This document shows positions 1 to 64,000 of a DNA stretch of 64,000 nt, in pieces. Where the stretch lies: the IMG/VR virus record IMGVR_UViG_3300045988_050655. One strand, 5' to 3'. A program made the translations under genes and the position numbers. Positions within the stretch are counted from its first letter, which is position 1; each line of letters starts with the position of its first letter. Below the pieces are notes generated by a model. The model was not told the DNA's origin. It saw nothing but the letters and a program-made list of their open reading frames with translations, and did not search any database. This DNA comes from a virus.

Positions 1-189
1 AGCAGAGTCGCCCGATGAGCCAATCTGAGCAGAGTAGCCCGATGAGCCAATCTTAGCAGAGTCGCCCGATGAGCCAATCTGAGCAGAGTCGCCCGATGAG
101 CCAATCTGAGCAGAGTAGCCCGATGAGCCAATCTTAGCAGAGTCGCCCGATGAGCCAATCTTAGCAGAGTCGCCCGATGAGCCAATCTG
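1..189. repeat. 27-bp perfect-register tandem repeat, 7 copies, array continues past the window edge
   Basis: Unit is agcagagt[c/a]gcccgatgagccaatct[g/t]. Only two positions vary. It encodes the 9-aa repeat of the minus-strand CDS 1-570. Confidence 0.95.
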
Positions 190-570
190 TTTTCTTCGGT
201 CTTCGTTGTCGTTCAACTCACCATCTGTCTTAACTTTAGATGGTGATGTAATATCTTTCAGCCACTCGACACCGATATTAATGATGTCAGCAAGTTTCAA
301 CTCAGCCTTAATCTTGATACGAGAAGAGCATACCTTTGTTGAATTTTCTTCTTTATCAATCTTACCAGACTGTTCTACCTCTGCATAGCGAGAGCTAAGC
401 ATATCGTAGTAGTCCCACACTTCCATTGGAGACTTGCAAGCGTGGAAACCTCGGTTACAACACTTGATTTCTCCGTCCATTTCGTACTCTTTTCCTACTT
501 CGTACTGGAATCCACGGCATTGCATATTCTTATCGAATCCCTTGTACGATGTGATTACATTTTCACTCAT
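1..570 (-). CDS. conserved phage protein with N-terminal KGF..C.GFQYE..GFHAC domain (DUF7666-like, name from memory) and C-terminal 9-aa tandem repeats; 3' end runs off the window
   Basis: Missing from the ORF track because there is no stop in the window. ATG at 570-568. Translation is MSENVITSYKGFDKNMQCRGFQYEVGKEYEMDGEIKCCNRGFHACKSPMEVWDYY..., then (K/Q)IGSSG(D/Y)SA x7. Open and in frame for all 190 codons down to position 1. Confidence 0.7.
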   Translation of the reverse strand, partial: MSENVITSYKGFDKNMQCRGFQYEVGKEYEMDGEIKCCNRGFHACKSPMEVWDYYDMLSSRYAEVEQSGKIDKEENSTKVCSSRIKIKAELKLADIINIGVEWLKDITSPSKVKTDGELNDNEDRRKQIGSSGDSAKIGSSGDSAKIGSSGYSAQIGSSGDSAQIGSSGDSAKIGSSGYSAQIGSSGDSA

Positions 571-659
571 ATTCTATCTATTTATATCCTTTGCAGGATG
601 GTTAATTACTCCTCAACTACTACTGACTTCCAATCTGGATAGCCGCCCAAGTCCTTCTC

Positions 660-764
660 TTATCCACAATTCATTTCAAGCCAGTCTTGCAGACAATCTT
701 TAACTACTTCTCTGTCCTCTGAATCATCATTAGATTCAATGACAACCGTAAACTTATGTTTCAT
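660..764 (-). CDS. small hypothetical protein (34 aa)
   Basis: ATG 764-762, TAA 662-660. MKHKFTVVIESNDDSEDREVVKDCLQDWLEMNCG. Fills a gap in a tightly packed minus-strand operon. Below the ORF-track cutoff. Confidence 0.3.
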   Translation of the reverse strand: MKHKFTVVIESNDDSEDREVVKDCLQDWLEMNCG

Positions 765-790
765 ATTACTTCTATTTATGCCCGAAGGCG

Positions 791-901
791 TTAAACTTCT
801 TCTCTTTTAAGACAAGATTCGGTAAATCCCGACCAGATACAAACTCCACCTCTTGCCTTGCACCATCCATTATTTACTTGGTGCTTACATTTCTGTTCCA
901 T
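791..901 (-). CDS. small Cys-rich hypothetical protein (36 aa)
   Basis: ATG 901-899. MEQKCKHQVNNGWCKARGGVCIWSGFTESCLKREEV. Starts 6 nt after the stop of the upstream gene at 907. Confidence 0.3.
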   Translation of the reverse strand: MEQKCKHQVNNGWCKARGGVCIWSGFTESCLKREEV

Positions 902-906
902 ACGCT

Positions 907-1131
907 TTAATTTCTCATGATATGACACTTAACAACCTTGTTTACTAGATGAGGTCGCGAATTATTGAAATTCTCTATGAACTGGCGTTCCATCTGCTCA
1001 TGGAAGATGGGCTTGGTAGGCTTTGGAATGGTGATGGTAGCTTGGATTTTGCTACCATCACTCAGCGTCATTAAACATCTTTTTTGAATCTGTTCTATTC
1101 CAAACATATTATGTCCTCCTAATATAAGCAT
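907..1131 (-). CDS. hypothetical protein
   Basis: 74-aa ORF. Overlaps the upstream gene end by 13 nt in operon fashion. Confidence 0.5.
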   Translation of the reverse strand: MLILGGHNMFGIEQIQKRCLMTLSDGSKIQATITIPKPTKPIFHEQMERQFIENFNNSRPHLVNKVVKCHIMRN

Positions 1132-1769
1132 CCGTGAAGGTACGGACGAGATTCGTTATACTGCATTTTCAACTTGATGTGTTCAACTAGGTCTATGCCT
1201 TCTATGTGGGCTAGGGCGAAGACCTGAACCAGAATATCCTGCAAGCGCAAGGTGTTCATCCATGCTGGCGAGCAGGAGAAAGGGAAGTAGGTCATGCGAG
1301 TGATGATGAGGTACATGGCATCAGGAAGGGAGTAGGTTCCGTGCTCGAACTCTACCTTGTGATACTCCTCTGTCTTTTTGAGTTCAATATCATTCATCAG
1401 GCATATTATCTTCTGAGAGTTGTAGAATCCCAGAAGCGACATGATGCGGATAGCGATGTCTGCAAACTCAGATTGTACGGTTCCTTCCAAGGATTCCTCG
1501 TAGGCTTGTTCCTCAGATACACCCAGCCACTTGTTGTAGTCTTCAATACTACCATGGCGGTCGTGACGGCTGGCTTGAATGGCTTCGCCCATTTCCGTGA
1601 TGATGAGCATTAACGCTTGGTTGATGTCTAAATCAGACTTATAAAAGCCTTTGGCTTTGGCATTTTCGTATGCCTTGGTCATAAACTGCTTTAGCAGTTG
1701 TTGTGTTAATGGTGTTGCTTCCATATTGTTTTTGAATTTATTGTTTTCTGATAGTGTTTCAATCCACAT
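1119..1769 (-). CDS. MazG-like nucleoside triphosphate pyrophosphohydrolase
   Basis: LMLIITEMGEAIQASR, EFADIAIRIMSL and KMQYNESRPYLHG match the all-alpha NTP-PPase (MazG) metal-binding helices and C-terminal KM.YN..R...HG motif. The start may instead be the ATG at 1724. Confidence 0.65.
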   Translation of the reverse strand: MWIETLSENNKFKNNMEATPLTQQLLKQFMTKAYENAKAKGFYKSDLDINQALMLIITEMGEAIQASRHDRHGSIEDYNKWLGVSEEQAYEESLEGTVQSEFADIAIRIMSLLGFYNSQKIICLMNDIELKKTEEYHKVEFEHGTYSLPDAMYLIITRMTYFPFSCSPAWMNTLRLQDILVQVFALAHIEGIDLVEHIKLKMQYNESRPYLHGCLY

Positions 1770-1776
1770 AGCTAAG

Positions 1777-1989
1777 CTATGACTTGATAGTGAATGCCAT
1801 ATCGTTGAGGGTGCGGCACCAGTTTATCTTGCCTTCTGCGCATAACTCGTTGATGGCATGGTATGGCTGGTGGCATCCTCGGTTGATGATTTCGGCTGTG
1901 AGGACGTGTGGCGGCACGATGTGGGCAGCTTCACGCTCTGCCTGAATCTCAGCGATGATGGCTAGGATTTTTTCTTTCTCTGTCTTCAT
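1777..1989 (-). CDS. hypothetical protein
   Basis: 70-aa ORF in the operon. Confidence 0.45.
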   Translation of the reverse strand: MKTEKEKILAIIAEIQAEREAAHIVPPHVLTAEIINRGCHQPYHAINELCAEGKINWCRTLNDMAFTIKS

Positions 1990-2203
1990 TTGGCGAAGGT
2001 AAGAATGAGACGTGGGTGACTTCGGACTGGAACATTAATTGTTCCCACATTCCGTTTAAGTCTTGCTGATACCACAAGCCATCGTGCATCGTTCCGATGA
2101 TTGGTTTTCCTTTGTACCAGAGTACAATGGTCTTGTGGGTAAAGAGTGCTTTGTGGGCTTTGCTTATTCGCTTGCCTACCTTGATGTAGCCGAATATATC
2201 CAT
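1949..2203 (-). CDS. hypothetical protein
   Basis: 84-aa ORF in the operon. Confidence 0.45.
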   Translation of the reverse strand: MDIFGYIKVGKRISKAHKALFTHKTIVLWYKGKPIIGTMHDGLWYQQDLNGMWEQLMFQSEVTHVSFLPSPNEDRERKNPSHHR

Positions 2204-2205
2204 AA

Positions 2206-2691
2206 CTAGAAGAGTGATAGCTGACCAGTCTTGTCGTGGTAGTGATTACCTGAGGGGAATATCAGTTCCTCGAACATGGCGGTCAGGCAGTTGGTTACTA
2301 TTGAGTTTCCTGCCAGTGCATAGAGTTTGCTCTTGCAGATGATGAGTTGACCAGTCTTCTCCTTGCTCATGAGTTTGTCTATGTCAGCTTCGTGGACTCC
2401 CATCAGTCGGAAACAATCTCTTGGAGTGTACTTTCTGATTTGGATGGAGTATTTCTTTCCGTTGGGAGCGGTATGAATGATTTCTTTACTCATGATTGTT
2501 ACGAATGTCATTGATGATGAATCTATTGTGGTAAGCATGGTAGGGGCGATGCCTTGATATACTTGCTGATTATACAAGTCTAAGACTTGCCCCCCCATAT
2601 CAGGCTTCACCTTCCCTGAAAGGAGCAGGGATTTCATTCTCTTTCCTCCTGTTATCATATCTCTTTGACTATTAAGAATAGTGGGATGCAA
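2206..2691 (-). CDS. C5 cytosine DNA methyltransferase, C-terminal half (TRD plus motifs IX and X)
   Basis: QQVYQGIAPTMLTT (TRD 'PT.T' signature), IRKYTPRDCFRLMGV (motif IX) and YALAGNSIVTNCL (motif X). The track start is TTG. A likelier start is ATG 2658-2656 (or ATG 2637 behind aggaggaaagaga). Confidence 0.8.
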   Translation of the reverse strand: MHPTILNSQRDMITGGKRMKSLLLSGKVKPDMGGQVLDLYNQQVYQGIAPTMLTTIDSSSMTFVTIMSKEIIHTAPNGKKYSIQIRKYTPRDCFRLMGVHEADIDKLMSKEKTGQLIICKSKLYALAGNSIVTNCLTAMFEELIFPSGNHYHDKTGQLSLF

Positions 2692-2816
2692 TTACCTCCG
2701 TGACCCATTGCTGAATTGAGAGTAGGAGAGATTCCCTTGGTGGAATAGACTCTGGTCTGCTGCTCTATTCTGCCTTTGATTTGGAGGTTTGCCAGCTTTA
2801 TAATTTTGTCGCACAT
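2655..2816 (-). CDS. 53-aa mini-ORF encoding an isolated C5-MTase TRD-like cassette
   Basis: MCDKIIKLANLQIKGRIEQQTRVYSTKGISPTLNSAMGHGGNCIPLFLIVKEI. Its TGA (2657-2655) overlaps ATG 2658-2656 of the C-half ORF (ATGA coupling). Confidence 0.35.
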   Translation of the reverse strand: MCDKIIKLANLQIKGRIEQQTRVYSTKGISPTLNSAMGHGGNCIPLFLIVKEI

Positions 2817-3040
2817 TCTTTTATTTTTAAGATAAATGTATTGTGTTCAAAGGAAGCTGTTGTGATGGTTGGTGATATTTTCGTTTTAAATAAACCACCT
2901 TTAAAACTCCCATGTTTGTTTCTGTATATTATCATACTCTTTTTATGATAAGAACTCCACCTTTCGGATAATGAGCGGTTTCTATGAGGTTCATGATGCT
3001 TATCATAGAGAAACTGGCTGTGACTGCTACAGAGCAGCCA
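2798..3040 (-). other. in-frame continuation of the MTase N-half beyond a single TGA, carrying another TRD-like cassette
   Basis: Same frame as 3041-3799. It reads WLLCSSHSQFLYDKHH...GGLFKTKISPTITTASFEHNTFILKIKECATKL, then TAA at 2800-2798. ISPTITT resembles a TRD and KECA..L resembles the start of motif IX. Confidence 0.4.
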
Positions 3041-3799
3041 TCAGCAGTTTTCGGTATTGAAATCTTCGGGGTAGAGTTTTTCGATTGATTCATTGATGTC
3101 TGCTTTACAGAGATACTTTTCTAGGAGTGGCTGAGACATGAAATATTCAGGAGATACATCGTCTTCCAAAATGTCCTCAACCGTAGTCTCTAACTTGATA
3201 GGCGAAGGGAAGTGATACTCTGGGTTCGGCTCGTCTTCTGTGCGTAGGATGGATATTACGAAGATACGCTCACGATTCTGAGGGATTCCGTAATCTTTTG
3301 CATTCAATACTTTGTAGAAAGAAGTGTAGCCGTATGAGTCAAGGTCTCGGATATACTGGAAGAAGTACTTTCTCATTGACTTTGAGAGAAGACCTTTCAC
3401 GTTTTCGAGCATCACATATTTAGGATGCTTGGCTTCCAACATTCTCCTTTCTTGGAAAATAAGAGAAGAACGTGTGCCGCTACCTTCCTCTGCTCCCTTG
3501 CGAAGTCCTGCATTTGAGAAGTCTTGGCAAGGAGAAGACCAACTGATGAAATCGAAGTCGGGAACCTCATTCCAATCAAGAAGGGCGATGTTTCCGTAGT
3601 TCGGGATTTCCCTGCCATGAAGAAGTCTGTAGGCTTGGATGGCAGAAGGTTCTATCTCGGAAAAGCCAACAACCTCGAAGTCGAACTTAGGATGCTTTTC
3701 TTTTAGGTATTTGAAGGCTAGGCTCTGACTGCCATATCCTGCAAAAGCCTCAAAGACTCTGAGGGGATGCTGCTTGTTGTACTTACTGATTTGTATCAT
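3041..3799 (-). CDS. C5 cytosine DNA methyltransferase, N-terminal half (motifs I-VIII)
   Basis: VFEAFAGYGSQ (motif I), SSPCQDFSNAG (IV), VMLENVKGL (VI), PQNRERIFVISI (VIII). The track ORF starts at GTG 3835. ATG 3799 lies 23 nt after the upstream stop. Ends at TGA 3043-3041. Confidence 0.85.
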   Translation of the reverse strand: MIQISKYNKQHPLRVFEAFAGYGSQSLAFKYLKEKHPKFDFEVVGFSEIEPSAIQAYRLLHGREIPNYGNIALLDWNEVPDFDFISWSSPCQDFSNAGLRKGAEEGSGTRSSLIFQERRMLEAKHPKYVMLENVKGLLSKSMRKYFFQYIRDLDSYGYTSFYKVLNAKDYGIPQNRERIFVISILRTEDEPNPEYHFPSPIKLETTVEDILEDDVSPEYFMSQPLLEKYLCKADINESIEKLYPEDFNTENC

Positions 3800-3822
3800 T
3801 GCGGTAAACGGTTTCGTAGATG

Positions 3823-4356
3823 TTACGGATTCCACTGGATACCCAAGCGTTCCAAGGTTCCATTGGCTTGATATATCTCCAACTGCTTTCTACAGAAGCT
3901 CTGAGGGTTCTTTTGGAGAACTTCAATCATTCCGTAGATGCGCTGGCGGAAAGCGTGGTTCTTGTCTTCTTCCGTTATCTGCTGCTCTACCTTGGTCTTG
4001 GCGATGAGTTGGCTGATTTCGGAAGGATTCTCGTTAACGGCTGCTGGCGGTGGTGTGGCTCCGATGAGTTCGTCTTCCCATCCTCGCTGGTTAAGGAAAG
4101 TTTGGAAGTTCTTTCTGTACTGCTTGTCGGGCTGGGAGATTACATAGAGAGGTATGTACTCTATAGCTGCCTTGCGGTCTTTCAGGCTCATGGAGTTCCA
4201 CTTCTTCTCGAGTTTGGATTTGCAGCCCACCTTCTTTTCGTATAGGTTCCATGCTCGCTCAAAGGTATATTCGTCTTTGACTTCCTTGGGAGGAGCAGTT
4301 ACCTTATAGCCATTCTCTTCTAGAAGCTGGATGGCTTGTTTGATTTCATCTGTCAT
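3823..4356 (-). CDS. hypothetical protein (conserved F..AW..Y.KK.G....EKKW... / FLNQRGWEDE pattern)
   Basis: 177-aa ORF. The pattern recalls phage replication-associated helper proteins, but I cannot name a family. Confidence 0.5.
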   Translation of the reverse strand: MTDEIKQAIQLLEENGYKVTAPPKEVKDEYTFERAWNLYEKKVGCKSKLEKKWNSMSLKDRKAAIEYIPLYVISQPDKQYRKNFQTFLNQRGWEDELIGATPPPAAVNENPSEISQLIAKTKVEQQITEEDKNHAFRQRIYGMIEVLQKNPQSFCRKQLEIYQANGTLERLGIQWNP

Positions 4357-4772
4357 AGTTCACCATTTAAATAATTGTCGATTGCTTGGATAAATTCATC
4401 TATAGAGCGGACGATGATGTACTTGCCACCATGTCGTTCTACTTCATACTGGAATACCTTCTGTTCTGGTTCCTGTCTGCCTTTCGGTGTCTTGTTTTCG
4501 ATGCAGAGGAAACCGTACTGGGAGGTGCGCTTCAGGAGCAGCATATCAGATACTCCTGCCTTCATACCTTCCTCTTTCAGCCATGCGGCTTGTCGGGAAG
4601 TTCGCTTGCCGCCATTGGGAACGGCAAAGAAGACTCCTTCAAGGTCAGGATATACCCCACGGATATACCTGACCTCTGCGGCTTGCAAGTTGTGCTCATC
4701 ATAGGATGAACGCTTGCGTATCTTCTTGCCTTCCTGCTGTAGCTTAGCTTTGATTTCAGCGTAGCTTGCCAT
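4353..4772 (-). CDS. VRR-NUC domain nuclease (PD-(D/E)xK)
   Basis: FAVPNGGKRTSRQAAWLKEEGMKAGVSDMLLL...LCIENKTPKGRQEPEQ matches the VRR-NUC D...E.K core. Confidence 0.8.
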   Translation of the reverse strand: MASYAEIKAKLQQEGKKIRKRSSYDEHNLQAAEVRYIRGVYPDLEGVFFAVPNGGKRTSRQAAWLKEEGMKAGVSDMLLLKRTSQYGFLCIENKTPKGRQEPEQKVFQYEVERHGGKYIIVRSIDEFIQAIDNYLNGEL

Positions 4773-5515
4773 TACCAGTCGGTTGAGAAAAGGTCGTTGA
4801 GAGAATCTTTACCCATTAAGCGAATGGCTTCGTCAGCAAGGTCTGCGTTCTTGAAGTAAACGATTCCTTGATTTGTCGTATGGTTAAATGTCACACCATA
4901 AAGTATATCCTTGTAAATATACCAATTTTTACTACCGTCTTTGAAGTTAGGTTTCCAACCACCATTGAGATACTTGGCGATGTTCTGTAACTTGTTGAAG
5001 GCAATAATGCGCTTTGCCTGAGCTTCTGATGTACAGTTGTTTACGTGGCTGTAGCTATTTACCCCTGTTGTTACTGATGAAATAGTGGTATTACCAATAA
5101 AAAATGATTCCTTATTCAAGAATAGCTTTTTGAGAATATCACGATAAGTGATAGGGTTGCCTTCCGCTGCATCAGGAGTCTTCTTCTCGTCTCCTTCAAT
5201 CTTCTTGCGAATCATCGGCTTGCCATCCTCGCTGATGAAGATTTGGAAACCATCAGGAATAGGAATCTCGGTGGCGGAACCATCACCATTGATAATACAA
5301 GAAGACTCTAATAAGTTGTCAGACTGACGGATTCCAGTGTGTGGCTTGTCCTCTGTCTTCTCCTCTGCCTTCTTCATCAAGGCTTCGGTAAACATTCCAG
5401 CACCCTTACCAAGGAGTGCTCCCAGAAGCATCTGGGCGAATGGATTTAACTCTGTGTTGTTGTTGCGCTGACGGCTATTGTGTCTGTTGTTGCGCTTGTC
5501 GTTTCTACGTGTCAT
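4772..5515 (-). CDS. hypothetical protein with basic N-terminus
   Basis: ATG 5515 follows the upstream stop (5517). N-terminus is MTRRNDKRNNRHNSRQRNNN. No recognisable motif. Confidence 0.5.
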   Translation of the reverse strand: MTRRNDKRNNRHNSRQRNNNTELNPFAQMLLGALLGKGAGMFTEALMKKAEEKTEDKPHTGIRQSDNLLESSCIINGDGSATEIPIPDGFQIFISEDGKPMIRKKIEGDEKKTPDAAEGNPITYRDILKKLFLNKESFFIGNTTISSVTTGVNSYSHVNNCTSEAQAKRIIAFNKLQNIAKYLNGGWKPNFKDGSKNWYIYKDILYGVTFNHTTNQGIVYFKNADLADEAIRLMGKDSLNDLFSTDW

Positions 5516-5516
5516 A

Positions 5517-5954
5517 TCAATTATAATTTTGTAAAATGTTATTAAACTCGTCTTCTGTAACACCATTAGCCATGAGGATGGTTAGGATGGTATCAAGACA
5601 TCTACTATATACTTCATTGAAGGCTGGCTCATCCATCTTGGCGAAGGAGATAGACTTGGCTCTCTCCAAGAACTTCTGTCCGTTGAGGTCGTAAAGCGGT
5701 TCGCTGAATCCTGATGTTATCAGAAGCTGCTCACGGAATGTGTCTATTGAGCGGAGGTTGATGCGCTGCTGCTCGGTGAGACTATCCCATGCTGCTCTGA
5801 TAAGGGCGAAGAACTTGCGATGGAACTTTACGTTGCGTGGTCGGACGATATTCGCCTTGACGATGGAACCAACCTTTATCTTTTTCATTTCCTCGTAATC
5901 ATCATCCGTGTAGGGGCGAAGACCAGTGGAGGTTCTTACTAGATGGATTTCCAT
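5517..5954 (-). CDS. DUF1367-like phage protein
   Basis: LRPYTDDDYEEMKKIKVGSIVKANIVRPRNVKFHRKFFALI resembles the DUF1367 N-terminal signature. Confidence 0.5.
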   Translation of the reverse strand: MEIHLVRTSTGLRPYTDDDYEEMKKIKVGSIVKANIVRPRNVKFHRKFFALIRAAWDSLTEQQRINLRSIDTFREQLLITSGFSEPLYDLNGQKFLERAKSISFAKMDEPAFNEVYSRCLDTILTILMANGVTEDEFNNILQNYN

Positions 5955-5964
5955 ACCTTATTTA

Positions 5965-6456
5965 TTACTGATTTGGGGCAGAGAAGGGAAGTCCTTGCTG
6001 CTGACCACCTGCATATTGAGCGTTCTGCTGAATAGGTTGACCGCTTGCATTAACCTGAGGGGGAAAAGCCTGCATCTGCTGCTGGATAGGTGCTGGCTGA
6101 GGTGGATAGTTGGCTGCTTGCTGCTGAGGAACCTGACCTATCTGGCTCTGCATCATCTGTCCCTGCTGCTGGGCATTTGGTCGCTCTACCTTCCAGCAGT
6201 CCAACTGGTTGAACCATCGTCCATCTCTAGACTGATGTGCCTTCAATCCGATGTTTGCGGTGATGATTTCACCAACCTGAATGCCGAACTGCTGAATCTT
6301 GCCTGAACCATAAACTTGGATAACGGCTCTTGAAGGGTACTGCTGATTCAGTTCCTCAATAACGTACTCTACGGAACTCCATTGGGTTCCGCTTTGGCTC
6401 GTTCCCATTTGAACTTGCCCTGCTGCAATAATCTTGCCTGTAAACTTTACGTTCAT
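5965..6456 (-). CDS. DUF3127 OB-fold protein (probable ssDNA-binding) with Q-rich tail
   Basis: KFTGKIIAAGQVQMGTSQSGTQW..EYVIEE..QYP...GRWFNQLDCWKVER is the Bacteroidota DUF3127 pattern. The C-terminus is Q/P-rich. Confidence 0.75.
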   Translation of the reverse strand: MNVKFTGKIIAAGQVQMGTSQSGTQWSSVEYVIEELNQQYPSRAVIQVYGSGKIQQFGIQVGEIITANIGLKAHQSRDGRWFNQLDCWKVERPNAQQQGQMMQSQIGQVPQQQAANYPPQPAPIQQQMQAFPPQVNASGQPIQQNAQYAGGQQQGLPFSAPNQ

Positions 6457-6464
6457 ATCTATAC

Positions 6465-7388
6465 TTAATTAAGTTTGATTCTTATTGACGGCTTTGTGGT
6501 CGTTTCCTTTAGATAGTACTCGTAGTGCTCTGGCTCCGTGTCCTTGAACAGCTTCGTGTCGAAGGTCTTCTTGGTGGTAGCTGCCACATAAGAGTAGGAA
6601 CCGATGTTGGTCTTGATGGATTTCTGCTTGTTGGCTTCCATCATCTTCATTATCTGCTCCTTCAAATCATCCTGCTTGATTTTCAGGGCATCCATACGAG
6701 CGGTTATCAATCTGTACTCCTGCTCTAGTGCCGAGAACTGCTCAGGAACCTCCACCTTATACTGATATTCTGCATCATCAGCGAGATAAGCGTTGATTAA
6801 CTCGTCTATCTGCTCATCTGCTACCCTAGGTAGCGGCTGGAACTTGCTCTGTCCGTTCTTGAACCACATGCAGACAATCTCCTTCACCTTCAAGTCAGGA
6901 TTCTGCTCCTCGAACCATTTGGCATAGATGGATAGCTGGAGAGATACATTGTCGTAGTGGAGGGTGGCGGTGGTCTTGTAATCTACCAGATAGATGTTGC
7001 CTTCGTTGTCGGCAAAGATTCCATCAATGGCAGATGCAAAGTTCTCGCCATCTGTAACTAGATACTCGGATGCTACATAGTGTAAGTCGAATGCGACTAA
7101 CATACTATGGAAGGCAAGAAGCTCTTCCGTAGGATTCGGGTACTGCTTGATGTCTGCATCGAAGATGGAGCAGAAGGTTTCAAACGTGTTGTGGATAAGT
7201 CCTCCTCGCTCTGCTGCCTTCATCAATACCGATTCAGGAATGTTCTTGTAGGTGTCGGGGAAGGCTTTCTTGATGAGCGTTCCAGTTACACCTTTCAGTT
7301 CCTTCTTGCCGATGAAGTACTGATGAGATTCCTCAATGAATGTGACCTTTGGCACATTCAAGGTGATTTTCTTTGTTTCTGCTGTCAT
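6465..7388 (-). CDS. PD-(D/E)xK recombination exonuclease (YqaJ/RecB-like)
   Basis: AIDGIFADNEGNIYLVDYKTT (D...D.K motif). Lies immediately downstream of the annealase gene. Confidence 0.65.
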   Translation of the reverse strand: MTAETKKITLNVPKVTFIEESHQYFIGKKELKGVTGTLIKKAFPDTYKNIPESVLMKAAERGGLIHNTFETFCSIFDADIKQYPNPTEELLAFHSMLVAFDLHYVASEYLVTDGENFASAIDGIFADNEGNIYLVDYKTTATLHYDNVSLQLSIYAKWFEEQNPDLKVKEIVCMWFKNGQSKFQPLPRVADEQIDELINAYLADDAEYQYKVEVPEQFSALEQEYRLITARMDALKIKQDDLKEQIMKMMEANKQKSIKTNIGSYSYVAATTKKTFDTKLFKDTEPEHYEYYLKETTTKPSIRIKLN

Positions 7389-7389
7389 A

Positions 7390-8172
7390 TTATTGTAATC
7401 CTAATTCTTTCTTCTTAGCTGATACTGCTTGCATGAACTGAGGGCTGGCGGTGAGCGGCTTGTATGTCTGAACTACCCATACCAGATTATCCTTGTTGAC
7501 ACATCTACTAAGGTATGCCAATCCTTCGTTCAAGTCATTGGTGTGATACTGGGGTGTTGCTGGCTGCTGGGCGGCTTGTGTTGCCTGAGCGGTTGGATGC
7601 TGAGTCTGCGTCTGCTGCTGCGCTGCTCTACTATCCTGAGCACCATACTTACTATCAATGTCTATGATGTCTTTTCCTGCCTCGAAATAAACGTCTGCTG
7701 CTACACCAAGTGCCTTCATTGCAACCGACAAGGCATCTGTGAGTGCCATCTTGTAGCATTCATCAGATACGTATGCACCTTTGCTTTCCATTGAAACTTC
7801 TGACGAACCTCCTGTTCCTTGGATGGCATCTGACCATTCTCCGTTCACCTTGATAAAGAGGTCGATGTTGCAATAGGCTTTTACCTCGCTTCCGAAAGTC
7901 TCAGTCCACTGCTTGGTGATTACGTACTTCCAACCGATACCGCACACACCAAACTGCTCTGTCATTGCCTTGATGCGCCACATTGGGTTAATGTCGTGCT
8001 TTCCTCTTAGTCTTCCTGACTGAATTTGTCTAAGTGCTTGCTGAGGAACGGATTTGAGTTTGTTGTAATAATCTAAATTACCCATATCTTTATGTATTAA
8101 GTTGTTATTGATACTTCCATTCATAGTGGCTGCATCTGTAGCCACCATCTGGGTTCTTATTCGGATTGTCAC
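7390..8172 (-). CDS. single-strand annealing protein (Rad52/Sak-like)
   Basis: ALRQIQSGRLRGKHDINPMWRIKAMTEQFGVCGIGWKY. Paired with an exonuclease. The start is uncertain (GTG 8172; ATGs at 8148, 8124, 8085). Confidence 0.6.
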   Translation of the reverse strand: MTIRIRTQMVATDAATMNGSINNNLIHKDMGNLDYYNKLKSVPQQALRQIQSGRLRGKHDINPMWRIKAMTEQFGVCGIGWKYVITKQWTETFGSEVKAYCNIDLFIKVNGEWSDAIQGTGGSSEVSMESKGAYVSDECYKMALTDALSVAMKALGVAADVYFEAGKDIIDIDSKYGAQDSRAAQQQTQTQHPTAQATQAAQQPATPQYHTNDLNEGLAYLSRCVNKDNLVWVVQTYKPLTASPQFMQAVSAKKKELGLQ

Positions 8173-8284
8173 ACATGGTCGAGAACAGACAATCGTGACA
8201 ACTGTTTGCTTTATATCTCATATTGTATGGTTTGAAATGTTCAAATTAAAAACCCCACGGTTCTCACGAATGGTGGGGGAGTAA

Positions 8285-8851
8285 TGTTTCCTATTTAATT
8301 AACCTGAGCGGTCGCTACCGCATCGCAAATGTAATCTGTATGGTAAATTTTAATATGTCAATATTTGCAATTTCCTTTAGAAAAGGAGGGGCAGTAAAAT
8401 GAATATGATTAAAACTGCCACCTCCGTGGAGCGACATCTATACAATCTTGCCGGATGCTGAATCGCTCCTTGGTTCCCTTCTGCATTTGTGGAGGCTTAG
8501 GACTCCCAGCACTGGTAATCGCACATATTGTGATATATTTAAATTTTTACGAACAACGAACCTATTTACTAAACTGGAACAAAAGAAAGTATTCGTGCTG
8601 GCTGCATTAGAACCGATTTGTAGTTGTGCGCTTCTACCTTTCTGCTACCTTATCTTTAAGGGTCACGGCATGAGGTCTGCATCTTCACAAGTGAACTCCA
8701 AGCGTTCCATATTCCACCCAGTGGGTGTATGTATTAGCTTGCCACTTCCACGTCTAAGCATCATCTGTGGTTAATGATGCTCCTTTTGGGTACGTGTACC
8801 TCTCTAGGAAGGTTTATCCTATCCGATACAAAGCCTTGGAATCGGGCTATA
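8285..8851 (-). other. ORF-poor, hairpin-rich non-coding region (candidate structured RNA)
   Basis: No convincing ORF on the operon strand. Hairpins at 8308-8321, 8385-8425 and 8757-8781. Sits between the tRNA and the early operon. Confidence 0.3.
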
Positions 8852-8929
8852 TGGGGCGCAAGGTGGGACTCGAACCCACGACCTCGAAGGGGATGAACCT
8901 TCATACTCTACCAACTGAGTTACTTGCGC
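8852..8929 (-). tRNA. tRNA with CAU anticodon (Met or Ile2-type), CCA encoded, atypical anticodon arm
   Basis: Minus strand: GCGCAAG-UA-ACUC-AGUUGGUA-GAGU-A-U-GAAGG-UUCAUCC-CCUUC-G-AGGUC-GUGGG-UUCGAGU-CCCAC-CUUGCGC-C-CCA. Acceptor, D and T arms are canonical (U8, A14, G18G19, TUCGA). Confidence 0.8.
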
Positions 8930-9151
8930 TGGCTAATCAACAATTTAACTAACTTAAAAACATGAGTAAAAAATGACTATATTTACCACTTGTGGAGACT
9001 GGGAGTAGCAAACTCCAAAAAACCTCTGCTGCACCGAACGGACTTTCGCCCTCTAAAAAACATGGAAGACAACATAACTTAATTAATTGATTATTAATAA
9101 TTTAAATTCAACATTTCATATTGAGGTTCAATCTCCATATATCCTATGGCT

Positions 9152-9244
9152 CTACTCGCTCACTTCCTTGAAGTAGGAGCGGATTTCCTTTATGGCGAAA
9201 AGGAATGTGACAACTGATGCCACGAACATTACATCTGCTAACAT
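9152..9244 (-). CDS. 30-aa hydrophobic mini-ORF
   Basis: MLADVMFVASVVTFLFAIKEIRSYFKEVSE. Starts 13 nt after the stop of the HTH gene. Confidence 0.25.
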   Translation of the reverse strand: MLADVMFVASVVTFLFAIKEIRSYFKEVSE

Positions 9245-9256
9245 AATCTTATCTGT

Positions 9257-9538
9257 TTAATGGGTTACACAATAGGCTGCTGCCTCTGATTCTATCTCTG
9301 CCATGCTCTTGCTGCGGTTCTGCATCATCCAGTCTTCCAACTCGCTCTTCTTGAAGTAGAGTAGGTTGATATTCGGCTTGTAGCAGGGGAGTATGTGCTT
9401 TCTGACGTTTTCCCTTACTCCTCGAACCGTCATGCCTAGTATGATTGCAGCTTCCTTAATGTTGAGCACATTCTTTGCTGCTATCAGCGAATACTGCTCG
9501 ATGCGGTCTAGCTGCTCCTTTATCTCTGGGTCTATCAT
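9257..9538 (-). CDS. excisionase-family helix-turn-helix protein (HTH_17-like)
   Basis: LNIKEAAIILGMTVRGVRENVRKHILPCYKPNINLLYFKKSELEDWMMQN. ATG 9538 follows the upstream stop at 9540. The track start 9598 would overlap it by 59 nt. Confidence 0.7.
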   Translation of the reverse strand: MIDPEIKEQLDRIEQYSLIAAKNVLNIKEAAIILGMTVRGVRENVRKHILPCYKPNINLLYFKKSELEDWMMQNRSKSMAEIESEAAAYCVTH

Positions 9539-9539
9539 A

Positions 9540-10433
9540 TCAGTCGAATTTGATGGTTTGTTGACTGGCACTAGCTGCGTTGGATGGCTCTGTTCCACTA
9601 GTGCCCTTATCGCTGGGAGTGTTCTCCTGCTCTATTAAGGGGAGAATGCCCTTCGCTTTGAGTGATTCATAAAGGAAGATTCTTCCCTTGGTTGTCCACT
9701 CTGTGTTGTACTTCACATCGTGCTGACCATCCTTGCGGATGATGTCAACTGCTCGGCTATGTACGTAACCTCCTTTGAGGAACTGTCCGTACAATATCCA
9801 CTGACCTCGAACCTTATGCTGAATCCTCATAGATTCCAGTTCCTTGTTCATCCTGACTGCGCTCATTCCGTAGTCCTGAGCAATCTGCGTGATGGTCATG
9901 GTGGCGTTGCTCTGCAAGATTTTGTCGTAGTAGCTGACCTTCGGCAGCATTTCGGTAATCTTGTTGCCCAGTTCCATATTCTCCTTGCTGATAGTGAGGA
10001 TGGTTGCTTGCTGCTGCTTGTTCTCCAAGGCTAGCTGCTGTTTCTCCTCCTCGCTCTTGACTAGAGATTTGAGGGCTTCGAGATAGTTCTGAGGGACGGA
10101 TGGCTTGGATTGCTCAATCTGTCTCTTCATAGCGTTGAAGGCTTCGATGTATTTCAGTTTGAACTCCATCGCCTTCTTGCCATTGAATCCCATCGCCAGC
10201 AGAGTGAAACCATCTTGGTTCATGATGAACATTGGATAACTCTGTTTGTTCTGCTCATTGATGTAGGTCGTTTCCTCAAACATCGGGGTCTCGTCATTTT
10301 TAACGATACCCCCTTGAAGTATCTTCCTTATCGCTTTGAGAACATTATCATGAGGTTTCTCAAAGACCTCAGCAACCAGTTTGCTATTTGTTAGAGGTTG
10401 GTTGCTTTCACCTCTGTAAACGATTTCATTCAT
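9540..10433 (-). CDS. Rha-family phage regulatory protein / antirepressor with KilAC-type C-terminal domain
   Basis: N-terminus LTNSKLVAEVFEKPHDNVLKAIRKIL (Phage_pRha). C-terminus ITQIAQDYGMSAVRMNKELESMRIQHKVRGQWILY (KilAC/ANT-C). Confidence 0.75.
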   Translation of the reverse strand: MNEIVYRGESNQPLTNSKLVAEVFEKPHDNVLKAIRKILQGGIVKNDETPMFEETTYINEQNKQSYPMFIMNQDGFTLLAMGFNGKKAMEFKLKYIEAFNAMKRQIEQSKPSVPQNYLEALKSLVKSEEEKQQLALENKQQQATILTISKENMELGNKITEMLPKVSYYDKILQSNATMTITQIAQDYGMSAVRMNKELESMRIQHKVRGQWILYGQFLKGGYVHSRAVDIIRKDGQHDVKYNTEWTTKGRIFLYESLKAKGILPLIEQENTPSDKGTSGTEPSNAASASQQTIKFD

Positions 10434-10466
10434 AGGATTCCTCCATTTTTAAAATCGGGCGGTAGT

Positions 10467-10602
10467 GTATGAAACAGAAAGTGACAAATTTTCATTTTAT
10501 ACATTATTAAATCTACCGTTGCCCGATTGTAGTTTTTATTTTGTACCTTTGCAGGTGACAAATTTTTATTTTAACTTAATTCAATTTCGTATGAAACAGA
10601 AA
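10467..10602. repeat. paired direct repeats in a divergent control region
   Basis: gtatgaaacagaaa at 10467-10480 and 10589-10602. gtgacaaatttt[c/t]atttta at 10481-10499 and 10555-10573. Confidence 0.85.
10544..10551 (+). promoter_or_regulatory. Bacteroidota -7 promoter box (TACCTTTG)
   Basis: Matches TAnnTTTG. Lies immediately upstream of the second 19-bp repeat and 40 nt before ATG 10591. Confidence 0.45.
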
Positions 10603-10806
10603 ATCGTACATCTACATTCTAAAGTAAACGAGAACGGTGCTCTCGTAGATTTTGACCTTGATGAAGAAATCAAGAAGTTGGAAAGAGACAACTATGTTGT
10701 TAAGCAAATCACTTCATCTTCTTCATGTCAGTATTATCCAAACAAGTCAACAGAAACATTTGTTCATGTTTTCTTACTTGTGGAAAATAACCTCGAAGCT
10801 CTTTAG
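10591..10806 (+). CDS. hypothetical small protein (71 aa)
   Basis: ATG 10591 lies in frame within track ORF 10465-10806. MKQKIVHLHSKVNENGALVDFDLDEEIKKLERDNY... Confidence 0.45.
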   Translation: MKQKIVHLHSKVNENGALVDFDLDEEIKKLERDNYVVKQITSSSSCQYYPNKSTETFVHVFLLVENNLEAL

Positions 10807-10986
10807 TTTCTCGATTTCTACAGCTTTGTTGTGTTTGTAATACATACACAAATTAATTCTGTAGTTCCACTCTATTATTGGCGAGTTATATACCCAGTTG
10901 AAACATTCTTCAAAGTTGGTACATGATTCGCCAAGAATATAGAACATCTTTATCCTCAGCCATGTTCTGAATAATCTCTTAATCAT
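10774..10986 (-). CDS. hypothetical protein (70 aa)
   Basis: ATG 10986 lies behind ggaggtg and just after the cro-like stop (11000). Confidence 0.4.
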   Translation of the reverse strand: MIKRLFRTWLRIKMFYILGESCTNFEECFNWVYNSPIIEWNYRINLCMYYKHNKAVEIEKLKSFEVIFHK

Positions 10987-10999
10987 ATTCACCTCCTTC

Positions 11000-11197
11000 C
11001 TAGTAGAACACGACCTTATCGGTCTCAACCCCTCCGAACTCATTCAAAGCAGCCTGCCTGATGTCTTCGGATTGCTTGCTCTGACTTCTAAAACCTAGAG
11101 CGTTGTAGATTGTTTCCCTTCGGCAACCATACCGCTCAGCAAGTTTTTTTCGTCCTTCAAGCGAAACTTTGATAATTTTTATCTTTTTTACTTGCAT
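11000..11197 (-). CDS. small Cro-like DNA-binding protein
   Basis: 65 aa. RKKLAERYGCRRETIYNALGF looks like an HTH. Divergent from the cI-like gene. Confidence 0.45.
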   Translation of the reverse strand: MQVKKIKIIKVSLEGRKKLAERYGCRRETIYNALGFRSQSKQSEDIRQAALNEFGGVETDKVVFY

Positions 11198-11257
11198 AAC
11201 TTAATTTTTATTTGTATTTTTGCTTTTAAATATATAGCAACTTGTTGTTTACGGTTG

Positions 11258-11265
11258 CAAAGGTA
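11258..11265 (-). promoter_or_regulatory. Bacteroidota -7 box (TACCTTTG on minus strand) for the leftward cro-like transcript
   Basis: Plus strand reads caaaggta. About 60 nt upstream of ATG 11197. Confidence 0.4.
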
Positions 11266-11272
11266 TGCAAAT

Positions 11273-11292
11273 ATGTTTAGATCACCAAACAT
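11273..11292. promoter_or_regulatory. candidate operator palindrome ATGTTT-N8-AAACAT
   Basis: atgtttagatcaccaaacat, between the divergent cro-like and cI-like genes. An extra half-site atgttta lies at 11317-11323. Confidence 0.4.
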
Positions 11293-11352
11293 TTCTGCAT
11301 ATTTCTTTAGTCAGTTATGTTTATTTAAGTATAGTTTAAAAATGTAAAATGT

Positions 11353-11739
11353 ATGGAAAGTCTTGTAGCACAGAGAATTAAGTCTGTTTTAGAATCTAAA
11401 CAGATTAGTATAGCTGCATTTTCAAAAATGATTGGAATGCAGCAAGTAACTTGTAATCGCCAAATTCGTGGCGACCAAGCAGTATCACTTGGACTCATTG
11501 AAGGTTTCCTGAAAGAGTTTGATGAGATTTCAGCCGAGTGGCTTCTTCGTGGTAAGGGAAATCAGGAGAATGAGGAACCGTCGTTCTTGGTTGCAGAACC
11601 AACACCTGGGTATCATGAAGACAGAAACGACTTATTAAGCGATTCCGTCTGGAAGGCGAAGTACGAAGAGTTGGAGAAACGCTACGACCAGCTACTATCT
11701 ATCTTGGGCGGTGGCATGAGACAAGCGAATGTAGGTTAA
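11353..11739 (+). CDS. XRE/cI-like HTH transcriptional repressor
   Basis: ISIAAFSKMIGMQQVTCNRQIRG....ISAEWLLRGKGNQ is the typical Bacteroidota phage repressor HTH plus the 'WLL.G.G' tail. Confidence 0.7.
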   Translation: MESLVAQRIKSVLESKQISIAAFSKMIGMQQVTCNRQIRGDQAVSLGLIEGFLKEFDEISAEWLLRGKGNQENEEPSFLVAEPTPGYHEDRNDLLSDSVWKAKYEELEKRYDQLLSILGGGMRQANVG

Positions 11740-11744
11740 TATGA

Positions 11745-12173
11745 ATGTTTAATTATAAAAATGTGGTAGATATGAAACTGATTATAACAAATTTATACAC
11801 GTTGTTAGTTCTAGTGGTATGTGATGCGATAGTCCTCTTGTCTGTGAAGTGGGCTATTACCATTGATGTTGTTTATATAGTGTTGTTAATGATTGGAACA
11901 TTGCCATTTATGGTGGTGTCGACCTTATTTGATAAGTCGATAACGTTCTTCCCTTATTATTTCATCAGATTGAGACAGGTTGATGTTTATAGTTCCTTTT
12001 TCCTATATATGCTTGGCTTTGCTTTTGGAACGTTCTATTTGTGGCATACGTTTTGGCAGCATGATGGTCATTGGATATTAGGATGTATCTTTGGTACAAT
12101 ACTGAACTGGATATTGGTGGCAATGAAAGGAAATGATTTAGTGTTGGTTCATAAAAGAATGGGGGTAATGTAA
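11745..12173 (+). CDS. multi-pass membrane protein, unknown function
   Basis: 142 aa with about 4 hydrophobic helices. Confidence 0.5.
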   Translation: MFNYKNVVDMKLIITNLYTLLVLVVCDAIVLLSVKWAITIDVVYIVLLMIGTLPFMVVSTLFDKSITFFPYYFIRLRQVDVYSSFFLYMLGFAFGTFYLWHTFWQHDGHWILGCIFGTILNWILVAMKGNDLVLVHKRMGVM

Positions 12174-12616
12174 TGGAAGTCTTTATTGGTATCATGTTGC
12201 TTTTAGCAATTATTGCTGTAATATTTGTACAGAGAATAATAAGCGTGAATCGTGAGTTGAGTGATAAGAAGGCAAAGGAAATGCTAGAAAGGCTGAGGAA
12301 AGATTGTTCTGAACAACATTCAATATGTGTTACTATTGATGGTTGTAAAATAATGCTAAGAGAAGATTTCATAAAGAAAGAATGGAATAAAACTGGTGAA
12401 GGTGGAATACCTGTCCGTGGTCAATATGAACCAGCAGTACATTTTCTGAAACGTATTGACGAATATCGCAAAATGAAGGCTGAGCAGAAAAGACGTTATG
12501 ATGAGGAGGTGGCACGAAAGAAACAGAGTATCTTGAGTAGATGCGCAAAGGCTCCTTTATCAAAGTCCGAGTATGAAGCTGACGAAATATTAAAGAACTA
12601 CAAAGGAGAATTGTAA
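12173..12616 (+). CDS. N-terminally anchored membrane protein, unknown function
   Basis: MEVFIGIMLLLAIIAVIFV TM helix followed by a charged coiled region. ATG overlaps the previous stop. Confidence 0.5.
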   Translation: MEVFIGIMLLLAIIAVIFVQRIISVNRELSDKKAKEMLERLRKDCSEQHSICVTIDGCKIMLREDFIKKEWNKTGEGGIPVRGQYEPAVHFLKRIDEYRKMKAEQKRRYDEEVARKKQSILSRCAKAPLSKSEYEADEILKNYKGEL

Positions 12617-12654
12617 CTTTCAGTACTTGTGTTATTAATTTAAATGTGTGAGAT

Positions 12655-13098
12655 ATGAAAAGATTATTTTTATTATTACTGACACTCTTTATGATAATTG
12701 GAGTGCAGGCACAGAGACCGAGTGTTAAGGAACAAATGGAGATTAAGCAGAATTACATGAATTTCTGTAAGGACTTGAATCAACAGTTGCCAATACAAGT
12801 GGATGATTACACAAGGTTCTATGCTGTAAGTTTCGTTAATTGGACTCTGACAGCGTATTATCAGCTTGATGTAGATTCTGATGATTTTTCAGAGAATGAA
12901 CTGATTGAACTTCATGGCGAGTTGCGTTCTGCATTCAAGGAGTCTGCTAGAAGAATGTTCGCCAGTGGCAATTATGATTTGAAACGTGATGAATGGAAAT
13001 GGTTTATGAGGGGCACAGGAATGAAGTTTAGGGCAAATTATAAAGATGCTTACGACAGACCGATGCTTAATATTACTTTAGATTATTCTGATTTCTAA
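12655..13098 (+). CDS. secreted protein (signal peptide), unknown function
   Basis: MKRLFLLLLTLFMIIGVQAQ looks like a signal peptide. Confidence 0.5.
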   Translation: MKRLFLLLLTLFMIIGVQAQRPSVKEQMEIKQNYMNFCKDLNQQLPIQVDDYTRFYAVSFVNWTLTAYYQLDVDSDDFSENELIELHGELRSAFKESARRMFASGNYDLKRDEWKWFMRGTGMKFRANYKDAYDRPMLNITLDYSDF

Positions 13099-13150
13099 TC
13101 ATATAAACTCCTCAACTAGGAAAAAATATTTTCCCAACTAGAAAAGTAAA

Positions 13151-13552
13151 ATGGCAGAAATAACTAGCGAACAGAAGTTGTATGTGCTACTGAAATATAA
13201 GAAAGAGCGGACAAAGAAGGAAGAGAAGATTCTTTCTATATTAAATGAGAAGGCAAATCTAGGCTCTGCTGATTTAGAGGAAGCGGACAAAGAATGCTGT
13301 AATCAAAAGTGGCTAAGCATAGTTCACGTAGTAGAAGAATTGGGTTATACAACAAAGTGCTCTCACAGAATAGAACTATCTGAGTCTGGTGAATCTCAGA
13401 TAGAAAAGTTCTGGAGAGAATCTAAGTATAACCCTGATAATGCGTGGAAGTCTAGAGTTGTAAAATTGTCTTCTGTAATTACGGCAATAATCTCGTTAGT
13501 ATATTTCCTAGCGTGGTTATGCCAATTAATACAAAACTCAGTAAGAAAATAA
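13151..13552 (+). CDS. C-terminally anchored protein, unknown function
   Basis: 133 aa. C-terminal TM is VVKLSSVITAIISLVYFLAWLCQLI. Confidence 0.45.
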   Translation: MAEITSEQKLYVLLKYKKERTKKEEKILSILNEKANLGSADLEEADKECCNQKWLSIVHVVEELGYTTKCSHRIELSESGESQIEKFWRESKYNPDNAWKSRVVKLSSVITAIISLVYFLAWLCQLIQNSVRK

Positions 13553-13679
13553 TGATGTTCAATAATATCTTTATGTATCTTATGTCTTCTTTCATAAGCC
13601 AATAATTTAAAAGTTTATGTGGCAAAGTTACGGCTTTCTCCTGAGAATCAGGCACAAATTACATAGTTTAACTTTTAAT

Positions 13680-13719
13680 CTCTGCAAAGTTTGCAGCAAA
13701 CGTTGCAAACCTTGCAGAG
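13680..13719. terminator. 40-bp imperfect palindrome between convergent genes (bidirectional terminator candidate)
   Basis: ctctgcaaag-tttgcagcaaacgttgcaaa-ccttgcagag. The outer 10-mers are 9/10 complementary and the inner part is also self-complementary. Confidence 0.45.
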
Positions 13720-13729
13720 ACTAAGAGTT

Positions 13730-13762
13730 GGTATGGAGAGGGTACGGAGCGGGTACGGAGAG
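13730..13762. repeat. 11-bp direct repeat x3
   Basis: ggtatggagag / ggtacggagcg / ggtacggagag, ending 3 nt before the integrase stop codon (13766). Confidence 0.8.
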
Positions 13763-13765
13763 GGT

Positions 13766-14929
13766 CTAGTTCTTGTCGAAGAACTTATCAATGAGTCCCA
13801 TTGCATCATTCTTTTTCTTGTCTATAATCTTGGCATAAATCTCGGTGGTGGCGATTCTTGTATGCCCCATCAACTTGCTGGTAGTGTAGATGTCTGCACC
13901 CAGTGTAAGCATCATGGTTCCAAAGGTATGCCTTGCAGTATGAAAGGTGATGTCCTTCTTGATGCCAGCGTTGGCTGCCCATACCTTGATATGAGTGAGA
14001 ACCGTCTGTTCGCATCCCATACCATTGAAGATGAACTCGTTTCCGTCCTGCTCAGGCAACCATTCTATAGCCTTGCCTGACAGATTGTAGGAAACCATCT
14101 TGTTGGTCTTCTTCTGTATGATAGAAAGATGCCATGACTTGGTTCCGTCCTCGTTGGTCACTTCCCTGATGTCCGACCATTTCAGTCTCCTGATGTCCGA
14201 GATACGCAAACCGCAAAAGCAGGAGAACATAAATGCCTGCTTGATAACTGGAACCTTGCATTCTGTTTCTGCCAGTTTCTTCACCTCCTCAATATCCAAG
14301 AAAACCCTACTTGTTTCAGGTTTCTTTGGCTTCTCTCGCTTATCCACCTCGCTGAATGGATTCTTGTATATCATTCCACTTTTCACGGCTCTGCTGAGCA
14401 TTTCATTGAGGTGGTTGCAATACATAATCTTGGTGTAGCTGGAAAGCGGCTCTCCATTGCTCTTCTTGGTGTTGTTCAGGAACTCAATGAATCCCACACA
14501 ATACTTCTTGTCAATGCTAGATAGCTTGATGTTATCTCCCTTGTAGGCGATGAGTTGCTTTCGGGTGCATTCTATCTGTGCTGCGATGCGGCTTGGAGAC
14601 TGCGATGTCTTCATCTTGTAGGTCTTGAAGTTGTCTATCCAGTCCATGAGCTTCATCTTGCTCTTGACGGATATGATACCCGAAATGCTATTCTTGATGT
14701 CCAGTACTCTCTGAGCCTTGATAACATTGGCGGTAACCATAGTTTCAGCATTCTTTCTTCTTGCCTCTGCCTTACCTCTACCCACTTCTGGTACGATGTA
14801 GAGTTTCAGGAACTCATAGGTTCTCTTGCCGTCCTTGTAGATGTCCAGATAGACACTCTTGTTTCCGTTGGCAAGTTCCTTGAATCTGATAGTGACAGGT
14901 TCTTTTTCGATTGTTTTCTTCCTTCCCAT
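13766..14929 (-). CDS. int: tyrosine recombinase / phage integrase
   Basis: FCGLRISDIRRLKW (Arg box) and FHTARHTFGTMMLTLGADIYTTSKLMGHTRIATTEIYAKI (H-x-x-R ... H ... Y). The N-terminus VTIRFKELANGNKSVYLDIYKDGKRTYEFLKLY is the Bacteroidota arm-binding type. ATG 14929 was chosen over the track start 15019. Confidence 0.9.
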   Translation of the reverse strand: MGRKKTIEKEPVTIRFKELANGNKSVYLDIYKDGKRTYEFLKLYIVPEVGRGKAEARRKNAETMVTANVIKAQRVLDIKNSISGIISVKSKMKLMDWIDNFKTYKMKTSQSPSRIAAQIECTRKQLIAYKGDNIKLSSIDKKYCVGFIEFLNNTKKSNGEPLSSYTKIMYCNHLNEMLSRAVKSGMIYKNPFSEVDKREKPKKPETSRVFLDIEEVKKLAETECKVPVIKQAFMFSCFCGLRISDIRRLKWSDIREVTNEDGTKSWHLSIIQKKTNKMVSYNLSGKAIEWLPEQDGNEFIFNGMGCEQTVLTHIKVWAANAGIKKDITFHTARHTFGTMMLTLGADIYTTSKLMGHTRIATTEIYAKIIDKKKNDAMGLIDKFFDKN

Positions 14930-14954
14930 AAGCCTTTCTTTTATAAATCTGCTG

Positions 14955-14962
14955 CAAAGATA
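14955..14962 (-). promoter_or_regulatory. Bacteroidota -7 box (TATCTTTG on minus strand) for int
   Basis: Plus strand reads caaagata. 26 nt upstream of ATG 14929. Confidence 0.5.
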
Positions 14963-14992
14963 AGCATTTTTTTTGTTACTCGCAAGTTTTGG

Positions 14993-15256
14993 GTAACAAA
15001 ATAGTAACAAAACTAACACGTATCAAATGTATAGGTAATGTATATCAAGCTTTCGGATAATTAATTTTTCAAAAAGGTAAAGCGTTGATAACTAAAAGTT
15101 TAGATATACATTTGATATACATTAGGTAACAGATAGCTTAAAGTGGGCTATCTACTATCTTTATTATTCCAATATGATTTATTTCACTAGTTAAACATCT
15201 GATTTATAGATAGTTATGAATTTCTTTGTTTTTAGTGAGTAACAAAATAGCAACAA
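14993..15256. repeat. 18-bp direct repeat pair gtaacaaaatag[t/c]aacaa
   Basis: Copies at 14993-15010 and 15239-15256 (17/18 identical). An inverted half-copy ttgttac lies at 14973-14979. Confidence 0.8.
15021..15124. repeat. four copies of the 8-mer TATACATT, two inverted plus two direct, each pair 11 bp apart
   Basis: aatgtata at 15026-15033 and 15037-15044. tatacatt at 15105-15112 and 15116-15123. The 13-bp tatcaaatgtata (15021-15033) is perfectly inverted at 15105-15117. Confidence 0.85.
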
Positions 15257-15460
15257 TGAAGTGTTAATCTTTGCAAAGTAACTAGCTTGCCCACAACAAA
15301 GATACGAATTAAATCTTATTCACAATTAGTTTTCAAAAAGGCTTTAACTTAGATTAACATTGTGTCGTTTCGTATATCTGATGTATACCCATTTCCCTAA
15401 AAATCCAATTTCCTTTACATTCAACACTTTTTAGCATTTGGCGGTTCCAAAAATTGTTTC

Positions 15461-15468
15461 TATCTTTG
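15461..15468 (+). promoter_or_regulatory. Bacteroidota -7 box (TATCTTTG)
   Basis: Exact TAnnTTTG match, about 120 nt upstream of ATG 15589. Confidence 0.5.
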
Positions 15469-15535
15469 CATCGTCAATGTTGCAGATTGACAGACTAAAG
15501 TAGTCCTCCTTTCAAGGCGAAAGCCTACAAGATAT

Positions 15536-15582
15536 GAGTCCCCTAGTTCTTGCTGCAACCAAGACTTCGGGACTCTTTTTTT
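15536..15582 (+). terminator. intrinsic-terminator-like hairpin with U7 tract inside a 5' leader
   Basis: gagtccc...gggactc (7-bp outer stem with a partly paired interior) followed by ttttttt at 15576-15582. ATG 15589 follows directly. Confidence 0.5.
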
Positions 15583-15588
15583 AATGTT

Positions 15589-16395
15589 ATGCAGTATATA
15601 AATGTAACCATAGAACTTCTTAAAGCATACTCTTCAAACAAGAGCATGAAGGAACTTCTTGCGGTTGCTATTTGGATAAAGATGCAGCATAGCAATTCTG
15701 TAATGTGGAATGTTACGGAATACAAATTAAGAAAAGAGTTGCATATCGGGAAACCAAAAGCAGAAAGACTTATTCAAGATATGAAGGAAGATGGCTTGTT
15801 TACCGTTGACGGAAACAAGGTTATTGTTCATTCATTCCGTGACAACACGATAAAGTGGACTCGTAAGGGTCGTGAGTATCGTGGTGCTATGGTCTGTAAG
15901 TTTGAGGTGAAAGAATATACATTGAAGGAACTATTCAATCTTATCAATGAGAAGCTTTTTGAATTTCAGATTTGTGCTGCCGAGCATAAGGACTGTTGTA
16001 TGAAAGCACCTGAGGGTGAAAAAGTCGGTGCCAAAGGTAAAGCAATCACAATAAAGCAATTTCAGAAGGCTCTCAATACAAGTGGTAGTTCTGTTTCAAG
16101 AATCAAGAAGAGACTTCTTGCCAGTGGTAGAATTAATTCTACTCTTGCAGAGAAACATTCCTTTGACATCAGGAATGAGGAAGAAACAAAAAGAACATTG
16201 TTGAGAACGAGAAAAACCAAAGCAGACTTTATTGTCGGCACTCTGGGATTTGTAGTTCTTGCCTGTTCTTATTCTATTGCTGATAGAGCGGTGTCGGATG
16301 GATTCAGACATCTTATCTATGGCAAGCAGAGTGAAAAGGTTATACAGAAAAACATGAGTAGTATTGGAGGAATCCCTGACGGATTTTTCTGTTAA
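15589..16395 (+). CDS. putative winged-helix DNA-binding protein (possible replication/regulatory role)
   Basis: ATG 15589 lies in frame within track ORF 15550-16395, whose TTG start would sit inside the hairpin/U-tract. ELHIGKPKAERLIQDMKEDGLFTVDG and TSGSSVSRIKKRLLASGRI look like HTH/wHTH segments. Confidence 0.4.
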   Translation: MQYINVTIELLKAYSSNKSMKELLAVAIWIKMQHSNSVMWNVTEYKLRKELHIGKPKAERLIQDMKEDGLFTVDGNKVIVHSFRDNTIKWTRKGREYRGAMVCKFEVKEYTLKELFNLINEKLFEFQICAAEHKDCCMKAPEGEKVGAKGKAITIKQFQKALNTSGSSVSRIKKRLLASGRINSTLAEKHSFDIRNEEETKRTLLRTRKTKADFIVGTLGFVVLACSYSIADRAVSDGFRHLIYGKQSEKVIQKNMSSIGGIPDGFFC

Positions 16396-16462
16396 TTGCT
16401 TAGGTGTTTATTTTGGTAAGCTACATTGAAAGAAAGAAAATATATTTAGTAAGTTATTAGTT

Positions 16463-17167
16463 ATGATTAAACCAACTTATGAAAAGTTCAAGAGATATTG
16501 TATATCGAAGAACTATGGAACAGATGAATACATCAAGAGTCTTTATGATTATCTTGATGAGAGGGAGTGGAAGAAGGCAAATGGAGAGGAACCAGTAAAC
16601 TGGATGATTCTCACTGATGCTAACTTTGGTGTGTTCAACGCTAAAGGTAAATTCTCTAGAGCAATCAGGGAAAAATTGGCTGAAAAGTCGGAAGATTTCG
16701 ACCCTGTTGAGCCATTCCCTGATAATGGCATGAACTATGTGGCTTATACGGATGGAAGTTGTGACAATCATTCTAAGTATAAGGCTGGAGGTTCGGCTTA
16801 TATCGTGTTGAAGGATGGCGATATTGTCAAGATGAAGAATCATGGCAGACTACAGACTACGAATAATAGAATGGAGTTGCTTGCTATCATCAGTGCAGCT
16901 AAGTCTTGCCCATCTGGTGCTTATCTTGATATTTATACAGATAGCCAGTACTGCATACTTGTGTTGGGGAAGAGTACTCCACCAAAGAAGAATCCTGACC
17001 TCTATGAGTTGTACAAGAAATGCTCTGCTCATTTGGCAGGAGTTCAGTTTCATTGGGTAAAAGGTCACAATGGTGACAAGTACAATGAAATGGTTGATGA
17101 TTTGGCTTATGGTGCGTACTGCGAGATATGTGAGCAATATAATATAGAGAAATTGAAAAGACATTAA
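16463..17167 (+). CDS. rnhA: RNase HI with ~95-aa N-terminal extension
   Basis: YTDGSCDN, NNRMELLAIISA, IYTDSQY and HWVKGHNGDKYNEMVDDLA give the D-E-D-D RNase H fold motifs. Confidence 0.8.
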   Translation: MIKPTYEKFKRYCISKNYGTDEYIKSLYDYLDEREWKKANGEEPVNWMILTDANFGVFNAKGKFSRAIREKLAEKSEDFDPVEPFPDNGMNYVAYTDGSCDNHSKYKAGGSAYIVLKDGDIVKMKNHGRLQTTNNRMELLAIISAAKSCPSGAYLDIYTDSQYCILVLGKSTPPKKNPDLYELYKKCSAHLAGVQFHWVKGHNGDKYNEMVDDLAYGAYCEICEQYNIEKLKRH

Positions 17168-17178
17168 AATTTTGGCTT

Positions 17179-17559
17179 ATGGAACTTGATATGTTGATTA
17201 GAGATGCCCTGAGTGATGCCCAGTGGTTAATTGCGAAGGGCGGCACGGATAGGGCAGAAGTCCTGAATCGTGTGATGGGTAAGATTGATGATGTCCTGAA
17301 AGAACTGGATGGGGTTGAACTCATTGACCTCAACAAGGTTTGGCATCAGGCGAAAGATGTTATGCCACCAAGAATTTATGGTGGCAATCATGCAGACTTG
17401 CTGTGTGTGCATCAGTTCAAGCCTACCTCTCATCCTATTCTTACTCATGAAGAGTACTGCCCTGAGGAGGAAGCGTATCTTAAAGCGAGTCCGAATGACT
17501 GGTGGTGCAGAACTGGGGATTTGTTGAAGAAGGAACATCGTGAACTTTATTGGAGATAG
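17179..17559 (+). CDS. hypothetical protein
   Basis: 126-aa ORF. Confidence 0.45.
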   Translation: MELDMLIRDALSDAQWLIAKGGTDRAEVLNRVMGKIDDVLKELDGVELIDLNKVWHQAKDVMPPRIYGGNHADLLCVHQFKPTSHPILTHEEYCPEEEAYLKASPNDWWCRTGDLLKKEHRELYWR

Positions 17560-18137
17560 ATATGGAGATAGAAGTCTGGAAACCTATCGAAGGTTATGAG
17601 GATAGATACGAAATATCCAATTTGGGTAGAGTAAAATCCTTGGAACGTAGAATTAGAATTGCAAACGGTCGTTATCGAGTAAAGAAACAGAATATACTGA
17701 AGGAAAATCGTGCCCTTCCATATACTATGGTTCATTTAAGCGAGAAACCTTTTTATGTTCACAGATTGGTCGCTAATGCTTTTTGTGATAATCCGTGTGG
17801 GTATAATGAGGTAAACCACAAAAATGAAAACATCAGAGATAACAGAGCTGTGAATCTAGAATGGTGTGACCATAAATATAATTGTAATTATGGCACAAGA
17901 AATATTCGACAAGCGGCTAAATTAATAAATGGTAAATGGGCAAAATCGGTTGTTCAGTTAACATTGTCTGGCGAATATGTTGCAACCTTTCCGTCAGTAG
18001 CAGAGGTTCATAGACAGTTAGGGTTCAGTAAAGCACCAATAACATGTTGTTGTAGGCATTATAAATATTACACATCTTCTCATGGTTATATGTGGATGTT
18101 TGAATCAGAGTATAAAAACAGAAAATATGGTAAGTAG
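17550..18137 (+). CDS. HNH homing endonuclease (NUMOD4 plus HNH_3 type)
   Basis: EVWKPIEGYEDRYEISNLGRVKS (NUMOD4). VHRLVANAF....NEVNHKNENIRDNRAVNLEW (HNH). Confidence 0.75.
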   Translation: MEIDMEIEVWKPIEGYEDRYEISNLGRVKSLERRIRIANGRYRVKKQNILKENRALPYTMVHLSEKPFYVHRLVANAFCDNPCGYNEVNHKNENIRDNRAVNLEWCDHKYNCNYGTRNIRQAAKLINGKWAKSVVQLTLSGEYVATFPSVAEVHRQLGFSKAPITCCCRHYKYYTSSHGYMWMFESEYKNRKYGK

Positions 18138-18405
18138 GTCTGCTAAATATTATCAAGAGCATCCTTTAGCAAGAAAAAGAAAAGCCATGTATGATAGCAA
18201 ATTTGAGAGTTCTCCATCTCAAAAAAAGAAAAGAAGGGAACTTGCAAAATTTAACGCTGCTCACGATAAGAAGTATGGGGCAGCTTCACGCAAGGGCATG
18301 GATGCTTCACATACCAAGGCAGGAATCAGGTATAAACCATCATCGGTGAATCGTGGTTCCAAGACGGATATGGCTGGGGATAGAAGGGCTAGAGGCGGTC
18401 GCTGA
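18127..18405 (+). CDS. small basic hypothetical protein
   Basis: ATG 18127 overlaps the HNH gene end. MVSRSAKYYQEHPLARKRKAMYD...KKKRRELAKFNAAH. Confidence 0.45.
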   Translation: MVSRSAKYYQEHPLARKRKAMYDSKFESSPSQKKKRRELAKFNAAHDKKYGAASRKGMDASHTKAGIRYKPSSVNRGSKTDMAGDRRARGGR

Positions 18406-18418
18406 TAGTGAATAAAAG

Positions 18419-18448
18419 AATAGGGAGTGCTCACGCATTCCCTATTTT
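18419..18448 (+). terminator. rho-independent terminator
   Basis: aataggga-gtgctcacgcat-tccctatt followed by tt. 8-bp stem, 14 nt after the stop. Confidence 0.6.
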
Positions 18449-18529
18449 GTTATCCTAACAATCTTAAAACCTATAAACTAAAAAACCTATGAAAAAACAA
18501 TCGTACTTCTTAATTATGATAAATTCAAT

Positions 18530-18838
18530 TTAACCTTCCTCTTCCGACATCTGTCTCAACTTCTCGGTAAGCGCATTGTGTACCTCACGCTTATCGTCAA
18601 GAGTGACGGTCTGTAGCTTAGGGCAATTAAACTCCAGTATCTTGATAAATGTTGCAACCTTATCTTTAGGCTCGCAATCATGCCAAGCTGACATAAAATC
18701 TTCCCAAGCCTCTCTAGAAAAGTCGGCACACAGCTCACGAAACTCCTTTGTGATAGGAGATTCGTACCCTTTCTGCTTTCCTCCAGTCTTCGGTCTTCCC
18801 TTCTCGAACTGACCTTTTGAATTTCTGTCTGCTGCCAT
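18530..18838 (-). CDS. hypothetical protein (DUF5681-like N-terminus; possible small terminase-type DNA-binding protein)
   Basis: MAADRNSKGQFEKGRPKTGGKQKG resembles the G.F.KG.sGNP.G+PKG motif. ATG 18838. Confidence 0.35.
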   Translation of the reverse strand: MAADRNSKGQFEKGRPKTGGKQKGYESPITKEFRELCADFSREAWEDFMSAWHDCEPKDKVATFIKILEFNCPKLQTVTLDDKREVHNALTEKLRQMSEEEG

Positions 18839-18857
18839 TGTCTTAACTATTTTGGTG

Positions 18858-18865
18858 CAAAGATA
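18858..18865 (-). promoter_or_regulatory. Bacteroidota -7 box (TATCTTTG on minus strand)
   Basis: Plus strand reads caaagata. 20 nt upstream of ATG 18838. Confidence 0.45.
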
Positions 18866-18948
18866 GCAATTATTCGTCAAACGGAAACTTTATCCGTTAA
18901 TTTACCTCCAAAATAAACGGATAAAATACGATTCTCGGATGCTATTTG

Positions 18949-18956
18949 TATCTTTG
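18949..18956 (+). promoter_or_regulatory. Bacteroidota -7 box (TATCTTTG) for the giant-gene operon
   Basis: 31 nt upstream of ATG 18987. Confidence 0.5.
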
Positions 18957-18986
18957 CCACATTATTAATAATTAAAATACATATAT

Positions 18987-19658
18987 ATGTTAGGAGCATT
19001 AATTGGGGCAGGTCTTGGACTTGCAAGTAGTATCGCTGGTGGTGTAGCTAACCGCAAGGCGAGACGTAAGCAGGAGCAGATGATTGCCCAGCAACAGAAA
19101 GAAAATCAGGCATGGTATGACCGAACATACAATGCCGACCCGACCAAGCGTGCTGATACGGTTCGCTTGCTCACACAGATGCAGGAGCAGATTAAGAACA
19201 GAAACAAGGCTGCCAAGGGCAGACAGGCGGTGATGGGTGGTATGGAAGACTCCACTACTGCGGTGAAGGAGGCGAACAACAAGGTTCTTGCTGATACTAC
19301 CTCACAGATTGTGGCTGCGAATGAGTCTCGCAAGGATAATATCGAGCAGCAGTATAGAGAGCGCAAGAATCAGTTACAGAACCAGCAGATGGGCATTGAA
19401 GCTGAGAAGGCTGCTGATACCGCTAATGCGGTGGCTGGCGTGGCTGGTACTGCTGCCAATATCGCTGCAACTATTGATAGTGGTGCTGGTGGAGCAAAGA
19501 AGGCTCCGAATATGAATGTGACTCAGGAGCAGTTGAATGGTATTGCCAAGAATCCGAATGATGTTCTTGGCTTGAAGGCGAAGACTACTGGGCTACCATC
19601 GCAAGGTGAACTGAATAGTCTTGGCTTGAAATTGCAAGAACAGAAAGTAAAAGCATAG
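18987..19658 (+). CDS. hypothetical protein with Gly-zipper N-terminal helix and coiled coil (virion/ejection-protein candidate)
   Basis: MLGALIGAGLGLASSIAGGVANRKARRK followed by Q/K-rich coiled coil. Confidence 0.45.
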   Translation: MLGALIGAGLGLASSIAGGVANRKARRKQEQMIAQQQKENQAWYDRTYNADPTKRADTVRLLTQMQEQIKNRNKAAKGRQAVMGGMEDSTTAVKEANNKVLADTTSQIVAANESRKDNIEQQYRERKNQLQNQQMGIEAEKAADTANAVAGVAGTAANIAATIDSGAGGAKKAPNMNVTQEQLNGIAKNPNDVLGLKAKTTGLPSQGELNSLGLKLQEQKVKA

Positions 19659-19661
19659 CCT

Positions 19662-20774
19662 ATGAAAGCATCAGATATGTTACGACACAATAATGGCTTG
19701 AAGACTACACAGAGTGTACTCAACAAGCAGCAGAGTGGGGTGGATGCTGCCAACAAGGTGGCACAGACTCAGGCTCCAGTCTTCACCCAGCAGCAACTTG
19801 ATGCGGCTGGCAAGAAGGTTGACCAGATGAATGCTGCCACTCCCACCGATGATGCTATGAAGGCGGCTAGGGCTAAGACTATCGCTACTCAGCAAGCTAT
19901 CGCCAATGGGGTGGACGTGAATCAGGGAGTGCCAAATGATGAGGAGGATAAACCATCCGTGCCTATCGTGAAGAAGGAGGAGCCAGCAGAACAGCCTAAG
20001 CAGTTGTCTTATGCCGACATGTATAAGATGCTGAATCCTGAGCAGCAGGAGACGGCTGAACAGAGGGCGAACAGAGAGAAAAAGGAGCGTACCAAGGCTC
20101 GTATCGCTGCTCTGGGTGATGGCCTCCGTGCGCTATCCAATATCTACTTCGCTACCAAGGGTGCAAAGGTGGTACACAATCCTGAGTCGGATATGACTAA
20201 GGCGGTGAATAAACGCAAGGCATATATGGATGCTCAGAGAGAGAAGAATCGGGCGGCTTGGCTGGCAGGGTATCAGAGGGCACTCGCTCTTGATGAGGAA
20301 GCTCGGAAGAATAACCTGACTCTCGCTGAGCAGATGAGGTATCACGATAATATGGATAGAGTCAATAGGGCAAAAGTCATGTTAGACCAAATGAGGATAG
20401 CACAGCAAGATGAATACAATAAGGGTAAATTAAGTAATCAGGAGTCTGCGAACAAAGAAACCGTTAGACATCATAAAGAGCAGGAAAGTACTAGTAAGAA
20501 GAATGCCAACGCTAATGTGACTAGAGCACAAAAGGCAGGAAAAAATAAAGGTGGTTCTTCTAAAGAAAACTATAATAAAACTCTCGCTGGTTTAACTACT
20601 AAAGACCCTAATGGAGTAAGAGCGGTTACTAAGAGTTTGAAACGTGCTGGTGTTCCTCAAAATGCACAGACAATAGTAGAGGCTTACAGAACACAGAATG
20701 GTTCATTCCATGGTGGCGGTTCTACGAGTAACAATAGTCGAGCTAAGCAATTAGCCAAGAAGTATGGATTTTAA
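19662..20774 (+). CDS. hypothetical Lys/Gln-rich coiled-coil protein
   Basis: 370-aa ORF, 4 nt after the previous stop. Confidence 0.45.
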   Translation: MKASDMLRHNNGLKTTQSVLNKQQSGVDAANKVAQTQAPVFTQQQLDAAGKKVDQMNAATPTDDAMKAARAKTIATQQAIANGVDVNQGVPNDEEDKPSVPIVKKEEPAEQPKQLSYADMYKMLNPEQQETAEQRANREKKERTKARIAALGDGLRALSNIYFATKGAKVVHNPESDMTKAVNKRKAYMDAQREKNRAAWLAGYQRALALDEEARKNNLTLAEQMRYHDNMDRVNRAKVMLDQMRIAQQDEYNKGKLSNQESANKETVRHHKEQESTSKKNANANVTRAQKAGKNKGGSSKENYNKTLAGLTTKDPNGVRAVTKSLKRAGVPQNAQTIVEAYRTQNGSFHGGGSTSNNSRAKQLAKKYGF

Positions 20775-20785
20775 ATAGTAATATT

Positions 20786-23700
20786 ATGCCAGATAATGTA
20801 GATAAGTTATTTGAAATAATGCAGGCGAAAGGTGCTGCTAGTGATAGAGGTAAGTTCCGAAAAGTATTCTTGACTCCTGGCAATAAGGGGTATAAGATAA
20901 GAAAGGATATTTATGATGGACTCAGGGCAGACGGCATTATAGATAGTCCAACTTACGAGGATTTTAGACGAAAGCTAAGACTTGGTGGTACTCCAACAGT
21001 CAATAAGTATCGTCAGCAAATGTTTAACTCTGTTGACCCAAACAAGAGCAGAGCGTCAGAACTTACTAATAGAGCGGTAGGTCAGGCTGTAAGGGCAACC
21101 AACAATGTCCGTAAACCAGTAACCGCAAAGGTTGTGAATCGGAAAGGTAAGCCAATTGGAGAGGAGTTTGCCATTACTCCTGCCAAGACCGTAGAAGACC
21201 TTGATAGGGAGTATGCTCAGGAGACAACAAAGAACTGGGAGAATGAACTGCATGACCAGATGGCTGATGCCGACAAGGATGCAGCAAAGATTAGCGATAT
21301 GTTCAAGTCCTTCATCGGTTCTACTGATGAAGTAGGTAGTGTATGGGGTAACATGACTAGAGGTGGCGGTATCGCTGGTACTCCTCATAGTGTTACTACC
21401 AACAATGGCATCATGGAGAATACAGAAGCTCGACAAATTCTTGCTGCTGGTGATTACAATCGTAAGAGAAGAGAACTCTTGCAGTTGGAGCAGGATTCAA
21501 GAAATGGTGCAATCTTTGACAATCATTCTTTTTTTAGAGGAATGTATGATGCAGCCAAAGATACTGGATTCCTGACTGGCGGTGCATCTGACCTTATCAA
21601 TGCTGGTTCCTTGCTTGCAACCAAGCAGGATTTGGATAATGGTGTCCATACTGAAGCTGGTGATATGCTGATGCAGCAAGCGGTAAAGAATAGTAATGCA
21701 CAGAGTCAGTATGGTGACAATCAGGGATGGATGTACACTGGTGGTGTTATCACTACCAATATGGCTCCTTTTATGGTGCAGATTGGTAGTGCTGGATTTT
21801 CCAAGGGTATGAGTAACGCTATTGGTAAGGTAGTGCAGAGTGCAGCTTCCAAGGTCGCATTGGGTATGATGAATAAGGCAATTGGATTGACAAGTACTCA
21901 TGTCGCAAACATCATAGGTAAAATGACTGGTCTTACTACCAAAGCATTCGGCAAGGCTATCCAGTATGGAATTGTAGGTGCTGCCCAAGCTAATACGGTT
22001 GGTCTTGGAAATGTGGCTAACGATGTGATTAACCGCTATACTGGTCAGGTCTATCAGGATGAGCAGGGCAACTACAAGTTTGGCACATTTGATAGTGATG
22101 GCAATCTTGTGCATGAAGGCGGTGAAGACTTCCTTACTGCTCTCGTAAAGGGTGAGGCGGCTCAGACTATTGAGTTTGCTACTGAGTTGGCTGGCGGTGG
22201 AATTGATGCTGCTGGTACTGCCCTGAAGAACTTCGTTACCAAAGGTGGCAAGAAAATTATCAACAAGTACAACATGGAGAATGTTTCCAAGGTGATTGAC
22301 TTCTTGCTTAATAATAAGGTGGCAAAGAATGCAAGATACTTGAAGGCTGGTGCTGACAGAACTCTTGGCAAGGTTGAAGTGAATAGTATTGTCGGTGAGT
22401 CTCTGGAGGAAGAGTTGGGTATCATCGCCAACACGGTCTTTACTGGTGATAATAAAATCTCAGACTTGTGGGATGAAAAGCAGCAGTCTCAGATATGGGG
22501 CGGCATGCTCTTGTCTATCGGATTGATGAAGGGTGCTGTTGCTCCTTTCCATGCTTATAATGCCAAGCAGTATTATTCCTATAAGCATAAGCTAGACAAG
22601 GCTGATGTGAACTTGTCTCAGTTGCTCGGTAAGGAGAAGTGGGAAGAACTCCGTAATCAGATTGATACTACAACAAACGATGATATGCCTGAAATGGTAA
22701 ACAGAATCAATCGTGATGTTGCTCTTGGTAAGAACAGACAGCCAGTGCGTGAGTATATTCAGAACTTGCTCATCATGCGTGGATATGACATTGGCAACAT
22801 GCTTGCTGCAAAGAAGGCAGTTGAAGACAAGGGTGAAGGTGTCTCTGTGAAGAATATGGAGAAGAATCAGGCATACCAGCAGGGTCGTGATGCTTATGGC
22901 TACGATACTCATGAGATTCAGTTAGACCAAGAAGACAAACAAAAGTCTCTTGCCCAACTTCTCGGTATCTCAGAGCAGCAGTTGGCATCCATGAGTGATG
23001 AGGAACTTGATGCACTCTCTGGTCGTGATGATAATATTGATAGGGCTATCTATGACTACCAGTTATCTACTGCTCGCTATGAAGGTGTGATTGATAATGC
23101 AAGAGACCAGATAGACTTGGAGGTTCAGAGGGCAGCACAAGCGGTTGATATGTACACAGACAAGTCTCGCAATACAATCCGAAATGCTACCATCAAGGCT
23201 ACTGGCGGCTTGGAAGACTATGGTGTTTATATTATTAATGGTAATATCGCTACCCATGAAGATGGTTCCATTGATATTAGTAATAGTGATGATATGATTC
23301 TGTATTATGACCCAACTACCAATACGGTTGAGCATGCTGATGCCATGATGTTTGCTGAACTGGGTAGTGAGGAGAATGCTGATGAAGTGAGAAGTCAGGC
23401 TATGGCTGATGCCAAGGAGAAGGCTATCAAAGAGACTACTGGTATCATTGATGGTGTTGTAGAGGTAGGTACTCAGTTCAAGACCGTTGATGCAGATGGA
23501 ACAGAACATACTTATGAAGTACTCGCTGATAATGGTGATGGTACTGCCATGATTACTATTGATGGCAACATTCCAACTGAACTTGTCAAGGGTGAGAATG
23601 TAAATATTCCAGTCTCGTTTGAAGAGTTGCAGAAGATGAAGGATGAGTCTGACCAGCAGAGATTGCAAGCGGCAAAGGCTCAGCGAGAACAGATGGAGAA

Positions 23701-26700
23701 GGAGCGTGCTGAGCAGCAAAATCAGGAGACAGAAGAGACTCAACCTTCATTTGACTTCAAAAAGATACTCAATGATAATGGTAACGTGGTGCTTGCTGAT
23801 GTACTCGACGAGGATGGCAATACAAGATACCCAAACTCAAAGTTATTTCTCATCCGTGATTCTGGTGCTAAAGCTAAGGTGGTAGAGTTGAAGAGTGATG
23901 GCACTCTTAAATCTCATGCCGTTGATAAGAAAGACGTGAGAACTGCTACTACTATGTCGCTCGATGAATACAAACAAGCTATGGCTGAATCCTCAATGAT
24001 AGAGGATAATAGTGGAGAGAATAGAGGTGAGATAGAGGCTGAAACTTCAATAATAGAGGATGCTGAACCAATAGGAACTGGTGCGTTTGGCAACATCTAT
24101 AATCAGTTTAAGGGCAAAGTTAAGGAGGCTTTCAACTTCCTGATGAGTCATAAGAGTGGAGATTTACTTGGTGTCTTCCATCGTGATGATGTTGGAGACA
24201 TTGACCTTGTATGGGGTAACGAAAAGATGGGTTTGGCTCATATCCTTGGAAAGCATGTAGGTGAAGGAAAAGACTTTGAGACTCCAGATGATGCTATTGA
24301 AATGATTGAGAATGTTATTAATAGCGGTCGTATCTTCCAAGATAATCAGAATCGCTATACATTAATGCTTGATGGTGTAGGTGTAGGTATCAGAAAGAGT
24401 TTCGATGGCGAGAAAAAGAATTGGATTGTGACTGCTGTTGACTTTAATAGAAGTCAAGAAGAAAAAGGAATCGTCACCAATCCCACGTCAACCTCTCATG
24501 GTGTTACTGAGTCAGAGTCTGCTGCTGCGCTCAACGATTCCGATGGCAAAGATATTAATAATTCTGCAAACGACAATGAAAATAATGAAAGTTTAACATT
24601 TGAGGATGGTACTCCTATCCCAGTTGATGAGAATGGAGAGACTGACCTTAGCCAGACTGATGCTGCTCATGCTGCTGAGTGGTATGATAATAACCTCGGT
24701 GAGGATGCTGACGATTGGTTGGATGGAGAAATCAAGAAGGCTAAGAAGGTATTGGAGCAAGCACAGAATAAGAAGGTGACTGGCACTAAGCCTTCTGAGT
24801 TGGTTGCAAGCAAGAAAGAGAAGGAAGCTGCCATTGCTGATGCCCAAGCACATTATGACTCTGCAATCTCTATTCGTGATTCGTTGAAGGAAAGAAGAAT
24901 TGCCAAGGAAGAGAATACTGCTGAGGGTAGGAAGGAACTCATTGAGAAGGAAAGAAGAAAGTTCGCTCGCTTGAAGAGTGCGGTGAAGGATGATGCTGAG
25001 GCGGTTGCTCAACTCTATAAGGAGACGGTTGGTTCGTTGCTGCATCGTCTTTACGATGGTACTGGCATTGACGTGACAGATACGATTCCGCTTACTGCTG
25101 AGGAGTATGTGGCTAGTAACCTCGGTGCTCACTCTCTCAACTATGAGGGAACAGAGACAAGCAAGGGTGTTAAGCAGGAGACTGGTTTGAACAGAGAAGA
25201 CTTTGCTAAGACTCAGTTGCTGGCTGCTGATGGCAAGGGAACTACTATTGATAACCTTGTGCATAGTCTGTGGGAGAATCGTCCATCTAACCTTGATTCG
25301 CTCGGCACACAAGAGATTCGTAACGCTTTGCTCAGCGTAATCACTAGCGGTTTCAAGGCATCGGAAGCAAGAAACTATATAGAGAATCTTCGTATTGCTC
25401 AGGCTGAGAACTTCCTTGAAGAGCAGAAGAAGGCTGCTGACAATGCCGCATTCGCTGAGGAGAATAAGGCTGAATCAGAACAACAGACTGAAACGGCTAC
25501 TGAATCTGAGGAGAAGACTGGGGAAGACAACTCTGATGAGATTAATGATGAGGATAATGAGAAGATAAATGAGCAGACAAATGAGAATATAAATGCTCCT
25601 GAGGTTCCTGAGGATGCAACGGAAGAGAATCCACTTGGCTTACAACTTAGCGAAGATAAGGTTCCGTTTGAAATTGAAGGAGGAAAGAGCGGTGAGACAT
25701 ATAACATAAATGATAATGAAGACAGACAGAGACTTATCAATGACAATAAGGTGGATGATAAGGACATCTTGGATATTGATATGCCTAAACATGTACACAA
25801 GGCTATTAAGGAGTTGTGTAAGAAGATGGGATTGAAGGTTCAGTTCCTTTATATGGGCGCAAGGTCAAATGGTTGGATAGAGAATGGAACCATGTATCTT
25901 GCTCTGGACACAGAGATGGCTACCCAGTTTGTGTTTGGTCACGAAATGACTCATGCAATCAAGCAGAAGAATCCTGAGGCATACAAGGAACTCGTTAAGG
26001 TTGCCATGGCTGTAACGACAAAGAAGAAGTTTGAGGAAGACTTGGCAAAGGTTTACCAAAACTATCATGGTATCTCTGGATATAACAATGTTGATGATTA
26101 CGTTGAGGAGGTTGTTGCTGACAACTTAGGAAAGTTCATTAATAACTTTGACTTGGCACAGAAGTTTTCTCTTCGTCTCAATCATCCTGTATTGGCAACG
26201 ATTCTTCATGCTATACAGAAGATAAAGAGTCTGTTATATGGAGACTTCTACAAGTCTGTAGATGCTTTGGAGCGTATCGTTGAAAAGGCATACGTTGATA
26301 CTGCCAAGGGTGAGGTGACGAACTCTGAGACTGGCGAAGATGTTTCCTTCTCTCTCCGTCAAAAGCCTGAACCTAAGAAGAAGGGCATCGGCTACAAGGT
26401 GTTCGTGTTGAAGGATGGCAAACTCTATCCACCAATGGTAGCGAACCCTGATGGTGCTGCTACTCCAGTAGGTGTATGGCTTGATGCTGATGCGGCTCCT
26501 ATTGCTGGAGAAAGCAAGACTGGCAGACCTCAGGTTAAGCAGGGCGGCAAGGGAACACAAGGCGGTAGCGGTAAGCTAGCCTATAGACCAGGCTGGCATC
26601 TTGGTGTTGTGCCTTATGCTATCCAGTTCAACCGCAAGGATGCTGAGGGAAACAAGACTCTCTTCCCTAAGAACTTTGTCTTCGCTGAGGTGGAGTATGC

Positions 26701-29700
26701 TGCTGATGTTGATTATCAGGAGGAAGCTCGCCAAGAGGGTATCAATCCATCGGGTAAGTATCAGCATTCTCTCGCTGGCTTGAAACATTTGCCTACTGAT
26801 GGCTATTATATGTATCGTACCAACCCGAACCCTGAGACTGACCCTTGGGTGATTACTGGTGCGATGAAGGTGAACCGCATCTTGACCAGAGCAGAGCAAG
26901 CAGAACTTGTGAAGAAGACTGGTCGTGAACCTCAGCAGATTCAGGAGGGCGATATTGTTACTGATGATGTTGTGAACAGCATCAATCAGGAGATAGCTGA
27001 TGCCCCTAAGTTCTCGTTGAAAGACCCATTCAAGATGTCTGACAATGAGAAGAAGGAGCGTGGTGATAGACTTATTAAGGCTCCAGCTATTAATGTGGCT
27101 AGTGGTGTCATTCAGAAGACTGCTGACTTGTCTGCAAGAAAGGCTGCTGAAAAGTGGTGGAATGAGAATGTAGCAAAACCTCTCGTCTTCAATACAGAGG
27201 TTGGTGATGTGGAGATTAATGATAAATCTATCAAGGATTCACTTGCTCATAGATACAGACAACCTAAGTTGGATGCCATTACATCATTACCTGATGGATT
27301 TGGAAATGCGGTGTACCTTGGTACAATGAAGGACTTCACTAGGGATGGTGATGTAAACAATCACTATTTCGCTTATCCTATCAATTATGATGGGCAGAGA
27401 AACTATGTGTTCTGTCGTGCTATGCAGGATGCTAACAAGAATAGATTATATGTGCATGAGGTGTTTGTTGCTGATAAAATAAACGAGGGCAATACCCTTC
27501 AAACCACAGCGTCACAGCCTCATGGAGGTATTGCCCTCTACAAAGAAATTCTTGCGAATGTTCTTTCTGCTGCAAAGATAGACAATTCTTCTGAAACTAC
27601 CAAGGAAAATGGCGAAAAGTTTTCATTGAAGGACGAAAAAACTCTTGCAGGAGTGCATAACATTACTGAGGAGAAGCTGAGAAAGGCTTTGAAACTGGGT
27701 GGCTTTGCCAATCCTTCTTTGGCTGTAATTGATACTAACAAGACTGGTCACGACAACTTTGGAGAGATTTCCTTCATCGCTCCTTCTGCCCTTGTAGATA
27801 AGCGTACTGGCAAGACTGCTGGTACTTGGATAACTGATGCCTATACTCAGCGTTATCCTTCCGTAGAACGAGAAATGAGCGAGAAAGGCAGTCAGAAGTT
27901 TAGAGACTGGGTTGATAGCCTTGAATACCCAAGTGAAGCTAAGGCTGAGATTAAGAGACAGGCAGAGGATGCTCTGAGCAACAATAATGCTCCTGCTTGG
28001 GAATTGATGTACTTGAAGGAAAAGGGTATTGACATTAAGGAGTATGATTCAAGAATTGATTATCGCTGGAAAGAAATTATCAAAGACCATCCAACTGTTG
28101 AGGACATTCTGAATAGTATGAATACTGACCCTGAACTGAATGAAAAGGTTACAGGTCTCGCTAAGCATATCATCGTTGACCCTATACGGGGAAAGATTTC
28201 GTTGGAGGTGAGAAGAAAGATATATGAAGAGACTGGTGTTAAGATGAGTTCTCTCAATCCACAAGTAAGAAAACAGACTAAGGAAATCTTTGAGCGTGAC
28301 TATGCGCCAAGTCTTCTTAACAAGAATGGTACACCAAAGAAATCCGATGTAAAGAAGGTTGTTGAACAGATGGTGAAGGAGCACAACGACACAAAGAAGT
28401 ATGACTTCTATCTGTCTAAGGTGAAGGCTAGTAATTACGTCAACAAGAATGGTCTTTATGATGATTACATCAGATGGCAGGAGAACAAACTGGATGAGTT
28501 CGGAACAAAGAACCGTATCTTCCGTGGCTATACTAAGGATGGTTCCAGAAAGTATGTGCCTGAGACTCTTGAAAATGTTTCAAAGGCTATGAGGGAAGAA
28601 GCAGATGGGCAGACCAATGGAAGCGAATATACCTCGTTTGGTAGCTTTATCGCAAAGTTGGCTAGTCGTGTTGATTCTACAGACGAAATGCGTGCCAACA
28701 AGGATAAGTTGTCTTCTAATAAGGATAAGGAAGAATTTTACGAGAAATGGTCGGACGTATATTATGACCTTGCCAAGTTCTTTTATAATGATGTGTTCTA
28801 TGGCGAGCAGAGACTTCACGATATTGTATTGCAGTCTGACCCTAAGAAGTATGCCAAGAAAGAATATGGCATTACCCTTACTCCTACCTTCATGAAGAAG
28901 CTGGATGCCTTGAAGAATGCAGTACAGACAGAGTTGAAGAGTGCGTACTTTGAGACTAAGTACAACAGACCTCTCCGTCTAAACGAGTTTGCTGCTGCCG
29001 TGGTTCCTGATAACTTGGGCGAAGATGTACGCAAGGGAATAGAGAATGCTGGCTTACCAATGTATGACTACGACCCGAATAAGGAAGGTGACCGCAGCCG
29101 TGCCTTCAATGAAGCTATCAATAGTAGAGACAATATCAAATTCTCTCTGAAATCTATGATGGCGAAACCTGAGGGATGGAAACAAGCCAACAAGAAGGCT
29201 ATACATATTGCAGAAGCTATTGAGCGTGACCCTAAGTTCTCCTTGAAGAACCTTGATGGAACTCTCATTAAGGCTGGAACATATTTTAGCGGTGGCGGTC
29301 TTGTTGAGGAAGGTTTGAAGGGTATCATCGACCCAGTGGTGGCAGTTGAGTATGACGAGAAGATAAGCGGTGTTTATCGCAACAACTTCGGGCAGCACAT
29401 CGTTACTGCTGATGTTCGTGATGTTGACCCAAGAGAGTTGGTTAAGCTGATTGATGGCGAGGTAGAGTACTTCCATGCCAGCCCAGTCTGCAAGAACTAC
29501 TCTCAGGCAAAGAGTAACCATGCTGAGGTGGAACTTGACAAGGAGACTGCTGCTAGTACTGCCGAGTTCATCAATGCTATCAATCCAAAGGTGGTGACAA
29601 TCGAGAATGTGAAGGGATATAAGGATTCGGATGCCATGAAGACTATTACCGATGCTCTGGATGCCAACGGCTACACTTGGGATGCAGATGTGTATAACGC

Positions 29701-32700
29701 TGCTGACTATGGCGGCTACACCAACCGAGAGAGATTGATTGTCCGTGCGGTTCGTGATGGCAAACTCCCTGAAAAGCCAAAGAAGATGGCACGCAAGAGC
29801 GGATGGTATGAAGCTGTGGCTGATATTATCCCGACCCTGACCGAGAAGAAGAATGGTGTGGCTCCTTGGATGGATATTCGATTGAAGGCTGATGGCATTG
29901 ACTGGCGAAACATTGACAAGCCATTATATGTGATGGGTAGTGCCTATGCTGACGGAAAGGTTCCTCATGCCTTCGCTGATGAACTGCTGCCTACACTCCG
30001 AACCAAGAGCGGTGATGTGATTGTGATGCCTGATGGCAAGGTATATCGTGCCATGGGCAGAGTGCTCGCTAGAGTATCAGGAGTGAGCGATGATTACAAG
30101 ATGCCATTCTCTGAGAATCTGAGCCATACCATCATCGGCAACGGAATCCCTACTCAGTTGACCGAGCATGTTATTGCTCCTCTGCTTACTGGCTCCGACC
30201 CTAAGTTTAGCATCCGTACCTATCACGGCACTGGTGCTAGCTTTGACAAGTTCGATTTATCTCATGCCTTGGAAGGCGAGGGAAGTGAGAGCTTCGGTCA
30301 TGGTGTGTATGTTACCAACTCTAGCAAGATTGGACGTGAGTATGCCCAGAGAGCAAAGAATAGAAAGATGGAAGACCTCTATAAAAATATGCGCTACCCT
30401 GATGGGGTGAAGGGCGATATTTTCAAGAGAAGAGTCTTTGGTGAAATGGTGAACGATGTGGCTACTGGCGGTAGTGTGGCAAGTGCCAAGGAGTTTGCCA
30501 AGAAACGTGTCGGTGCTGATGCCAATGATATTCAGCGTACCCTTGAAAACTTGAAGGATAGAGAGAAGGGAACTGAGTATGAACAGAACTTGAAGGATAG
30601 ACTTGCAGAGTATAAAGAAGGCTTGAAGTGGATTGATTCTCTTGATGAAGATTATCTTACCCAAGGGAACGCTAACAGATACGATGTGGATATTCCTGAT
30701 GATAACGGTGAAAATTACCTTGGATGGAATGAGTCTCAAAACTTCCCATTGGAAAAATGGTACAGACTATGGGAAATAACTCATGAAGGGTTTAATGAAA
30801 ACGAGTATTTCAAAGATGGTGGAGCGAGATATGATATAGATAGGATTGAGCGTATCACCCAAATGAAACTTGAATCGCCAGAGAATGGTATGCAGAGACT
30901 TCCTACATTAAAAGGTGAAGCATTGTATCATGCTTTGGAAGACTTCTTCAACCGTGAAAGACCTTCGTATGGTGCAGAATTAGCATCAAGGGCTTTGAGT
31001 GAAATAGGTTTTGTCGGTATCAAGTACCCTGCTGGAATGATTCATGGCGGTGCTGAGGAAGGAGATTACAACTATGTGATATTCGATGAGAACAATGCCA
31101 ATATCGTGGGTAATACCCGATTCTCCTTGCGCTATGACCAGTTTGAACACGACTTGAACCAGTGGAAGAAGGATAATAATCTGCCTAAGGATGCCCAGCG
31201 ACCAACCATCCCACAACGCAACGCTGGCGAGAGTGCTGCTGCATTCTTGAAGAGAGTGGATGAGTACCGCAAGCAGATGGCTCTTTGGAAGACTGCTCCA
31301 ACATACGAGCAGCATCTTCTGAGTGATGATACTGCCCTTGGAGAGTTCAACCGAGAGTTGCAGCGTGGTTCCGTGCTGAAACGTATCGCCTTCCAAGATA
31401 GTATGCTGGCTATCCGCAAGGCTCAGGAAGCTATCATGAAGGAAGTTGGTGTTGACCGCCTGAATATGGCTGAGGATGCCTATACTGCCGAGAACCGGAG
31501 TCACGGCAAGGGAAAGAATGAGTTTGAGGAGTACAATAATGAGTTCTTGCAGCCATTGAGAAAGGCTTATCACCAGATGAAGAAGATACTTGGTGATAGC
31601 TACGATAATGTCCGTATCTACATGATGGCTAAGCATGGCTTGGAGCGTGATGCCCAGATGGCATTCAAGAAGTCACTGGATGCTGACTTTGAGGATGTGG
31701 CTCAGAGAAGTGCGGCATACAGGGCTTACAAGGGCGATATGAACCGTATTACCAATGATAGCGATTTGGAGTTTGGAAGAGTGGATTTCACTACTTGGAG
31801 GCAGAGAGATAATGCTCTCAGAACGAAATATTCTCCTTCCTATATGGACTATCGTTATGATGAGAATGGTATCGCCTACGATTATTCAGGCTTGTCGGCT
31901 CTCTTCGGTGGCTCTGACTTTGAGGAAGCTGCCCACAAACTGGTAAGGGATATTGAGAGTAGTCATGTAGCTGAGGTGCAAGACCTCTGGAATGCTACGA
32001 ATGCGGCTACCAAGAAGATTCTCCGTGATGGCTATAAGGCTGGTATGATGAGCAAAGATACTTATCAGTATGTGCGAGATATGTATAGCCATTATATTCC
32101 TCTCCGTGGCTGGGATGGCACTACTGCCGACCAAGTATGGGACTATATTGGTGGTGGCAAGGGTGCGTTCAATCAGACCTTGAAAACGGCACATGGACGA
32201 ACCTCTATTGCTGATGACCCTATCGCCTACATCGAGAATATGGCAGAAAGTGGAATCCTGCTGAACAACAAGAACTGGGTGAAGCAACACCTGATGCTCT
32301 TGGCTCAGAATCATCCAACTTCCCTGCTGACCCTGAGCAAGGCTTGGTACGTGAAGAGTACGGATGCCAACGGCAACGAGGAGTGGATTCCTGCTACACT
32401 TCAGATTACTTCTCATATGAATAGCAATCAGGTGAAGGCTGCTATTGATGCTTTCGAGCAGAAGATGGAGAATATGGCGCAGACTGGCGATGCTACCCAG
32501 CAGAGAGAAGGCTTGAATATTGCCTATCCTCAGACTCATAGCGAGGAGAGAGAACATGAGGTAAGAGTGATGAAGGATGGCGAGGAGTATATTATCTATG
32601 TGAATGGTGACCCTCAGTTGGCTCAGGCGATGAACAATACCAGAGCACACCGAGTGAGAGAAATTCAGAGCGGCAAACTGGATAGGGCTGCTGCTTGGTT

Positions 32701-34711
32701 GGGCAGAAAGATGGCTGCTGCCTATACCAGTCTTTCACCTCTCTTCATCCCTTCCAACTACTTCCGAGACCTGACCATGACGCTGGCATCTACCGCTATT
32801 CGTGAGGATGGAAAATACAACTATCTGCTCAGAAAGAATCTGGCTACCTCTTGGAATCTCGGTTTCATGTTGAGAGACTATCAGAATGGCAAGTTGAGAG
32901 AGAAGGTAAGCAACGGAAACGCTACTCCTAAGGAACAGATGTTCTATGACTTCATGATGAATGGTGGCGAGACTGGCTTTGTATCTTCACTTGATGTGGA
33001 AGACTTGAAGAAGAAATTCAAGAATGACTTGAAGGATTTGGATAGATGGAAGGCGAACCCAGTTAAGGTTGGGCACACCATCATGGATGGCATTGAGTTC
33101 CTGAACAGAGCAATCGAGGATAGTAACCGATTTGCGGTTTACATGACCTCTATTCAGTATGGACGTTCCATTGATGAGGCTGTGAATGATGCCAAGGACG
33201 TTACCCTGAACTTCAACCGCAAGGGTACTGGCGAATACGGCTGGCAGATGGTTAGAAATCTCTATCTCTTCATCAACCCAGCGGTACAGAGTTTGCAGAC
33301 TCTTGGTGCGCTTGCCAAGCATCATCCTTTCAAGTTCACGGCTGTTACTGCATCATGGTTGGTGAGTGGTGTGCTGGTTCCTATCGTTAACGCTGCCCTG
33401 ATGAGTCTGTTGGGCGGTGATGATGATAAGGATAAGTACTGGCAGTTCACCAAGTGGGATAGACGAAACAACCTTATCATGTGGGTTCCTACTACTCATG
33501 AGTTCGTGAAGATTCCGCTTGCTCAGGAGTTCCGTGCTTTCTATGGAATAGGCGATATGATTGCATCCAAGATGATGGGTGGCGAGTTGGCTGAGGAGAG
33601 TTGGAGTCAGTATGCAGAAGACTTGCTCGGTCAGGTGGTGGATATGCTTCCGCTCGACCCGACTGGATATGACGGCAATATTGCGGTCAGCCTGATGCCG
33701 AATGCTATTCGCCCAGTCTTTGAGTTGGCTTTCAATGTTGACTTCACTGGCAAGCCATTATTCAAGGAGACAGAGTATAACAAGTATGACCCGAACTTTA
33801 CCAAGGCATACGTGGGTACTCCTGATTGGTTGGTTCGTGCATCCAAGATGGTTAACTCAATCGGAAACGACTATCCTGATGTGCAGCAGAACAGCATTGA
33901 TGCTTTCGGTGACCCAAGATACAATCTGAATAACCCTGCTGTGGTTGACCATGTATTGTCTTCTTATCTCGGTGGTGCTTACACCATGGGCAGTCAGGTG
34001 CTCGGTGTTCTTACCAAGTCACTCAACGACCCGAAGGAAATCAAGGTGGCTGATATTCCATTATTCAGCAAGTTCGTCAGCAATCCTGATGATAGACCGG
34101 TTACTAAGAAACAAGGTGATGAGTTCTGGAATATGAAGGAGAACCACGACCGTGCAGCCAATACCCTGAGCAAGTTGAAGAAACAAGCTAAGGTGGATGG
34201 CGATTACTCTATGCTGGAGCGGTTCTACGGCTCAGAGGAGTATAAGCAGTATAAGCAGGATGATGTGAAGGTGAAGAAGTATGAGGAAGACAAGAAGAAG
34301 GAACGTGCTGAGGAGAGTGGGGAGGAGTATAGACCTAACAAGTTGAATGCCGAGGATATATATAAGGCTCATGCTACTCCGAAGGATGATTTCGAGGACT
34401 TGAAACTGAAACAACTCTACACTAAACTGAACGGATTCAAGACTTCCTATGACCTCTTGGTTGATACGGCTCCTAGTCAGAGCGATGCCTACTACAACAC
34501 CAACAAGTCTGCCATTGATGCCATTGACGAGATTTCCCTTGATAAGCAGGAGATTTCCGAGTTGAAGAAAGGTTTCTTGGATGATGGCAAGGATGCCTAC
34601 AACGCTGAGGACATGAAACAGATTCGTGAACTGAGAAAGAAGATTCTTGCTGTACTGGAGAAGGCTAACAAGGTAGTTGTGGCTAACCAGAAGGCGAAGA
34701 CTGAGAAGTAA
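20786..34711 (+). CDS. giant polyvalent (multi-effector) protein, 4,641 aa
   Basis: One uninterrupted 13,926-nt ORF. Embedded HExxH zincin, C5-MTase, ART-like and barnase/EndoU-like modules, plus several unknown modules separated by a recurring (K/R)FS(L/I)(K/R) motif. Confidence 0.85.
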   Translation: MPDNVDKLFEIMQAKGAASDRGKFRKVFLTPGNKGYKIRKDIYDGLRADGIIDSPTYEDFRRKLRLGGTPTVNKYRQQMFNSVDPNKSRASELTNRAVGQAVRATNNVRKPVTAKVVNRKGKPIGEEFAITPAKTVEDLDREYAQETTKNWENELHDQMADADKDAAKISDMFKSFIGSTDEVGSVWGNMTRGGGIAGTPHSVTTNNGIMENTEARQILAAGDYNRKRRELLQLEQDSRNGAIFDNHSFFRGMYDAAKDTGFLTGGASDLINAGSLLATKQDLDNGVHTEAGDMLMQQAVKNSNAQSQYGDNQGWMYTGGVITTNMAPFMVQIGSAGFSKGMSNAIGKVVQSAASKVALGMMNKAIGLTSTHVANIIGKMTGLTTKAFGKAIQYGIVGAAQANTVGLGNVANDVINRYTGQVYQDEQGNYKFGTFDSDGNLVHEGGEDFLTALVKGEAAQTIEFATELAGGGIDAAGTALKNFVTKGGKKIINKYNMENVSKVIDFLLNNKVAKNARYLKAGADRTLGKVEVNSIVGESLEEELGIIANTVFTGDNKISDLWDEKQQSQIWGGMLLSIGLMKGAVAPFHAYNAKQYYSYKHKLDKADVNLSQLLGKEKWEELRNQIDTTTNDDMPEMVNRINRDVALGKNRQPVREYIQNLLIMRGYDIGNMLAAKKAVEDKGEGVSVKNMEKNQAYQQGRDAYGYDTHEIQLDQEDKQKSLAQLLGISEQQLASMSDEELDALSGRDDNIDRAIYDYQLSTARYEGVIDNARDQIDLEVQRAAQAVDMYTDKSRNTIRNATIKATGGLEDYGVYIINGNIATHEDGSIDISNSDDMILYYDPTTNTVEHADAMMFAELGSEENADEVRSQAMADAKEKAIKETTGIIDGVVEVGTQFKTVDADGTEHTYEVLADNGDGTAMITIDGNIPTELVKGENVNIPVSFEELQKMKDESDQQRLQAAKAQREQMEKERAEQQNQETEETQPSFDFKKILNDNGNVVLADVLDEDGNTRYPNSKLFLIRDSGAKAKVVELKSDGTLKSHAVDKKDVRTATTMSLDEYKQAMAESSMIEDNSGENRGEIEAETSIIEDAEPIGTGAFGNIYNQFKGKVKEAFNFLMSHKSGDLLGVFHRDDVGDIDLVWGNEKMGLAHILGKHVGEGKDFETPDDAIEMIENVINSGRIFQDNQNRYTLMLDGVGVGIRKSFDGEKKNWIVTAVDFNRSQEEKGIVTNPTSTSHGVTESESAAALNDSDGKDINNSANDNENNESLTFEDGTPIPVDENGETDLSQTDAAHAAEWYDNNLGEDADDWLDGEIKKAKKVLEQAQNKKVTGTKPSELVASKKEKEAAIADAQAHYDSAISIRDSLKERRIAKEENTAEGRKELIEKERRKFARLKSAVKDDAEAVAQLYKETVGSLLHRLYDGTGIDVTDTIPLTAEEYVASNLGAHSLNYEGTETSKGVKQETGLNREDFAKTQLLAADGKGTTIDNLVHSLWENRPSNLDSLGTQEIRNALLSVITSGFKASEARNYIENLRIAQAENFLEEQKKAADNAAFAEENKAESEQQTETATESEEKTGEDNSDEINDEDNEKINEQTNENINAPEVPEDATEENPLGLQLSEDKVPFEIEGGKSGETYNINDNEDRQRLINDNKVDDKDILDIDMPKHVHKAIKELCKKMGLKVQFLYMGARSNGWIENGTMYLALDTEMATQFVFGHEMTHAIKQKNPEAYKELVKVAMAVTTKKKFEEDLAKVYQNYHGISGYNNVDDYVEEVVADNLGKFINNFDLAQKFSLRLNHPVLATILHAIQKIKSLLYGDFYKSVDALERIVEKAYVDTAKGEVTNSETGEDVSFSLRQKPEPKKKGIGYKVFVLKDGKLYPPMVANPDGAATPVGVWLDADAAPIAGESKTGRPQVKQGGKGTQGGSGKLAYRPGWHLGVVPYAIQFNRKDAEGNKTLFPKNFVFAEVEYAADVDYQEEARQEGINPSGKYQHSLAGLKHLPTDGYYMYRTNPNPETDPWVITGAMKVNRILTRAEQAELVKKTGREPQQIQEGDIVTDDVVNSINQEIADAPKFSLKDPFKMSDNEKKERGDRLIKAPAINVASGVIQKTADLSARKAAEKWWNENVAKPLVFNTEVGDVEINDKSIKDSLAHRYRQPKLDAITSLPDGFGNAVYLGTMKDFTRDGDVNNHYFAYPINYDGQRNYVFCRAMQDANKNRLYVHEVFVADKINEGNTLQTTASQPHGGIALYKEILANVLSAAKIDNSSETTKENGEKFSLKDEKTLAGVHNITEEKLRKALKLGGFANPSLAVIDTNKTGHDNFGEISFIAPSALVDKRTGKTAGTWITDAYTQRYPSVEREMSEKGSQKFRDWVDSLEYPSEAKAEIKRQAEDALSNNNAPAWELMYLKEKGIDIKEYDSRIDYRWKEIIKDHPTVEDILNSMNTDPELNEKVTGLAKHIIVDPIRGKISLEVRRKIYEETGVKMSSLNPQVRKQTKEIFERDYAPSLLNKNGTPKKSDVKKVVEQMVKEHNDTKKYDFYLSKVKASNYVNKNGLYDDYIRWQENKLDEFGTKNRIFRGYTKDGSRKYVPETLENVSKAMREEADGQTNGSEYTSFGSFIAKLASRVDSTDEMRANKDKLSSNKDKEEFYEKWSDVYYDLAKFFYNDVFYGEQRLHDIVLQSDPKKYAKKEYGITLTPTFMKKLDALKNAVQTELKSAYFETKYNRPLRLNEFAAAVVPDNLGEDVRKGIENAGLPMYDYDPNKEGDRSRAFNEAINSRDNIKFSLKSMMAKPEGWKQANKKAIHIAEAIERDPKFSLKNLDGTLIKAGTYFSGGGLVEEGLKGIIDPVVAVEYDEKISGVYRNNFGQHIVTADVRDVDPRELVKLIDGEVEYFHASPVCKNYSQAKSNHAEVELDKETAASTAEFINAINPKVVTIENVKGYKDSDAMKTITDALDANGYTWDADVYNAADYGGYTNRERLIVRAVRDGKLPEKPKKMARKSGWYEAVADIIPTLTEKKNGVAPWMDIRLKADGIDWRNIDKPLYVMGSAYADGKVPHAFADELLPTLRTKSGDVIVMPDGKVYRAMGRVLARVSGVSDDYKMPFSENLSHTIIGNGIPTQLTEHVIAPLLTGSDPKFSIRTYHGTGASFDKFDLSHALEGEGSESFGHGVYVTNSSKIGREYAQRAKNRKMEDLYKNMRYPDGVKGDIFKRRVFGEMVNDVATGGSVASAKEFAKKRVGADANDIQRTLENLKDREKGTEYEQNLKDRLAEYKEGLKWIDSLDEDYLTQGNANRYDVDIPDDNGENYLGWNESQNFPLEKWYRLWEITHEGFNENEYFKDGGARYDIDRIERITQMKLESPENGMQRLPTLKGEALYHALEDFFNRERPSYGAELASRALSEIGFVGIKYPAGMIHGGAEEGDYNYVIFDENNANIVGNTRFSLRYDQFEHDLNQWKKDNNLPKDAQRPTIPQRNAGESAAAFLKRVDEYRKQMALWKTAPTYEQHLLSDDTALGEFNRELQRGSVLKRIAFQDSMLAIRKAQEAIMKEVGVDRLNMAEDAYTAENRSHGKGKNEFEEYNNEFLQPLRKAYHQMKKILGDSYDNVRIYMMAKHGLERDAQMAFKKSLDADFEDVAQRSAAYRAYKGDMNRITNDSDLEFGRVDFTTWRQRDNALRTKYSPSYMDYRYDENGIAYDYSGLSALFGGSDFEEAAHKLVRDIESSHVAEVQDLWNATNAATKKILRDGYKAGMMSKDTYQYVRDMYSHYIPLRGWDGTTADQVWDYIGGGKGAFNQTLKTAHGRTSIADDPIAYIENMAESGILLNNKNWVKQHLMLLAQNHPTSLLTLSKAWYVKSTDANGNEEWIPATLQITSHMNSNQVKAAIDAFEQKMENMAQTGDATQQREGLNIAYPQTHSEEREHEVRVMKDGEEYIIYVNGDPQLAQAMNNTRAHRVREIQSGKLDRAAAWLGRKMAAAYTSLSPLFIPSNYFRDLTMTLASTAIREDGKYNYLLRKNLATSWNLGFMLRDYQNGKLREKVSNGNATPKEQMFYDFMMNGGETGFVSSLDVEDLKKKFKNDLKDLDRWKANPVKVGHTIMDGIEFLNRAIEDSNRFAVYMTSIQYGRSIDEAVNDAKDVTLNFNRKGTGEYGWQMVRNLYLFINPAVQSLQTLGALAKHHPFKFTAVTASWLVSGVLVPIVNAALMSLLGGDDDKDKYWQFTKWDRRNNLIMWVPTTHEFVKIPLAQEFRAFYGIGDMIASKMMGGELAEESWSQYAEDLLGQVVDMLPLDPTGYDGNIAVSLMPNAIRPVFELAFNVDFTGKPLFKETEYNKYDPNFTKAYVGTPDWLVRASKMVNSIGNDYPDVQQNSIDAFGDPRYNLNNPAVVDHVLSSYLGGAYTMGSQVLGVLTKSLNDPKEIKVADIPLFSKFVSNPDDRPVTKKQGDEFWNMKENHDRAANTLSKLKKQAKVDGDYSMLERFYGSEEYKQYKQDDVKVKKYEEDKKKERAEESGEEYRPNKLNAEDIYKAHATPKDDFEDLKLKQLYTKLNGFKTSYDLLVDTAPSQSDAYYNTNKSAIDAIDEISLDKQEISELKKGFLDDGKDAYNAEDMKQIRELRKKILAVLEKANKVVVANQKAKTEK
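24065..24450 (+). other. domain: PBECR-like (barnase/EndoU/RelE-type) module of the giant protein
   Basis: aa ~1094-1221. GDIDLVWGNEKMGLAHILGKHVGEGKDF. Assigned from memory of polyvalent-protein nuclease modules only. Confidence 0.35.
25772..26340 (+). other. domain: zincin metallopeptidase (MPTase-PolyVal-like)
   Basis: FVFGHEMTHAIKQ, with the HExxH at nt 25940-25954 (H1719, E1720, H1723). Confidence 0.55.
29234..30202 (+). other. domain: C5 cytosine DNA methyltransferase
   Basis: YFSGGGL (I), HASPVCKNYS (IV, Cys2902), TIENVKGY (VI), TNRERLIVRAV (VIII), IIGNGIPTQL (X). Confidence 0.75.
30203..31117 (+). other. domain: ADP-ribosyltransferase-like (H-Y-E, ART-PolyVal-like) with a long insert
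   Basis: TYHGTGASFDKFD, FGHGVYVTNSSKIGREYA ... GFVGIKYPAG..GDYNYVIFDENN. Confidence 0.45.
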
Positions 34712-34723
34712 TACATATATGAC

Positions 34724-34756
34724 TATCCCCTGAAAGTGCTGGGCTTTCGGGGGATA
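34724..34756 (+). terminator. 13-bp stem hairpin after the giant gene
   Basis: tatcccctgaaag-tgctggg-ctttcgggggata (one G-U pair). No clear U tract follows. Confidence 0.45.
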
Positions 34757-34876
34757 ATTGCTTTCAATCTGAAACTTTTTTCCTATTTTTCTTGTGTAAA
34801 TCTATCAATCTGTAAGTGTTTATAAAGTTTAACTATTAAAAATATCCTAAATTGTTATGCTTCCATTATTTCTTTT

Positions 34877-34884
34877 TATATTTG
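34877..34884 (+). promoter_or_regulatory. Bacteroidota -7 box (TATATTTG)
   Basis: 84 nt upstream of ATG 34968. Confidence 0.4.
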
Positions 34885-34967
34885 CGGCATCTAAGAACAT
34901 CTGAATTTCAGGTGATTACATCAGCAAAAGATTATCCAATCATTATAAACTTAAAAAATGAAGGCTT

Positions 34968-35447
34968 ATGAAAAAAGATGAAGAAGACCTACGAGTCAAG
35001 AAGTTAATTGGAGAGATTACTAAACTTCTCCCCGAGCGCAGCAAGATTAAGACGGACTTGCTTTATTTCAAGTATGTGCCTATCTTGGTCATGCTTATGC
35101 GATGGTATGGTGTATCTCAGTTCTATGACAACAAGATGGAGATTACACTATGGTATGAAGAGAATGAGGAACCTGTCTGGTTCTTTTATTTCATCACTTA
35201 TATCCTCTACCCGATTTCTCTTTGGAAGGGTCAGGTGTTGCACAGATTGTGTGTAGAGTGGCGCATCCCGATACTCTATATCGCAGGAGTCAATGTGATA
35301 CACATCATGTTCGGCTCTATCGTTATCACAAACAATATGTACTATTGTGATATGTTCCTGATTACACTCATTATAATTCTATATGCTTATGTCGCAATTA
35401 GTAAATTACAGCATCATCGAAGCTGGACTTCGTGCTCTTGCAGATAA
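34968..35447 (+). CDS. multi-pass membrane protein, unknown function
   Basis: 159 aa with about 4 hydrophobic helices. Confidence 0.5.
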   Translation: MKKDEEDLRVKKLIGEITKLLPERSKIKTDLLYFKYVPILVMLMRWYGVSQFYDNKMEITLWYEENEEPVWFFYFITYILYPISLWKGQVLHRLCVEWRIPILYIAGVNVIHIMFGSIVITNNMYYCDMFLITLIIILYAYVAISKLQHHRSWTSCSCR

Positions 35448-35760
35448 GGCGCATGAATCAGCAGTTGCCCAAGCGGAAGGCAAACCTATCCCTTGCGGTT
35501 TATCAGAGAACGATATGGAACTGGTGGCACTTCTTACTGCCATGATGAATGATACGCAAGCCAACAAGGGATGGTGTGCTCACGAAATGGGAAAGTCTAT
35601 CTCATCCTTTGAAAAGTATGTTCACGATGGCAAGATACCCGAAGGCATCCATGACCAGTTCGGGCATGAAAAGAAGTGGAATAAGTCGCTCATCCGATAC
35701 TTTGCCAACAAGAAGGCATTCTTCCACAAGCTATCACGAAAGTACGGCATCCACCTTTAG
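35383..35760 (+). CDS. hypothetical protein (start uncertain)
   Basis: 125-aa ORF overlapping the previous gene by 65 nt. Internal ATGs are available. Confidence 0.4.
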   Translation: MLMSQLVNYSIIEAGLRALADKAHESAVAQAEGKPIPCGLSENDMELVALLTAMMNDTQANKGWCAHEMGKSISSFEKYVHDGKIPEGIHDQFGHEKKWNKSLIRYFANKKAFFHKLSRKYGIHL

Positions 35761-35902
35761 CAATCGCTACACATTATATATATAGGAGAGACACAATCGC
35801 CCCTCCTGTATATTTATGACCTTTTCCGTAACTATAAATCTTTGTTCATCAAGCACTTATATAATCTTTTACGAGTTTATCTATCTCTATCCATATTATT
35901 CG

Positions 35903-35910
35903 TATCTTTG
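35903..35910 (+). promoter_or_regulatory. Bacteroidota -7 box (TATCTTTG)
   Basis: 65 nt upstream of ATG 35975. Confidence 0.5.
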
Positions 35911-35974
35911 TGCTCGTAACGTTACAAAGTGAGAATCATAATTTAGTGTTTAACAAAAAAGATTTCAGGATAAT

Positions 35975-36943
35975 ATGGAAAGTAAAACGTATGTATTCGG
36001 AAACGAAGGCTCAACATCTAACAATGGGATGCTCGGTCTTCTTGCGCCTCTGCTCCAGAAGCAGGGTGTTGACCCAAATGTCCTTCTTGCCATGAAGGGA
36101 AACAATGGTTTCGGTGGTGAAGGTGGATGGTTCATGTGGGTAATCTTCCTTTTCTTCCTCATGGGCTGGGGAGGTAACGGCTGGGGAGGTTTCGGCAATA
36201 ATGGTCGTGGTGGTCTCGCAAGCGAGATTAACAATGACTATGGTCGTGGTCTCCTGATGGATGCCATCGGTGGCAACCGCAATGCACTCAGCAATTTGGC
36301 TACTCAGTTGAACTGCACCGAAGGTCAGATTCAGAGTGCCATTTCTGCCTTGACCTCTCAGGTACAGAGTGTAGGTAATCAGGTTGGTATGAGTGGCATG
36401 CAGACCATCAATGCTTTGCAGCAGGGTAATATGCAGATTGCTCAGCAGATTGCAAACTGCTGCTGCCAGACTAATAACAACATCACTACTCAGGGTTATG
36501 AGAGCAAGTTGGCTATCTGCCAGCAGACTCATGCCATCAACGACAATGCCAATGCCAACGCATTGATGTTGCGTGACACCAACCAGTCTAACCATCTTGC
36601 CTTGATGGGTAAACTCGACCAGATGCAGACTCAGGCAATGCAGGACAAACTTGATGCACTTCGTGAGAAGAATAGTGCTCTTGTGGCACAGATTTCCAAC
36701 GAGCATCAGACTCAGGCTTTGCAGGCATACCAAGCACAGATTATCACTCCAGTGAATGCTGCCCTTGCAGCCTTGCAAGCAGAGGTAGCTGGCATCAAGT
36801 GCAAGTTGCCTAATACCGTATCTGTACCATATCCTCAGTTGAAGACCTACAACCCAGAGGTGTTCCAAGCAGCTGCTATGGGAGCATACGCTGGTGATGT
36901 AGCAGCAGCCAACGCAGCATCAACCGTAGGTTGTGGTTGTTAA
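35975..36943 (+). CDS. Gly/Trp-rich membrane-anchored, Gln/Asn-rich coiled-coil protein
   Basis: GGEGGWFMWVIFLFFLMGWGGNGWGGFGNNGRGG TM segment, a long Q/N/A-rich helical region, a CCC triplet and a C-terminal GCGC. Confidence 0.55.
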   Translation: MESKTYVFGNEGSTSNNGMLGLLAPLLQKQGVDPNVLLAMKGNNGFGGEGGWFMWVIFLFFLMGWGGNGWGGFGNNGRGGLASEINNDYGRGLLMDAIGGNRNALSNLATQLNCTEGQIQSAISALTSQVQSVGNQVGMSGMQTINALQQGNMQIAQQIANCCCQTNNNITTQGYESKLAICQQTHAINDNANANALMLRDTNQSNHLALMGKLDQMQTQAMQDKLDALREKNSALVAQISNEHQTQALQAYQAQIITPVNAALAALQAEVAGIKCKLPNTVSVPYPQLKTYNPEVFQAAAMGAYAGDVAAANAASTVGCGC

Positions 36944-36959
36944 AGGAAAGGAGGTAACT

Positions 36960-37418
36960 ATGTTCCCTTTAAACTATCCTTTCAGCCCATTATTCCCAAT
37001 GGTTAGGAGACGGAATCCTATCAAGAGAGTTGATATTGGCGGTATCTATGAATTGAAGACCAATGCACTTCAAGTAACCAACGAGAGTGTAGACTTCGGT
37101 ATCAATCCTAGCTGCTACAAGGCTTTACCTTGTGAGAGTATCGTACTGCTAAAGATTCATCAGGGAGTGCCTACTGCTGGCGAAGACCTTCCAGTCAAGA
37201 TTGTAGTGCCACACAATGGTGCAACAACCATCAGTACTACTAGCGGAACTACAAGTGGAACAACAACGGCTGGCACAACTAAGTCTTCCGTGGTAGACCA
37301 TACTGGTTCTGCTGTAACTGGAGCGGGTCTTTCAAGCACTACGGAAGCTCTAGCCTATATCAACAAGAAGAGCGGAACAATCCGACTGCTTGGGTTTCAG
37401 CAACCAACTGGTGGCTAA
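36960..37418 (+). CDS. hypothetical protein with Thr/Ser/Gly-rich segment
   Basis: ATG 36960 behind aaggaaaggagg. TTISTTSGTTSGTTTAGTTKSS. Confidence 0.5.
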   Translation: MFPLNYPFSPLFPMVRRRNPIKRVDIGGIYELKTNALQVTNESVDFGINPSCYKALPCESIVLLKIHQGVPTAGEDLPVKIVVPHNGATTISTTSGTTSGTTTAGTTKSSVVDHTGSAVTGAGLSSTTEALAYINKKSGTIRLLGFQQPTGG

Positions 37419-37474
37419 CAGAGTATTAACAATGGGGCAGATAGCAATGTCTGCCCCTATAAAAGAGAAAGAAA

Positions 37475-37993
37475 ATGTTTCAAGGTTTAAGACAAAATTC
37501 CCTTTTTTACATATTAGACAAGGGAGGAGAAAAACCGACTCTCAGAATCGGTCAGGTTATATCGGTAAGTGACCCTCAGCAGAAGTTCCCGACAACTTAC
37601 ATCCCGAATCAAGTGCCGAACTTCGACACAACGGTTGATGTAAAGGTGAAGGTTGGAGAACAGCAACTCAACTTCGAGAAACTGCCATCCACGGCTCAGA
37701 TAGCCAACTCAGGAACTAATGGTGTAGTTGTCAGCGATAGCCGTGATGCCATGTGCGCAGAGGTTGATTCCATGCTCAGGCAAGCCAAGGGTATCTTGGA
37801 GAGTGTTGACTACAATAAGGCAGTAGTGGAATCATGTGATGAAATAATAGCCAAACTCAATCCTCAGATTGCCAAGGATAAGCAGCAAGAGCAGGACATC
37901 AGTAACCTGAAATCTGACATGAACGGAGTGAAGGGTACGCTATCCGAAATCAAATCTCTTCTGTCTGATGCCTTGAAGCTCAGTAAGAACTAA
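37475..37993 (+). CDS. hypothetical protein
   Basis: 172-aa ORF. Confidence 0.5.
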   Translation: MFQGLRQNSLFYILDKGGEKPTLRIGQVISVSDPQQKFPTTYIPNQVPNFDTTVDVKVKVGEQQLNFEKLPSTAQIANSGTNGVVVSDSRDAMCAEVDSMLRQAKGILESVDYNKAVVESCDEIIAKLNPQIAKDKQQEQDISNLKSDMNGVKGTLSEIKSLLSDALKLSKN

Positions 37994-38009
37994 TAAAGGT
38001 AAGAAGATT

Positions 38010-38291
38010 ATGGTAATGATTGAGATTACAGAAGATAAGTTCGATGATTTGTATGACAACATCGAATCCATGCTTGGTTTTGGCAGCAAGGCTATGTCTT
38101 GTCTGAAAAAGATGAAGCAGGAGCGTATGGGTGAGCGTATGCCTGATTATCGTGACGATTGGAGAAGAGAACGTGAGGAGCGTGAAGAGCGTGAGAACAG
38201 ACGTAGATTCAACAACGTGAACGATGATTGGAACTACCCGAACCGCTATGGTGAAAGAGGTGGTGGCGGCTACAATGGTGGCGGTCGCTAG
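38010..38291 (+). CDS. hypothetical Arg/Glu-rich protein with Gly-rich tail
   Basis: DDWRREREEREERENRRRF...GERGGGGYNGGGR. Confidence 0.45.
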   Translation: MVMIEITEDKFDDLYDNIESMLGFGSKAMSCLKKMKQERMGERMPDYRDDWRREREEREERENRRRFNNVNDDWNYPNRYGERGGGGYNGGGR

Positions 38292-38358
38292 TGTTTAACT
38301 TGGGAGTTTTGGTAGTGACATTTATGTCGAAACCAGACTCCCTTTAATATTCAGCAAT

Positions 38359-38787
38359 ATGGGAAAATGCAGAATGCCATTGGATGTGTATGACCTCAAA
38401 CCTGAGGGGATGGTTTCCTATCTCAGATATAACGGCTATCATTTCAGCAAGAAGATGTGCGAGTGGGCAGTTAAGCAGATGTATAAGTATGACCCTTCCA
38501 CCAAGCGTGATGTAAGTATCTCGTTTTGGGATAAGGAGAAGGTGGATGCTCTTCTGCTCGGTCAGGGAATTGAGGTGAAGAATAAGATAGGCTACGACCA
38601 TGTATATGTGGCTAATATGGCGAGGGCAGACTTCTACAAGTCTTCCATCAAGGATGAGGAGCAGCTAGCCCAGTTTATCAAGGATATGGTGGATGATGCC
38701 GACCAGAAGGATGGTTTTATCTTCAACCGATTCTATGCCGACTGCTGCCATAATGGTGTGCCTATCCCTTGGGAAGATGTGTTATGA
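38359..38787 (+). CDS. hypothetical protein
   Basis: 142-aa ORF. Confidence 0.5.
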   Translation: MGKCRMPLDVYDLKPEGMVSYLRYNGYHFSKKMCEWAVKQMYKYDPSTKRDVSISFWDKEKVDALLLGQGIEVKNKIGYDHVYVANMARADFYKSSIKDEEQLAQFIKDMVDDADQKDGFIFNRFYADCCHNGVPIPWEDVL

Positions 38788-39179
38788 TAAGAAGAGTGAT
38801 TGAACTCCCGAAGTACGATTGGAGCATAGTATGTTTCATAGGTTATCAGCCACCTGATGCCGATGAGATATGCCATGCTCTTTCGGATATTGGCTGCAAC
38901 GGAAATCCGTTATCGGAAGCATATAAGCATCTGTCTTTATCGAGTGGAGATAGGGGGCTTACCTATTCCAATCTATCAGAAAGAAGGAGTGTGCTTGCCA
39001 TTGGGGAGTGTGAATCTGATGGCAGTATCATCAACACAATAGGTCATGAGCTTCTTCATGTGGTAGCGCATATCTGTGAGCAGGATGGAATAGATATGCT
39101 GAGCGAGGAACCATGCTATATGATGGGTAGTTTGTGTGAGAAGTTCTTTGATGTTTCGAGTGTTAATAATGTTAATTGA
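38784..39179 (+). CDS. small HExxH protein (putative zinc metallopeptidase-like)
   Basis: ATGA overlap with the previous stop. TIGHELLHVVAHI. Confidence 0.4.
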   Translation: MIRRVIELPKYDWSIVCFIGYQPPDADEICHALSDIGCNGNPLSEAYKHLSLSSGDRGLTYSNLSERRSVLAIGECESDGSIINTIGHELLHVVAHICEQDGIDMLSEEPCYMMGSLCEKFFDVSSVNNVN

Positions 39180-39203
39180 TAGAGACGAACCGAAATAATT
39201 AGT

Positions 39204-39211
39204 TATCTTTG
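39204..39211 (+). promoter_or_regulatory. Bacteroidota -7 box (TATCTTTG)
   Basis: 22 nt upstream of ATG 39233. Confidence 0.45.
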
Positions 39212-39232
39212 CACTAATAAACATTCAAGCTT

Positions 39233-39490
39233 ATGAAGAAGAAAATTAAAGTTTATTCTATAGGGGTACTTATTTGCATCATCTTTGATGTTGCATTTGC
39301 TACTTTTGTTATTATTTGTGGTAAAATACCAGCTTCTGATTATATCTTTATGGATATATTTCTTTTAATTTCTGATTTTACGATTATTGGATTGTGCTAT
39401 GCTTATTTAAAGGAAAAATCAGGAAATAAATGCTTGGTGATTAAACTACCCGGTACAGTAGATGATGATAGTCTGCCTAAGTTGAAATAG
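39233..39490 (+). CDS. two-helix membrane protein
   Basis: 85 aa with two hydrophobic helices. Confidence 0.45.
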   Translation: MKKKIKVYSIGVLICIIFDVAFATFVIICGKIPASDYIFMDIFLLISDFTIIGLCYAYLKEKSGNKCLVIKLPGTVDDDSLPKLK

Positions 39491-39522
39491 GAAAATAAAA
39501 ACTTGAAGAGGAAATACAAGAA

Positions 39523-39548
39523 AAGGGAGTGCTAAGCAACACTCCCTT
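39523..39548. terminator. bidirectional terminator hairpin between convergent genes
   Basis: aagggagtg-ctaagcaa-cactccctt (9-bp stem), A-rich upstream and T-rich downstream. Confidence 0.6.
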
Positions 39549-39566
39549 CTTCTTTATCTATACGGT

Positions 39567-39764
39567 TTACTCCCCATACTTTGGCTCCTCATACATCAAG
39601 TTATGCGCATCAATGTAAGCCTTGGCTTCTGAGTATGTGTCAAACTCTACTGCGGTGGCATCTACTGATGGGAATACCTCAGCATTGTCACCTTCTTCTG
39701 TGAGAGGGAACGCCATCTTGGTTTCCTCATGTACTACCTTATACTTCTTTGTTAACTTATTCAT
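39567..39764 (-). CDS. hypothetical small acidic protein
   Basis: 65-aa ORF. Confidence 0.45.
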   Translation of the reverse strand: MNKLTKKYKVVHEETKMAFPLTEEGDNAEVFPSVDATAVEFDTYSEAKAYIDAHNLMYEEPKYGE

Positions 39765-39807
39765 GTCTTGTTTCCTTTCTTTATTTTGATGTTATACTTA
39801 CGATACT

Positions 39808-40950
39808 TTATGCAGGAGTGATTAAGACTGTATAGTCCTTCTGCTGCAATTTTTCTACAGCTGTATCTGATGCAGATGTGCGAGTTCCTGCGCACATAAT
39901 TGTTCTTTGTAAAGTTGAAAGACCACTCTTTGCAACACATTGAGCATTATCTTGAAGCATTTTGTCAATATTGCCGATATTGTGATTGCCAAACATACCA
40001 AGCACATAAGCAGAGATGCTTCTTGAACTCCAAGAAAAGACACTGCCCTTATCATCTTGGAAGTTAGCAAAATAGCAAGAGTCTGGTAACTTAGCCAAGT
40101 CACCACTCAACAAGCTATTTTTAGACTCAAAACTGAAAAGCTTTACGTCCCCTTGCAATGAATCTATGTTTCCAGTACAATTCATAACTGAGAAATCATT
40201 TAAAGATGTCTTGCTAGAGAATGCCGAGATATCTCCAATAGCTTTTGTAGATAAAAGGCTGCATGAGACTAGACGTGATTTGTCTGTAAACACATTAATA
40301 TCACCATAAACATCTGTGTTGTAAAAATTAACAACTTGGATATTTTTGCTGCTATTTAAAGCTTTTATGTCTCCACTTATTTTGCAAGAAGAAAGATTTA
40401 CTTGTGACAAATCTGTTAAGTTAGACAAACATGCAATATCTCCATAGACTTTATCTGAATTAATTCTTACATTATTAAGAAAAGTTTTATTCTTAAACAC
40501 AGCAATGTCACCAAATGCATTGGCATTTTTTAGGTTTACAGCAAACAAGCTACGAGAATACTTCAAAGAATCTATGTCAATAGTCCTGTTTGTAACAATA
40601 GAACTATTTGTGTGCCCTGTTGTAAAAAATATCAACGAAGTTAAGGCATATTTGTCTAATATCGCAACTTCAAAATCACCATTACTAACATATACATCAG
40701 TAATATCTGTTATGTTAGTGTAGGCTGGCACTGTTATAACTTTTCCCTTGTTCTGCGTAAGAGTAGAATCAGTAAAGTAACCTTCACCAATAATCTCTAA
40801 TTGGGTGTCTTTAGAGAATGCAAAACCGAATCCCTGAGTGTCCTCCGACGGTGAATCTACTCTACTCACACTTATTCTTAACTCTCCAATTCTTAAGCGC
40901 TTATCATTCTGAACAACGCTTTTTAATTTTGTTACAAAACATTTTTTCAT
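39808..40950 (-). CDS. leucine-rich-repeat protein (tail-fibre-associated / receptor-binding candidate)
   Basis: About seven 23-residue repeats, each ending in GDI. Lies immediately downstream of the tail-fibre gene. Confidence 0.55.
   Translation of the reverse strand: MKKCFVTKLKSVVQNDKRLRIGELRISVSRVDSPSEDTQGFGFAFSKDTQLEIIGEGYFTDSTLTQNKGKVITVPAYTNITDITDVYVSNGDFEVAILDKYALTSLIFFTTGHTNSSIVTNRTIDIDSLKYSRSLFAVNLKNANAFGDIAVFKNKTFLNNVRINSDKVYGDIACLSNLTDLSQVNLSSCKISGDIKALNSSKNIQVVNFYNTDVYGDINVFTDKSRLVSCSLLSTKAIGDISAFSSKTSLNDFSVMNCTGNIDSLQGDVKLFSFESKNSLLSGDLAKLPDSCYFANFQDDKGSVFSWSSRSISAYVLGMFGNHNIGNIDKMLQDNAQCVAKSGLSTLQRTIMCAGTRTSASDTAVEKLQQKDYTVLITPA
40051..40578 (-). repeat. ~23-aa (69-nt) LRR-type coding repeats
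   Basis: GDIAVFKNKTFLNNVRINSDKVY / GDIACLSNLTDLSQVNLSSCKIS / GDIKALNSSKNIQVVNFYNTDVY / GDINVFTDKSRLVSCSLLSTKAI ... Confidence 0.7.
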
Positions 40951-40973
40951 AATTATATAATATATTATTAAAA

Positions 40974-43900
40974 TTATCTACTATAGTTGTAAAGAATATC
41001 CATATTTTTCAAATTTTGGACTATCCATTTCTCAACCCTATAAATATTATCACAATGTTTGTATTGCTTAATAGGACTATAAATACTGACCTCATGAGGC
41101 TCATTTACAGCTAATGGTTCGGTAGCTTTTATACAAACAAAATTAAAATATCCCATCTGTTCATTCATGCCAAACGAGACTTTATCTCCGACATTATATG
41201 CCTTTGTTGCATCAAATGTTTCAGACAAACTTGTCTGAATATTGCCATTAGTATCTTTAACTACGTTCCAATACTCAGAGCGAACTATGCTATCAGCAAT
41301 GCAAGGACTATCATTCCATTTTCTGTATTCTTCCTTAAAGAAGTCTGTTCCAATTCTAAGGCACCAATCTTTCAACAATCCAAATATATTATTTGCATTT
41401 ATTATTCCTTTATCAGCCAATTCTTTATACCTATTACTTAATTCTTCTTGATAATAGTTAACAATAAAACCCTCTGGACGCTTTATAAATGACGATACAT
41501 GTGTTGAAAGAGGTTCTGATGTAGAATAACCATGGTCATTAGAGCCAAACGATTGGTCACAGTCATACAAACCTACATATAATTTTACTCCATCATAAGA
41601 GAACCATTGCCAATTTTTTTCAAAACCGTCCGTGTTTTTTATCAAGTCTGAAAGAATTACATAATCTACTAAATTATCAACATCGAAGTACTTTTCAAAT
41701 AATACTTTCATTGCTTGCAAATCTGTTTCAGACTTTGTACCCTCATATTTATCCTTTGCTTCTATCACTTTTGGCAAAGAGTCGGATAAGTTCTCTATTA
41801 TCTGTTTAACTTGAGCTGTGAATAAAAGATTCTTCTTTATCTTTGATGATATTTCCGTGCCATCAGGAAGTGTTCCTGATGTTATCCAAGAATCGACCTC
41901 TGTTTGTCCTGCAATCTCTTCTTGTCTAATATCTGCATCATATTTGTTACCGCCAATAGCATACAATCCCTTGGGGTTACGTATTTCAAATTGACTCCAA
42001 TCTATGTTATCCTTACCTCCAAAGAAAGATGCATGTCCTAATATTCCATCAAGATGTATGTTCTCTGCTACACTCTTGTCCAGATGATAGTTATCTCGAT
42101 GCTTCTTTAGCTGAAAAGAGAAGATGCCATAGAACTTACCATTAAGGTAAACAGCACAAGGGAATCCGTCAGGAAAACATCGTGCTCCAGTATCTGTTAA
42201 TAAAGAATAGTCTCCTACATGAGGATTACCAAGACTCTTGGTAGTAAAGCTGATTTTATTCATTTCAACTAACGCTTTCTTCCAAGGTCTGTCATACATA
42301 TTTCCCCTTGTACGTACAATTTGGTCATATAGCTTGTAAGATACAGCACCAACACCACGGAAGAAATCAGTATAATATGCTTTCATGTGAAAGCTGTCCT
42401 GTGGAACCCATTCACCAATTCTTACTTTCGGGGTCTCATCACCAATCCATTCATCATCGCAAAGGTCGATAGCTACACTCTTCTTGATAAATCCCAAAGA
42501 AGAGTTTCCTTGTGCATTAAGAATGGCACGCTTCTTAAAGTAGTTACCATGCATATCCCAAAACTCCAGGAAAGCCTTCTTGTTATCAGTCTTGGTTGTA
42601 GGCATGGAATCAATATTAGAAACATTAATGATAGCAAATCGAGGCTCTGGTATCTGAATGAAACTACTTTCACTCCAATCAACAGGTGTTTTTACATCAA
42701 AGCCATTTGCTTTGAGAGCATCTTGAATATTATTCACACTATTGCCTTGAAGATTGAGGTTTGAAACATCAAGATTAGTAACTTCCATATCATACTCATG
42801 TTTCTTTCCTTGTAAGTCACGGAAAGACATTACTTTTTCTTCTGCATCTATTGTAATTTCCGTTCTACCTTCAGGGTCTTCAATATGGGAAAATTCTGTT
42901 GGAATAGTTTCGGACTTCGCATTGTGGATATAGTGACTGCCATCAGGATTTGTTGCAGAAAGAATCTTTCCTTCTGCATCTTGCTCAACTGCAAGATATT
43001 CCTCGTTATCCTGTAAAGAGAAAACATCAAGAAGCTCTTTGAGATAGACATCTATTGTATCTACCTTCTCCTGCAATGATGCAAGGTCTGATTGAAGCTG
43101 AGATATAACTTGCTTCAAGGCATTGACTGCATGGATTTCACCAATGATTTGTCCGTCTCTTCGGATGCCAAGGAGTACATGATTAGCTGCATCCTGCCAA
43201 AGAGCGAAGAACTCTTCATTCTGCTCCACATGATACATTTCATTGAGAGGGTAGTATGGCTTACCAGTTGCTCTGTAGAAACCAAAGAGAACCTTATCCT
43301 CAGAATCTACTATCGCCTTGATAAACTCTTCATTCTCGATTATTCTAAAGCACTCCTTTACTTCATCTTCAATGAGAGACTTGCCTTCTTCTTTATCAAC
43401 CTTTCCTTCCTGCAATGCGGTGATGTTTGCAGATAATTCTTCCTTGACGGAATTAATAGATTCAAGAATATCTGTCTTATCTTGCTGGCACTGGTTGATA
43501 ATCTCCTGTAACTTTGCTCTGATAGGTGCAGGAATACCTTTACCCCACTCAATGGAACCATCAAGCTGAATACCCAAAAGGAAGTGGTCTTCTGCATCTA
43601 CTATTGCCTTGATGAACTCTGGAGATTCAATCTCACGGAATGGAAGAGCAAACTGGGAGACTACTTTATCCTTTGAATCACCGAACTCTTGGGCAATATT
43701 TTCCTTGTTGAACTTTTTGTTTGCAAGTTCATCAATGGCTCCTTGTGCAGTGACAGAATCAAGTCCACTCTCTGTGTTCTCGTATGTTACTGCTGAGGCT
43801 TGGCTTGCACCACCACTTGCGGAAATGCCCTTGATGGCTTCCTCCATCTGAGTACTGCGAGTCTGCAACAATGAAATATCATCATCATTGGCGGTGATTT

Positions 43901-44807
43901 GCTGCTGCTTATCGTCAATCTGAGACTGGAGGTCTGTGTCCTTCTCGTGAAGCTGTTTGATAGACTTGTCTACATCTTGAATCATCTGATTTAAATCATC
44001 AGGGAGACCAGTGGCGGCTTGGATGGTTTTACGAAGCTCTGGGTCGAACTTTCCAATGCTTAGCGTGTTGTCTGCTATCTTTTCGTTTGTGACGGAGCCA
44101 TCCTTGATTTTCTCGGTAGTTACAGAATCGGGAGACAACTTGGCGTTACCGATGCTGCCATCTACTACCTGAGAAGCATCGACTGAATTGTCGGCAAGTT
44201 TGTCCTTGGTGATAGATTTTCTTGCTACCTTCTCTGTGGTTACAGACTCATTGGCGAAATGCTTGGTCTCCAAGGATGCCTCACGAACTACTCTGCCATC
44301 TACTGACTGGTCGCCCAACTTTGCATTGGTGATAGCCTTCTCTTCTACCTTCTCCGTGGTTACGGCTCGGTCGTTCAGCTTCTCGGTGATGATAGATTCA
44401 TTCTTAATCTTTTCCGATGTTACCGCATTAGGGGAGAGTTTGGAATTGTCTACTGCGCCATCATTCAACTTATCCGTGGTTACTGCCTTATTGTTGATTT
44501 TTTCGGTCTCTACAGATGAGTCGGCAAGTTTGGAGGTGGTGATGTTGGCATCTGCTACCTTGTCGGTGGTGACGGATGCAGCATCCAGTTTGTCGGTGGT
44601 TACCGATTCATTCTCCAATTTCTCTGTAGTAACGGCTTTGTCGGCAATCTGCGTAGTTCCGAGTTGGTCGGTCTTGTTGACCTTCTCGTCAAGAAGCTCC
44701 TTGGTGGATTTACCCGAACTCTCATCCTTGACATATCTGGTGTATGTCAAGGTCTCGTCGGCTGCTCCACTTACGAGCGTGTTGTTATAAACGGTTTCTT
44801 TTGCCAT
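40974..44807 (-). CDS. tail fibre protein with N-terminal decapeptide repeats and C-terminal CotH-like domain
   Basis: About 20 x (S/A)VTT(E/D)K(L/I)xDx repeats. C-terminal region has FPCAVYLNGKFYGIFSF and VDYVILSDLIKNTDGFEKNWQWFSYDGVKLYVGLYDCDQSFG (CotH signature). Confidence 0.7.
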   Translation of the reverse strand: MAKETVYNNTLVSGAADETLTYTRYVKDESSGKSTKELLDEKVNKTDQLGTTQIADKAVTTEKLENESVTTDKLDAASVTTDKVADANITTSKLADSSVETEKINNKAVTTDKLNDGAVDNSKLSPNAVTSEKIKNESIITEKLNDRAVTTEKVEEKAITNAKLGDQSVDGRVVREASLETKHFANESVTTEKVARKSITKDKLADNSVDASQVVDGSIGNAKLSPDSVTTEKIKDGSVTNEKIADNTLSIGKFDPELRKTIQAATGLPDDLNQMIQDVDKSIKQLHEKDTDLQSQIDDKQQQITANDDDISLLQTRSTQMEEAIKGISASGGASQASAVTYENTESGLDSVTAQGAIDELANKKFNKENIAQEFGDSKDKVVSQFALPFREIESPEFIKAIVDAEDHFLLGIQLDGSIEWGKGIPAPIRAKLQEIINQCQQDKTDILESINSVKEELSANITALQEGKVDKEEGKSLIEDEVKECFRIIENEEFIKAIVDSEDKVLFGFYRATGKPYYPLNEMYHVEQNEEFFALWQDAANHVLLGIRRDGQIIGEIHAVNALKQVISQLQSDLASLQEKVDTIDVYLKELLDVFSLQDNEEYLAVEQDAEGKILSATNPDGSHYIHNAKSETIPTEFSHIEDPEGRTEITIDAEEKVMSFRDLQGKKHEYDMEVTNLDVSNLNLQGNSVNNIQDALKANGFDVKTPVDWSESSFIQIPEPRFAIINVSNIDSMPTTKTDNKKAFLEFWDMHGNYFKKRAILNAQGNSSLGFIKKSVAIDLCDDEWIGDETPKVRIGEWVPQDSFHMKAYYTDFFRGVGAVSYKLYDQIVRTRGNMYDRPWKKALVEMNKISFTTKSLGNPHVGDYSLLTDTGARCFPDGFPCAVYLNGKFYGIFSFQLKKHRDNYHLDKSVAENIHLDGILGHASFFGGKDNIDWSQFEIRNPKGLYAIGGNKYDADIRQEEIAGQTEVDSWITSGTLPDGTEISSKIKKNLLFTAQVKQIIENLSDSLPKVIEAKDKYEGTKSETDLQAMKVLFEKYFDVDNLVDYVILSDLIKNTDGFEKNWQWFSYDGVKLYVGLYDCDQSFGSNDHGYSTSEPLSTHVSSFIKRPEGFIVNYYQEELSNRYKELADKGIINANNIFGLLKDWCLRIGTDFFKEEYRKWNDSPCIADSIVRSEYWNVVKDTNGNIQTSLSETFDATKAYNVGDKVSFGMNEQMGYFNFVCIKATEPLAVNEPHEVSIYSPIKQYKHCDNIYRVEKWIVQNLKNMDILYNYSR
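44037..44666 (-). repeat. 30-nt (10-aa) coding tandem repeats, about 20 copies
   Basis: AVTTEKLENE SVTTDKLDAA SVTTDKVADA NITTSKLADS SVETEKINNK AVTTDKLNDG ... Confidence 0.85.
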
Positions 44808-44808
44808 A

Positions 44809-45723
44809 TTACTTTAATTTTGCGTTATATATATATTCTCCTGCTTTCAACTCATCTGTCCAATAATAGTAGATGTCGCCTACCTTGGTGGAGTAGAGGG
44901 ATGCGGTGAGTCCTGACTGATAGAACTCTACTGGAACACGGCTGGCGAACCAGATGTATGGTTTCTCCTTGGTGGTGGTGATGTTGATAGACTTGTCTAC
45001 GATGTCGCCCACTACCTTGGTGAGGTCTTCCATGTTGAACTGGCACATATTCTTGGCTGCGGTGGCTCCGTAATAGTAGATGTTATCGTCGCCATTTGCC
45101 ATGATGCTTACGTAGCCTGATACGGCTGGAATCTCTATCTTGCCATCCTTGTAGGCTTCTCTTGTGATGTCGGTTCCGTCCATGACTACCTTCACCAAAC
45201 CGAGATTGAAACCTTCTGCTGGAGTCAGCACTGTTTCATACTTCTCGCCCAACTTCAATGTGGCAGGAGTAGAGGAGAGGGTAACATCATCCAATGAGTA
45301 GACAAAGGTGCAGTCTGATTGGTTCTTGGTGACCATGTAATATCGAAGGTCGAACATGCCAACCGTCTCGCCTTGGAAGACTCCACAAGGAACCTTCACC
45401 CTATGATTGGTCTCAATAATCTGCAAGATGTTTCGCTCCACACTCTTCATGGCATAACCATCGTAGTTCCATGATACGGCTATATTGTAGTTGCCGATGT
45501 CAAGGGTGGATGGGATATTGCACACCAGCACATTATGCTCTATGCCACCGATGGACGTTGGCACGATGATGGAATCATCGAAACAGCATTGCAGTTCCAC
45601 CTTGATGTCGGATGCCTGAGTCATATCGAAGTCAACCAAGCGGTTGAACTCCTTAGACATATCCATCTTCCGCACCAAGATGTGGAGTTTGAAACTGTTG
45701 CCTTGTACAATTTTATAAATCAT
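44809..45723 (-). CDS. hypothetical tail-associated protein
   Basis: 304-aa ORF. Its stop lies 2 nt before the tail-fibre ATG. Confidence 0.45.
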   Translation of the reverse strand: MIYKIVQGNSFKLHILVRKMDMSKEFNRLVDFDMTQASDIKVELQCCFDDSIIVPTSIGGIEHNVLVCNIPSTLDIGNYNIAVSWNYDGYAMKSVERNILQIIETNHRVKVPCGVFQGETVGMFDLRYYMVTKNQSDCTFVYSLDDVTLSSTPATLKLGEKYETVLTPAEGFNLGLVKVVMDGTDITREAYKDGKIEIPAVSGYVSIMANGDDNIYYYGATAAKNMCQFNMEDLTKVVGDIVDKSINITTTKEKPYIWFASRVPVEFYQSGLTASLYSTKVGDIYYYWTDELKAGEYIYNAKLK

Positions 45724-45750
45724 ATTTGATACACATTATTAATAATAGTG

Positions 45751-45758
45751 CAAAGATA
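45751..45758 (-). promoter_or_regulatory. Bacteroidota -7 box (TATCTTTG on minus strand)
   Basis: Plus strand reads caaagata. 28 nt upstream of ATG 45723. Confidence 0.5.
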
Positions 45759-45810
45759 GGCAGAAATTTCTATACCTATCTTTTATCCGTTTATTTAGGT
45801 GGAATATTTT

Positions 45811-46116
45811 TTAGATTAAGCCCTTCCAGCGGAGGAACTTGCGCTTGCGGCTTTCCTTGCCTTTCTTGCTCTTGCAGTTGGTATGGTAGACGCAATCCTT
45901 GAAGAGGTCTCTGACCTTCATGTCGTTGTCTACAAGTTTGGTCTTCTTGAATGCCTCGAATAGCGAGCGGTTCATAATCATGAGGTTTCCCTTCTGCGTA
46001 GGAAGGACGTAGAAGATTTCACCATGGTTCTTCTTGGATGCGTAGTCTGCCTTAGCCGTAGCTTGGCGGTACATGATTTCGCACTTGATGCGCTTGATAA
46101 TCTTTGTTACTTTCAT
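45811..46116 (-). CDS. hypothetical basic protein
   Basis: 101-aa ORF downstream of terL. Confidence 0.45.
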   Translation of the reverse strand: MKVTKIIKRIKCEIMYRQATAKADYASKKNHGEIFYVLPTQKGNLMIMNRSLFEAFKKTKLVDNDMKVRDLFKDCVYHTNCKSKKGKESRKRKFLRWKGLI

Positions 46117-46138
46117 AATCGTAATTATTAATTTGAAA

Positions 46139-48295
46139 CTATATGATGGTTGCTGCCGAAACAGAAACCTTTCTTCTCATTACTCTTGCCTGATTCTGTA
46201 TCATCTTAGGCATTTCCATTTCGTTGAAGCAGATATGGAGTCCGATGGCTCTTGTCATGAGCAAATCATCGTGCTTACCGTCAATGGCTCCGTATGCTCC
46301 GTTCTTCTTACGCTCATAGGTAAGGTACTCATTTAGGCATCGCTGGTCACGTTCAACGTATAGATGCTCTCTGACTACCTGAACCAGTACTGAGATAACC
46401 ATTGGCTTGGTTGCTACATTGGTATGGAATCCGTACTTACGTGGAAGACCTTCCTTAATGTCTGCTTCGCTCTGCTTGCGTGCATAGAGGTTATCGTACT
46501 CATCCTTGATTTGATTCAGGATGAACTCAGACTGGTCACCACCTTCCAAGATGTGCTCCTTGTCTTTCGTCTCTAAGGTGTTGGATTCAATTACCAAGAG
46601 GGCATTATCGTAGTACTTGGCTATCTGGGCAGCCTTCCATGCCAACAAGTCCATATCTATGTGTCCGTACCATTGGGCTACCACATACGGCTTGCCACCT
46701 TCCATCATCCAATAGCGGTCGAAGACACAGATAACAGACCAGTCTGCCTTGCTACCTCTACCACCAATATCTACTACTACCAGATAGCGGTTGGTTACTT
46801 TGCAATCGTCAAAGTACTCAGGCTTGCTCCATATCCACAACTGCCCAGTCTTGTCTTCCGAGAATCGTACATTCTGTAGGCATTTCTTGCCCTTGTAACC
46901 ATCCCCATATACGTCACCGATGAATTTTGGTGCTCTGCAACCTTTCTTGAACTGGTCAACTTTCTCTTCTGCAAATACCTTGGCTCCTGAGTGCTTGAAA
47001 GCCTCTACTGGGTCAGAAGGGAATCCGCTAGCCATATCTCCGTGGTCAGTGAACTTCTTGCGTTCCACGATATACCAGTTAAGAGCTTCCAACGGTGCTC
47101 CCATCTGCCACAACTTCCAAAGATAAGTTACTGGCTCCTCACGATTCGACATCGTGTTGGTGTTGTTGCGGTTTTCGTATAGCCATTTGGCGAACTCCTC
47201 TTTCTGTTTCTTGCTCTCGAAGTCAAGATGGTAGAGGTCGTAAATCTCAAACCAAGGAACGAAGAACGGCTCAAATACAGATTCACCTTTCTCTGCTGCC
47301 AGCCACTCCTGATGGAAGAAGTTTCCAGTACCATTGGCGGTTGATTCATATACAATCATCGTGTATGGTCGGTAGAGCACACCATTGGTTGCATTCTGGA
47401 TAACCTCCTCAGGAGACTTACCTTCTGTCTTCTCCCATAATCCTACCTCGGAGCAGTGGATGAGGTTGTAATCTTCACCATTTGCAGAAGTAGGTTTCTG
47501 CATGGAACCTACTTTAATCTTGCAGAATCGCTGAGGAACCTTCTTCACGTTTCCTGATGTTCCAACTCCAACAAACTTAGGCTCGCTATCAGAATATACT
47601 TCGCCCATTTCGTGCAGGAACTTGGTTGGAAATTCCTTCAACGCTTCATCGAACATGCCTCGGATGGTTTCTGCGGTGTCCTTGACCTGAGCAATAATCA
47701 GCGAGTTGAGACCCTTCTGCCACATGAGTTGCAGCCAGAGGAAGTACATCTGAATGACCGTAGAACCTCCCCATTGTCGGGCTTTCAGCAGGATGAGACG
47801 GATAGGGCGATTTTTCTTTCTTCGCTCCTCCAGCCACCTGAGCAGTCTGCGCTGCGGTCTTCTGAGCACAAAGCGGAAGGGGAGACCTCCACCTTTCGGT
47901 TTGATATAGATGAACGTGGCGAAAAAGAAGAAGGGGTCGTGTTTCATCCTGATGCGAGTGAACTGCTCCACCAGTTGCTCCATTTCTTCCTCTAGGTTGT
48001 ATGGCTCGTCTATATCCTTGTGCAGTTCCTCGATTACTGCCTTGCAGCTACCCAGTTCGATGAGCATCTTGACGAGCGGAATTTTCTTCATCGAAACAGG
48101 AAGCTGCTGTCTCTGAATCGGGAAATCAGGAAGGAAGAGCAGAAATCGCTTGTCTCCACAACCTTCACCCTTGATAGGATTGAAGGGTGTGTTGATTTCC
48201 TTGATGCGTTTCTCGTTCTCTTTCAGGATGCCCAATACGTGTTTGTCTAGAGCATCTGTGAGTTTGGCTTGTGTGGCGGTTACTTGTCTTGGCAT
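46139..48295 (-). CDS. terL: terminase large subunit
   Basis: ILLKARQWGGSTVIQ (Walker A-type), YNLIHCSEVGLWE (Walker B), VVVDIGGRGSKADWSVICVFD (RNase H-like nuclease). ATG 48295 (MPRQVTATQ) was chosen. The track ORF extends to 48367. Confidence 0.85.
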   Translation of the reverse strand: MPRQVTATQAKLTDALDKHVLGILKENEKRIKEINTPFNPIKGEGCGDKRFLLFLPDFPIQRQQLPVSMKKIPLVKMLIELGSCKAVIEELHKDIDEPYNLEEEMEQLVEQFTRIRMKHDPFFFFATFIYIKPKGGGLPFRFVLRRPQRRLLRWLEERRKKNRPIRLILLKARQWGGSTVIQMYFLWLQLMWQKGLNSLIIAQVKDTAETIRGMFDEALKEFPTKFLHEMGEVYSDSEPKFVGVGTSGNVKKVPQRFCKIKVGSMQKPTSANGEDYNLIHCSEVGLWEKTEGKSPEEVIQNATNGVLYRPYTMIVYESTANGTGNFFHQEWLAAEKGESVFEPFFVPWFEIYDLYHLDFESKKQKEEFAKWLYENRNNTNTMSNREEPVTYLWKLWQMGAPLEALNWYIVERKKFTDHGDMASGFPSDPVEAFKHSGAKVFAEEKVDQFKKGCRAPKFIGDVYGDGYKGKKCLQNVRFSEDKTGQLWIWSKPEYFDDCKVTNRYLVVVDIGGRGSKADWSVICVFDRYWMMEGGKPYVVAQWYGHIDMDLLAWKAAQIAKYYDNALLVIESNTLETKDKEHILEGGDQSEFILNQIKDEYDNLYARKQSEADIKEGLPRKYGFHTNVATKPMVISVLVQVVREHLYVERDQRCLNEYLTYERKKNGAYGAIDGKHDDLLMTRAIGLHICFNEMEMPKMIQNQARVMRRKVSVSAATII

Positions 48296-48759
48296 AGCGG
48301 TGCATTTAAATATCCCCACAACAGACCAAGTACATAGCAATAGATGTGGACTCCAACTGCCATGCAAGGGAAGAAGATTCCAACACAGATATATAGGAGA
48401 ATGGTGAGATTGTATCTTACCTTATTCTCCACGTAGGGGGCGATAAAGCCCATGTAAGCATAGATAAAGCCGCTGAGACCGATGATTGGTAGGGATGAGG
48501 TGAAGGGATAGCTGACGGCTATGAGATAGAATGCCACCATGTGACCGATGCCGCAATGGATGGCTCGGTAGCATTGATGGAAGACGTAAAGGTTGATGGC
48601 TGCATGAAAGATGTTCTGATGAAAGAAAGGGTAGCTTAGTCGGTTCTGAATAGAACAACCGTCTGAGAGACCCATGCCATCATATCCTAGAAAAGTGATA
48701 CACATTATTATAATGTACCCAGCATAAAGCGCAATCTTTTCTTTCGTCTCTCGTAGCAT
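48280..48759 (-). CDS. rhomboid-family intramembrane serine protease
   Basis: FFHQNIFHAAINL (H-x4-H-x3-N, TM2), IIGLSGFIYAYMGF (GxSG, TM4), VGVHIYCYVLGLLWG (His, TM6). Six hydrophobic segments. Overlaps terL by 16 nt and the upstream gene by 52 nt (alternative ATG at 48705). Confidence 0.8.
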   Translation of the reverse strand: MLRETKEKIALYAGYIIIMCITFLGYDGMGLSDGCSIQNRLSYPFFHQNIFHAAINLYVFHQCYRAIHCGIGHMVAFYLIAVSYPFTSSLPIIGLSGFIYAYMGFIAPYVENKVRYNLTILLYICVGIFFPCMAVGVHIYCYVLGLLWGYLNAPLCQDK

Positions 48760-49163
48760 CTTTGCTTCTCCTCCTTTCTCACCCTGCTAAGAATTACGTG
48801 TATGCTTTGAGGAGTCAAGTAGAAACTGGGTGCTTTTTCAGCACATACACGTTTGATGATTTCCATATTACTGAGATATGGCTCATTACTCTTATGAATC
48901 TGGAATCGTCTGAAAATCTCCTGATACATTTCCTTTCGGGTAGGAATCATGTTATCAAGTGGTTTTCCTTTCAGTAAGTCTAATATGACTATATAAGCAC
49001 GGTCTTCTGAAACCCAAAATCTTCTGCTCGGAGACTGGGCTAGCTTCTGCTCAATCTCTGAGAGTCTGATATTGTCTCTTACCTTAATAATTTCTTTGTA
49101 AGCCCTCAATAAATCAGCGTCACGTTCCTGTATAAAATAGCATCGTGAATCCTTATATTTCAT
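48708..49163 (-). CDS. hypothetical protein in the small-terminase position
   Basis: 151 aa, first gene of the packaging operon. I recognise no motif, so the TerS role is positional inference only. Confidence 0.35.
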   Translation of the reverse strand: MKYKDSRCYFIQERDADLLRAYKEIIKVRDNIRLSEIEQKLAQSPSRRFWVSEDRAYIVILDLLKGKPLDNMIPTRKEMYQEIFRRFQIHKSNEPYLSNMEIIKRVCAEKAPSFYLTPQSIHVILSRVRKEEKQRCYERRKKRLRFMLGTL

Positions 49164-49174
49164 ATCTGACCCTG

Positions 49175-49182
49175 CAAATATA
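49175..49182 (-). promoter_or_regulatory. Bacteroidota -7 box (TATATTTG on minus strand) for the packaging operon
   Basis: Plus strand reads caaatata. 12 nt upstream of ATG 49163. Confidence 0.4.
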
Positions 49183-49256
49183 CAAAAAAGTATTGAATTA
49201 GTCGCATCCGATTAGATTAAATTAACGGATAAAAGATGAAAATCGGAAAAAAGCAT

Positions 49257-49264
49257 TAATTTTG
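49257..49264 (+). promoter_or_regulatory. Bacteroidota -7 box (TAATTTTG) for the head operon
   Basis: 32 nt upstream of ATG 49296. Divergent from the box at 49175-49182. Confidence 0.45.
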
Positions 49265-49295
49265 GGCATTGATTTATAAATTTACACATATATAT

Positions 49296-50111
49296 ATGGA
49301 CGAAAATACAAATATTGAGCAGAATGCTGGTGCTGCAAAACAGCAAGACACCAAGACCAAGAGAGACTTGGCTTTGGAGCGTTTGAAGACCCGCCACCCT
49401 GACACGGAGTATGCGGATGATGAGGCTATGTATGGGGCAATCAATGATGATTATGATGCCGACCAGAAGGCTTTGCAGGGTTACAAGGATAACGAGAAGG
49501 CGATGGGCGATTGGCTGGGTAGTGACCCTGAGGCGGCTACCTTCCTTCAAGCGATGAAGGCTGGCAAGAGTCCTTACGCTGAGTTGATTCGTACTCATGG
49601 TGAGGATGCCATTGACTACTACTCTGACCCTGACAATGCGGATGAGATTGCATCGGCTCAGTCGGAGTTCTTGCAGAATGCTGCCAACGGCAAGAAATTG
49701 CAGGAGGAGTATGACAAGAACATGCCATCCAGCTATGAAGTATTCGACAAGTTGGAAGAGAAGTATGGCGAGGAAGCTGTGAATGAAGCCATTGACCAGT
49801 GCTTTCAGACAATGCGCAATGTGGTGACTGGTAAGTTTACCGAGGAAATGATTACTGCTTTCATCAAGGCTAAGAACCATGATACCGATGTGGCTGATGC
49901 GGCACATGAGGGTGAGGTTCGTGGCAAGAACAGCAAGCACGTCAAGAACTTGCAGCTACGCAAGAAGGGTGATGGTACTGCCGACCTTGATTCTGCCAAT
50001 GCGGAGACCAAGCCAACGGATAACCAGCCTGACCTTGGTGCTGTGGGCAGGGTATCACGAAGGGGTAACGTCTGGGAACGTGGTAACGAGAAGAGAACAC
50101 ACATTAGATAA
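49296..50111 (+). CDS. acidic scaffold-like protein
   Basis: D/E-rich helical protein directly upstream of the capsid gene. ATG 49296 lies within track ORF 49269-50111. Confidence 0.45.
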   Translation: MDENTNIEQNAGAAKQQDTKTKRDLALERLKTRHPDTEYADDEAMYGAINDDYDADQKALQGYKDNEKAMGDWLGSDPEAATFLQAMKAGKSPYAELIRTHGEDAIDYYSDPDNADEIASAQSEFLQNAANGKKLQEEYDKNMPSSYEVFDKLEEKYGEEAVNEAIDQCFQTMRNVVTGKFTEEMITAFIKAKNHDTDVADAAHEGEVRGKNSKHVKNLQLRKKGDGTADLDSANAETKPTDNQPDLGAVGRVSRRGNVWERGNEKRTHIR

Positions 50112-50164
50112 TTCGACAAGGTGAAAAGATAATATATAATGTTTAATTAATATTCAGAATAACA

Positions 50165-51706
50165 ATGAAGAAAAGTACATTTAATCGGCTGCTTTCCATC
50201 TTCCTGATGGTTATGGCAGTTATTTTTGGAGTGAATGGTCAGGTTATCATGGCTGAGGCGGCAAATCTGCCTGATGGCGGTAGTACCGAGAGTGGTGCTG
50301 CTGCCGAGGCTGGTGGTGCTCCTGCTGCTGGTGAGGCTGGCAATGGTGGTGCGGCTCGTCAGAGTGAAGGTATCAAGACTGAGACTCAGGGTCGTGAGCA
50401 CTATAACGAGAACGGCACGGAGTATTACCTGAACGACATTGATGAGAAGATTACCAAGATTCGCCCGATGGCTACTCCAGTTGACCAGATTTCACGCTAT
50501 GCGACAACCAAGTCTGCCAATTCATTTGTAGTTGAGTATTGGAGTATCGGTACACGTCCTATCAAGACTACCGTGAAGGAAGCAACGGTGGAGAGTACTG
50601 GTACATCTATGGTATTGAAGGTAGAAGACCCTACCATGTTTACGCTGGATGATACCATCCGAGTGGTAGGCGTGAAGGCAATTACCAACTATAAGGGTGT
50701 TGCATATTCTACCATTACTGATGCTCCTACTCCTGATTTGGAACTTTGCGTTTGCGGTAAGGACACAGAGGGCTACCCTATTGTATATGCCGTAAATGGT
50801 AAGTTGATTAACAAGCAGGCTATCGGTGTTCCTGCCTTGAAGAAGGGTCAGAAGCTTATCCGTATGGCTAAGAGTTGTGGTGAAATGGACGTTCAGACGG
50901 GTCGTTTCAACAACCTTCCTGCATCTGAGACCCAGTATTGTCAGAACTTCATGATTCAGGTTGAGCAGAGTACCTTCGACAAGATTGCAGCCAAGCGAGT
51001 GGATTGGGACTTCTCGGACATTGAGGAGGATAGCATCTATGATATGCGTCTTGCCATGGAGGGTACTTATCTCTTCGGTGATATGGCTTGCATCAAGCAT
51101 GAGGTTAAGAATGGTTCTGCCCAGTGGTTTACCAAGGGTATCTGGTGGATGGCTGGTAAGGACATTGAGGTAGGTCATGTTGCTACTGCTGATGATATTA
51201 AGAAGGGCTACAACAAGAATGAGCGAGTGATTACCGACTTGGAGTTGGTTGACATTTCCAAGGACTTGTTTGTGGGTACTGGTATCGGCAACAAACGCAA
51301 GGTGATTATCGCTGGTTCTGACTTCGTGAGCGCATTCAGCAAGATTGATTCCGACAAGTTCCGCTTGAAGGACACCGTTGATATTTGGAAGTTGAAGTTC
51401 AAGAGTTGGGAGACTGACTTTGGTGAGGTGCTGATGATTCACTCTGAGTTGTTCGACCTCTTCGGCATGAGTGACTGCGGCTTTGCCCTTGACCCTGAGT
51501 TCTTGGTTAAGCGAGTACACTTGTCTTGGACACGAAACGTGCTCGACTTGAAGGCGGCTGGCATCCGTAACACCGATGCAGTGGTTATTCAGGAGGTAGC
51601 TTGTCTGTACTTGAAGTACCCTAAGGCACATGCTCGTATGCGCCTTGCCAAGATTCCTGAGGAGGTTTCTCAGACAGATGATGCAGAGGTGAAGGCTGCT
51701 GCCTAA
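50165..51706 (+). CDS. major capsid protein candidate (HK97-fold, SU10/DUF5309-like pattern)
   Basis: EKITKIRPMATPVDQISRYATTKSANSFVVEYWSIG resembles the MCP 'I..I.P..TP......' signature. Lies between the scaffold-like and portal genes and is followed by a strong terminator. The N-terminus is signal-peptide-like. An alternative ATG lies at 50249. Confidence 0.6.
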   Translation: MKKSTFNRLLSIFLMVMAVIFGVNGQVIMAEAANLPDGGSTESGAAAEAGGAPAAGEAGNGGAARQSEGIKTETQGREHYNENGTEYYLNDIDEKITKIRPMATPVDQISRYATTKSANSFVVEYWSIGTRPIKTTVKEATVESTGTSMVLKVEDPTMFTLDDTIRVVGVKAITNYKGVAYSTITDAPTPDLELCVCGKDTEGYPIVYAVNGKLINKQAIGVPALKKGQKLIRMAKSCGEMDVQTGRFNNLPASETQYCQNFMIQVEQSTFDKIAAKRVDWDFSDIEEDSIYDMRLAMEGTYLFGDMACIKHEVKNGSAQWFTKGIWWMAGKDIEVGHVATADDIKKGYNKNERVITDLELVDISKDLFVGTGIGNKRKVIIAGSDFVSAFSKIDSDKFRLKDTVDIWKLKFKSWETDFGEVLMIHSELFDLFGMSDCGFALDPEFLVKRVHLSWTRNVLDLKAAGIRNTDAVVIQEVACLYLKYPKAHARMRLAKIPEEVSQTDDAEVKAAA

Positions 51707-51742
51707 AAGCAAGTAGATTTGTAAATTATTCATTAAATAGTG

Positions 51743-51776
51743 AGGGGTGTGGGCACTAGCCCCATCCCTTTTTTTT
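51743..51776 (+). terminator. rho-independent terminator after the capsid gene
   Basis: aggggtgtgggcactagccccatccct followed by T8. Confidence 0.6.
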
Positions 51777-51804
51777 AGTAACACATATATAATAAGGTAT
51801 AATC

Positions 51805-52212
51805 ATGTTTAATAAATATCAAGCAGGAACAGATTTGGCATTCAGCGTTATGGTAGGTAACGAGCGGATGCGCATTGTCTTTGAGGGTAAGAGTATGGGC
51901 AGTAGTGTTTATATGACAAGAGACCCTAAGGTGCAGAAGGCTATCGAGTCGCATTATTGGTTTAATGACAAGTTCTTCTTGGTGGAGAGTATTGACGAGA
52001 AGAAGGAAGCTGCTGAGGCAAAGAAGAAGGCTGCTGCCAAGACCAAGAAGAAGGTGGCTGACGAGAAGAAGACCCACGTAGTGACAGACGTAGAGGATGC
52101 CAAGGACTATCTGGCTGAGACCTATGGTGTGAGCCGTTCTAAAATGAAGACCAAGGAAGACATCTTGGCTATTGCCAAGGAAAAGGGTGTTGAACTAGAA
52201 GGACTGGAGTAA
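51805..52212 (+). CDS. hypothetical head-associated protein with Lys/Ala-rich linker
   Basis: 135-aa ORF. EKKEAAEAKKKAAAKTKKK. Confidence 0.45.
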   Translation: MFNKYQAGTDLAFSVMVGNERMRIVFEGKSMGSSVYMTRDPKVQKAIESHYWFNDKFFLVESIDEKKEAAEAKKKAAAKTKKKVADEKKTHVVTDVEDAKDYLAETYGVSRSKMKTKEDILAIAKEKGVELEGLE

Positions 52213-52871
52213 TGAGTACGTATGCTGTATCTGAACTGGTGAAAGAAGTGAAGGTGCTCTTGGACAGAAACCAAGAGACTTCGGGCTTGCTGACTCCTAC
52301 CGATTCTGATACCTTGTCACAGGGCGAGTTGATTCAGAGTAAGATAGTAGATGCAGCAAGAATCATATTGAAGGATGCTCCTGCCAGTATGCTGGATGGT
52401 CAGCGATTCGAGGGTCTTGACGTATCTTGGCAAGAGTCTTATGGGGCTTATGTGGGAACCATGTATCTTCCATCGGACATGATTAGGCTGCTGAGCGTGA
52501 AGGCTAGTGACTGGCAACGCTCGGCTCAGGTTATCACCGAGGATGATGATGCCTACAAGATGCAGGGTAGCCGATTCGGAGTAAGGGGGAATCCTGAGCG
52601 ACCTATTGCAGCGTTGATTCACAGCGATGGCGAGCGATTCTTGGAGTTGTATACCAGCAGGAGCGACAAGGCTACGGTGGTGCTATCGTGCGTGTGTATG
52701 CCGATTATCAGCCAAGAGAAGATAACGCTGCCTGAAACCTTGAAGGATTCCATCGTGTATATGGCTGGCTATCTTGTCTGTGTCAGTCTTGGCGATAGCG
52801 ATTCTGCAAGCGGATTGCTTGGTGTGGCTCGGAAGCTGGCTCATATTGTTGAACCTACAGAAACACAATAA
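52212..52871 (+). CDS. hypothetical head/connector protein
   Basis: 219-aa ORF with a TAATG overlap with the previous gene. Confidence 0.45.
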   Translation: MSTYAVSELVKEVKVLLDRNQETSGLLTPTDSDTLSQGELIQSKIVDAARIILKDAPASMLDGQRFEGLDVSWQESYGAYVGTMYLPSDMIRLLSVKASDWQRSAQVITEDDDAYKMQGSRFGVRGNPERPIAALIHSDGERFLELYTSRSDKATVVLSCVCMPIISQEKITLPETLKDSIVYMAGYLVCVSLGDSDSASGLLGVARKLAHIVEPTETQ

Positions 52872-52873
52872 CT

Positions 52874-54910
52874 ATGGCAAAGAAGAAAGAAAAAGCTAAA
52901 TTGCTATCGTTGAGCAAGGTGATTGATAAGGATGAACTGGATAGCGTGAAGGAGTCGATGAAACGCTTTGACCGACCTTATGAGCGTGCCTTCTCTATCT
53001 TGCTGGAGGCTCAGCGATATTACAACAACATGGATAACTTCCGAAAGCGAAGACTGAGAAACAAGCGATACTGCTATGGAGACCAGTGGGGAGATACCAT
53101 TGAGTTTAAAAGCAAGTGTGGCTTTAAAAAGCGTATCAGGGAGGAAGACTATATCCGTGAGCAGGGTAGCGAACCATTGAAGAACAACCTTATCCGTAGG
53201 TTGGTTAAGAATGTGCTGGGTGTGTATCGCTCTCAGAGCAAGGAACCGACATGCAACGCTAGAGATAAGGATGAGAAACGATATGGCGAGACCATGAGCG
53301 TGGTGCTGCAATGTAACCGACAACTGAACCGAGAGACGGAACTGGATGCCCGAACCATGGAAGAGTTCCTGATTAGTGGTGCTGCTATCTATAAGAAAAA
53401 GTATGGATGGCGAAGGGGGAGGCTGGATTGCTGGACGGACTACGTGAATCCGAACAATTTCTTCATAGATAACAATATGAGGGATTTCCGTGGTTGGGAC
53501 GTGAGTTGCTTGGGTGAGGTGCATGATATTACCATCGGTAACGTGCTGAGAGAGTTTGCCAAGTCTCCTGCTGAAGCTAGGAAGTTGAAGGAGATATACA
53601 GACTGGCAGCTAACCGTGATTTCGTGATTGCTGATTGCACCAAGCGATTCGGTGAGTTCGACCCTAGGACTATTGACTTTATGAATCCTTCTAACCCTTC
53701 ACTCTGCCGAGTGATAGAGGTTTGGCGCAAGGAGAGTAAACCGAGATACCGATGCCACGACTACAACAATGGCGATGATTTCAAAATTGATATTGAGGAT
53801 AAGGCTGATATTGTAGATGCAGAGAACAGAGACAGAATCAGGCGAGGTATGGCTGCTGGCATGATGGAAGAGGATATTCCTCTGATTGATGCCGAATGGT
53901 TTATGGATGATTACTGGCATTTCTACTATCTTTCTCCTTTCGGTGATATTCTGAGAGAAGGAGAGACCCCTTATGCTCATGGTGAGCATCCATATTGCTT
54001 TAAGTTCTATCCGTTTATTGATGGTGAGATTCACAGCTTCGTGGAAGATGTGATTGACCAGCAGAGATACGTGAACCGACTTATCACGATGTATGACTTC
54101 ATCATGAGGGCGAGTGCCAAGGGTGTGCTGCTCTGTCCTGAGGATTGTCTGCCTGATGATATGAGTTGGGATGATTTCTGCGATGAGTGGAGTAGGTTCA
54201 ATGGTGTGGTGAGATACAAGCCAAATAAGAGCGGTCAGGTTCCTCAGCAAGTGGCGAACAACTCTACGAATATCGGTATCGGTGACTTGCTCAGCTATCA
54301 GTTGAAGTTCTTCGAGGATATATCGGGAGTGAATGGTGCGCTGCAAGGTAAACCAGGAGTATCGGGTACGAGCGGTTCGCTTTATGCCCAGCAGACACAG
54401 AATGCTACCATGTCGCTGCTTGATATTTTGGAGAGCTTCAGCCAGTTTATCATTGATGGTGCTTACAAGACTGTGAAGAATATGCAGCAGTACTATGACG
54501 TGGCTCGAAACTTCAATATCGTTGGTAGGGCAGGACAGATTGTACACTACGACCCTAAGAAGATTAGAGACGTGGAGTTTGACATCAACATCACGGAAAG
54601 TACGGTTACTCCTGTATACAGACAGATGGCGAATGAGTTCCTTATGACCTTGTGGCAGAATCAGGCTATCACGCTGGAGCAGTTGCTGCAAGTAGGAGAT
54701 TTCCCATTTGGAGAGGAGTTGCTGCAATCGGTTGCATCCAACCAGCAAGCCATTCAGAATGGTGAGACTCCACAAGGATTCTCTCCTCAGCTTCAAGCCC
54801 AAGTTGCTCAGGCATCACAGAGCAATCCGAAGGCTCAGGCGATGTTGCAGCAGATGATGAGCGGGCAGGGAGTGAGTCCTGATGGACAGAATCCACCGCT
54901 GGCGGCATAA
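52874..54910 (+). CDS. portal protein
   Basis: 678 aa. YYNNMDNFRKRRLRNKRYCYGDQWGD is the typical portal N-terminal motif. Q-rich C-terminus. Confidence 0.7.
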   Translation: MAKKKEKAKLLSLSKVIDKDELDSVKESMKRFDRPYERAFSILLEAQRYYNNMDNFRKRRLRNKRYCYGDQWGDTIEFKSKCGFKKRIREEDYIREQGSEPLKNNLIRRLVKNVLGVYRSQSKEPTCNARDKDEKRYGETMSVVLQCNRQLNRETELDARTMEEFLISGAAIYKKKYGWRRGRLDCWTDYVNPNNFFIDNNMRDFRGWDVSCLGEVHDITIGNVLREFAKSPAEARKLKEIYRLAANRDFVIADCTKRFGEFDPRTIDFMNPSNPSLCRVIEVWRKESKPRYRCHDYNNGDDFKIDIEDKADIVDAENRDRIRRGMAAGMMEEDIPLIDAEWFMDDYWHFYYLSPFGDILREGETPYAHGEHPYCFKFYPFIDGEIHSFVEDVIDQQRYVNRLITMYDFIMRASAKGVLLCPEDCLPDDMSWDDFCDEWSRFNGVVRYKPNKSGQVPQQVANNSTNIGIGDLLSYQLKFFEDISGVNGALQGKPGVSGTSGSLYAQQTQNATMSLLDILESFSQFIIDGAYKTVKNMQQYYDVARNFNIVGRAGQIVHYDPKKIRDVEFDINITESTVTPVYRQMANEFLMTLWQNQAITLEQLLQVGDFPFGEELLQSVASNQQAIQNGETPQGFSPQLQAQVAQASQSNPKAQAMLQQMMSGQGVSPDGQNPPLAA

Positions 54911-54944
54911 CAAGTTAATAGTTTATAGTTAATAGTTTATAGTT

Positions 54945-55166
54945 ATGATTGCAGACAAACCAAGTGACAAGAAATGGTATGGCAATGGGAAACCTGATGC
55001 CAGCCAAGGTGGCAACCCGAATGGTGGTATTGCCACGGAGACCCAAGGGAGGGAAGACAAGCCCGAACTTTACGAAAATGACGTTATCGGAAAGGTGGCG
55101 AAACGGAAGAAAAACGACATCTGGACGAGGGGTGGAGAGAAGAGAACTAGATTTAAGGACGAATAA
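54945..55166 (+). CDS. 73-aa basic protein sharing motifs with the capsid N-terminus and the scaffold C-terminus
   Basis: TETQGRE (also in the MCP) and IWTRGGEKRT (compare VWERGNEKRT at the scaffold C-terminus). Confidence 0.5.
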   Translation: MIADKPSDKKWYGNGKPDASQGGNPNGGIATETQGREDKPELYENDVIGKVAKRKKNDIWTRGGEKRTRFKDE

Positions 55167-55261
55167 AGAAAGGAAGTGTTTTTATCGTAACTGTATTTAT
55201 CTGATATTCAGATAGCTACAGAAATATCTACGAGTTTATGGTGCTGCGTTTAAGATATTGG

Positions 55262-55269
55262 TATCTTTG
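55262..55269 (+). promoter_or_regulatory. Bacteroidota -7 box (TATCTTTG)
   Basis: 30 nt upstream of ATG 55299. Confidence 0.5.
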
Positions 55270-55298
55270 CAGCATCATAAACTTTTAATTTTTATATT

Positions 55299-55784
55299 AT
55301 GGATTTTGTAGATTTCGTAGAAAAGTATCAGCAGGAGTTGACTCCTGAACAGATGTTGGCAGTAGCTAAGGCAGTCGGCAAGTATCTCTCATGCAAGTTG
55401 AGTGATGTGGAGGAGCATCATCTTTGTGCGATGGTGTATGGTGTGCTGAGCGAAGAGCATTTTGATAAGCACTTTGCCGATGATGCAATTTGCAAGATGT
55501 GGTATGAAGATGCTGACGGAACCAAGCACATGGCTCCCTTCTTCTCGGATGATGAGATAAAGGATGCCTTCGAGAAACATAAGGATGATATTTCTGATTA
55601 CACCATCTATGACTTGGCGGTAACTATGAATCTGCTGAGGAGTGACCATCATGTGATGCTGGAGCGATATAGCAAGGATGCTGAGGAATTGAATGAAATG
55701 GTGGTGCTGATGGCTATCGAGTATCTGCAAGACCCTGACTGCTTGCATCCTACCAGCAAAATATGGCACACAATAAACGGATAA
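55299..55784 (+). CDS. hypothetical acidic protein
   Basis: 161-aa ORF. Confidence 0.5.
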   Translation: MDFVDFVEKYQQELTPEQMLAVAKAVGKYLSCKLSDVEEHHLCAMVYGVLSEEHFDKHFADDAICKMWYEDADGTKHMAPFFSDDEIKDAFEKHKDDISDYTIYDLAVTMNLLRSDHHVMLERYSKDAEELNEMVVLMAIEYLQDPDCLHPTSKIWHTING

Positions 55785-55808
55785 AGTAACTAATTGGGAA
55801 TCATTTCT

Positions 55809-55816
55809 TATCTTTG
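55809..55816 (+). promoter_or_regulatory. Bacteroidota -7 box (TATCTTTG) for the lysis cassette
   Basis: 37 nt upstream of ATG 55853. Confidence 0.5.
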
Positions 55817-55852
55817 CATATTATTAATGTTAATAGTATAAAAAGATAAGTT

Positions 55853-56116
55853 ATGACTCCAAACGTACGTGAAGGATTGCAATATGGTACAGCCATTGGA
55901 ATGGTAGTGAGCGGCATCGTCCTCGCCTTCCTATCATTCTTTCTGAACAACTATATTATTTCGGATGGTGTGCTCTGGTACATCAGCCAAGCGTTGGTTT
56001 ACTCTGGGGCTATCTTCGGAGTAAACATTTATTTTAAGACCAAATTAGGTAACTTTGAGAGTAAGGTGAAGGACGAACTCGCAAATATGTTGAAACAAGT
56101 AAAGGAAAGCAAATAA
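55853..56116 (+). CDS. holin candidate (two TM helices)
   Basis: 87 aa with two hydrophobic helices and a charged C-terminus. Lies directly upstream of the endolysin. Confidence 0.6.
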   Translation: MTPNVREGLQYGTAIGMVVSGIVLAFLSFFLNNYIISDGVLWYISQALVYSGAIFGVNIYFKTKLGNFESKVKDELANMLKQVKESK

Positions 56117-56117
56117 T

Positions 56118-56675
56118 ATGAGGGTAACAAGAGAACAGATTTTGGCGATTATGCCGAATGCGAAGGCTAAGGTGGATGCTTTTCTGCCTTACATCAATGG
56201 TTATGCCGATACGTATCAGATAGACACTCCTAAGCGTATGGCTCATTTCTTGGCTCAGATTGCACATGAGAGTGGCGAACTGAGATATACCAAGGAACTC
56301 GGCAACAAGAACTATTTCCACAAGTATGATGTGGGTAAGTTGAAGAATATGCTCGGCAACCTGAAAGATGGTGACGGCTATAAGTATCGTGGCAGGGGCT
56401 TGATTCAGATTACTGGCAGGGCGAACTATCAGGCTTTGCAGAACAGCAGAGAGGTGACTGACGATATTATGGAGCATCCTGAGTTGCTGGAGCAGCCAAG
56501 ATACGCTACCAAGAGTGCCATGTGGTGGTGGTGGAAGCACGGCTTGAACAAACTGGCTGATAGTGGCAGTTTCGTTGCTATCACCAAGACCATCAATGGC
56601 GGTACTTACGGTTTGGAACATAGACGCAAGTACTTGAAGATGGCTTTGGCGGCTTTTGAAGTGGAATCTAAATAG
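56118..56675 (+). CDS. GH19 (chitinase-like) endolysin
   Basis: AHFLAQIAHESGELRYTKELGN...GDGYKYRGRGLIQITGRANY. Confidence 0.85.
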   Translation: MRVTREQILAIMPNAKAKVDAFLPYINGYADTYQIDTPKRMAHFLAQIAHESGELRYTKELGNKNYFHKYDVGKLKNMLGNLKDGDGYKYRGRGLIQITGRANYQALQNSREVTDDIMEHPELLEQPRYATKSAMWWWWKHGLNKLADSGSFVAITKTINGGTYGLEHRRKYLKMALAAFEVESK

Positions 56676-56683
56676 GTTGGCTT

Positions 56684-57220
56684 ATGAAGATAAGATGGTA
56701 TGATGAGCAGTTGTGGAGCAGACTTGCACTGGCGGTTATCGTTGGACTGCTGGCGGTGTTTCTGTTTACAGGATGCAAGTCTTCGTTCCACGCTACGAAA
56801 CAAAGTGTTTCTAGCAAGGAAACAGATAGTTCCATGGTTGAAACCAAACAGAACGTGCTTAGATGGGATTCCATCATTAAGCGTGACAGCATCTATGTAA
56901 GGGATAGTGTGGCAACAAGACAAGTGGGCGATACCATCTTCACCGACCGATGGCATTGGGAATATATCTATGACTTCTTCCAACTGGAGAAGATGAACTT
57001 GGAGAGCAATCAGCAGCAGGATTTTCGGTTTATCGCAAGGGCTGATACCATCAGGGTTCCCTACCCAGTGGAGCGGAAGCTGACAAAGTGGGAGGAGTTT
57101 GAATTGGAATATGCTGCATGGGCGATGGGTGCTACCTGCGTGCTGCTGGTATTGCTAGGGCTTAACATTTATAGGAGAATCAAGAATGCGAGATATACGA
57201 ATATCAATCAACAGAGATAA
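56684..57220 (+). CDS. unimolecular spanin candidate (N-terminal lipoprotein signal plus C-terminal TM)
   Basis: LAVFLFTGC lipobox-like signal. C-terminal helix AWAMGATCVLLVLLGLNIY. Confidence 0.5.
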   Translation: MKIRWYDEQLWSRLALAVIVGLLAVFLFTGCKSSFHATKQSVSSKETDSSMVETKQNVLRWDSIIKRDSIYVRDSVATRQVGDTIFTDRWHWEYIYDFFQLEKMNLESNQQQDFRFIARADTIRVPYPVERKLTKWEEFELEYAAWAMGATCVLLVLLGLNIYRRIKNARYTNINQQR

Positions 57221-57635
57221 GGTGTATGAGGAGGTGGCTAAGACCACGGCTTACCTCGGTGGAAAGAATTTGGATGCCAACGGCAAGAGTCTGTATGACC
57301 AAGTGTTTGTGACGGATGCGGACAGGGAAATGCTGGAAGGTTTTTGGCATGATGCCATCGGTGACGTTTCAGCAGCCTTGGAGAGCGTGCTTGCTACAGA
57401 AAGGAGTGATTCGGGCGAAGAGGAAATCTTCGGGCTGAGAGTAAGCACACTTTTCAAGGAGTCGTTGGCGAAGACCTTGGAGACTACGGCTATCAGCTAT
57501 GTAGTAAACAAGATAGTAGCTGAATGGTGCTTATTAGTATATAAGGATAAGGCGAATGAATATCTCAGCAAGGCAAACGCTTTGCTGGATAAGATGGATG
57601 CTATACTCTATATGCGTAAGAGGCCAACAAGATAG
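57186..57635 (+). CDS. hypothetical protein
   Basis: 149-aa ORF. Confidence 0.45.
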   Translation: MRDIRISINRDKVYEEVAKTTAYLGGKNLDANGKSLYDQVFVTDADREMLEGFWHDAIGDVSAALESVLATERSDSGEEEIFGLRVSTLFKESLAKTLETTAISYVVNKIVAEWCLLVYKDKANEYLSKANALLDKMDAILYMRKRPTR

Positions 57636-57646
57636 GAGGGTAGGAT

Positions 57647-58195
57647 ATGAAACATTGCAATAAGGGATATAAAGTGATGATAGAGTTGGAAAAGAAGGAG
57701 TTGGTATACGACATCAAGAATACGGCTTTTTCTTTTGCAGACTCTTATGCCAGTCAGAAGGGTATGGATGCCAAGCAGTTGAAGAATGTGTTTGACGTAT
57801 CTGAGGAAGGCAACCGTGATAAACTGGCTAGGATATTGGATTCAGCCGTGGAGGATTGCAGGGAAATGCTTTTCCGCTTTACCAAGGTAGAAATGCTAGG
57901 TGGCGGCTTTGACTCGAACGAGTGGGCAGAGTGCATCGGTTCGCCTACCAACGAGGAGGAAGCCTATTACTTGGCTCTGAGAATGCCAAACGGATTCTCG
58001 AAAACCAGTGTGCATACCATGACGGTATATATTCACGATTACATTGTGAACCAGTGTATGTACGAATGGCTGATGATTGTTTTTCCTGACGGTGCTGATA
58101 GGTTCTGGGCACTGGCTGAGGATAAGAAACAGAAGATTAAGGATGCCAGCAACCGCTCGGCTGGCAGAGTAAGAATTGCATTGCATCCATTTTAG
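57647..58195 (+). CDS. hypothetical protein
   Basis: 182-aa ORF. Confidence 0.45.
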   Translation: MKHCNKGYKVMIELEKKELVYDIKNTAFSFADSYASQKGMDAKQLKNVFDVSEEGNRDKLARILDSAVEDCREMLFRFTKVEMLGGGFDSNEWAECIGSPTNEEEAYYLALRMPNGFSKTSVHTMTVYIHDYIVNQCMYEWLMIVFPDGADRFWALAEDKKQKIKDASNRSAGRVRIALHPF

Positions 58196-58227
58196 TATAT
58201 TAGTCGTTTTAGGTTAACGCAAAAAGC

Positions 58228-58266
58228 AAGGGTAGCTATCCATCACGGACGGCTACCCTTTTTTTA
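58228..58266. terminator. bidirectional rho-independent terminator
   Basis: aagggtagc-N15-gctaccctt followed by a T run, with an A run upstream. Lies between convergent genes. Confidence 0.65.
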
Positions 58267-58288
58267 AGAAAGATATATATAAAAGAAT

Positions 58289-59095
58289 TTATACGTTTTC
58301 TGTATTTCCAGTAGAGCCACTTTCCTGCTTGGTGGTGATGGTTCCGCTTACCTCAGCGTTGACCTTCAAGCCATTCTTCTGCTGCTCGGCATACTGGTTC
58401 TTATCCTGAGCAATGAAGTTGGTGATGGCAGTGGCTATGTTGTAGAGCAGTTTATCAGTGTCGCTGCTGAGCGAGTTGGCATCTATTGATGCGTATTTGT
58501 TGCTCTCTGCGGTAGAAGATGTTGTCTCCTTCTCACGATAGAGTACTGCCTGATTGATGAACTCCTGAGCAAACAAGAATGACTTGCTTACAAGTTGCTT
58601 TATCTTGGTGTTGTCTATGTTGAGCGGAGTATCGTAGTGGCTGAGCATTGCGTTGAGACAGCTCATGGCTACTTCCTCTCTCGGCTGTAGGGTGGCGATG
58701 GAGAAGATATTGTCAGGCTCCGTGGTTTCGCCTTCATTGGTCTCCTCGCCTTCTGCTGCTGCGATGACAGGGTTGTATGGTCGGGCATGGCTTGAACCAT
58801 CGGAATCCGTCTCCTTAACGATTTTCGTACCAGTGGTTCGGGTGATAGTTGAGTCGACAATCTTCAAGTCAGCTATTTTAATTTCTGATGAAGAAAAGCA
58901 TTCACCTTCCTTTGTGAAACCATATAAAGGAGAACCAGCACCAAAGGAAACATAACCGTAGTATTGGCTCCTTTCACCTATATCTGCTATTCTCACAAAG
59001 TTTGAAATCTCAATCTTGCCATTTTTCTCATATCCAATGGCTGCACCTAGTTCAACTTTCCGTGAGTCAAATTCTAATAATGTATATTCTGTCAT
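58289..59095 (-). CDS. hypothetical (tail/baseplate-associated?) protein
   Basis: 268-aa ORF. ATG lies 3 nt after the upstream stop. Confidence 0.45.
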   Translation of the reverse strand: MTEYTLLEFDSRKVELGAAIGYEKNGKIEISNFVRIADIGERSQYYGYVSFGAGSPLYGFTKEGECFSSSEIKIADLKIVDSTITRTTGTKIVKETDSDGSSHARPYNPVIAAAEGEETNEGETTEPDNIFSIATLQPREEVAMSCLNAMLSHYDTPLNIDNTKIKQLVSKSFLFAQEFINQAVLYREKETTSSTAESNKYASIDANSLSSDTDKLLYNIATAITNFIAQDKNQYAEQQKNGLKVNAEVSGTITTKQESGSTGNTENV

Positions 59096-59097
59096 AA

Positions 59098-61683
59098 TTA
59101 TCTCAGTCTGTTTTGTAATCTTGGTTGGAAATCGGTGTGTAGCGTGCTGATAGACTCATTGGCATCCAAGCTGCCCATCAATGCGATTCGGAAATACTTG
59201 TATGGAGACCCAACAAGGTTTCTGAGGAACATATTGGTAGATGAACCAATGAAGAACCAGTGCATCAGGTCGTTGCTTCCGAATAGCACCATGCCGCATT
59301 TGTTTGCCCCGAAGTCTCCGAAATATCCGCTTGTGATGCAATTAAACATGGTTTTGTGAATCTCCTGTCCAAGTGTCAACGGACGGCTACAGAGGAAATA
59401 GGAAACCTTATCGGTAGGTTCCTTTACGTAAGCATTGATTATCTTTCCTTCCTTGTCGGTAGCGTAGGCATCTGGATAGATGTTGACTCGCTTGTTGAAC
59501 GCATTGTGCATGGTTCCCCACATCTTACTCTTCAAAGAGTAAACGTAAGCGTAGGAGTAGTTCGGATTGAAGAGGATGATTCGGGCATCGTAATAATCGT
59601 AAATCATATCAGCTTCAATGAGGTATCTACGGAACTTGACATACTTCACATCATCCTCAGGAATGCCACCCAGCGCAAGGAGTTTGTTGGGATAGGTTTT
59701 ATCCTTGACGGAGTGGGAATATATCGTGAGGAAATTGAAAGGATAATCATCGAGCACATCGGTGATACATATAGATTCCCTGCCCTGCTGCATCATGATA
59801 CCTCGCTCTGTAGGGAACAGAACTGCATCATCTATCTGCAAGATACCCTTCGGGTTAGAACATATATCACGCTGCGCTGGCTGGCGAGTCTGATAAGTAC
59901 CTTCATCACTCAGCATCAGTACCCACACACCTTCATCGGTGAAGGCATAGAGAGGAGCATCACCAAACTGACCTTCGCTGATTGGTCGGGTGTTGGCGGC
60001 TAGTGCGCTGATAACAGAAGAACCAACCTGAACAGAGTTCTTGGCAGGGAACACAAGAGGGTTCTCTGCTTCGCTTACCTTTAGAAGGTTAGGGCTGTTT
60101 TCTACAGATGGATTCTTGTTATATTGTTTATATTCTTCAACAACCTTATTCCACTCTTCTTCTGTTGATGCAGCCCATGGAAGTTCAAAGGTGATACCGT
60201 TTTTCGTATCTTCACCTATATAGAACGAGAATGCAGTAGAATCAGAAGATAGCGGATTTACTATTGCCTTTTCGTATATTCCACCTTCTATAAGTTGGTG
60301 GCGGTAATAACTTACACGTAGCACATCGTTGATAGGAACACAATAGATGGTTTCATCTATGTAGGATAGCATACCTTTCCAGAGGATGGAATTATTACGG
60401 GTCTCTACTTTGATGATACCTTCCCTGTCGAATACTCCGTTACCTGACGTATACGTGTTTTTGAGTTTAATATCTCCTGTATTGATGTTTCCTATATGCA
60501 GTCTGTTGTTGTAGGTGATGGCGGTTGTACCGCCAAAATCAGAACGGAACAGATTGGCTAGCTGGATGCTCTCTTCTGCTTCTGTAACTCTTTTCAGGGT
60601 ATGTTTCTTGCCGAGTTCTGTCTTGCTGATGAAGATGGAGTGATAGAAGACAAGATTGTCAATCTCCTGCTTGGCTGTAGATACGCTCATTTTTGGAAGA
60701 TAGAACTTGCCTTGTCTGTGCTTGTCTCCGTCTGTAAAGGTAAACGTATCTACTGGCTTAGACAAATCAACAAAAGGATTTCCTTTAGTAAGGAATACGT
60801 CTACACCTTGAATGAGGTCGTAAATCTGCTCTAATGACTCGAATGTTATCTGTATATCATAAGCAGTCAGACTGCCAGCATTGCTAACATATATCTGTTT
60901 GTTGTCAGCGTTGAAGTTAATTTCGTCTATCGTGTTGTATATTCCGTTAAGGCGGAATATGTTAGATATGTTGTAGTAAGAACCATCGTATAGTCTTACT
61001 GCAACAACAGCAAAAGTGTTATATTTCTGATGCGTATCACCCAGTGATGCTAGTGTGCGATTATTTTCTGCATCAATGGCAGAGAAAACTTTCGGAACTT
61101 TATCTGCTGGTATATTTGTCACCCTGCGGTTACCTTCATTGTTATTTCCAAAACTTGACCATGAGAAGTAGTCCCAAAATACATCAGCTAAATCAGCAAC
61201 AACACTACTGAACGATTCCGTTTTATTGATGCTTACTGATATATCGTAATCGAAATTGTTTCTTGCGAACATCGTGTAGCTGGCATTTGCAGGAATCCAA
61301 TAACCATAAATGGTCTTTGAAACACCGACAAAACAGAGGATATTGCCTACTGCTGTGACGGCATTGACGTGGAATCCGTTGAGGTTGATGGTGTTCTTGG
61401 TTCCGTCTCCACCTTTCTCAGCCCAGTACCAAGTATCATCTGATTTGCGGATGATGTAGTGGGAGTGAATCGCTTCATCGTGTGTGACCTTATGCACCAG
61501 TTCGATGGTGTCCCCTGCATCCAGCGTGATGTTCGGCTCAGCTACTACTGGCTGGTGGATAGGGTGGAGTGCCCCATCCTCGTTGATGAGGTTGAGGCAG
61601 GTTGCCAACTCACCATCCTGACAATTATAGTCGGATGGTGAGTGTGTCAAGCCTTGAAATATTACATCTTGTCTTGTTGCCAT
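59098..61683 (-). CDS. large hypothetical structural protein (tail/baseplate candidate)
   Basis: 861 aa from ATG 61683 (MATRQDVIFQG). I recognise no motif. Confidence 0.5.
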   Translation of the reverse strand: MATRQDVIFQGLTHSPSDYNCQDGELATCLNLINEDGALHPIHQPVVAEPNITLDAGDTIELVHKVTHDEAIHSHYIIRKSDDTWYWAEKGGDGTKNTINLNGFHVNAVTAVGNILCFVGVSKTIYGYWIPANASYTMFARNNFDYDISVSINKTESFSSVVADLADVFWDYFSWSSFGNNNEGNRRVTNIPADKVPKVFSAIDAENNRTLASLGDTHQKYNTFAVVAVRLYDGSYYNISNIFRLNGIYNTIDEINFNADNKQIYVSNAGSLTAYDIQITFESLEQIYDLIQGVDVFLTKGNPFVDLSKPVDTFTFTDGDKHRQGKFYLPKMSVSTAKQEIDNLVFYHSIFISKTELGKKHTLKRVTEAEESIQLANLFRSDFGGTTAITYNNRLHIGNINTGDIKLKNTYTSGNGVFDREGIIKVETRNNSILWKGMLSYIDETIYCVPINDVLRVSYYRHQLIEGGIYEKAIVNPLSSDSTAFSFYIGEDTKNGITFELPWAASTEEEWNKVVEEYKQYNKNPSVENSPNLLKVSEAENPLVFPAKNSVQVGSSVISALAANTRPISEGQFGDAPLYAFTDEGVWVLMLSDEGTYQTRQPAQRDICSNPKGILQIDDAVLFPTERGIMMQQGRESICITDVLDDYPFNFLTIYSHSVKDKTYPNKLLALGGIPEDDVKYVKFRRYLIEADMIYDYYDARIILFNPNYSYAYVYSLKSKMWGTMHNAFNKRVNIYPDAYATDKEGKIINAYVKEPTDKVSYFLCSRPLTLGQEIHKTMFNCITSGYFGDFGANKCGMVLFGSNDLMHWFFIGSSTNMFLRNLVGSPYKYFRIALMGSLDANESISTLHTDFQPRLQNRLR

Positions 61684-62105
61684 GTGCTTAAATTTGAGTT
61701 TGGTCGCATGATTTCGTAATAAGGTTCTCCTTGTTGTGACTTGCGTGGGATGCAAGTAAGGCGAACCATTCTGTTGAGCGGAAGGTTGTACTTATCAAGG
61801 ATGGCGGTGATGGAAGGGTAGTCACTTCTGAAACCTACCTTCTTATACTTCTGATTGAATTGAAGCTGTGCGAAGGCGGTGTTGGCTTTGCGAAGGTATT
61901 CCCAGTCCTCACGCATGCAGAATCCGTATGTATCTCTGTCAGATAACCAGAACACGAAGATAGAGGTGTCTAAACGTTCCTTGCGCATGATGTGGTCGTA
62001 GATGCCCTTGGAGAGCGTGACCGAGTTGGCTCTTCCGTCCAGTACCACAAAATCGTTGCGGTGTCTGAAACCATTTACTTTATCTATTAAATACTTGAAT
62101 TTCAT
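61662..62105 (-). CDS. hypothetical protein
   Basis: 147-aa ORF. Confidence 0.45.
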   Translation of the reverse strand: MKFKYLIDKVNGFRHRNDFVVLDGRANSVTLSKGIYDHIMRKERLDTSIFVFWLSDRDTYGFCMREDWEYLRKANTAFAQLQFNQKYKKVGFRSDYPSITAILDKYNLPLNRMVRLTCIPRKSQQGEPYYEIMRPNSNLSTWQQDKM

Positions 62106-62125
62106 TTTGCAAATATACGATGAAT

Positions 62126-62401
62126 TTATGTAATACTTACTTTATCCGTTGATGATTCACGTCTTTTTCTGTTGACGGCTTGCATCAGTCGGACGGTTCT
62201 CTTGGCATTCTCGCTGCGGAGACAACCACAAGAGCGTGTGAATCCTGAGAGCAGGGCGGAACTGAGGATTTTCTTTCCTCTGCCACAATCGCACTTGCAT
62301 ATCCAGTAGACTCCGTTTCTTGCTCCCTTTTCGGCAGGGGCTCGGCGGCAGACTACCAGTCTGCCAAACCTTTGCCCAGTGAGGTCTTTAATCTTAGCCA
62401 T
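62126..62401 (-). CDS. zinc-ribbon phage protein (LTGQRFGRL...C.CDCG...SCGC family)
   Basis: DLTGQRFGRLVVCRR....YWICKCDCGRGKKILSSALLSGFTRSCGC. Confidence 0.5.
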   Translation of the reverse strand: MAKIKDLTGQRFGRLVVCRRAPAEKGARNGVYWICKCDCGRGKKILSSALLSGFTRSCGCLRSENAKRTVRLMQAVNRKRRESSTDKVSIT

Positions 62402-62402
62402 G

Positions 62403-62699
62403 TTACTTCTCAGCCAGTTTCTTTGCCTCTTCTACTGATACTGGCTTTCCGCTGAGAGGTATGCGGAAGTCGAACTTTGAACGGAAACCGTAATAGCCTA
62501 CGAAATCGAAGCTCTGTTTCATACGCTCATCGGTGGTGATGTACTTCTTGTAAGCCTTCACCTCCTTCTCTGAGCGGTAGATGGTGGAGTTGACGAAGTA
62601 GGAACTGGTTCCCTTGTTGGCGATAACTGCAATAAAGAACTGCTTGCCAAGGAACTTTTCCTTGATACGCTGAATAATTGAGATTTTCTTTGTATTCAT
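62403..62699 (-). CDS. hypothetical protein
   Basis: 98-aa ORF. Confidence 0.45.
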   Translation of the reverse strand: MNTKKISIIQRIKEKFLGKQFFIAVIANKGTSSYFVNSTIYRSEKEVKAYKKYITTDERMKQSFDFVGYYGFRSKFDFRIPLSGKPVSVEEAKKLAEK

Positions 62700-62753
62700 A
62701 TATTAAATTTGATTAAATATTAAGAAGAATGCAGATAGGCTGCACTCTTAAAA

Positions 62754-62945
62754 CTATTCGATTCCACAAGATACGATGCTGTCTTCTTTGTTGATGCCTC
62801 GGAAGTATTCGCATCGCTGGCAAGCAAGGCTACCTACGTATAGGATTTCGTTGGTGTACTTGCCGTATATGCCGAATGGGCAGGGAGTGGTGTACTCGAA
62901 ATGCCCACCGATAAATTCGTTGACGTTAAATTTTGGATATTTCAT
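62754..62945 (-). CDS. small Cys-containing hypothetical protein
   Basis: ATG 62945 follows the upstream stop at 62953. MKYPKFNVNEF...PCPFG...CQRCEYF...SCG. Confidence 0.4.
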   Translation of the reverse strand: MKYPKFNVNEFIGGHFEYTTPCPFGIYGKYTNEILYVGSLACQRCEYFRGINKEDSIVSCGIE

Positions 62946-62952
62946 TGCTAAA

Positions 62953-63330
62953 TTATTTGTTTGTATTCTTTGTTTTTCCGTCTGCCATATCATCGCCAAG
63001 AATATCCTTGATTTTCTTTTCGATGTACTCATCAGAAGTGCATTCCTTTATTAAGGCATCAATGTTTGGTAATTCTACATCAACTCCGTCTTCTTGTGTT
63101 TTAGATGCAAGAATTTCCATTATCCATTTCGCCCAATTACCTTTAGTAAGGTCAATAAAAGTATCCTTTTGGCTTTCGTAGGCTTTCGTCAGCTCTCCGT
63201 TATCACGGAAATATCTGAGCACTTCCGTTAATGCCAAGACAAAGTTCTTGTCTAACATCGGGTTGCTCTTTGCCTCTTCCAGTTTAAGCATCAGGAAGAG
63301 TAATGATGAATGTAAATCTGTTTTATTCAT
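62953..63330 (-). CDS. hypothetical protein
   Basis: 125-aa ORF. Confidence 0.45.
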   Translation of the reverse strand: MNKTDLHSSLLFLMLKLEEAKSNPMLDKNFVLALTEVLRYFRDNGELTKAYESQKDTFIDLTKGNWAKWIMEILASKTQEDGVDVELPNIDALIKECTSDEYIEKKIKDILGDDMADGKTKNTNK

Positions 63331-63343
63331 AGTTACTTACTTT

Positions 63344-63604
63344 TTAGTTTTTATTTTTATTATCTAAATCTATGAGATAGCAAATAATGATAGAAATAAT
63401 CATTATTGAAAAGAATGTATAAAAACCTTCATCGTGCAGGTCTGACAAAAACAAAGGACCAGTTTTATATACTTCATAAGTATGCCCTCCATTCCAAATA
63501 AGAGAGAATATGTCTGCTATGAGAATAAGGATAAAAGCAATCCCTATAGTCTTTAATGCTTTCAGAACAAAGTGCTTTATCTTCTTGAATAATTTTATTT
63601 TCAT
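63344..63604 (-). CDS. membrane protein (two to three TM helices)
   Basis: 86-aa hydrophobic ORF. Confidence 0.45.
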   Translation of the reverse strand: MKIKLFKKIKHFVLKALKTIGIAFILILIADIFSLIWNGGHTYEVYKTGPLFLSDLHDEGFYTFFSIMIISIIICYLIDLDNKNKN

Positions 63605-63611
63605 ACTCTAT

Positions 63612-63818
63612 TTATTTTGTTAAACTTATCGCCTTTTTGATACGATGGTCGAACTTGTTGCGGTATTTACACTTGCTCGAATTTTCACAGAACATAACAC
63701 AACCATACTCGTTATAAGCTTCCTTAAACTTAGTTTTCCAGTAAGGAGAAGGGTGTTTACTTGGATAATCAGCATAAGTATCTGCATTCATTATCTTCTT
63801 CGCCAATCTAATCTTCAT
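63612..63818 (-). CDS. small basic hypothetical protein
   Basis: 68-aa ORF. Confidence 0.4.
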   Translation of the reverse strand: MKIRLAKKIMNADTYADYPSKHPSPYWKTKFKEAYNEYGCVMFCENSSKCKYRNKFDHRIKKAISLTK

Positions 63819-63821
63819 ACG

Positions 63822-64000
63822 CTACTTCTCCTTATCGAATTTATTGTCAATGACCTTAATATACTTAAAGTATAAAGAATAAGGTATTCCATCAGTAATA
63901 GCAACAAATGCTCCGTCCATATATTCGATTACTGCTTTTACCTTGGAGGAACCCTTAAATAGGTCATATATCTCACGTTCTACTATATCACCTTCCCAGA
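63822..64000 (-). CDS. YopX-like protein, C-terminal fragment (5' end outside the window)
   Basis: Open minus-strand frame from the window edge to TAG 63824-63822. ...WEGDIVEREIYDLFKGSSKVKAVIEYMDGAFVAITDGIPYSLYFKYIKVIDNKFDKEK. Confidence 0.45.
   Translation of the reverse strand, partial: WEGDIVEREIYDLFKGSSKVKAVIEYMDGAFVAITDGIPYSLYFKYIKVIDNKFDKEK

Follow-up and report, generated by a model that had tools for sequence, protein, structure and literature searches.

A predicted C5-cytosine DNA methyltransferase encoded in pieces, with stand-alone target-recognition modules, in a phage of Segatella copri

Introduction

The window is the whole stretch of DNA analysed, 64,000 nucleotides of IMGVR_UViG_3300045988_050655, a temperate phage of Segatella (Prevotella) copri. 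Its C5-cytosine DNA methyltransferase locus is spread over several short reading frames. The question is whether such a locus is a damaged gene, a gene decoded by recoding or an enzyme made in pieces. To our knowledge, C5-methyltransferases have been treated as single-chain enzymes with a built-in recognition domain, two natural heterodimers being the known exceptions. The original prediction for this DNA placed three target-recognition domain (TRD) cassettes in the break and offered three readings: a naturally split enzyme similar to M.AquI, a former multispecific enzyme with tandem TRDs, and recoding-dependent expression. Near-identity search among GenBank phages gave no match; protein-level matches there have identities of at most 46%.

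Organization of the locus

Five overlapping cistrons, A, T1, T3, T4 and E-IX-X, occupy positions 3799-2206 of the minus strand (ORF list of the 64-kb window).

3041..3799, minus strand: cistron A, catalytic N-subunit with motifs I-VIII; 252 aa; FAGYG, PCQ, ENV and QNRER readable
2932..3093, minus strand: cistron T1, stand-alone TRD module (KTADGCSVAVTASF...HYPKGGVLIIKRV); 53 aa; +1 frame relative to A
2798..2935, minus strand: cistron T3, stand-alone TRD module (MIIYRNKHGSFKGGLFKTKISPTITTASFEHNTFILKIKE..); 45 aa; own ATG
2655..2816, minus strand: cistron T4, stand-alone TRD of the M.MpeI/M.HhaI type; 53 aa, KIIKLANL..QQTRVYSTKGISPTLNSAMGHGG..PLFLIVKEI
2206..2658, minus strand: cistron E-IX-X, C-subunit with TRD QVLDLYNQQVYQGIAPTMLTTIDSS, motif IX RKYTPRDCFRLMG and motif X AGNSIV; 150 aa

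The intact ORF for motifs I-VIII was correctly predicted at 3799-3041, and matches PF00145 with an E value of 2.6e-52 over profile positions 2-227 of 324 (profile search). Motifs IX-X are found, again as predicted, in a separate C-terminal ORF with its own TRD (2658-2206), covering PF00145 positions 255-322 with 16.7 bits (alone below the 22-bit cut-off). By its motifs I-VIII, IX and X the locus is a C5-cytosine DNA methyltransferase of the PF00145 type, and methyl transfer is predicted from the sequence.

Cistron A ends at TGA 3043-3041, within the conserved Ala-Asp codons (GCT GAT) of T1; the position of this stop is identical in about 76 of 80 relatives. The last approximately nine codons of A, after ..KLYP, are without protein-level constraint (pN/pS 0.20 upstream of the T1 overlap versus 0.80 across the final 54 nt). 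Downstream of the stop the frame remains open for 80 codons, until TAA 2800-2798. These codons had been read as a TRD followed by the start of motif IX. The frame is open and its last 45 codons are T3 (2935-2798), but the first 35 (WLLCSSHSQF..) are T1 out of frame, with pN/pS of 1.58 and stops in relatives. The sequence taken for the start of motif IX, FILKIKE, is instead the strand that terminates every module.

T1 (MNQSK..KTADGCSVAVTASF..GGVLIIKRV; 3093-2932) overlaps the 3' end of ORF A by 53 nt. Its ATG lies 50 nt upstream of the A stop and is conserved in 72 of 79 loci. It matches an in-frame module of the single-ORF relative P0024 (residues 285-316). The ATG of T3 overlaps the T1 stop as ATGA (2935-2932); T3 is present in 15 of the 84 loci compared, retains its ATG in all 15, and is similar to the in-frame TRD of P0025 (residues 271-296). 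The ATG of T4 lies 19 nt ahead of the T3 stop in the window and is retained in 80 of 82 loci. The 53-aa ORF of T4 had been predicted at exactly 2816-2655, and its pN/pS is 0.08. At least 1000 contigs carry a T4 sequence identical to that of the window; stand-alone homologues of this type are 48-66 aa long with 47-64% identity, and the module is in frame within the single-ORF enzyme P0023. The predicted ATGA overlap between the T4 stop and the E-IX-X start is present at 2658-2655. E-IX-X shares 41-46% identity with the C-terminal ends of P0024, P0025 and P0037, which are full-length relatives, and its cluster at 90% identity has 833 members.

Each TRD module has its own ATG and its own stop. 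Four TRD-like modules are present in the window, three with the core G-x-[SA]-x-[TA]-[ILMV] and T3 with KISPTI; E alone is covalently joined to motifs IX-X. The split arrangement described in the original prediction is real, goes far beyond chance and recurs in 84 distinct loci; T1 (3093-2932) had been overlooked, and the cistrons number five in all.

Distribution and architectures among relatives

The set compared consists of 84 distinct IMG/VR sequences out of more than 140 matching stretches. Fourteen architectures are distinguished, which differ in the modules present but not in their order, this being always A-(T1 or T1p)-[T2]-[HNH]-[T3]-[T4]-[T5]-E-IX-X. Relatives carry two kinds of module beyond the four of the window and have four to seven cistrons per locus. 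In the ORF map of the 84 loci, motifs I-VIII and IX-X lie apart and the break falls inside the variable region; no locus has a continuous ORF. Every inter-module junction with a stop/start overlap shifts the frame by -1. The same layout is found in the complete chromosome of Segatella copri HDE04 and in more distant lineages, and is retained in relatives with N-halves 47-58% identical to that of the window. Comparison with relatives, a check proposed with the original prediction, thus found the same region broken at shared module boundaries, not randomly degraded.

Two distant lineages differ in how the modules are distributed. In the P0063 clade (47% identity, 167 members), motifs I-VIII, T1 and T2 form one ORF, joined by an ATGA overlap to a 146-aa E-IX-X ORF. 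The L173-L176 lineage (58% identity, at least five contigs from different samples) has six cistrons, A, T1, T2, T3, T4 and IX-X; its four TRDs are all stand-alone ORFs, none attached to either catalytic piece. L163 and L038 resemble it. In all of these (L173-L176, L163, L038) the IX-X subunit has no TRD, no TRD is in frame with A, and all ORFs are intact.

Single-ORF relatives (P0024, P0025, P0037, P0023) carry the same modules in frame, P0130 also has an in-frame tandem-TRD design, and each module of the window matches an in-frame module of P0024, P0025 or P0037. The predicted ancestry from a multispecific tandem-TRD enzyme is borne out by these single-ORF relatives, with the same modules in the same order; the word 'former' does not fit, since selection continues to act on each cassette as an ORF of its own. 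In some relatives A is fused in frame with T1 or T4 in the genome itself (P0002, P0010, P0013, P0018), so covalent linkage is tolerated and may be preferred. Four of the 84 distinct IMG/VR loci and the MAG contig L161 have a homing-endonuclease cassette (NUMOD4+HNH_3) flanked by TRD cassettes; no endonuclease gene is present in the locus of the window or of most relatives.

Selection on the reading frames

Own-frame pN/pS is 0.19 for T1, 0.15 for T3, 0.08 for T4, 0.14 for T5, 0.22 for E and 0.07 for IX-X. The two alternative frames give 0.5-4.7 (1.5-1.8 for T1). The pS of these comparisons ranges from 0.16 to 0.40. Because modules were located through protein similarity in one frame, pN/pS is biased slightly downward, though only to a limited extent given that nearly all loci yielded T4, E and IX-X. 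Start codons of T5 and E are retained in 9 of 9 and 80 of 83 loci, respectively. Across relatives, the overlap of the ATG with the preceding stop reads ATGA for T3, T5 and E, and TAATG for T4.

Per-codon counts at the T4/E junction show synonymous-only changes up to the T4 stop, resuming directly after the E ATG at 2658; constraint there changes frame exactly at the stop/start overlap. In the A/T1 overlap the frame under constraint changes from that of A to that of T1 at ..KLYP/KISIPKT, on TAC CCC GAA.

Neither relaxed selection nor random lesions were found: pN/pS is 0.07-0.22, and breaks fall at module boundaries in all loci. Disruptions are non-random, as had been proposed, being placed at the same module boundaries in relatives and accompanied by purifying selection. 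The predicted M.AquI-like natural split is upheld, since it is conserved under purifying selection, also at 47-58% N-half identity. The locus is very probably a selected, functional split gene as opposed to a product of decay or artefact. With the split layout retained under selection in more than a hundred related phages, the locus reads as a working design, not a broken gene.

Junction repeats and G tracts

The TRD cassettes are bounded by a repeat of about 25 nt, apparent solely when junctions are compared across loci. The repeat copies and the homopolymer tract of the window are as follows.

2925..2955, minus strand: junction repeat copy 1, end of T1, GTTCTTATCATAAAAAGAGTA followed by TGATAA (cross-locus junction comparison)
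2648..2680, minus strand: junction repeat copy 2, end of T4, TTCTTAATAGTCAAAGAGATA followed by TGATAA (cross-locus junction comparison)
2590..2596, minus strand: G7 homopolymer (C7 on the plus strand) in cistron E, codons PDMGGQ; in frame (ON) in the window

Copy 1 and the T4/E junction are identical at 22 of 29 nt. The consensus across relatives is GTNTTAATCATCAARARNNTA, then TGA or TAATG. A generic repeat finder applied within the window did not pick up this repeat, the copies being about 75% alike and gapped. The deletion product in L038 is again offset by -1, and no recombination between repeats puts a cassette in frame.

The G7 tract is the sole G/C run of 6 or more within the 64 kb, against an expected number of about 11. 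Its length in relatives is G6 (3 loci), G7 (23, one of which has an inserted GT ahead of the tract) or G8 (6), and differs between loci with 0-3 mismatches over 600 flanking nt. This tract is the site of the lesion in nine of about 13 disrupted C-ORFs. A second tract, in the T1p-T2 region of relatives, occurs as G7, G8 and G9 in near-equal thirds, with three different products. Two features of a phase-variable locus are present, a simple repeat inside an ORF and frame-changing variation of its length among close relatives. From its sequence context the G7 tract looks like a candidate on/off contingency switch, part of the length differences being possibly assembly errors.

Proposed mode of action

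It is reasonably likely, judging from sequence and its conservation, that the locus is a multi-cistronic, translationally coupled C5-methyltransferase of the multispecific type, encoded in pieces that would assemble into an active enzyme. One transcript would bear the five overlapping cistrons. Terminator-like sites on the coding strand inside the locus were not found, and a sigma-70 promoter scan gave no more matches than in shuffled sequence. Separate translation of the cistrons is quite likely. T3, T4 and E would be translated through termination-reinitiation coupling; the T1 ATG lies 50 nt upstream of the A stop, so simple termination-reinitiation fails to explain translation of T1. An AGGAGG before ATG 2637 was considered as a Shine-Dalgarno sequence and rejected: such motifs precede 9 of 61 window ORFs (Bacteroidota-like), and constraint starts at ATG 2658. 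The hexamer is more likely just the codons of TGGKR.

The pieces would assemble non-covalently, with A plus E-IX-X as the minimum, a heterodimer of the M.AquI type. Free TRD peptides would supply additional sequence specificities in trans; whether the mini-TRDs act in this way is an even call. No C5-methyltransferase in which a free TRD peptide of 45-53 aa functions is known to us. The enzyme would methylate several targets on phage DNA and so protect it from host restriction. The boundary repeat of about 25 nt may allow cassettes to be gained, lost and exchanged by recombination, free of frame constraint, and slippage in the G7 tract of cistron E may toggle the whole enzyme on and off.

The most extended form of the proposal is tentative and falls somewhat short of an even chance. 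It holds that TRD mini-proteins of 45-66 aa are genuine interchangeable specificity subunits, docking in trans on the A + IX-X core in the manner of HsdS; that the phage alters or extends its set of methylated sites through gain, loss or swap of cassettes at the common junction repeat, possibly cut by the HNH enzyme; and that poly-G tracts add on/off and fusion switches. An AlphaFold2 model of the single-ORF relative P0023 has a good catalytic domain and pLDDT below 50 across the TRD, so structure supports neither side and is silent on module boundaries.

Alternative explanations

A plain heterodimer of A and E-IX-X, monospecific and M.AquI-like, would leave T1, T3 and T4 as silent or reserve 'pseudo-TRDs', kept as recombination stock or serving an unrelated small-protein role. 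E is indeed the sole TRD covalently placed on IX-X in the window, the two-cistron form is the conserved core of the P0063 clade, and junction repeats together with 14 architectures point to frequent cassette turnover. Inactive TRDs are known from the multispecific enzymes of Bacillus phages. Silent DNA, however, would not give pN/pS of 0.08-0.19 with conserved ATGs and stops at pS of 0.16-0.40. Nor would a reserve cassette be recovered by recombination between junction repeats, which never brings one in frame, as the L038 deletion illustrates. L173-L176, L163 and L038 have no TRD on IX-X or in frame with A, yet all their ORFs are intact. This explanation is unlikely, and the multi-cistronic enzyme with selected free modules is preferred.

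Recoding would give one long multi-TRD polypeptide, perhaps plus shorter products, by a -1 shift at each junction and either a +1 shift from A to T1 or read-through of the TGA. It is improbable. Joined conceptually, the modules run collinear with P0024, P0025 and P0037, and the same -1 offset recurs at every TRD-module junction; yet the uniform offset is an automatic consequence of the ATGA/TAATG overlaps, and the ATGs are conserved. An X_XXY_YYZ heptamer is present at no junction (junction sequences read by eye), and at T4/E the P-site codon ATA is unable to re-pair at -1. Constraint at T4/E extends as far as the stop and is in force again from the ATG, so an upstream shift cannot be accommodated. 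The switch of constraint in the A/T1 overlap on TAC CCC GAA is in favour of a +1 shift, and the genomic variant P0018 has exactly that fusion; against it, CCT replaces CCC at the putative site in 8 of 33 variants. Read-through is opposed by the high pN/pS of that frame (1.58), by its stops in relatives and by the use of TGA as a stop elsewhere in the window. The signatures of frameshifting or read-through were thus not found, the A/T1 overlap being ambiguous, and the recoding-dependent expression of the original prediction is not supported, in view of the unconstrained read-through frame, the missing slippery heptamer, the exact frame switch at T4/E and the conserved start codons.

A multispecific methylase broken by random frameshifts or homopolymer sequencing errors is hardly credible: minority lesions exist (a nonsense codon in E of the S. 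copri HDE04 prophage, G6/G8 frameshifts, an early stop in L051), but 84 distinct sequences, drawn from many studies, and a complete isolate chromosome share the module boundaries at which the breaks occur. Each frame is under purifying selection, relatives at 47-58% identity retain the layout, and no junction is a homopolymer.

Intervening elements were also rejected. For an intron, no Rfam match at gathering score was obtained over positions 1900-4100 (best 18 bits against a threshold of 40), and the intervening DNA encodes TRDs. An intein is present only in the unrelated homologue P0022.

Comparison with known systems

The multispecific C5-methyltransferases of Bacillus phages SPR, phi3T, rho11s and H2, studied by Trautner and co-workers, carry a tandem series of self-contained TRDs (about 40-50 aa each) between motifs VIII and IX, with one specificity presumed per TRD. 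The window locus is likewise phage-encoded with tandem TRDs between these motifs, a design shared by P0024, P0025, P0037 and P0130. Unlike the single polypeptides of SPR, phi3T, rho11s and H2, the window's TRDs each have their own start and stop. The work of Trautner and co-workers is cited as ref. 31 of PMC12707154.

M.AquI and M.EcoHK31I are natural two-polypeptide C5-methyltransferases, and complementation occurs between M.SssI fragments separated within the variable region (PMC3404938; PMC2836561). M.AquI has motifs I-VIII and IX-X on separate polypeptides, split in the variable region, both halves with part of that region (PMC3404938). A (252 aa) plus E-IX-X (150 aa) of the window, and the two-cistron P0063 form, share the layout of this enzyme of Agmenellum quadruplicatum. 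The locus of the window differs in having five cistrons, whole TRDs on free peptides of 45-53 aa, a phage as carrier, presence/absence polymorphism of cassettes and a homopolymer tract. M.EcoHK31I, a natural heterodimer, has its two polypeptides encoded by the same DNA in overlapping frames (PMC2836561). The coding sequence of its beta chain, which carries motif IX, lies within the alpha gene, the TRD is part of alpha and, unlike in the window, a cassette array is lacking.

The nrdA gene of Aeromonas phage Aeh1 is split by the homing endonuclease gene mobE, and its pieces are translated separately and reassemble (PMC3045599). It too is a phage enzyme gene in pieces, and a homing-endonuclease cassette is present in some loci related to the window. 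The locus of the window, in contrast, is split without an endonuclease gene and into many pieces instead of two. In Type I systems, specificity resides on a separate polypeptide, HsdS, and the hsdM/hsdS overlap is translationally coupled (PMC3510504). The likeness is by function only: an exchangeable specificity polypeptide with its gene overlapping and coupled to the methylase gene. HsdS belongs to a protein family unrelated to that of the window modules, and serves N6-adenine methylation; its TRDs measure about 150 aa. In phasevarions, phase-variable methyltransferases carry homopolymer or repeat tracts in mod genes (PMC4417156 and PMC6902483). Here as there, a simple repeat inside an ORF varies in length among near-identical relatives and sets the frame. 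The window, unlike phasevarion mod genes, encodes a C5 enzyme of a phage, and switching is proposed here from repeat-length differences between loci.

Significance

The loci form a large natural family whose recognition modules exist as mini-genes of their own, under selection, and the family is abundant in phages of a dominant bacterium of the human gut. Should the modules act in trans, C5-methyltransferases would gain a modular 'specificity subunit' logic. This would account for the ability of these phages to keep up with the restriction systems of Segatella, which are very diverse, and would supply natural parts for building split or programmable cytosine methylases. Targeted methylation already makes use of artificially split M.HhaI, M.SssI and M.EcoHK31I (PMC3404938, PMC2836561, PMC3439449).

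Gene callers and annotation pipelines label the ORFs of the locus as hypothetical proteins or truncated methylases, and the system is therefore invisible in current annotations.

Description of the methylase locus

The locus is, by its sequence, a real, conserved and selected methylase, cassette-built and multi-cistronic, with stand-alone genes for target-recognition domains (TRDs); its function and assembly are predicted. The nearest known kinds are split C5-methyltransferases and multispecific phage methyltransferases. Five overlapping ORFs lie at 3799-2206 on the minus strand.

A, 3799-3041, minus strand: 252 aa, N-half of a C5-cytosine methyltransferase
T1, 3093-2932, minus strand: 53 aa, +1 frame, ATG 50 nt ahead of the A stop
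T3, 2935-2798, minus strand: 45 aa, start on the ATGA that ends T1
T4, 2816-2655, minus strand: 53 aa, start 19 nt ahead of the T3 stop
E-IX-X, 2658-2206, minus strand: 150 aa, start on the ATGA that ends T4; contains one more recognition module together with motifs IX (RKYTPRDCFRLMG) and X (AGNSIV)

Cistron A matches PF00145 (E 2.6e-52, profile positions 2-227 of 324); FAGYG, PCQ, ENV and QNRER are readable in its sequence. The split methylase of the original prediction is real, and the ORF map confirms its coordinates as well as the TGA followed by 80 open codons, the 53-aa ORF and the ATGA. The organisation goes beyond what was seen there; five ORFs stand in place of three pieces. T1 had been overlooked; the 35 codons directly behind the TGA, taken as coding, are T1 out of frame.

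Module architecture among relatives

More than 140 matching stretches (88–99% protein identity) are present in IMG/VR; module peptides were mapped on 84 distinct loci. The order of modules is constant: A, T1 or its allele T1p, T2, HNH gene, T3, T4, T5, E, IX-X, where T2, the HNH gene, T3, T4 and T5 are optional. Fourteen presence/absence combinations occur, the window type A|T1|T3|T4|E being the third commonest. A and the C-half are separated by 163 to 860 nt, in 27 length classes. The frame shifts by −1 at each stop/start-overlap junction between modules. A repeat about 25 nt long, GTNTTAATCATCAARARNNTA and then TGA or TAATG, is common to the junctions; it encodes the last ..VLIIKxx strand of each module and includes the next ATG.

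Of the 84 loci, 4 have an inserted gene for a NUMOD4+HNH_3 homing endonuclease, as does MAG contig L161; the gene has the same repeat at its end, and this junction repeat may be the target of the endonuclease. This gene (123 aa; loci L061, L120, L129, L104, L161) stands between T1 and T4 or T2 as one more cassette of the array, ending in ..PNEVLIIKRL and then TAATG. A second homing-endonuclease gene (NUMOD4, HNH_3, NUMOD1; 204 aa) is located at 4193-4807 of a more distant phage relative (L170-L172), about 1.5 kb downstream of the methylase array; cistron E of this relative is frameshifted near the poly-G position.

Selection on the modules

Pooled pairwise pN/pS in the own frame is 0.19 for T1, 0.15 for T3, 0.08 for T4, 0.14 for T5, 0.22 for E and 0.07 for IX-X, at pS of 0.16–0.40. 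The other two frames give 0.5–4.7 and carry stops in nearly all sequences. The ATG is retained in 80/82 (T4), 15/15 (T3), 9/9 (T5) and 80/83 (E) loci, overlapping the upstream stop as ATGA or TAATG. Around the T4|E junction only synonymous changes occur, in the T4 frame as far as the T4 stop and in the E frame starting with the codon that follows the ATG. All cistrons are intact in 57 of 84 loci; the C-ORF is broken in about 13, nine of these at one poly-G tract. At least 1000 contigs carry a T4 identical over all 53 aa to that of the window. The own-frame selection, the kept ATGs and overlaps, the constraint switch at T4|E, the mostly intact loci and the abundance of T4 exclude silent DNA, a decaying pseudogene and an assembly artefact.

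Overlap of A and T1

By per-codon counts in the overlap (3073-3041), constraint follows the A frame as far as ..KLYP and the T1 frame from KISIPKT onward, jumping at TAC CCC GAA. The A tail is unconstrained (pN/pS 0.80 vs 0.33 for the T1 frame); in about 76 of 80 loci the A stop keeps the same position, a conservation owed solely to its place within conserved Ala-Asp codons of T1. Independent initiation of T1, leaving two unconstrained tails, fits this pattern. A +1 shift at TAC CCC GAA, yielding an A-T1 fusion, fits as well, and such a fusion is viable, being encoded in frame in the genome, at several different positions, for related proteins (P0010, P0013, P0016-P0018); the CCC codon is absent in 8 of 33 variants, which counts against the shift.

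Poly-G tracts

The G7 at 2590-2596 (E codons PDMGGQ) is the sole G/C homopolymer of six or more in 64 kb, where composition predicts about 11. Such homopolymers are strongly avoided across the window, the lone run lying inside the gene of the methylase C-subunit. Same-allele relatives have G6 (3), G7 (23) or G8 (6). Tract length is independent of flank divergence; one pair differs as G7 vs G8 with 0 mismatches in 600 flanking nt. T1p-allele relatives bear a second tract between T1p and T2, T2 being there without its own ATG: G7 (n=8) gives KGGY-stop, G8 (n=10) KGGVLIIKKL.. and G9 (n=9) a T1p-T2 fusion. The pattern is the signature of contingency tracts, which makes these candidate switches; the length differences may in part come from assembly noise.

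Depth and ancestry

In the P0063 clade (N-half 47% identical, 167 members), I-VIII, T1 and T2 form one 328-aa ORF, ending in ..AVLNIKKV and overlapping by ATGA a 146-aa E+IX+X ORF. Six cistrons, A|T1|T2|T3|T4|IX-X, make up the locus in a lineage at 58% identity, which is represented by at least five contigs that come from different samples; all its TRDs are stand-alone ORFs with own ATG and overlapping stop, and its 95-aa C-subunit is without any TRD. Loci L163 and L038 are similar. The full-library search with T4 returned stand-alone homologues of 48–66 aa (47–64% identity, same start and end points), TRD-only arrays of 100–199 aa, and an N-half that lacks IX-X but bears several T4-type TRDs in tandem.

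In single-ORF relatives these modules follow one another in frame, in unchanged order: P0024 has them at residues 285 (T1p), 333 (T4) and 378 (T5), P0025 at 271 (T3/T4-like) and 317 (E). P0023, whose TRD is of the T4 type, is monospecific; its nearest solved structures are M.MpeI and M.HhaI, and the TRD falls inside the M.MpeI alignment shown. To judge by these sequences, the locus evidently descends from a single-chain multi-TRD enzyme of the Bacillus phage kind, which became an operon in this phage group.

Deletion and insertion variants were also found. In P0001 (329 aa, 8 members, 12 contigs) an in-frame deletion has placed motif IX (SIQIRKYTPRDCF) directly behind A (..ADINEAIQK), giving a single-chain enzyme without TRD. 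In P0021 (322 aa) a deletion has fused the methylase N-half to the downstream MazG-like pyrophosphatase gene (PHROG 9236), located at 1119-1769 in the window. In P0022 (629 aa), a related N-half, a Hint/intein insertion (PF14890, PF13403) lies exactly in catalytic motif IV (SSPC, intein, CQDFS).

Predicted translation and assembly

Separate polypeptides would most likely arise by termination-reinitiation coupling, given the overlaps, conserved ATGs, A-rich leaders formed by the ..IIKK codons and exact position of the constraint switch. Read-through is at odds with these same features. Frameshifting by −1 at the junctions is rejected: a slippery heptamer is absent and the P-site codon at T4|E is unable to re-pair.

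M.AquI, split in the variable region (PMC3404938), and M.EcoHK31I, read from overlapping frames (PMC2836561), are natural two-chain C5-methyltransferases; complementation is also known between fragments of M.SssI separated in the variable region (PMC3404938; PMC2836561). On these precedents A and E-IX-X would, conservatively, form a heterodimer. The free TRD peptides may be further participants in the enzyme, because they are strongly selected and lineages exist with no TRD on either catalytic piece. By analogy with phage multispecific methylases, the enzyme would shield phage DNA against several host restriction systems, its cassette content being adjusted to the host strain.

Phage and host

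The window belongs to a tailed phage with portal, terminase, recombination and replication genes. Shine-Dalgarno motifs are rare (ahead of 9 of 61 ORFs). Near-identity and protein-level searches gave no close match to the locus among GenBank phages. Close relatives of the locus occur in the complete chromosome of Segatella copri strain HDE04 and in Prevotella/Segatella MAGs, which points to S. copri or a close relative as the host and to a temperate phage. The HDE04 prophage copy (NZ_CP152346.1, 1447493-1456245) is split in the same way, as A|T1|T4-like|E-IX-X, with a nonsense codon in E directly after the poly-G position (PDMGG*). One ORF of the window (20786-34711, plus strand) encodes 4641 aa, which is a very large product given a phage size of about 65 kb.

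Follow-up and report, generated by a model that had tools for sequence, protein, structure and literature searches.

A giant phage polyvalent protein with predicted effector cassettes bordered by a conserved junction peptide

Results

Organization of the locus and its genomic setting

The window analyzed here, a viral DNA stretch of 64,000 nt (IMG/VR record IMGVR_UViG_3300045988_050655), carries a three-gene operon whose last and largest member is, in the ORF listing and translation, a single ORF with an ATG start and no internal stop (Table 1). The operon is preceded, in a divergent intergenic region and 31 nt ahead of the start codon at 18987, by the box TATCTTTG, which fits the Bacteroidetes -7 consensus TAnnTTTG and, as proposed in the preliminary description of this DNA, is a candidate promoter; this consensus occurs 65 times across the window versus 47 expected. 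The next such box downstream of the giant gene lies at 34877-34884, and just past the stop codon an inverted repeat, ATCCCCTGAAAG...CTTTCGGGGGAT, lacking a T-run, may serve as the operon terminator.

The preliminary description had reported an uninterrupted frame of 13,926 nt, while noting that long reads could expose it as an assembly chimera. The frame is genuine: in nearly all of the approximately 70 independent IMG/VR viral contigs long enough to test, the same frame stays open through all the DNA retrieved 5' of the conserved C-terminal part, a stretch of at least 4,531 aa, and a chimera is rejected on this ground. Further, the representative protein library contains giants, 5,137 and 5,452 aa long, that are 96% identical to it. 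A megablast search of phage and plasmid collections with the giant gene returned no match, its relatives being detectable at the protein level only.

Profile searches of the window additionally recovered an SU10-type capsid protein, portal, TerL, tail fibre and endolysin, in agreement with the earlier placement of the giant gene before virion genes, and the integrase and Ant genes show that the phage is temperate. Its host group is the gut Prevotella/Segatella, it is abundant in the human gut, and its morphology is probably podovirus-like. A prohead protease was sought in the head module with Pfam and PHROGs and none was found; several head-module ORFs there are without annotation, and a protease other than the giant's own zincin could conceivably be encoded among them.

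The first product of the operon aligns with the whole Pfam T7_gp14 profile (PF24072; E 9.8e-6) at 26.0 bits, 1 bit short of the cut-off of 27, and its homologues sit upstream of the giants in the Bacteroides phages BF1-TP2 and BS-TP4. The second product has no match in Pfam or PHROG searches and is homologous to the products of genes immediately upstream of the giants in BS-TP4, BKO1-TP3 and BF1-TP2, with the order small gene, 370-aa gene and giant gene being kept in these three phages. These two genes had been described as coiled-coil genes under one promoter; rather than generic coiled-coil proteins, they probably encode ejection-protein partners of the giant, the first of them T7 gp14-like. 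The operon of this temperate Prevotella/Segatella phage most likely encodes internal-virion (ejection) proteins, of which the giant is the third and the largest.

Table 1. Features of the operon and of the giant protein that it encodes, in order of position in the window.
Feature	Nucleotides	Strand	Residues	Basis or remark
Candidate Bacteroidetes-type -7 promoter box TATCTTTG	18949..18956	+		matches TAnnTTTG
Operon gene 1, T7 gp14-like internal virion protein, N-terminal Gly-rich hydrophobic segment	18987..19658	+	223 aa	Pfam T7_gp14
Operon gene 2, syntenic partner of giant gene	19662..20774	+	370 aa	homology to neighbours of giants
Giant polyvalent protein gene	20786..34711	+	4,641 aa	ORF listing, profile searches
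N-terminal region	20786..24055	+	1-1090	divergent, 46-55% identity among relatives
PBECR1, predicted RNase domain	24176..24451	+	1131-1222	Pfam PF18809, 1.3e-16, 61.4 bits (cut-off 27.6)
Acidic low-complexity spacer 1	24536..24733	+	1251-1316	net charge -18 or lower per 60 aa
Acidic low-complexity spacer 2	25433..25684	+	1550-1633	net charge -18 or lower per 60 aa
Gluzincin-like metallopeptidase module	25643..26359	+	1620-1858	HEMTH at aa 1719-1723 (nt 25940-25954)
Junction motif FSLR	26348..26359	+	1855-1858	FS[LIV][KR] copy, 12 nt
Seven more junction copies	starts 26165, 27011, 27620, 29141, 29237, 30206, 31121	+		FS[LIV][KR], 12 nt each
Cassette C3 (GYKVF..RPGWH), widespread phage domain	26360..27022	+	1859-2079	phrog_30118, 1.9e-33
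LPD3 cassette	27023..27631	+	2080-2282	LPD3 at aa 2117-2222, Pfam PF18798, 1.4e-11, 45 bits (cut-off 27)
PBECR5 cassette, predicted RNase (aa 2283-2448) plus extension	27632..29152	+	2283-2789	Pfam PF18814, 2e-19
Spacer cassette of 32 aa between two junction motifs	29153..29248	+	2790-2821	segment cluster C7
C5 cytosine DNA methyltransferase cassette	29249..30217	+	2822-3144	Pfam DNA_methylase, 1.4e-27, 97.5 bits
Cassette C0, possible divergent ART-like module with long helical insert	30218..31132	+	3145-3449	ART-PolyVal, below cut-off
Conserved C-terminal anchor/ejection module	31133..34708	+	3450-4641	phrog_14770, 2.5e-139
Hydrophobic segment	33332..33421	+	4183-4212	KD 2.02 at aa 4192-4210
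LPD38	33431..34063	+	4216-4426	Pfam, 5.3e-23, 82.5 bits, above cut-off
Inverted repeat ATCCCCTGAAAG...CTTTCGGGGGAT, possible operon terminator	34725..34755	+		just past stop codon

Domain architecture of the giant protein

By its domain content, the product, about 0.5 MDa in mass, belongs to the phage-type polyvalent proteins. Theirs is the architecture described by Iyer et al. (2017) to which the preliminary description had assigned it, and the profile search that it proposed as a check places five domains, namely PBECR1, LPD3, PBECR5, DNA_methylase and LPD38, above the curated Pfam cut-offs. Several of its module calls likewise proved sound, viz., the PBECR-type module at aa ~1094-1221, the acidic spacer (of which there are two), the HEMTH motif (in FGHEMTHAI) of the putative zincin, the strongly conserved GYKVF..GKLYP..RPGWH module, the complete C5 methyltransferase, and the C-terminal hydrophobic segment, which is followed by LPD38. 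The two modules that it could not name are the LPD3 and PBECR5 domains.

The divergent N-terminal region contains a weak LPD14-like stretch (aa 465-602; Pfam E 3e-4, below cut-off), and its hydropathy profile shows a hydrophobic segment, likewise weak, at aa 570-588. It is followed by PBECR1, within a part of the protein (aa ~1092-1268) that has no counterpart in most relatives; they carry instead a ~35% identical PBECR1 in their cassette array. In the zincin module, GHEMTH is invariant in all 71 relatives, including variants of only 35-42% identity, as is an EEVxAD motif (EExxAD) located approximately 55 aa downstream, a combination that supports a gluzincin-like metallopeptidase. Its sole family match is a weak one to Peptidase_M13 (E 0.0055); there is no match to Pfam MPTase-PolyVal or, in a profile search, to PDB sequences, and a homologue search with the module returned 6 proteins.

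Cassette C3 opens the central array. It has 460 homologues at E <= 1e-5 from many domain contexts, and among the 120 matches listed most are 45-98% identical over the matched part. Its AlphaFold model (pLDDT 90.6) is beta-rich and has no significant neighbour in the PDB, while its BFVD matches are only to uncharacterised viral proteins. The weak top PDB matches are all of the ART fold (RES, PE-like toxins, diphtheria toxin and tankyrase). Given their values (E >= 0.36, TM <= 0.26), we do not claim this fold for C3. The PBECR5 domain scores 70.9 bits, above the curated Pfam cut-off, and the extension that follows it (aa 2449-2789) has no profile match. The next cassette is a spacer of exactly 32 aa in 30 of 30 segments, that of the window included, and in other relatives its slot is occupied by an alternative spacer of 73 aa.

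The methylase cassette is, by its sequence, a predicted C5 cytosine DNA methyltransferase. The domain (aa 2834-3130) covers positions 7-319 of the 324 in the Pfam profile and aligns with residues 36-314 of M.HhaI; it also matches NCBIfam TIGR00675 at 8e-19, below its cut-off, and NCBIfam gave nothing beyond dcm. Motifs I (FxGxG), IV, VI (ENV), VIII (RxR) and X (GN) are present in order, and their versions FSGGG, SPVC, ENV, RER and GNG do not vary among 69 unique relatives. In all of these motif IV reads P-V-C, Val standing where a Pro usually precedes the catalytic Cys.

The last cassette, C0, had been read as an H-Y-E ADP-ribosyltransferase, a call that our searches did not confirm. Its match to ART-PolyVal (E 1.2e-5) reaches 26.5 bits versus a cut-off of 31.2 and covers only positions 8-99 of 140, and the genuine ART-PolyVal cassettes of relatives score 84-89 bits. 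Alignment of C0 with these true cassettes by hhalign is weak (45 aa only, E 0.03), and a search of the PDB with its model (pLDDT 72) gave no ART neighbour, just helical-bundle noise. Moreover, the ARTs of polyvalent proteins, which form the Tox-ART-HYD2 clade, have an H-Y-D and not an H-Y-E signature, with H in strand 1, Y in strand 2 and D in strand 5. The invariant residues of C0 include YHG, G-x-Y-V-T, Y3175, D3306, whose strand assignment is ambiguous, and N-YVIF.

A C-terminal module shared with virion proteins

The C-terminal module is 25-33% identical to that of 'DarB-like' giants of Bacteroides, Ralstonia, Burkholderia and Vibrio phages. It is found in 5,307 representative clusters, and in nearly all of the best 150 of these it lies at the extreme C-terminus; its profile recovers only coiled-coil noise from the PDB. 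In a tblastn comparison, aa 4150-4450 match gp69 of phage JC1 at E 4e-11 over 96%, and 51 unique peptides of that protein were identified by mass spectrometry in CsCl-purified virions (PMC9144972). Homology to proteins of Stx-converting phages takes in the region around LPD38, and gp47 of phi24B, an LPD38 protein, was likewise detected by mass spectrometry in purified virions and proposed to be an ejection protein (bioRxiv 10.64898/2026.04.10.717836). In addition, PTXU04 gp25, a giant with LPD38 only, is essential for infection. Because C-terminal homologues occur in virions, PTXU04 gp25 is essential and an operon partner is gp14-like, the giant most likely belongs to the internal ejection proteins and brings effectors along as cargo. 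Its conserved C-terminal third probably represents an essential module for ejection and not a piece of the anti-defence cargo, and it is the cassettes that may constitute the anti-defence tool kit envisaged earlier.

It could be argued instead that the giant is not injected and acts late in the producing cell, methylating progeny DNA and degrading RNAs, with its adjacency to the virion genes reflecting transcriptional timing only. The operon is indeed of the late type, a C5 methylase could protect progeny DNA prior to packaging, and neither a packaging signal nor the portal-binding MuF domain was recognised in the Pfam search. However, the abundance of homologues with this C-terminal module in purified virions and the resemblance of the first operon product to an internal virion protein make such a role very improbable.

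A junction peptide marks every cassette border

A feature absent from the preliminary description is that every cassette ends in a short peptide, in full [KR]-[FY]-S-[LI]-[KR]. FS[LIV][KR] occurs 8 times in the giant versus 0.19 expected, and elsewhere in the window no open frame of at least 100 aa has a copy, the only one being in a frame of 61 aa. Across relatives, 51% of 513 homology breakpoints lie within 6 aa of the motif, versus 4.4% at random, and 70 of them display 65 raw or 56 normalised cassette architectures, i.e., at least 56 different orders. Relatives with shuffled cassettes have 89-97% identical C-termini; the cassettes are reshuffled at the junctions among close relatives, a further feature that the preliminary description did not note. 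The pool from which they are drawn comprises only domains of polyvalent proteins (InPase, LPD13, LPD23, MuF_C, ART-PolyVal, PBECR1/5 and LPD3). A prophage with a 73%-identical C-terminus has 15 copies versus 0.43 expected, with F/Y swaps. We also searched 134 representative giants, together with those of BKO1-TP3, BS-TP4 and BF1-TP2, for an equivalent motif and saw one nowhere beyond the clade that has a C-terminus of ~62% identity or more; all listed representative giants with a C-terminal module of <=41% identity have an FS[LI][KR] count of 0.

The repeats might in principle have been left behind by a recombination signal acting on the DNA, or by one linker that was duplicated again and again, and be devoid of function in the protein. 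The clustering of breakpoints at the motif would fit such an origin, as would the longer linkers like TAKENGEKFSLK and NRKAEIAGEEPKFSLK, which travel with the adjacent cassettes as though recombination had occurred inside the linkers, and the Ser codons, which are 96% TCN versus 59% in the background and hence consistent with common descent. Yet, in 293 unique junction DNAs the codons for Ser (all four TCN), Leu (all six, and Ile) and Lys/Arg vary freely while the peptide is kept, with K and R interchanging, and F and Y interchange in the diverged lineage that still holds 15 copies. Further, the linkers preceding the core differ and the 5-residue core alone is universal, the pattern expected from purifying selection on a peptide. 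The synonymous variation and the K/R and F/Y swaps therefore argue for selection on the junction peptide, and on the strength of this codon analysis we judge a DNA-level site decidedly unlikely.

Discussion

A candidate self-cutting effector array

In our view, the best explanation of this locus, to which we would assign a probability of roughly 0.6, is an ejected polyvalent protein of tripartite layout that carries effector cassettes and a built-in zincin that would cut at the junctions. The three parts are the divergent N-terminal region with PBECR1 and the HEMTH...EExxAD gluzincin, the cassette array (C3, LPD3, PBECR5, the 32-aa spacer, the C5 DNA methylase and the ART-like module), and the conserved C-terminal module of ~1,190 aa. 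By comparison with its homologues, the giant is predicted to be packed in the capsid and ejected together with the DNA, with the C-terminal module and the gp14-like and 370-aa partners supplying an essential envelope-crossing or anchoring function and the cassettes being early-acting effectors. The RNase cassettes may be aimed at host or defence RNAs, the methylase could shield incoming or progeny DNA from restriction, and the ART-like cassette is a possible protein modifier. Going by the anatomy of the protein, the zincin would cut the junction peptides, in the capsid or after entry, freeing the cassettes as separate enzymes, and a uniform junction grammar would allow free swapping of cassettes by recombination.

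More specifically, the co-occurrence of the junction motif with the HEMTH zincin suggests a self-processing polyprotein, whose own gluzincin cuts [KR]-[FY]-S-[LI]-[KR] and frees up to eight effectors from an essential anchor, so that cassettes are exchangeable without loss of function; we put this forward tentatively, at somewhat less than an even chance. Among giants rich in the motif, 12 of 13 have the zincin, versus 2 of 125 that are motif-poor. These motif-rich giants come from a single clade, so the co-occurrence possibly reflects shared ancestry.

The MPTase domain was earlier proposed to process polyvalent proteins into units, although no sites were named (Iyer et al., 2017; PMC5512222). 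A peptidase domain need not mean processing, because the vRNAP of N4, a polyvalent protein with an MPTase domain, is packaged unprocessed (PMC5512222). A competing view is that the junctions are a neutral or structural linker grammar, perhaps forming a short strand or allowing docking to a packaging chaperone, to the portal or to the inside of the capsid, and that the giant is packaged and acts uncut, its zincin attacking host targets like peptidoglycan-associated or defence proteins. Alongside N4 vRNAP, ArdC and TraC1 have MPTase domains and are transferred full-length (PMC5512222); the peptidase of phi24B gp47 has been proposed to act on the cell wall (bioRxiv 10.64898/2026.04.10.717836), and the related Bacteroides phage giants have zincins with no recurrent junction motif. 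Against this, the motif links unrelated folds (methylase, RNases, the beta-rich C3 and helical spacers) and so is not part of any domain, flanks a 32-aa spacer with no obvious fold, falls in the low-confidence tails of both AlphaFold models (C3 and C0), and tracks one particular type of zincin. On balance, an uncut chain appears rather doubtful.

Polyvalent proteins are widespread, with this C-terminal module alone spanning 5,307 clusters of giants, and how one 0.5-MDa chain serves many targets has so far been an open question. Cleavage at the junctions would make this lineage a source of a testable cleavage code, the first to be defined for polyvalent proteins, along with a protease to match it and cassette permutations that form a natural library, and would explain how injected effectors are released. 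The Prevotella/Segatella gut phages would then hold a combinatorial and fast-evolving injected arsenal, of which 70 genomes show at least 56 layouts, cassettes such as C3, C0 and the extension at aa 2449-2789 could be parsed into functional units by rule, and the scaffold could be adapted for modular protein delivery by phage.

Relationship to known systems

Like the polyvalent proteins of Iyer et al., the giant combines many unrelated effector domains in one chain (PBECR1, PBECR5, LPD3 and LPD38) with a zincin-like module, is encoded next to virion genes and shows mosaic architectures among its relatives; in Helicobacter jhp1044 up to 50 domain combinations have been recorded (PMC5512222). 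It differs from them in having a C5 cytosine methylase in place of the usual adenine-methylase/helicase dyad, a putative zincin that does not match the MPTase-PolyVal model, cassettes flanked on one side by a fixed N-terminal region and on the other by a fixed C-terminal anchor, and, at all cassette borders, the conserved junction peptide, of which there is no mention in the earlier survey (where 'linker' occurs 0 times; PMC5512222).

Similar in size and genome share are the LPD38 giants of Bcep22-like, Ralstonia and 933W-like podophages (Bcep22 gp75; JC1 gp69, 4,515 aa; phi24B gp47, 2,811 aa; PTXU04 gp25, 2,198 aa), which have homologous C-terminal stretches of ~700-1,000 aa including LPD38. 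However, these are only ~25% identical to the giant of the window, lack FS[LI][KR] junctions, and carry lytic transglycosylase, helicase and methylase domains, or LPD5, LPD1 and MuF_C. The operon as a whole parallels the T7 gp14-gp15-gp16 and P22 gp7-gp20-gp16 sets in comprising three consecutive genes of rising size, with a first product that resembles T7 gp14, hydrophobic segments in the first and largest products and a capsid protein of the podovirus SU10 type. Homology of the operon products to gp15 or gp16 was not detected, and the giant has 3.5 times the length of T7 gp16 and, unlike it, carries enzyme cargo and has no transglycosylase domain, there being no lytic transglycosylase, lysozyme or SLT match in Pfam, PHROGs or NCBIfam. 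A functional analogy may also be drawn with the picornavirus 3C and flavivirus NS3 polyproteins, in which a long product has a built-in protease and short conserved border peptides. The two have no sequence relationship, and here the enzyme would be a metalloprotease in a DNA phage and the cleavage is hypothetical.

The likeness to P1 DarB drawn in the preliminary description stands by analogy only; DarB too is a large protein with a DNA methylase that is packaged in the capsid and thought to protect incoming DNA. The hallmark of DarB is LPD36 with a dyad of an EcoKI/TaqI-type N6-adenine methylase and an SF2 helicase. This defining dyad is absent, as the giant has no helicase, N6-adenine methylase or LPD36 match at E <= 1 in Pfam. 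Even if no cleavage takes place, the cassette catalogue stays useful, and separating a conserved, probably essential anchor from the variable cargo corrects the misleading 'DarB-like antirestriction' label. In database records this label is carried by proteins homologous to the C-terminal module, and the similarity to them is in the LPD38 region and not in the DarB catalytic dyad; BKO1-TP3 gp55, in contrast to the giant of the window, does possess SNF2/Helicase_C.

A giant polyvalent protein in one uninterrupted frame

The giant, viz., the 4,641-aa product of the gene at 20786-34711, is encoded by a single ORF in the ORF listing of the window, and its translation contains zero internal stops. 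Related loci were retrieved with its C-terminal 1,198 aa as the query, yielding relatives encoded on 210 IMG/VR stretches, of which the 80 kept are 89-97% identical. The frame is open across all 10 kb upstream (at least 4,531 aa) in nearly all loci of testable length, and two giants in the representative library, 5,137 and 5,452 aa long, share 95-96% identity with the window giant in the C-terminal module. These open frames and the library giants of similar kind rule out an assembly chimera; the ORF is therefore real, and the preliminary description of it as uninterrupted is borne out.

Features of the giant (aa; Pfam scan of the full protein against curated cut-offs unless another source is named) and of the window (nt; neighbours identified by PHROG and Pfam scans)
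Feature	Location	Strand	Match or remark
LPD14	aa 465-602		E 0.002, below cut-off
PBECR1	aa 1131-1222		E 1.3e-16, above cut-off
Predicted zincin (HEMTH)	aa 1620-1858
C3 cassette (GYKVF..RPGWH)	aa 1859-2079
PHROG match	aa 1870-2047		phrog_30118
LPD3	aa 2117-2222		E 1.4e-11, above cut-off
PBECR5	aa 2283-2448		E 2e-19, above cut-off
DNA_methylase	aa 2834-3130		E 1.4e-27, above cut-off
ART-PolyVal	aa 3144-3241		E 1.2e-5, below cut-off (26.5 vs 31.2 bits)
C0 cassette	aa 3145-3449
Anchor module	aa 3450-4641		includes LPD38
PHROG match	aa 3536-4513		giant-protein family of 3,427 positions, 2.5e-139
LPD38	aa 4216-4426		E 5.3e-23, above cut-off
Second C5 methylase gene	2206-3835	-	split-looking
ORF of this gene	2206-2691	-	DNA_methylase positions 254-322, weak
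ORF of this gene	3041-3835	-	DNA_methylase positions 2-227 of 324, 2.6e-52
tRNA-Met	8852-8929	-
Anti-repressor Ant	9540-10433	-	PHROG/Pfam
Tyrosine integrase	13766-15019	-	PHROG/Pfam
TAnnTTTG box	18949-18956
Giant ORF	20786-34711	+	ATG start, 4,641 aa
Tail fibre, 1,277 aa	40974-44807	-	PHROG/Pfam
Large terminase	46139-48367	-	PHROG/Pfam
SU10-type major capsid protein	50165-51706		PHROG/Pfam
Portal	52874-54910		PHROG/Pfam
Endolysin	56118-56675		PHROG/Pfam
885-aa ORF	59098-61755	-	sole match: unknown-function phrog_32516, 2.9e-106

The domain set of the giant is drawn from the polyvalent-protein vocabulary (PMC5512222), and these profile matches support its earlier reading as a polyvalent protein, specifically as a member of the LPD38-anchored giants. 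It lacks the helicase, N6-adenine methylase and LPD36 domains in the Pfam scan and is thus not a homologue of P1 DarB in the strict sense. The preliminary description is confirmed overall, including its complete C5 methylase, for which the profile match is joined by the motifs FSGGG, ENV, RER and GNG and by an alignment to residues 36-314 of M.HhaI; motif IV is SPVC, not the usual P-C, and is invariant in 69 unique relatives. Its HExxH zincin likewise holds at the level of motifs: the module has no match among curated peptidase models beyond a weak one to M13, but 71 relatives, including variants just 35-42% identical, all keep GHEMTH and, some 55 residues further on, an EExxAD helix. HExxH followed by ExxxD is the gluzincin pattern of, for example, thermolysin and neprilysin. 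The pattern also agrees with the MPTase description of Iyer et al. (PMC5512222). A second zincin (HEIQH) is found in many relatives. It lies in a cassette together with LPD23 (contig L084 and relatives, e.g., L043:6299-7801) that shows a weak match to the DUF6782 metallopeptidase and is preceded by the junction variant RFSLA; the window giant lacks this cassette.

The proposed H-Y-E ADP-ribosyltransferase is not confirmed. The C0 module has invariant YHG and G-x-Y-V-T motifs, but its Pfam match falls below the cut-off, a PDB search with its model (pLDDT 72) returned no ART neighbour, its alignment with genuine ART-PolyVal cassettes spans 45 residues only, and the ART of polyvalent proteins is H-Y-D, not H-Y-E (Iyer et al., PMC5512222). 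This module is left unassigned here and would be ART-like at best.

The C3 cassette has 460 homologues at E <= 1e-5 in a protein search; most of those listed share 45-98% identity with it across the aligned portion. Some of these metagenomic proteins stand alone at about 300 aa, and others are fused to DUF4406, Peptidase_S78_2, MuF_C, Zeta toxin, NUDIX or Eco57I domains. The AlphaFold model of C3 is confident and beta-rich (pLDDT 90.6), with no significant neighbour in the PDB and matches only to uncharacterised viral proteins in BFVD. The invariant residues include RPGWH and Y-x-Y-R-x-N-P, with E-x-E at least 90% conserved, and C3 would in itself be a good target for functional study.

A shared junction peptide borders shuffled cassettes

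The motif FS[LIV][KR] occurs eight times in the giant (aa 1794, 1855, 2076, 2279, 2786, 2818, 3141 and 3446) against 0.19 copies expected from shuffling, and seven of the eight lie exactly at module/module borders; among open frames of at least 60 aa on both strands of the window, the one other copy is in a 61-aa frame at 62208. Relatives supply 245 unique contexts, from which the consensus [DNH]-[TPVI]-[KR]-F-S-[LI]-[KR] emerges, with RYSLK and SYSLR as variants besides RFSLA. In a Prevotella prophage with a C-terminus just 73% identical, 15 copies, mostly EK-YSLK, stand against an expected 0.43. The universal part is a five-residue core, [KR]-[FY]-S-[LI]-[KR], whereas the longer preceding linkers vary and move together with the cassette on one side or the other. 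In 293 unique junction DNAs, Ser is encoded by all four TCN codons and Leu by six codons, and K and R alternate; because the codons vary so freely, the constraint acts at the peptide level rather than the DNA level. In both AlphaFold models the peptide sits in the lowest-confidence terminal residues.

Cutting 81 giants at this motif and clustering the pieces gave 39 segment families, in which every nameable one is a polyvalent-protein domain (InPase, LPD13, LPD23, MuF_C, true ART-PolyVal, PBECR1, PBECR5, LPD3 and the C5 methylase). Although their C-termini are 89-97% identical, 70 near-full-length relatives display 65 different cassette orders, or 56 when composite clusters are merged and short spacers ignored. 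When relatives are aligned to the window giant by BLAST, 51% of 513 internal alignment ends fall within 6 residues of the motif, against 4.4% at random. The array of the window giant, viz., zincin tail, C3, LPD3, PBECR5, a 32-aa spacer, methylase, C0 and anchor, recurs in no other sampled genome, and its PBECR1 lies in the N-terminal region, outside the array.

Mosaicism of polyvalent proteins was known earlier, as in Helicobacter jhp1044 (PMC5512222); the shared junction peptide is what is added here. That paper never uses the word 'linker', and literature searches turned up nothing relevant to such a peptide. Together, the uniform junction peptide, the particular zincin and the extreme permutation of cassettes appear to be an undescribed, clade-specific feature. 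The preliminary description makes no mention of the peptide.

A conserved C-terminal module and a probable ejection operon

The giant gene begins 11 nt after a 370-aa gene, itself preceded by a 223-aa gene whose product has a Gly-rich hydrophobic segment at its N-terminus and matches the internal virion protein model T7_gp14 end-to-end (Pfam, E 9.8e-6, 1 bit under the cut-off). Besides the TAnnTTTG box listed in the table, the plus strand has only two such boxes inside the giant ORF, the next intergenic one lying past it at 34877, and an inverted repeat directly follows the giant stop codon. The order small gene, ~370-aa gene and giant, with homologous partners, is shared by the Bacteroides phages BS-TP4, BKO1-TP3 and BF1-TP2, whose giants (5,391, 5,553 and 3,633 aa) all end in LPD38. 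Their cargo differs, one bearing ddrB-ParB, InPase and an SNF2 helicase and another InPase, ART-PolyVal and PBECR5. These giants are annotated as 'DarB-like' or hypothetical, and they have an HExxH zincin (consensus LLHEAVAH) directly before the C-terminal module, at the site of the window giant's last FSLR junction.

The anchor is 25-33% identical to 'DarB-like' giants of Bacteroides, Ralstonia, Burkholderia and Vibrio phages and also matches Stx-converting phages. Of the 5,307 representative clusters in which an exhaustive HMMER search detected it, 1,400 score at E <= 1e-30. Almost every one of the best 150 of the 5,307 is a giant 2.5-7.2 thousand residues long that carries the module at its very C-terminal end. 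JC1 gp69 (4,515 aa), which matches aa 4150-4450 of the window giant (E 4e-11), yielded 51 unique peptides from CsCl-purified virions (PMC9144972). The protein phi24B gp47, which combines LPD5, LPD1 and LPD38 with a MuF-C peptidase, is plentiful in virions, does not appear in the cryo-EM map and is a proposed ejection protein (bioRxiv 10.64898/2026.04.10.717836). PTXU04 gp25 (2,198 aa), with LPD38 as its sole signature, is required for efficient infection.

We infer that the conserved C-terminal third serves as an anchor/ejection module, probably an essential one, with cargo making up the remainder. Confidence is high that the giant is a polyvalent protein belonging to an ejection operon, and moderate to high that it would be packaged in the virion, as homologues with proteomic data suggest in support of the delivery envisaged earlier.

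Possible self-processing at the junctions

On the simplest reading, the junction peptide would be a processing site and the built-in zincin its protease, making the giant a self-cleaving polyprotein; we put the chance of this at about one in three. A thermolysin/M13-like enzyme would be predicted to cleave ahead of F or L. The reading is suggested because the motif joins unrelated folds, bounds the 32-aa spacer, is selected at the peptide level and is confined to the giant; the head module also yielded no other recognisable protease, which counts in its favour. Of 138 anchor-sharing giants, 13 have at least five motif copies, and 12 of these carry the HEMTH-type zincin, as do two of the other 125 (with 2 and 4 copies). 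This association is not phylogenetically independent, because all motif-rich giants form one clade. As N4 vRNAP illustrates, a protein may bear a peptidase domain and yet not be processed (PMC5512222). By family knowledge, the RNase cassettes would act against host or defence RNAs and the methylase cassette would protect DNA.

The phage, its host and other loci

The window phage is a temperate tailed phage, and its nearest cultured relatives by portal sequence are the same three Bacteroides phages (46-66% identity). Prophage copies of the giant gene occur in the genome of uncultured Prevotella sp. UMGS1787 (93% identity), in the Prevotella MAGs UBA746 and UBA1104 (73% identity) and on the Segatella copri HDE04 chromosome, which makes Prevotella/Segatella the probable natural host. 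In HDE04, a 3,352-aa ORF stops just 194 aa into the C-terminal module, possibly marking a decayed prophage. In UBA746 (L086 88-13561), ORF 88-10044 encodes the array and ORF 9845-13561, in another frame and overlapping the first by 200 nt, the C-terminal module; this reflects either a frameshift error in the MAG sequence or a natural separation of cargo and anchor.

Within the window, the lysogeny region (8852-15019; tRNA-Met, Ant and integrase) lies in a low-GC stretch (0.37-0.39 versus ~0.44 elsewhere), and the tail-fibre gene, with repeated matches to several tail-fibre PHROGs, falls in the lowest-GC part (0.33). The second C5 methylase gene, whose two ORFs are separated by a gap of about 350 nt, is unrelated to the methylase cassette of the giant (41% identity over 64 aa only) and may be a pseudogene or bear an insertion.

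Follow-up and report, generated by a model that had tools for sequence, protein, structure and literature searches.

A recurring five-residue peptide at the module junctions of a giant phage polyvalent protein is a candidate cleavage site for effector release

Our analysis concerns a giant polyvalent protein encoded in a stretch of viral DNA of 64,000 nucleotides, the whole of which is referred to here as the window. Pfam matches in this protein are LPD14, PBECR1, LPD3, PBECR5, C5-MTase, ART-PolyVal and LPD38, and an identical protein is present on eight public contigs, the longest being 65,785 bp. The genes, modules and short motifs at the locus are the following.

18987..20774, + strand: two genes immediately upstream of the giant gene, for a T7 gp14-like protein of 223 aa and a protein of 370 aa (ORFs, Pfam)
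20786..34711, + strand: giant polyvalent internal-virion (ejection-type) protein, 4,641 aa, a single ORF
25763..26344, + strand: zincin-like metallopeptidase module, about aa 1660-1853, with an HExxH/EExxAD signature
25940-25954, + strand: HEMTH, aa 1719-1723, signature of the zincin module
26105-26122, + strand: EEVVAD, aa 1774-1779, signature of the zincin module
26162..26176, + strand: KFSLR, aa 1793-1797, within the zincin module, probably no junction
26345..26359, + strand: junction motif 1, SFSLR, aa 1854, boundary of the zincin module and module M2
26345..27007, + strand: module M2, aa 1854-2074, phrog_30118 match
27008..27022, + strand: junction motif 2, KFSLK, aa 2075, precedes the LPD3 module
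27008..27616, + strand: LPD3 module, aa 2075-2277, Pfam LPD3 at 2117-2222
27617..27631, + strand: junction motif 3, KFSLK, aa 2278, PBECR5 alignment begins at aa 2283
27617..29137, + strand: PBECR5 nuclease module, aa 2278-2784, Pfam PBECR5 at 2283-2448
29138..29152, + strand: junction motif 4, KFSLK, aa 2785, precedes the mini-module
29138..29233, + strand: 32-aa mini-module, aa 2785-2816, found before the MTase in most relatives
29234..29248, + strand: junction motif 5, KFSLK, aa 2817, precedes the C5-MTase module
29234..30202, + strand: C5 cytosine DNA methyltransferase module, aa 2817-3139, Pfam PF00145 at 2834-3130
30203..30217, + strand: junction motif 6, KFSIR, aa 3140, precedes the ART-PolyVal-like module
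30203..31117, + strand: ART-PolyVal-like ADP-ribosyltransferase module, aa 3140-3444, Pfam ART-PolyVal at 3144-3241
31118..31132, + strand: junction motif 7, RFSLR, aa 3445, precedes the C-terminal region
31118..34708, + strand: conserved C-terminal region, aa 3445-4641, matched by 5,380 cluster representatives

The modules differ in how firmly they match known families. M2 matches phrog_30118, a profile of 194 positions, at 1.4e-35, with profile position 10 falling at segment residue 17; the profile therefore begins just past the motif. The PBECR5 module is 35% identical to gp68 of Bacteroides phage BF1-TP2. In place of the mini-module, some relatives carry a longer alternative of about 70 aa that begins RFSLA. 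A TIGR00675 match to the C5-MTase module falls under the cut-off, as does the ART-PolyVal match in this protein, which is strong in paralogous modules; alignments to the ART paralogues, at about 30% identity, run from motif to motif. The C-terminal region matches phrog_14770 and holds a TM-like segment (aa 4186-4211, by hydropathy) and LPD38 (aa 4216-4426). In phi24B, LPD38 proteins are virion ejection proteins (bioRxiv 10.64898/2026.04.10.717836). The Pfam T7_gp14 match of the 223 aa protein scores 26 bits against a 27-bit cut-off, and the layout of the two upstream genes and the giant gene resembles a gp14/gp15/gp16 ejectosome block.

In the zincin-like module, the H, E and H residues and the EE..AD residues show no variation over 9-12 divergent homologues. 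In the AF2 model (pLDDT 76, pTM 0.72), a sheet of three strands is accompanied by an active-site helix and a Glu helix. Searches of Pfam (M13 under threshold), of PDB sequences and of the PDB with Foldseek gave no significant match to the module. A zincin with an intact catalytic signature was found in every close-clade sequence that reaches upstream of the first junction.

The junction peptide has the broad family form (K/R)(F/Y)S(L/I/V)(K/R) and the strict form (K/R)FS(L/I)(K/R). Six strict copies lie at module junctions of the giant ORF, together with SFSLR at the first junction, where relatives have S/A/R-F/L-S-L-R. An earlier note on this DNA had listed these seven occurrences, and all were found at the coordinates given there, in the frame of the ORF. 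It had also placed every copy in the central effector array, and in this it missed KFSLR at aa 1793 (nt 26162), which is a seventh strict copy and, counting SFSLR, the eighth motif-like copy. This copy lies in a helix that is confidently predicted by AF2 (pLDDT about 85-89), the alignment pairs its position with 'LKMSHPLLA' of related zincins, the close relative P0004 has RFVLR there, and its flanks are invariably of the same type across relatives. Its helix position, the zincin alignment and the RFVLR of the relative indicate that it is probably not a module junction.

The motif is genuine, non-random and family-wide in close relatives. From the composition of the giant protein 0.017 strict copies are expected, compared with the seven observed (plus SFSLR), and 3,000 shuffles, a chance test that the earlier note had named, gave a maximum of one copy. 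Among the other ORFs of the window with 80 or more codons in any of the six frames, capsid and portal included, none has a copy. Close relatives contain 569 copies in 358,179 residues, and distant relatives one copy in 554,568 residues. When the five positions were relaxed one by one, each remained strongly conserved. In unique [KR][FY]x[LIV][KR] contexts, Ser occupies the open position in 240 of 249 cases (background 5.7%), and the Phe/Tyr position is essentially invariant. Across 74 non-redundant contexts, information is limited to the five residues, plus D/N at -3/-2 and I/P/E/T/V at -1. No description of this junction motif was found in the searchable literature.

Conservation of the motif is at the amino-acid level. 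The copies average 56% identity over 15 nt, and Leu, Ser and Arg are each drawn from two codon families. Micro-homology for module shuffling had been suggested as a role for the repeated sequence; third-codon identity between copies is only 33%, and Ser is written with five codons (TCT, TCC, TCA, TCG and AGC), which speaks against it. Since codons vary freely, selection acts on the peptide and not on DNA micro-homology. A stretch of nine nucleotides had been reported at three junctions, and the sequence CCCTAAGTT is indeed common to them, at 27004-27012, 29230-29238 and 30199-30207, one base away from the positions first reported; it consists of the codons for (x)Pro-Lys-Phe.

The junction peptide precedes, within a linker, every enzyme module of the 4,641-residue protein and of its relatives. 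That the motif marks module junctions was the central claim of the earlier note, and it is supported by the Pfam layout, by the ends of HSPs and by combinatorial joining. In the five close-clade proteins scanned, each inter-motif segment holds one Pfam domain and no motif falls within a domain. Of the 167 HSP ends against relatives, 144 are no more than 15 residues away from a motif copy, and 98 HSP ends coincide with the last residue of junction motif 2. The junction graph contains 74 upstream and 67 downstream sequence clusters joined in 159 pairs, with one upstream type pairing with 11 downstream types at the motif, and a single chain (P0127) has up to 12 junctions. These results show that modules are swapped combinatorially at the motif.

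The motif had been described as sitting exactly at the start of the flanking domain, which is true only approximately. It begins shortly before the Pfam-aligned domain with a variable spacing: from the motif start to the first aligned residue there are about 4 residues in ART and PBECR5, about 17 in the C5-MTase and about 42 in LPD3. For the MTase and module M2, stand-alone homologues begin just past the motif position; the MTase of phage PaV-LD, for example, begins about 8 residues past the position of motif 5. The 12 residues upstream of the motif are enriched in D/N/G/S/P/E/T (55% vs 44% background). AF2 models give pLDDT<50 to the segments that hold the aa 1854 and aa 3445 junction copies, the former copy following the last zincin helix, and the first junction peptide was not placed in a structured, docked conformation. 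At aa 3140, 'KFS' is modelled with low to moderate confidence as a short strand that only two residues separate from the ART core 'YHG', and a strand NIVGN immediately precedes the next motif after the ART module.

At the same junctions, namely those ahead of the ART 'VYHGS', of the PBECR5 'LVGLHN' and of the C-terminal region, relatives with 35-40% identity (BF1-TP2 gp68 among them) have a different peptide, D-[IVL]-RFR-[DESQ]. BF1-TP2 gp68 has IRFRE at the place equivalent to junction motif 3, and D-I-RFR-[DE] is found in distant relatives at the equivalent of motif 7. These RFR-variant relatives never carry KFSLK. In two distant proteins the variant lies outside every domain, and some domain junctions there are without RFR. 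One motif type is common to all junctions of any one protein, with a concerted switch between lineages, as expected if a single reader recognises all junctions. P0227, a full-length distant relative with an N-terminal LPD14 and a C-terminal LPD38, retains three or four RFR[DE] motifs at its junctions, as does P0185. HExxH was not found in either protein, and a zincin in cis is therefore not the universal reader.

The explanation we tentatively prefer, at slightly less than an even chance, is that the motif is a recognition and candidate cleavage site for effector release. The peptide would serve as a short linear recognition element in the flexible linker ahead of each effector module, in a polyvalent protein that is packaged in the virion. 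Cutting at the motifs would yield separate effectors (M2, LPD3, the PBECR5 nuclease, the C5-MTase and ART), and the same cuts would part the zincin-bearing N-terminal portion from the membrane/ejectosome portion at the C-terminus. Within the window protein, the candidate protease is the gluzincin-like module (HEMTH...EEVVAD) directly upstream of the first junction; since the two adjoin, it could cut there in cis and at the other junctions in trans. Thermolysin-type zincins favour a bulky hydrophobic P1' residue, and because of this preference the bond that joins the basic residue to the invariant Phe/Tyr is tentatively proposed as the scissile one. We infer that the reader is a protease, and likewise which protease it would be, its scissile bond and the timing of cutting, whether in the capsid or post-ejection. 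The embedded HExxH/EExxAD zincin is a local candidate whose link to the motif is weakened by the relatives without HExxH, and shared descent alone could account for its co-occurrence with the motif in the close clade.

It is also conceivable, although unlikely, that one common partner binds the motif and handles the chain module by module without cutting it. Such a partner could be an Hsp70-type chaperone, which would ratchet and refold the chain after tail passage, or a capsid or portal factor organising the packaged chain. The general DnaK-binding pattern is a hydrophobic core with basic flanks, and the junction motif presents a similar arrangement in an exposed linker. Persistence of the motif in relatives without any HExxH fits such binding, its uniformity in each lineage suits any single reader, and a DnaJ-like gene adjoins the orthologous giant gene in BF1-TP2. 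However, that adjacency is a single case on the opposite strand, the partner is only putative, and the near invariance of Ser (240/249) and Phe/Tyr makes the motif far stricter than chaperone-binding patterns. Somewhat less probable again is a structural boundary, in which each module has its N-terminus capped or clamped by a short amphipathic beta-strand, for instance one that pairs with the module's C-terminal strand, so that modules fold independently like beads on a string. The alternation K-F-S-L-K fits a beta-strand, as do the predicted strands 'KFS' and NIVGN, and the nearness of the aa 3140 copy to the core makes a structural contribution in the ART module possible. As a general role, the 'first beta-strand' of the earlier note is unlikely, since the same peptide stands before unrelated folds (Rossmann-type MTase, ART, BECR nuclease, InPase, LPD3 and LPD13) at variable spacing (about 4 to 42 residues), stand-alone homologues do without it, and the aa 1854 and aa 3445 copies are in low-confidence tails. 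Replacement of S-L-K by R-[DE] everywhere in a whole lineage is also hard to square with fold-specific packing.

Cassettes are clearly exchanged at the motif and three junctions share nine nucleotides, as a recombination linker would predict, whereby shared junction sequence permits in-frame cassette swaps and has no protein-level role. This account is improbable and largely refuted: nucleotide conservation is no more than the peptide requires, imperfect identity over 9-15 nt is a poor substrate for homologous recombination, and retention of the peptide despite synonymous divergence points to selection on the protein. Self-cleavage through an N-to-O acyl shift at the Phe-Ser bond would dispense with a separate protease. 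The F-S dipeptide is invariant in the close clade and is similar to the HF|S autoproteolytic sites of Nup98 and PIDD, but Phe is not preceded by His, the distant R-F-R-[DE] offers no Ser, Thr or Cys nucleophile, and the upstream folds have nothing in common that could strain the bond. We consider it very improbable.

Candidate cleavage at the motif can be compared with several known systems. Embedded zincin-like peptidases have been predicted to process polyvalent proteins and release their domains (Iyer, Burroughs, Anand, de Souza, Aravind 2017, PMC5512222); the passages of that paper considered here name no cleavage site or junction motif. The giant protein is of the same class, with the same domain vocabulary (LPD3, LPD14, LPD38, PBECR1/5, ART-PolyVal, InPase, LPD13) and a gene likewise among virion genes. 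What differs is that a specific junction peptide and its lineage variant are defined here, and that this zincin is under the threshold of every Pfam peptidase family. MARTX toxins, in which an internal, InsP6-activated cysteine protease domain cuts the effector array at Leu-containing linkers, are similarly giant delivered polypeptides with a central array of shuffled, unrelated effectors and a same-chain protease (here a candidate) that would free them once delivered. They rely on secretion and a pore instead of a phage capsid and tail, and on a cysteine protease instead of a candidate metallopeptidase, whereas the putative site described here is a far more defined five-residue motif. Viral polyproteins (e.g. 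3C Q|G, potyvirus NIa) also have a short consensus at each junction that is uniform per genome and lineage-specific, as KFSLK and RFR[DE] are; the present case differs in being a virion-packaged protein of a DNA phage with an unrelated candidate protease and putative cleavage. In polymorphic toxins, a conserved peptide at the cassette-swap point (VENN in CdiA, PxxxxDPxGL in Rhs/Tc) is at the same time a boundary for processing or delivery, but it marks a single junction before one C-terminal toxin, compared with up to 12 here, and the sequences are unrelated.

Prohead proteases of T4 (gp21, L/I-x-E) and of phiKZ/SPN3US (S/A/G-x-E; SPN3US: PMC10052503) likewise cut internal virion proteins at a consensus before ejection, although cutting is putative in our case and the junction motif is absent from capsid, portal and every other ORF. 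No prohead protease was recognised by Pfam or PHROGs among the window ORFs scanned. The window capsid is SU10/T7-like, and to our knowledge T7-like phages have no maturation protease. In conclusion, the junction peptide offers a first concrete candidate for where polyvalent proteins may be cut into effectors.

The window covers 64.0 of the ~65.8 kb of the phage genome, and a Pfam/PHROGs scan of its ORFs found that it encodes TerL, a portal protein, an SU10-type MCP, a tail fibre and an endolysin. The giant protein of 4,641 aa is encoded by the ORF at 20786-34711 (plus strand). The Pfam domains recognized in it are as follows.

Pfam domains of the giant protein (plus strand)
aa 465-602, LPD14, below cut-off
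aa 1131-1222, PBECR1, above cut-off
aa 2117-2222, LPD3, above cut-off
aa 2283-2448, PBECR5, above cut-off
aa 2834-3130, C5 DNA methylase (DNA_methylase), above cut-off
aa 3144-3241, ART-PolyVal, below cut-off
aa 4216-4426, LPD38, above cut-off

As in polyvalent proteins, several biochemically disparate effector domains of the LPD, PBECR and ART-PolyVal families share one polypeptide, and the gene lies among virion/late genes (TerL, portal, SU10-type MCP, tail fibre and a gp14-like gene). The domain vocabulary is that of the 'polyvalent proteins' of Iyer et al. 2017 (PMC5512222). The interval directly upstream (18987-20774) holds a 223-aa gene resembling that of the T7 internal virion protein gp14 (26 bits against a Pfam cut-off of 27 bits); the 370-aa gene just upstream of the giant gene had no match. 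The layout of the three genes is that of a gp14/gp15/gp16 ejectosome block. Just ahead of LPD38, the giant protein has its only strongly hydrophobic stretch, a TM-like segment (aa 4186-4211; 33341-33418), in keeping with a C-terminal region that inserts into a membrane. In phi24B, the giant protein gp47, which also bears LPD38, was found in virions and has been put forward as an ejection protein (bioRxiv 10.64898/2026.04.10.717836). Because of the ejectosome-like layout, the TM-like segment and the presence of gp47 in virions, we infer from context and homology that the giant protein is an internal virion/ejection protein with an effector array; the analogy with gp47 suggests that virions would carry it and bring it in together with the DNA. 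Between PBECR1 and the zincin module lies a long acidic spacer of low complexity (24473-25705, ~aa 1230-1640), which has many E, D, N and K residues and no junction motifs. Megablast of the giant gene against GenBank phages gave no match, and in one public source, JGI/IMG, the 4,641-aa protein as a whole is called 'site-specific DNA-cytosine methylase', a name that fits one of its many modules.

All seven copies of the KFSLK-type motif that the earlier note had located were recovered where it had placed them, and an eighth, KFSLR at aa 1793, had been overlooked. By composition, 0.017 strict copies and 0.13 copies of FS[LI][KR] are expected; the maxima in 3,000 shuffles were 1 and 2. The motif is absent, in any frame, from every other ORF of the window, capsid and portal included.

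Motif-related features
Junction peptides: ETGEDVSFSLRQKPE, IADAPKFSLKDPFK; BF1-TP2 type: NDDIRFREVKDK
Extra motif-like copy: KFSLR, aa 1793, 26162-26176 (plus strand), within the zincin module, in a helix that AF2 models confidently

Other zincins have 'LKMSHPLLA' (KMSHP) at the position of the aa 1793 copy, and a close relative has RFVLR. We do not count this copy as a junction; it could be a chance resemblance or a pseudo-substrate. Two motifs enclose the 32-aa mini-module (29138-29233). Most relatives have it ahead of the MTase; some have in its place a longer segment, about 70 aa in length, that starts with a degenerate RFSLA.

The central 1,861 aa of the giant protein, used as a protein query, retrieved 706 relatives, some with Prevotella names. 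The best 120 of the 706 contain 564 strict copies (V or M allowed at position 4), with 1-8 per protein, versus 1.9 expected. Strict copies number 569 in the 358,179 residues of the window protein plus its 134 close relatives, versus one in the 554,568 residues of 135 distant members of this giant-protein family. After redundancy removal (<50% flank identity), 74 contexts were left, in which information was restricted to [KR][FY]S[LIV][KR]; D/N at -3/-2 and I/P/E/T/V at -1 were favoured less strongly. Conservation persisted when each position was relaxed in turn, Ser being present in 240 of 249 contexts.

The earlier note had proposed that the motif marks module junctions, and both this and the expected enrichment at boundaries in homologues are borne out. 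In five close-clade proteins, Pfam places one domain alone in each inter-motif segment and no motif within a domain. When the window protein was aligned with its relatives, 144 of 167 HSP ends lay within 15 residues of a motif copy, 98 of them exactly at the final residue of the aa 2075 copy. The flanks cluster into 74 upstream and 67 downstream types, which occur together in 159 different combinations; a single upstream type, the C-terminus of an ART module, is paired with 11 different downstream modules. Because alignments stop at the motif and flank types are joined combinatorially, the motif is the seam at which cassettes are swapped.

The conserved entity is the peptide and not the DNA. 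Among the window copies, the first residue is encoded by AAG, AAA or CGA, Phe by TTT or TTC, Ser by TCT, TCC, TCA, TCG or AGC, and the aliphatic residue by CTT, CTC, CTG, TTG or ATC. Identity between copies is 33% at third codon positions versus 68% at first and second positions, and similar codon freedom was seen in a relative's locus and in phage BF1-TP2. This pattern indicates selection on amino acids; therefore the suggestion that DNA micro-homology serves module shuffling is unsupported, and we rejected it as the reason for the motif. The 9-mer CCCTAAGTT is indeed common to three junctions, at positions one base from those first reported, and consists of the codons for Pro-Lys-Phe.

Several observations place the motif outside the folds that it precedes. 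The stand-alone C5-MTase of phage PaV-LD starts 'MLTFATLFTGGGG', which aligns to 'LIKAGTYFSGGG', about 8 residues past the motif. Module M2 (aa 1854-2074; 26345-27007), for which no Pfam family matches were found, matches the 194-position profile phrog_30118 with profile position 10 at residue 17; therefore the profile starts just after the motif. In most of the close-clade proteins examined, M2 comes next after the zincin. D/N/G/S/P/E/T make up 55% of the 12 residues that precede the motif, versus a background of 44%. In the AF2 model of the zincin (pLDDT 76, pTM 0.72), SFSLR at aa 1854 falls in a tail with pLDDT<50, 14 residues past the last helix, and in the ART model (pLDDT 69) the downstream copy at aa 3445 is likewise at pLDDT<50. 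These values, and stand-alone homologues that begin past the motif, are what an accessible linker would show. As to whether the motif is a linker or strand 1, the copies at aa 1854 and 3445 are linker-like, and the copy at aa 3140 is modelled with low to moderate confidence as a short strand two residues before the 'YHG' core.

A search with the C-terminal 1,171 aa matched 5,380 cluster representatives, which are giant proteins reaching 7,236 aa, and the KFSLK-type motif (F or Y at position 2) is confined to the closest clade (at least ~53% identity). Bacteroides phage BF1-TP2, for which no paper was found, encodes gp68 (3,633 aa), whose PBECR5 module is 35% identical to that of the window protein. 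No KFSLK is present in gp68; it carries IRFRE, IRFRE, VRFRS and VRFRE, preceding its ART-like module, PBECR5, zincin and C-terminal region, and the spacing between site and PBECR5 equals that of the window protein. A gene annotated as a DnaJ chaperone lies directly downstream of gp68 on the opposite strand (17665-18297 of PQ571263.1). Across 137 distant proteins, we found 62 [ILVM]-[KR]F[KR]-[DEQS] sites, typically '...NxGxF(D/S)xxNxDI-RFR(D/E)' followed by 'VYHGS...' (ART) or '...LVGLHN...' (PBECR5). Pfam locates distant RFR sites at domain boundaries, and in two distant proteins the RFR copies lie outside every domain. Recurrent junction peptides were also hunted de novo in 135 giant proteins (reduced alphabet, Poisson p<1e-5); for the distant relatives, the RFR-type motif, which was flagged in P0227, was the sole one confirmed in context, and the remaining matches were few enough for multiple-testing noise. 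'NNGDFSxxNxDI-R(F/Y)SLK' is present in the close clade as well, and because this context is shared with the RFR sites, the two motifs are homologous variants. All junctions of one protein carry one version, and the version differs between lineages; this is the behaviour of sites with one common reader.

The zincin embedded directly upstream of the first junction is the best local candidate for this reader. H1719, E1720, H1723 and E1774/E1775 (EEVVAD) are invariant in two alignments, and in the AF2 model a three-strand sheet is followed by one helix with HExxH and another with EExxAD. The predicted arrangement, in which HExxH and the Glu ligand downstream of it lie on different helices, is that of a gluzincin. 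Pfam Peptidase_M13 scored 17.2 bits (cut-off 24.5), a PDB profile search with the module gave no matches, and Foldseek gave a best E-value of 0.3, with the zinc peptidases 3c37 and 6bh8 among insignificant matches only. In three divergent groups, 135-138 residues separate HExxH from the junction that follows, and the zincin is encoded in close-clade sequences that reach upstream of the first junction. Among the best 120 of 706 relatives, 67 lack the zincin signature; 39 of these start 'MSHPLLAKMHDV', inside the zincin module, and most others likewise start inside the zincin module or M2. Zincin-less close-clade sequences are thus truncations. All strong HEMTH-type matches fall in the closest clade, with one marginal match outside it (P0138, E=2e-4). 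P0227, a full-length distant protein, has four RFRD-type junction motifs and no HExxH, P0185 (RFR[DE]-type) also has no HExxH, and a strict regex and HMM revealed no clear association of zincin and RFR motif in distant relatives. Since proteins like P0227 keep junction motifs without HExxH, the zincin cannot be the universal reader. Other possible readers are a phage or host protease that acts in trans, a peptidase that went unrecognised in the conserved N- or C-terminal regions, and a non-proteolytic factor.

A truncated effector array was also seen on a public metagenome contig (ERZ27287205:k141_1078802, 9923-16012; proteins P0022-P0057), among the LuxS, TonB, BipA, rpsO and OmpA housekeeping genes and adjoining a Gp49/HTH pair, presumably in a bacterial chromosome. 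The copy is 5'-truncated; its frame opens inside the zincin module past the lost HExxH and ends 40 aa after the last junction motif. The start MSHPLLAK is common to 39 cluster representatives. Most zincin-less homologues have PVREPNDR-type termini, but their module content differs, and because of these shared termini and differing modules, the locus seems to keep exchanging cassettes.

As at polyprotein-type sites, the same short consensus recurs at inter-domain junctions and is absent inside domains, and we give a chance not far short of even to the motif being recognised and cut by a protease, which would free the effectors. The common reader might instead be non-proteolytic and use the motif for docking, which we think unlikely; a structural cap, with the short strand modelled at aa 3140 on its side and the linker-like copies at aa 1854 and 3445 against it, is somewhat less likely again. 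A linker serving recombination only would share the behaviour of a seam; with selection acting on the amino acids, we hold it to be decidedly improbable. Self-cleavage at F-S by an HFS-type N-to-O acyl shift is extremely improbable and was rejected, as the homologous RFR[DE] junctions of the distant clade have no Ser, nor any Thr or Cys nucleophile. A prohead-protease site was also rejected: the motif is confined to the giant ORF, and no prohead protease family was found by Pfam/PHROGs among the scanned ORFs of the window (64.0 of ~65.8 kb).

Returning to the cleavage site, the motif may serve as an address code for a dedicated processing machinery that evolves jointly with its sites, where a cut directly before the invariant aromatic residue would create a Phe/Tyr N-degron (ClpS/ClpAP) and thereby a self-destruct timer for each effector. 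We consider this reading improbable. If the address code is real, the KFSLK type would be the code of the Prevotella-associated clade and the D-I-RFR-D/E type that used elsewhere; if the N-degron is real, each injected nuclease, ADP-ribosyltransferase and methylase would be self-limited in time.

Literature searches with the junction motif strings returned nothing relevant. Cutting of polyvalent proteins into working units has been proposed since 2017 without any site (PMC5512222), and term searches of that article gave no named site. The motif is of a kind with the junction motifs of polyproteins, MARTX and polymorphic toxins; the VENN and PxxxxDPxGL motifs of polymorphic toxins are, however, unlike [KR][FY]S[LIV][KR] in sequence, and the resemblance is functional only.

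Taken together, the original observation is confirmed, and is stronger than the earlier note knew. Polyvalent proteins are among the largest proteins of phages and plasmids and are thought to bring anti-defence and takeover enzymes in with the DNA. A five-residue junction peptide with a second, lineage-specific version makes the processing hypothesis directly testable. The motif also provides a simple rule for delimiting modules, even those that belong to no family, in thousands of uncharacterised giant phage proteins, and it reveals points of cassette exchange of use for annotation and for engineering cargo delivery by phage capsids.
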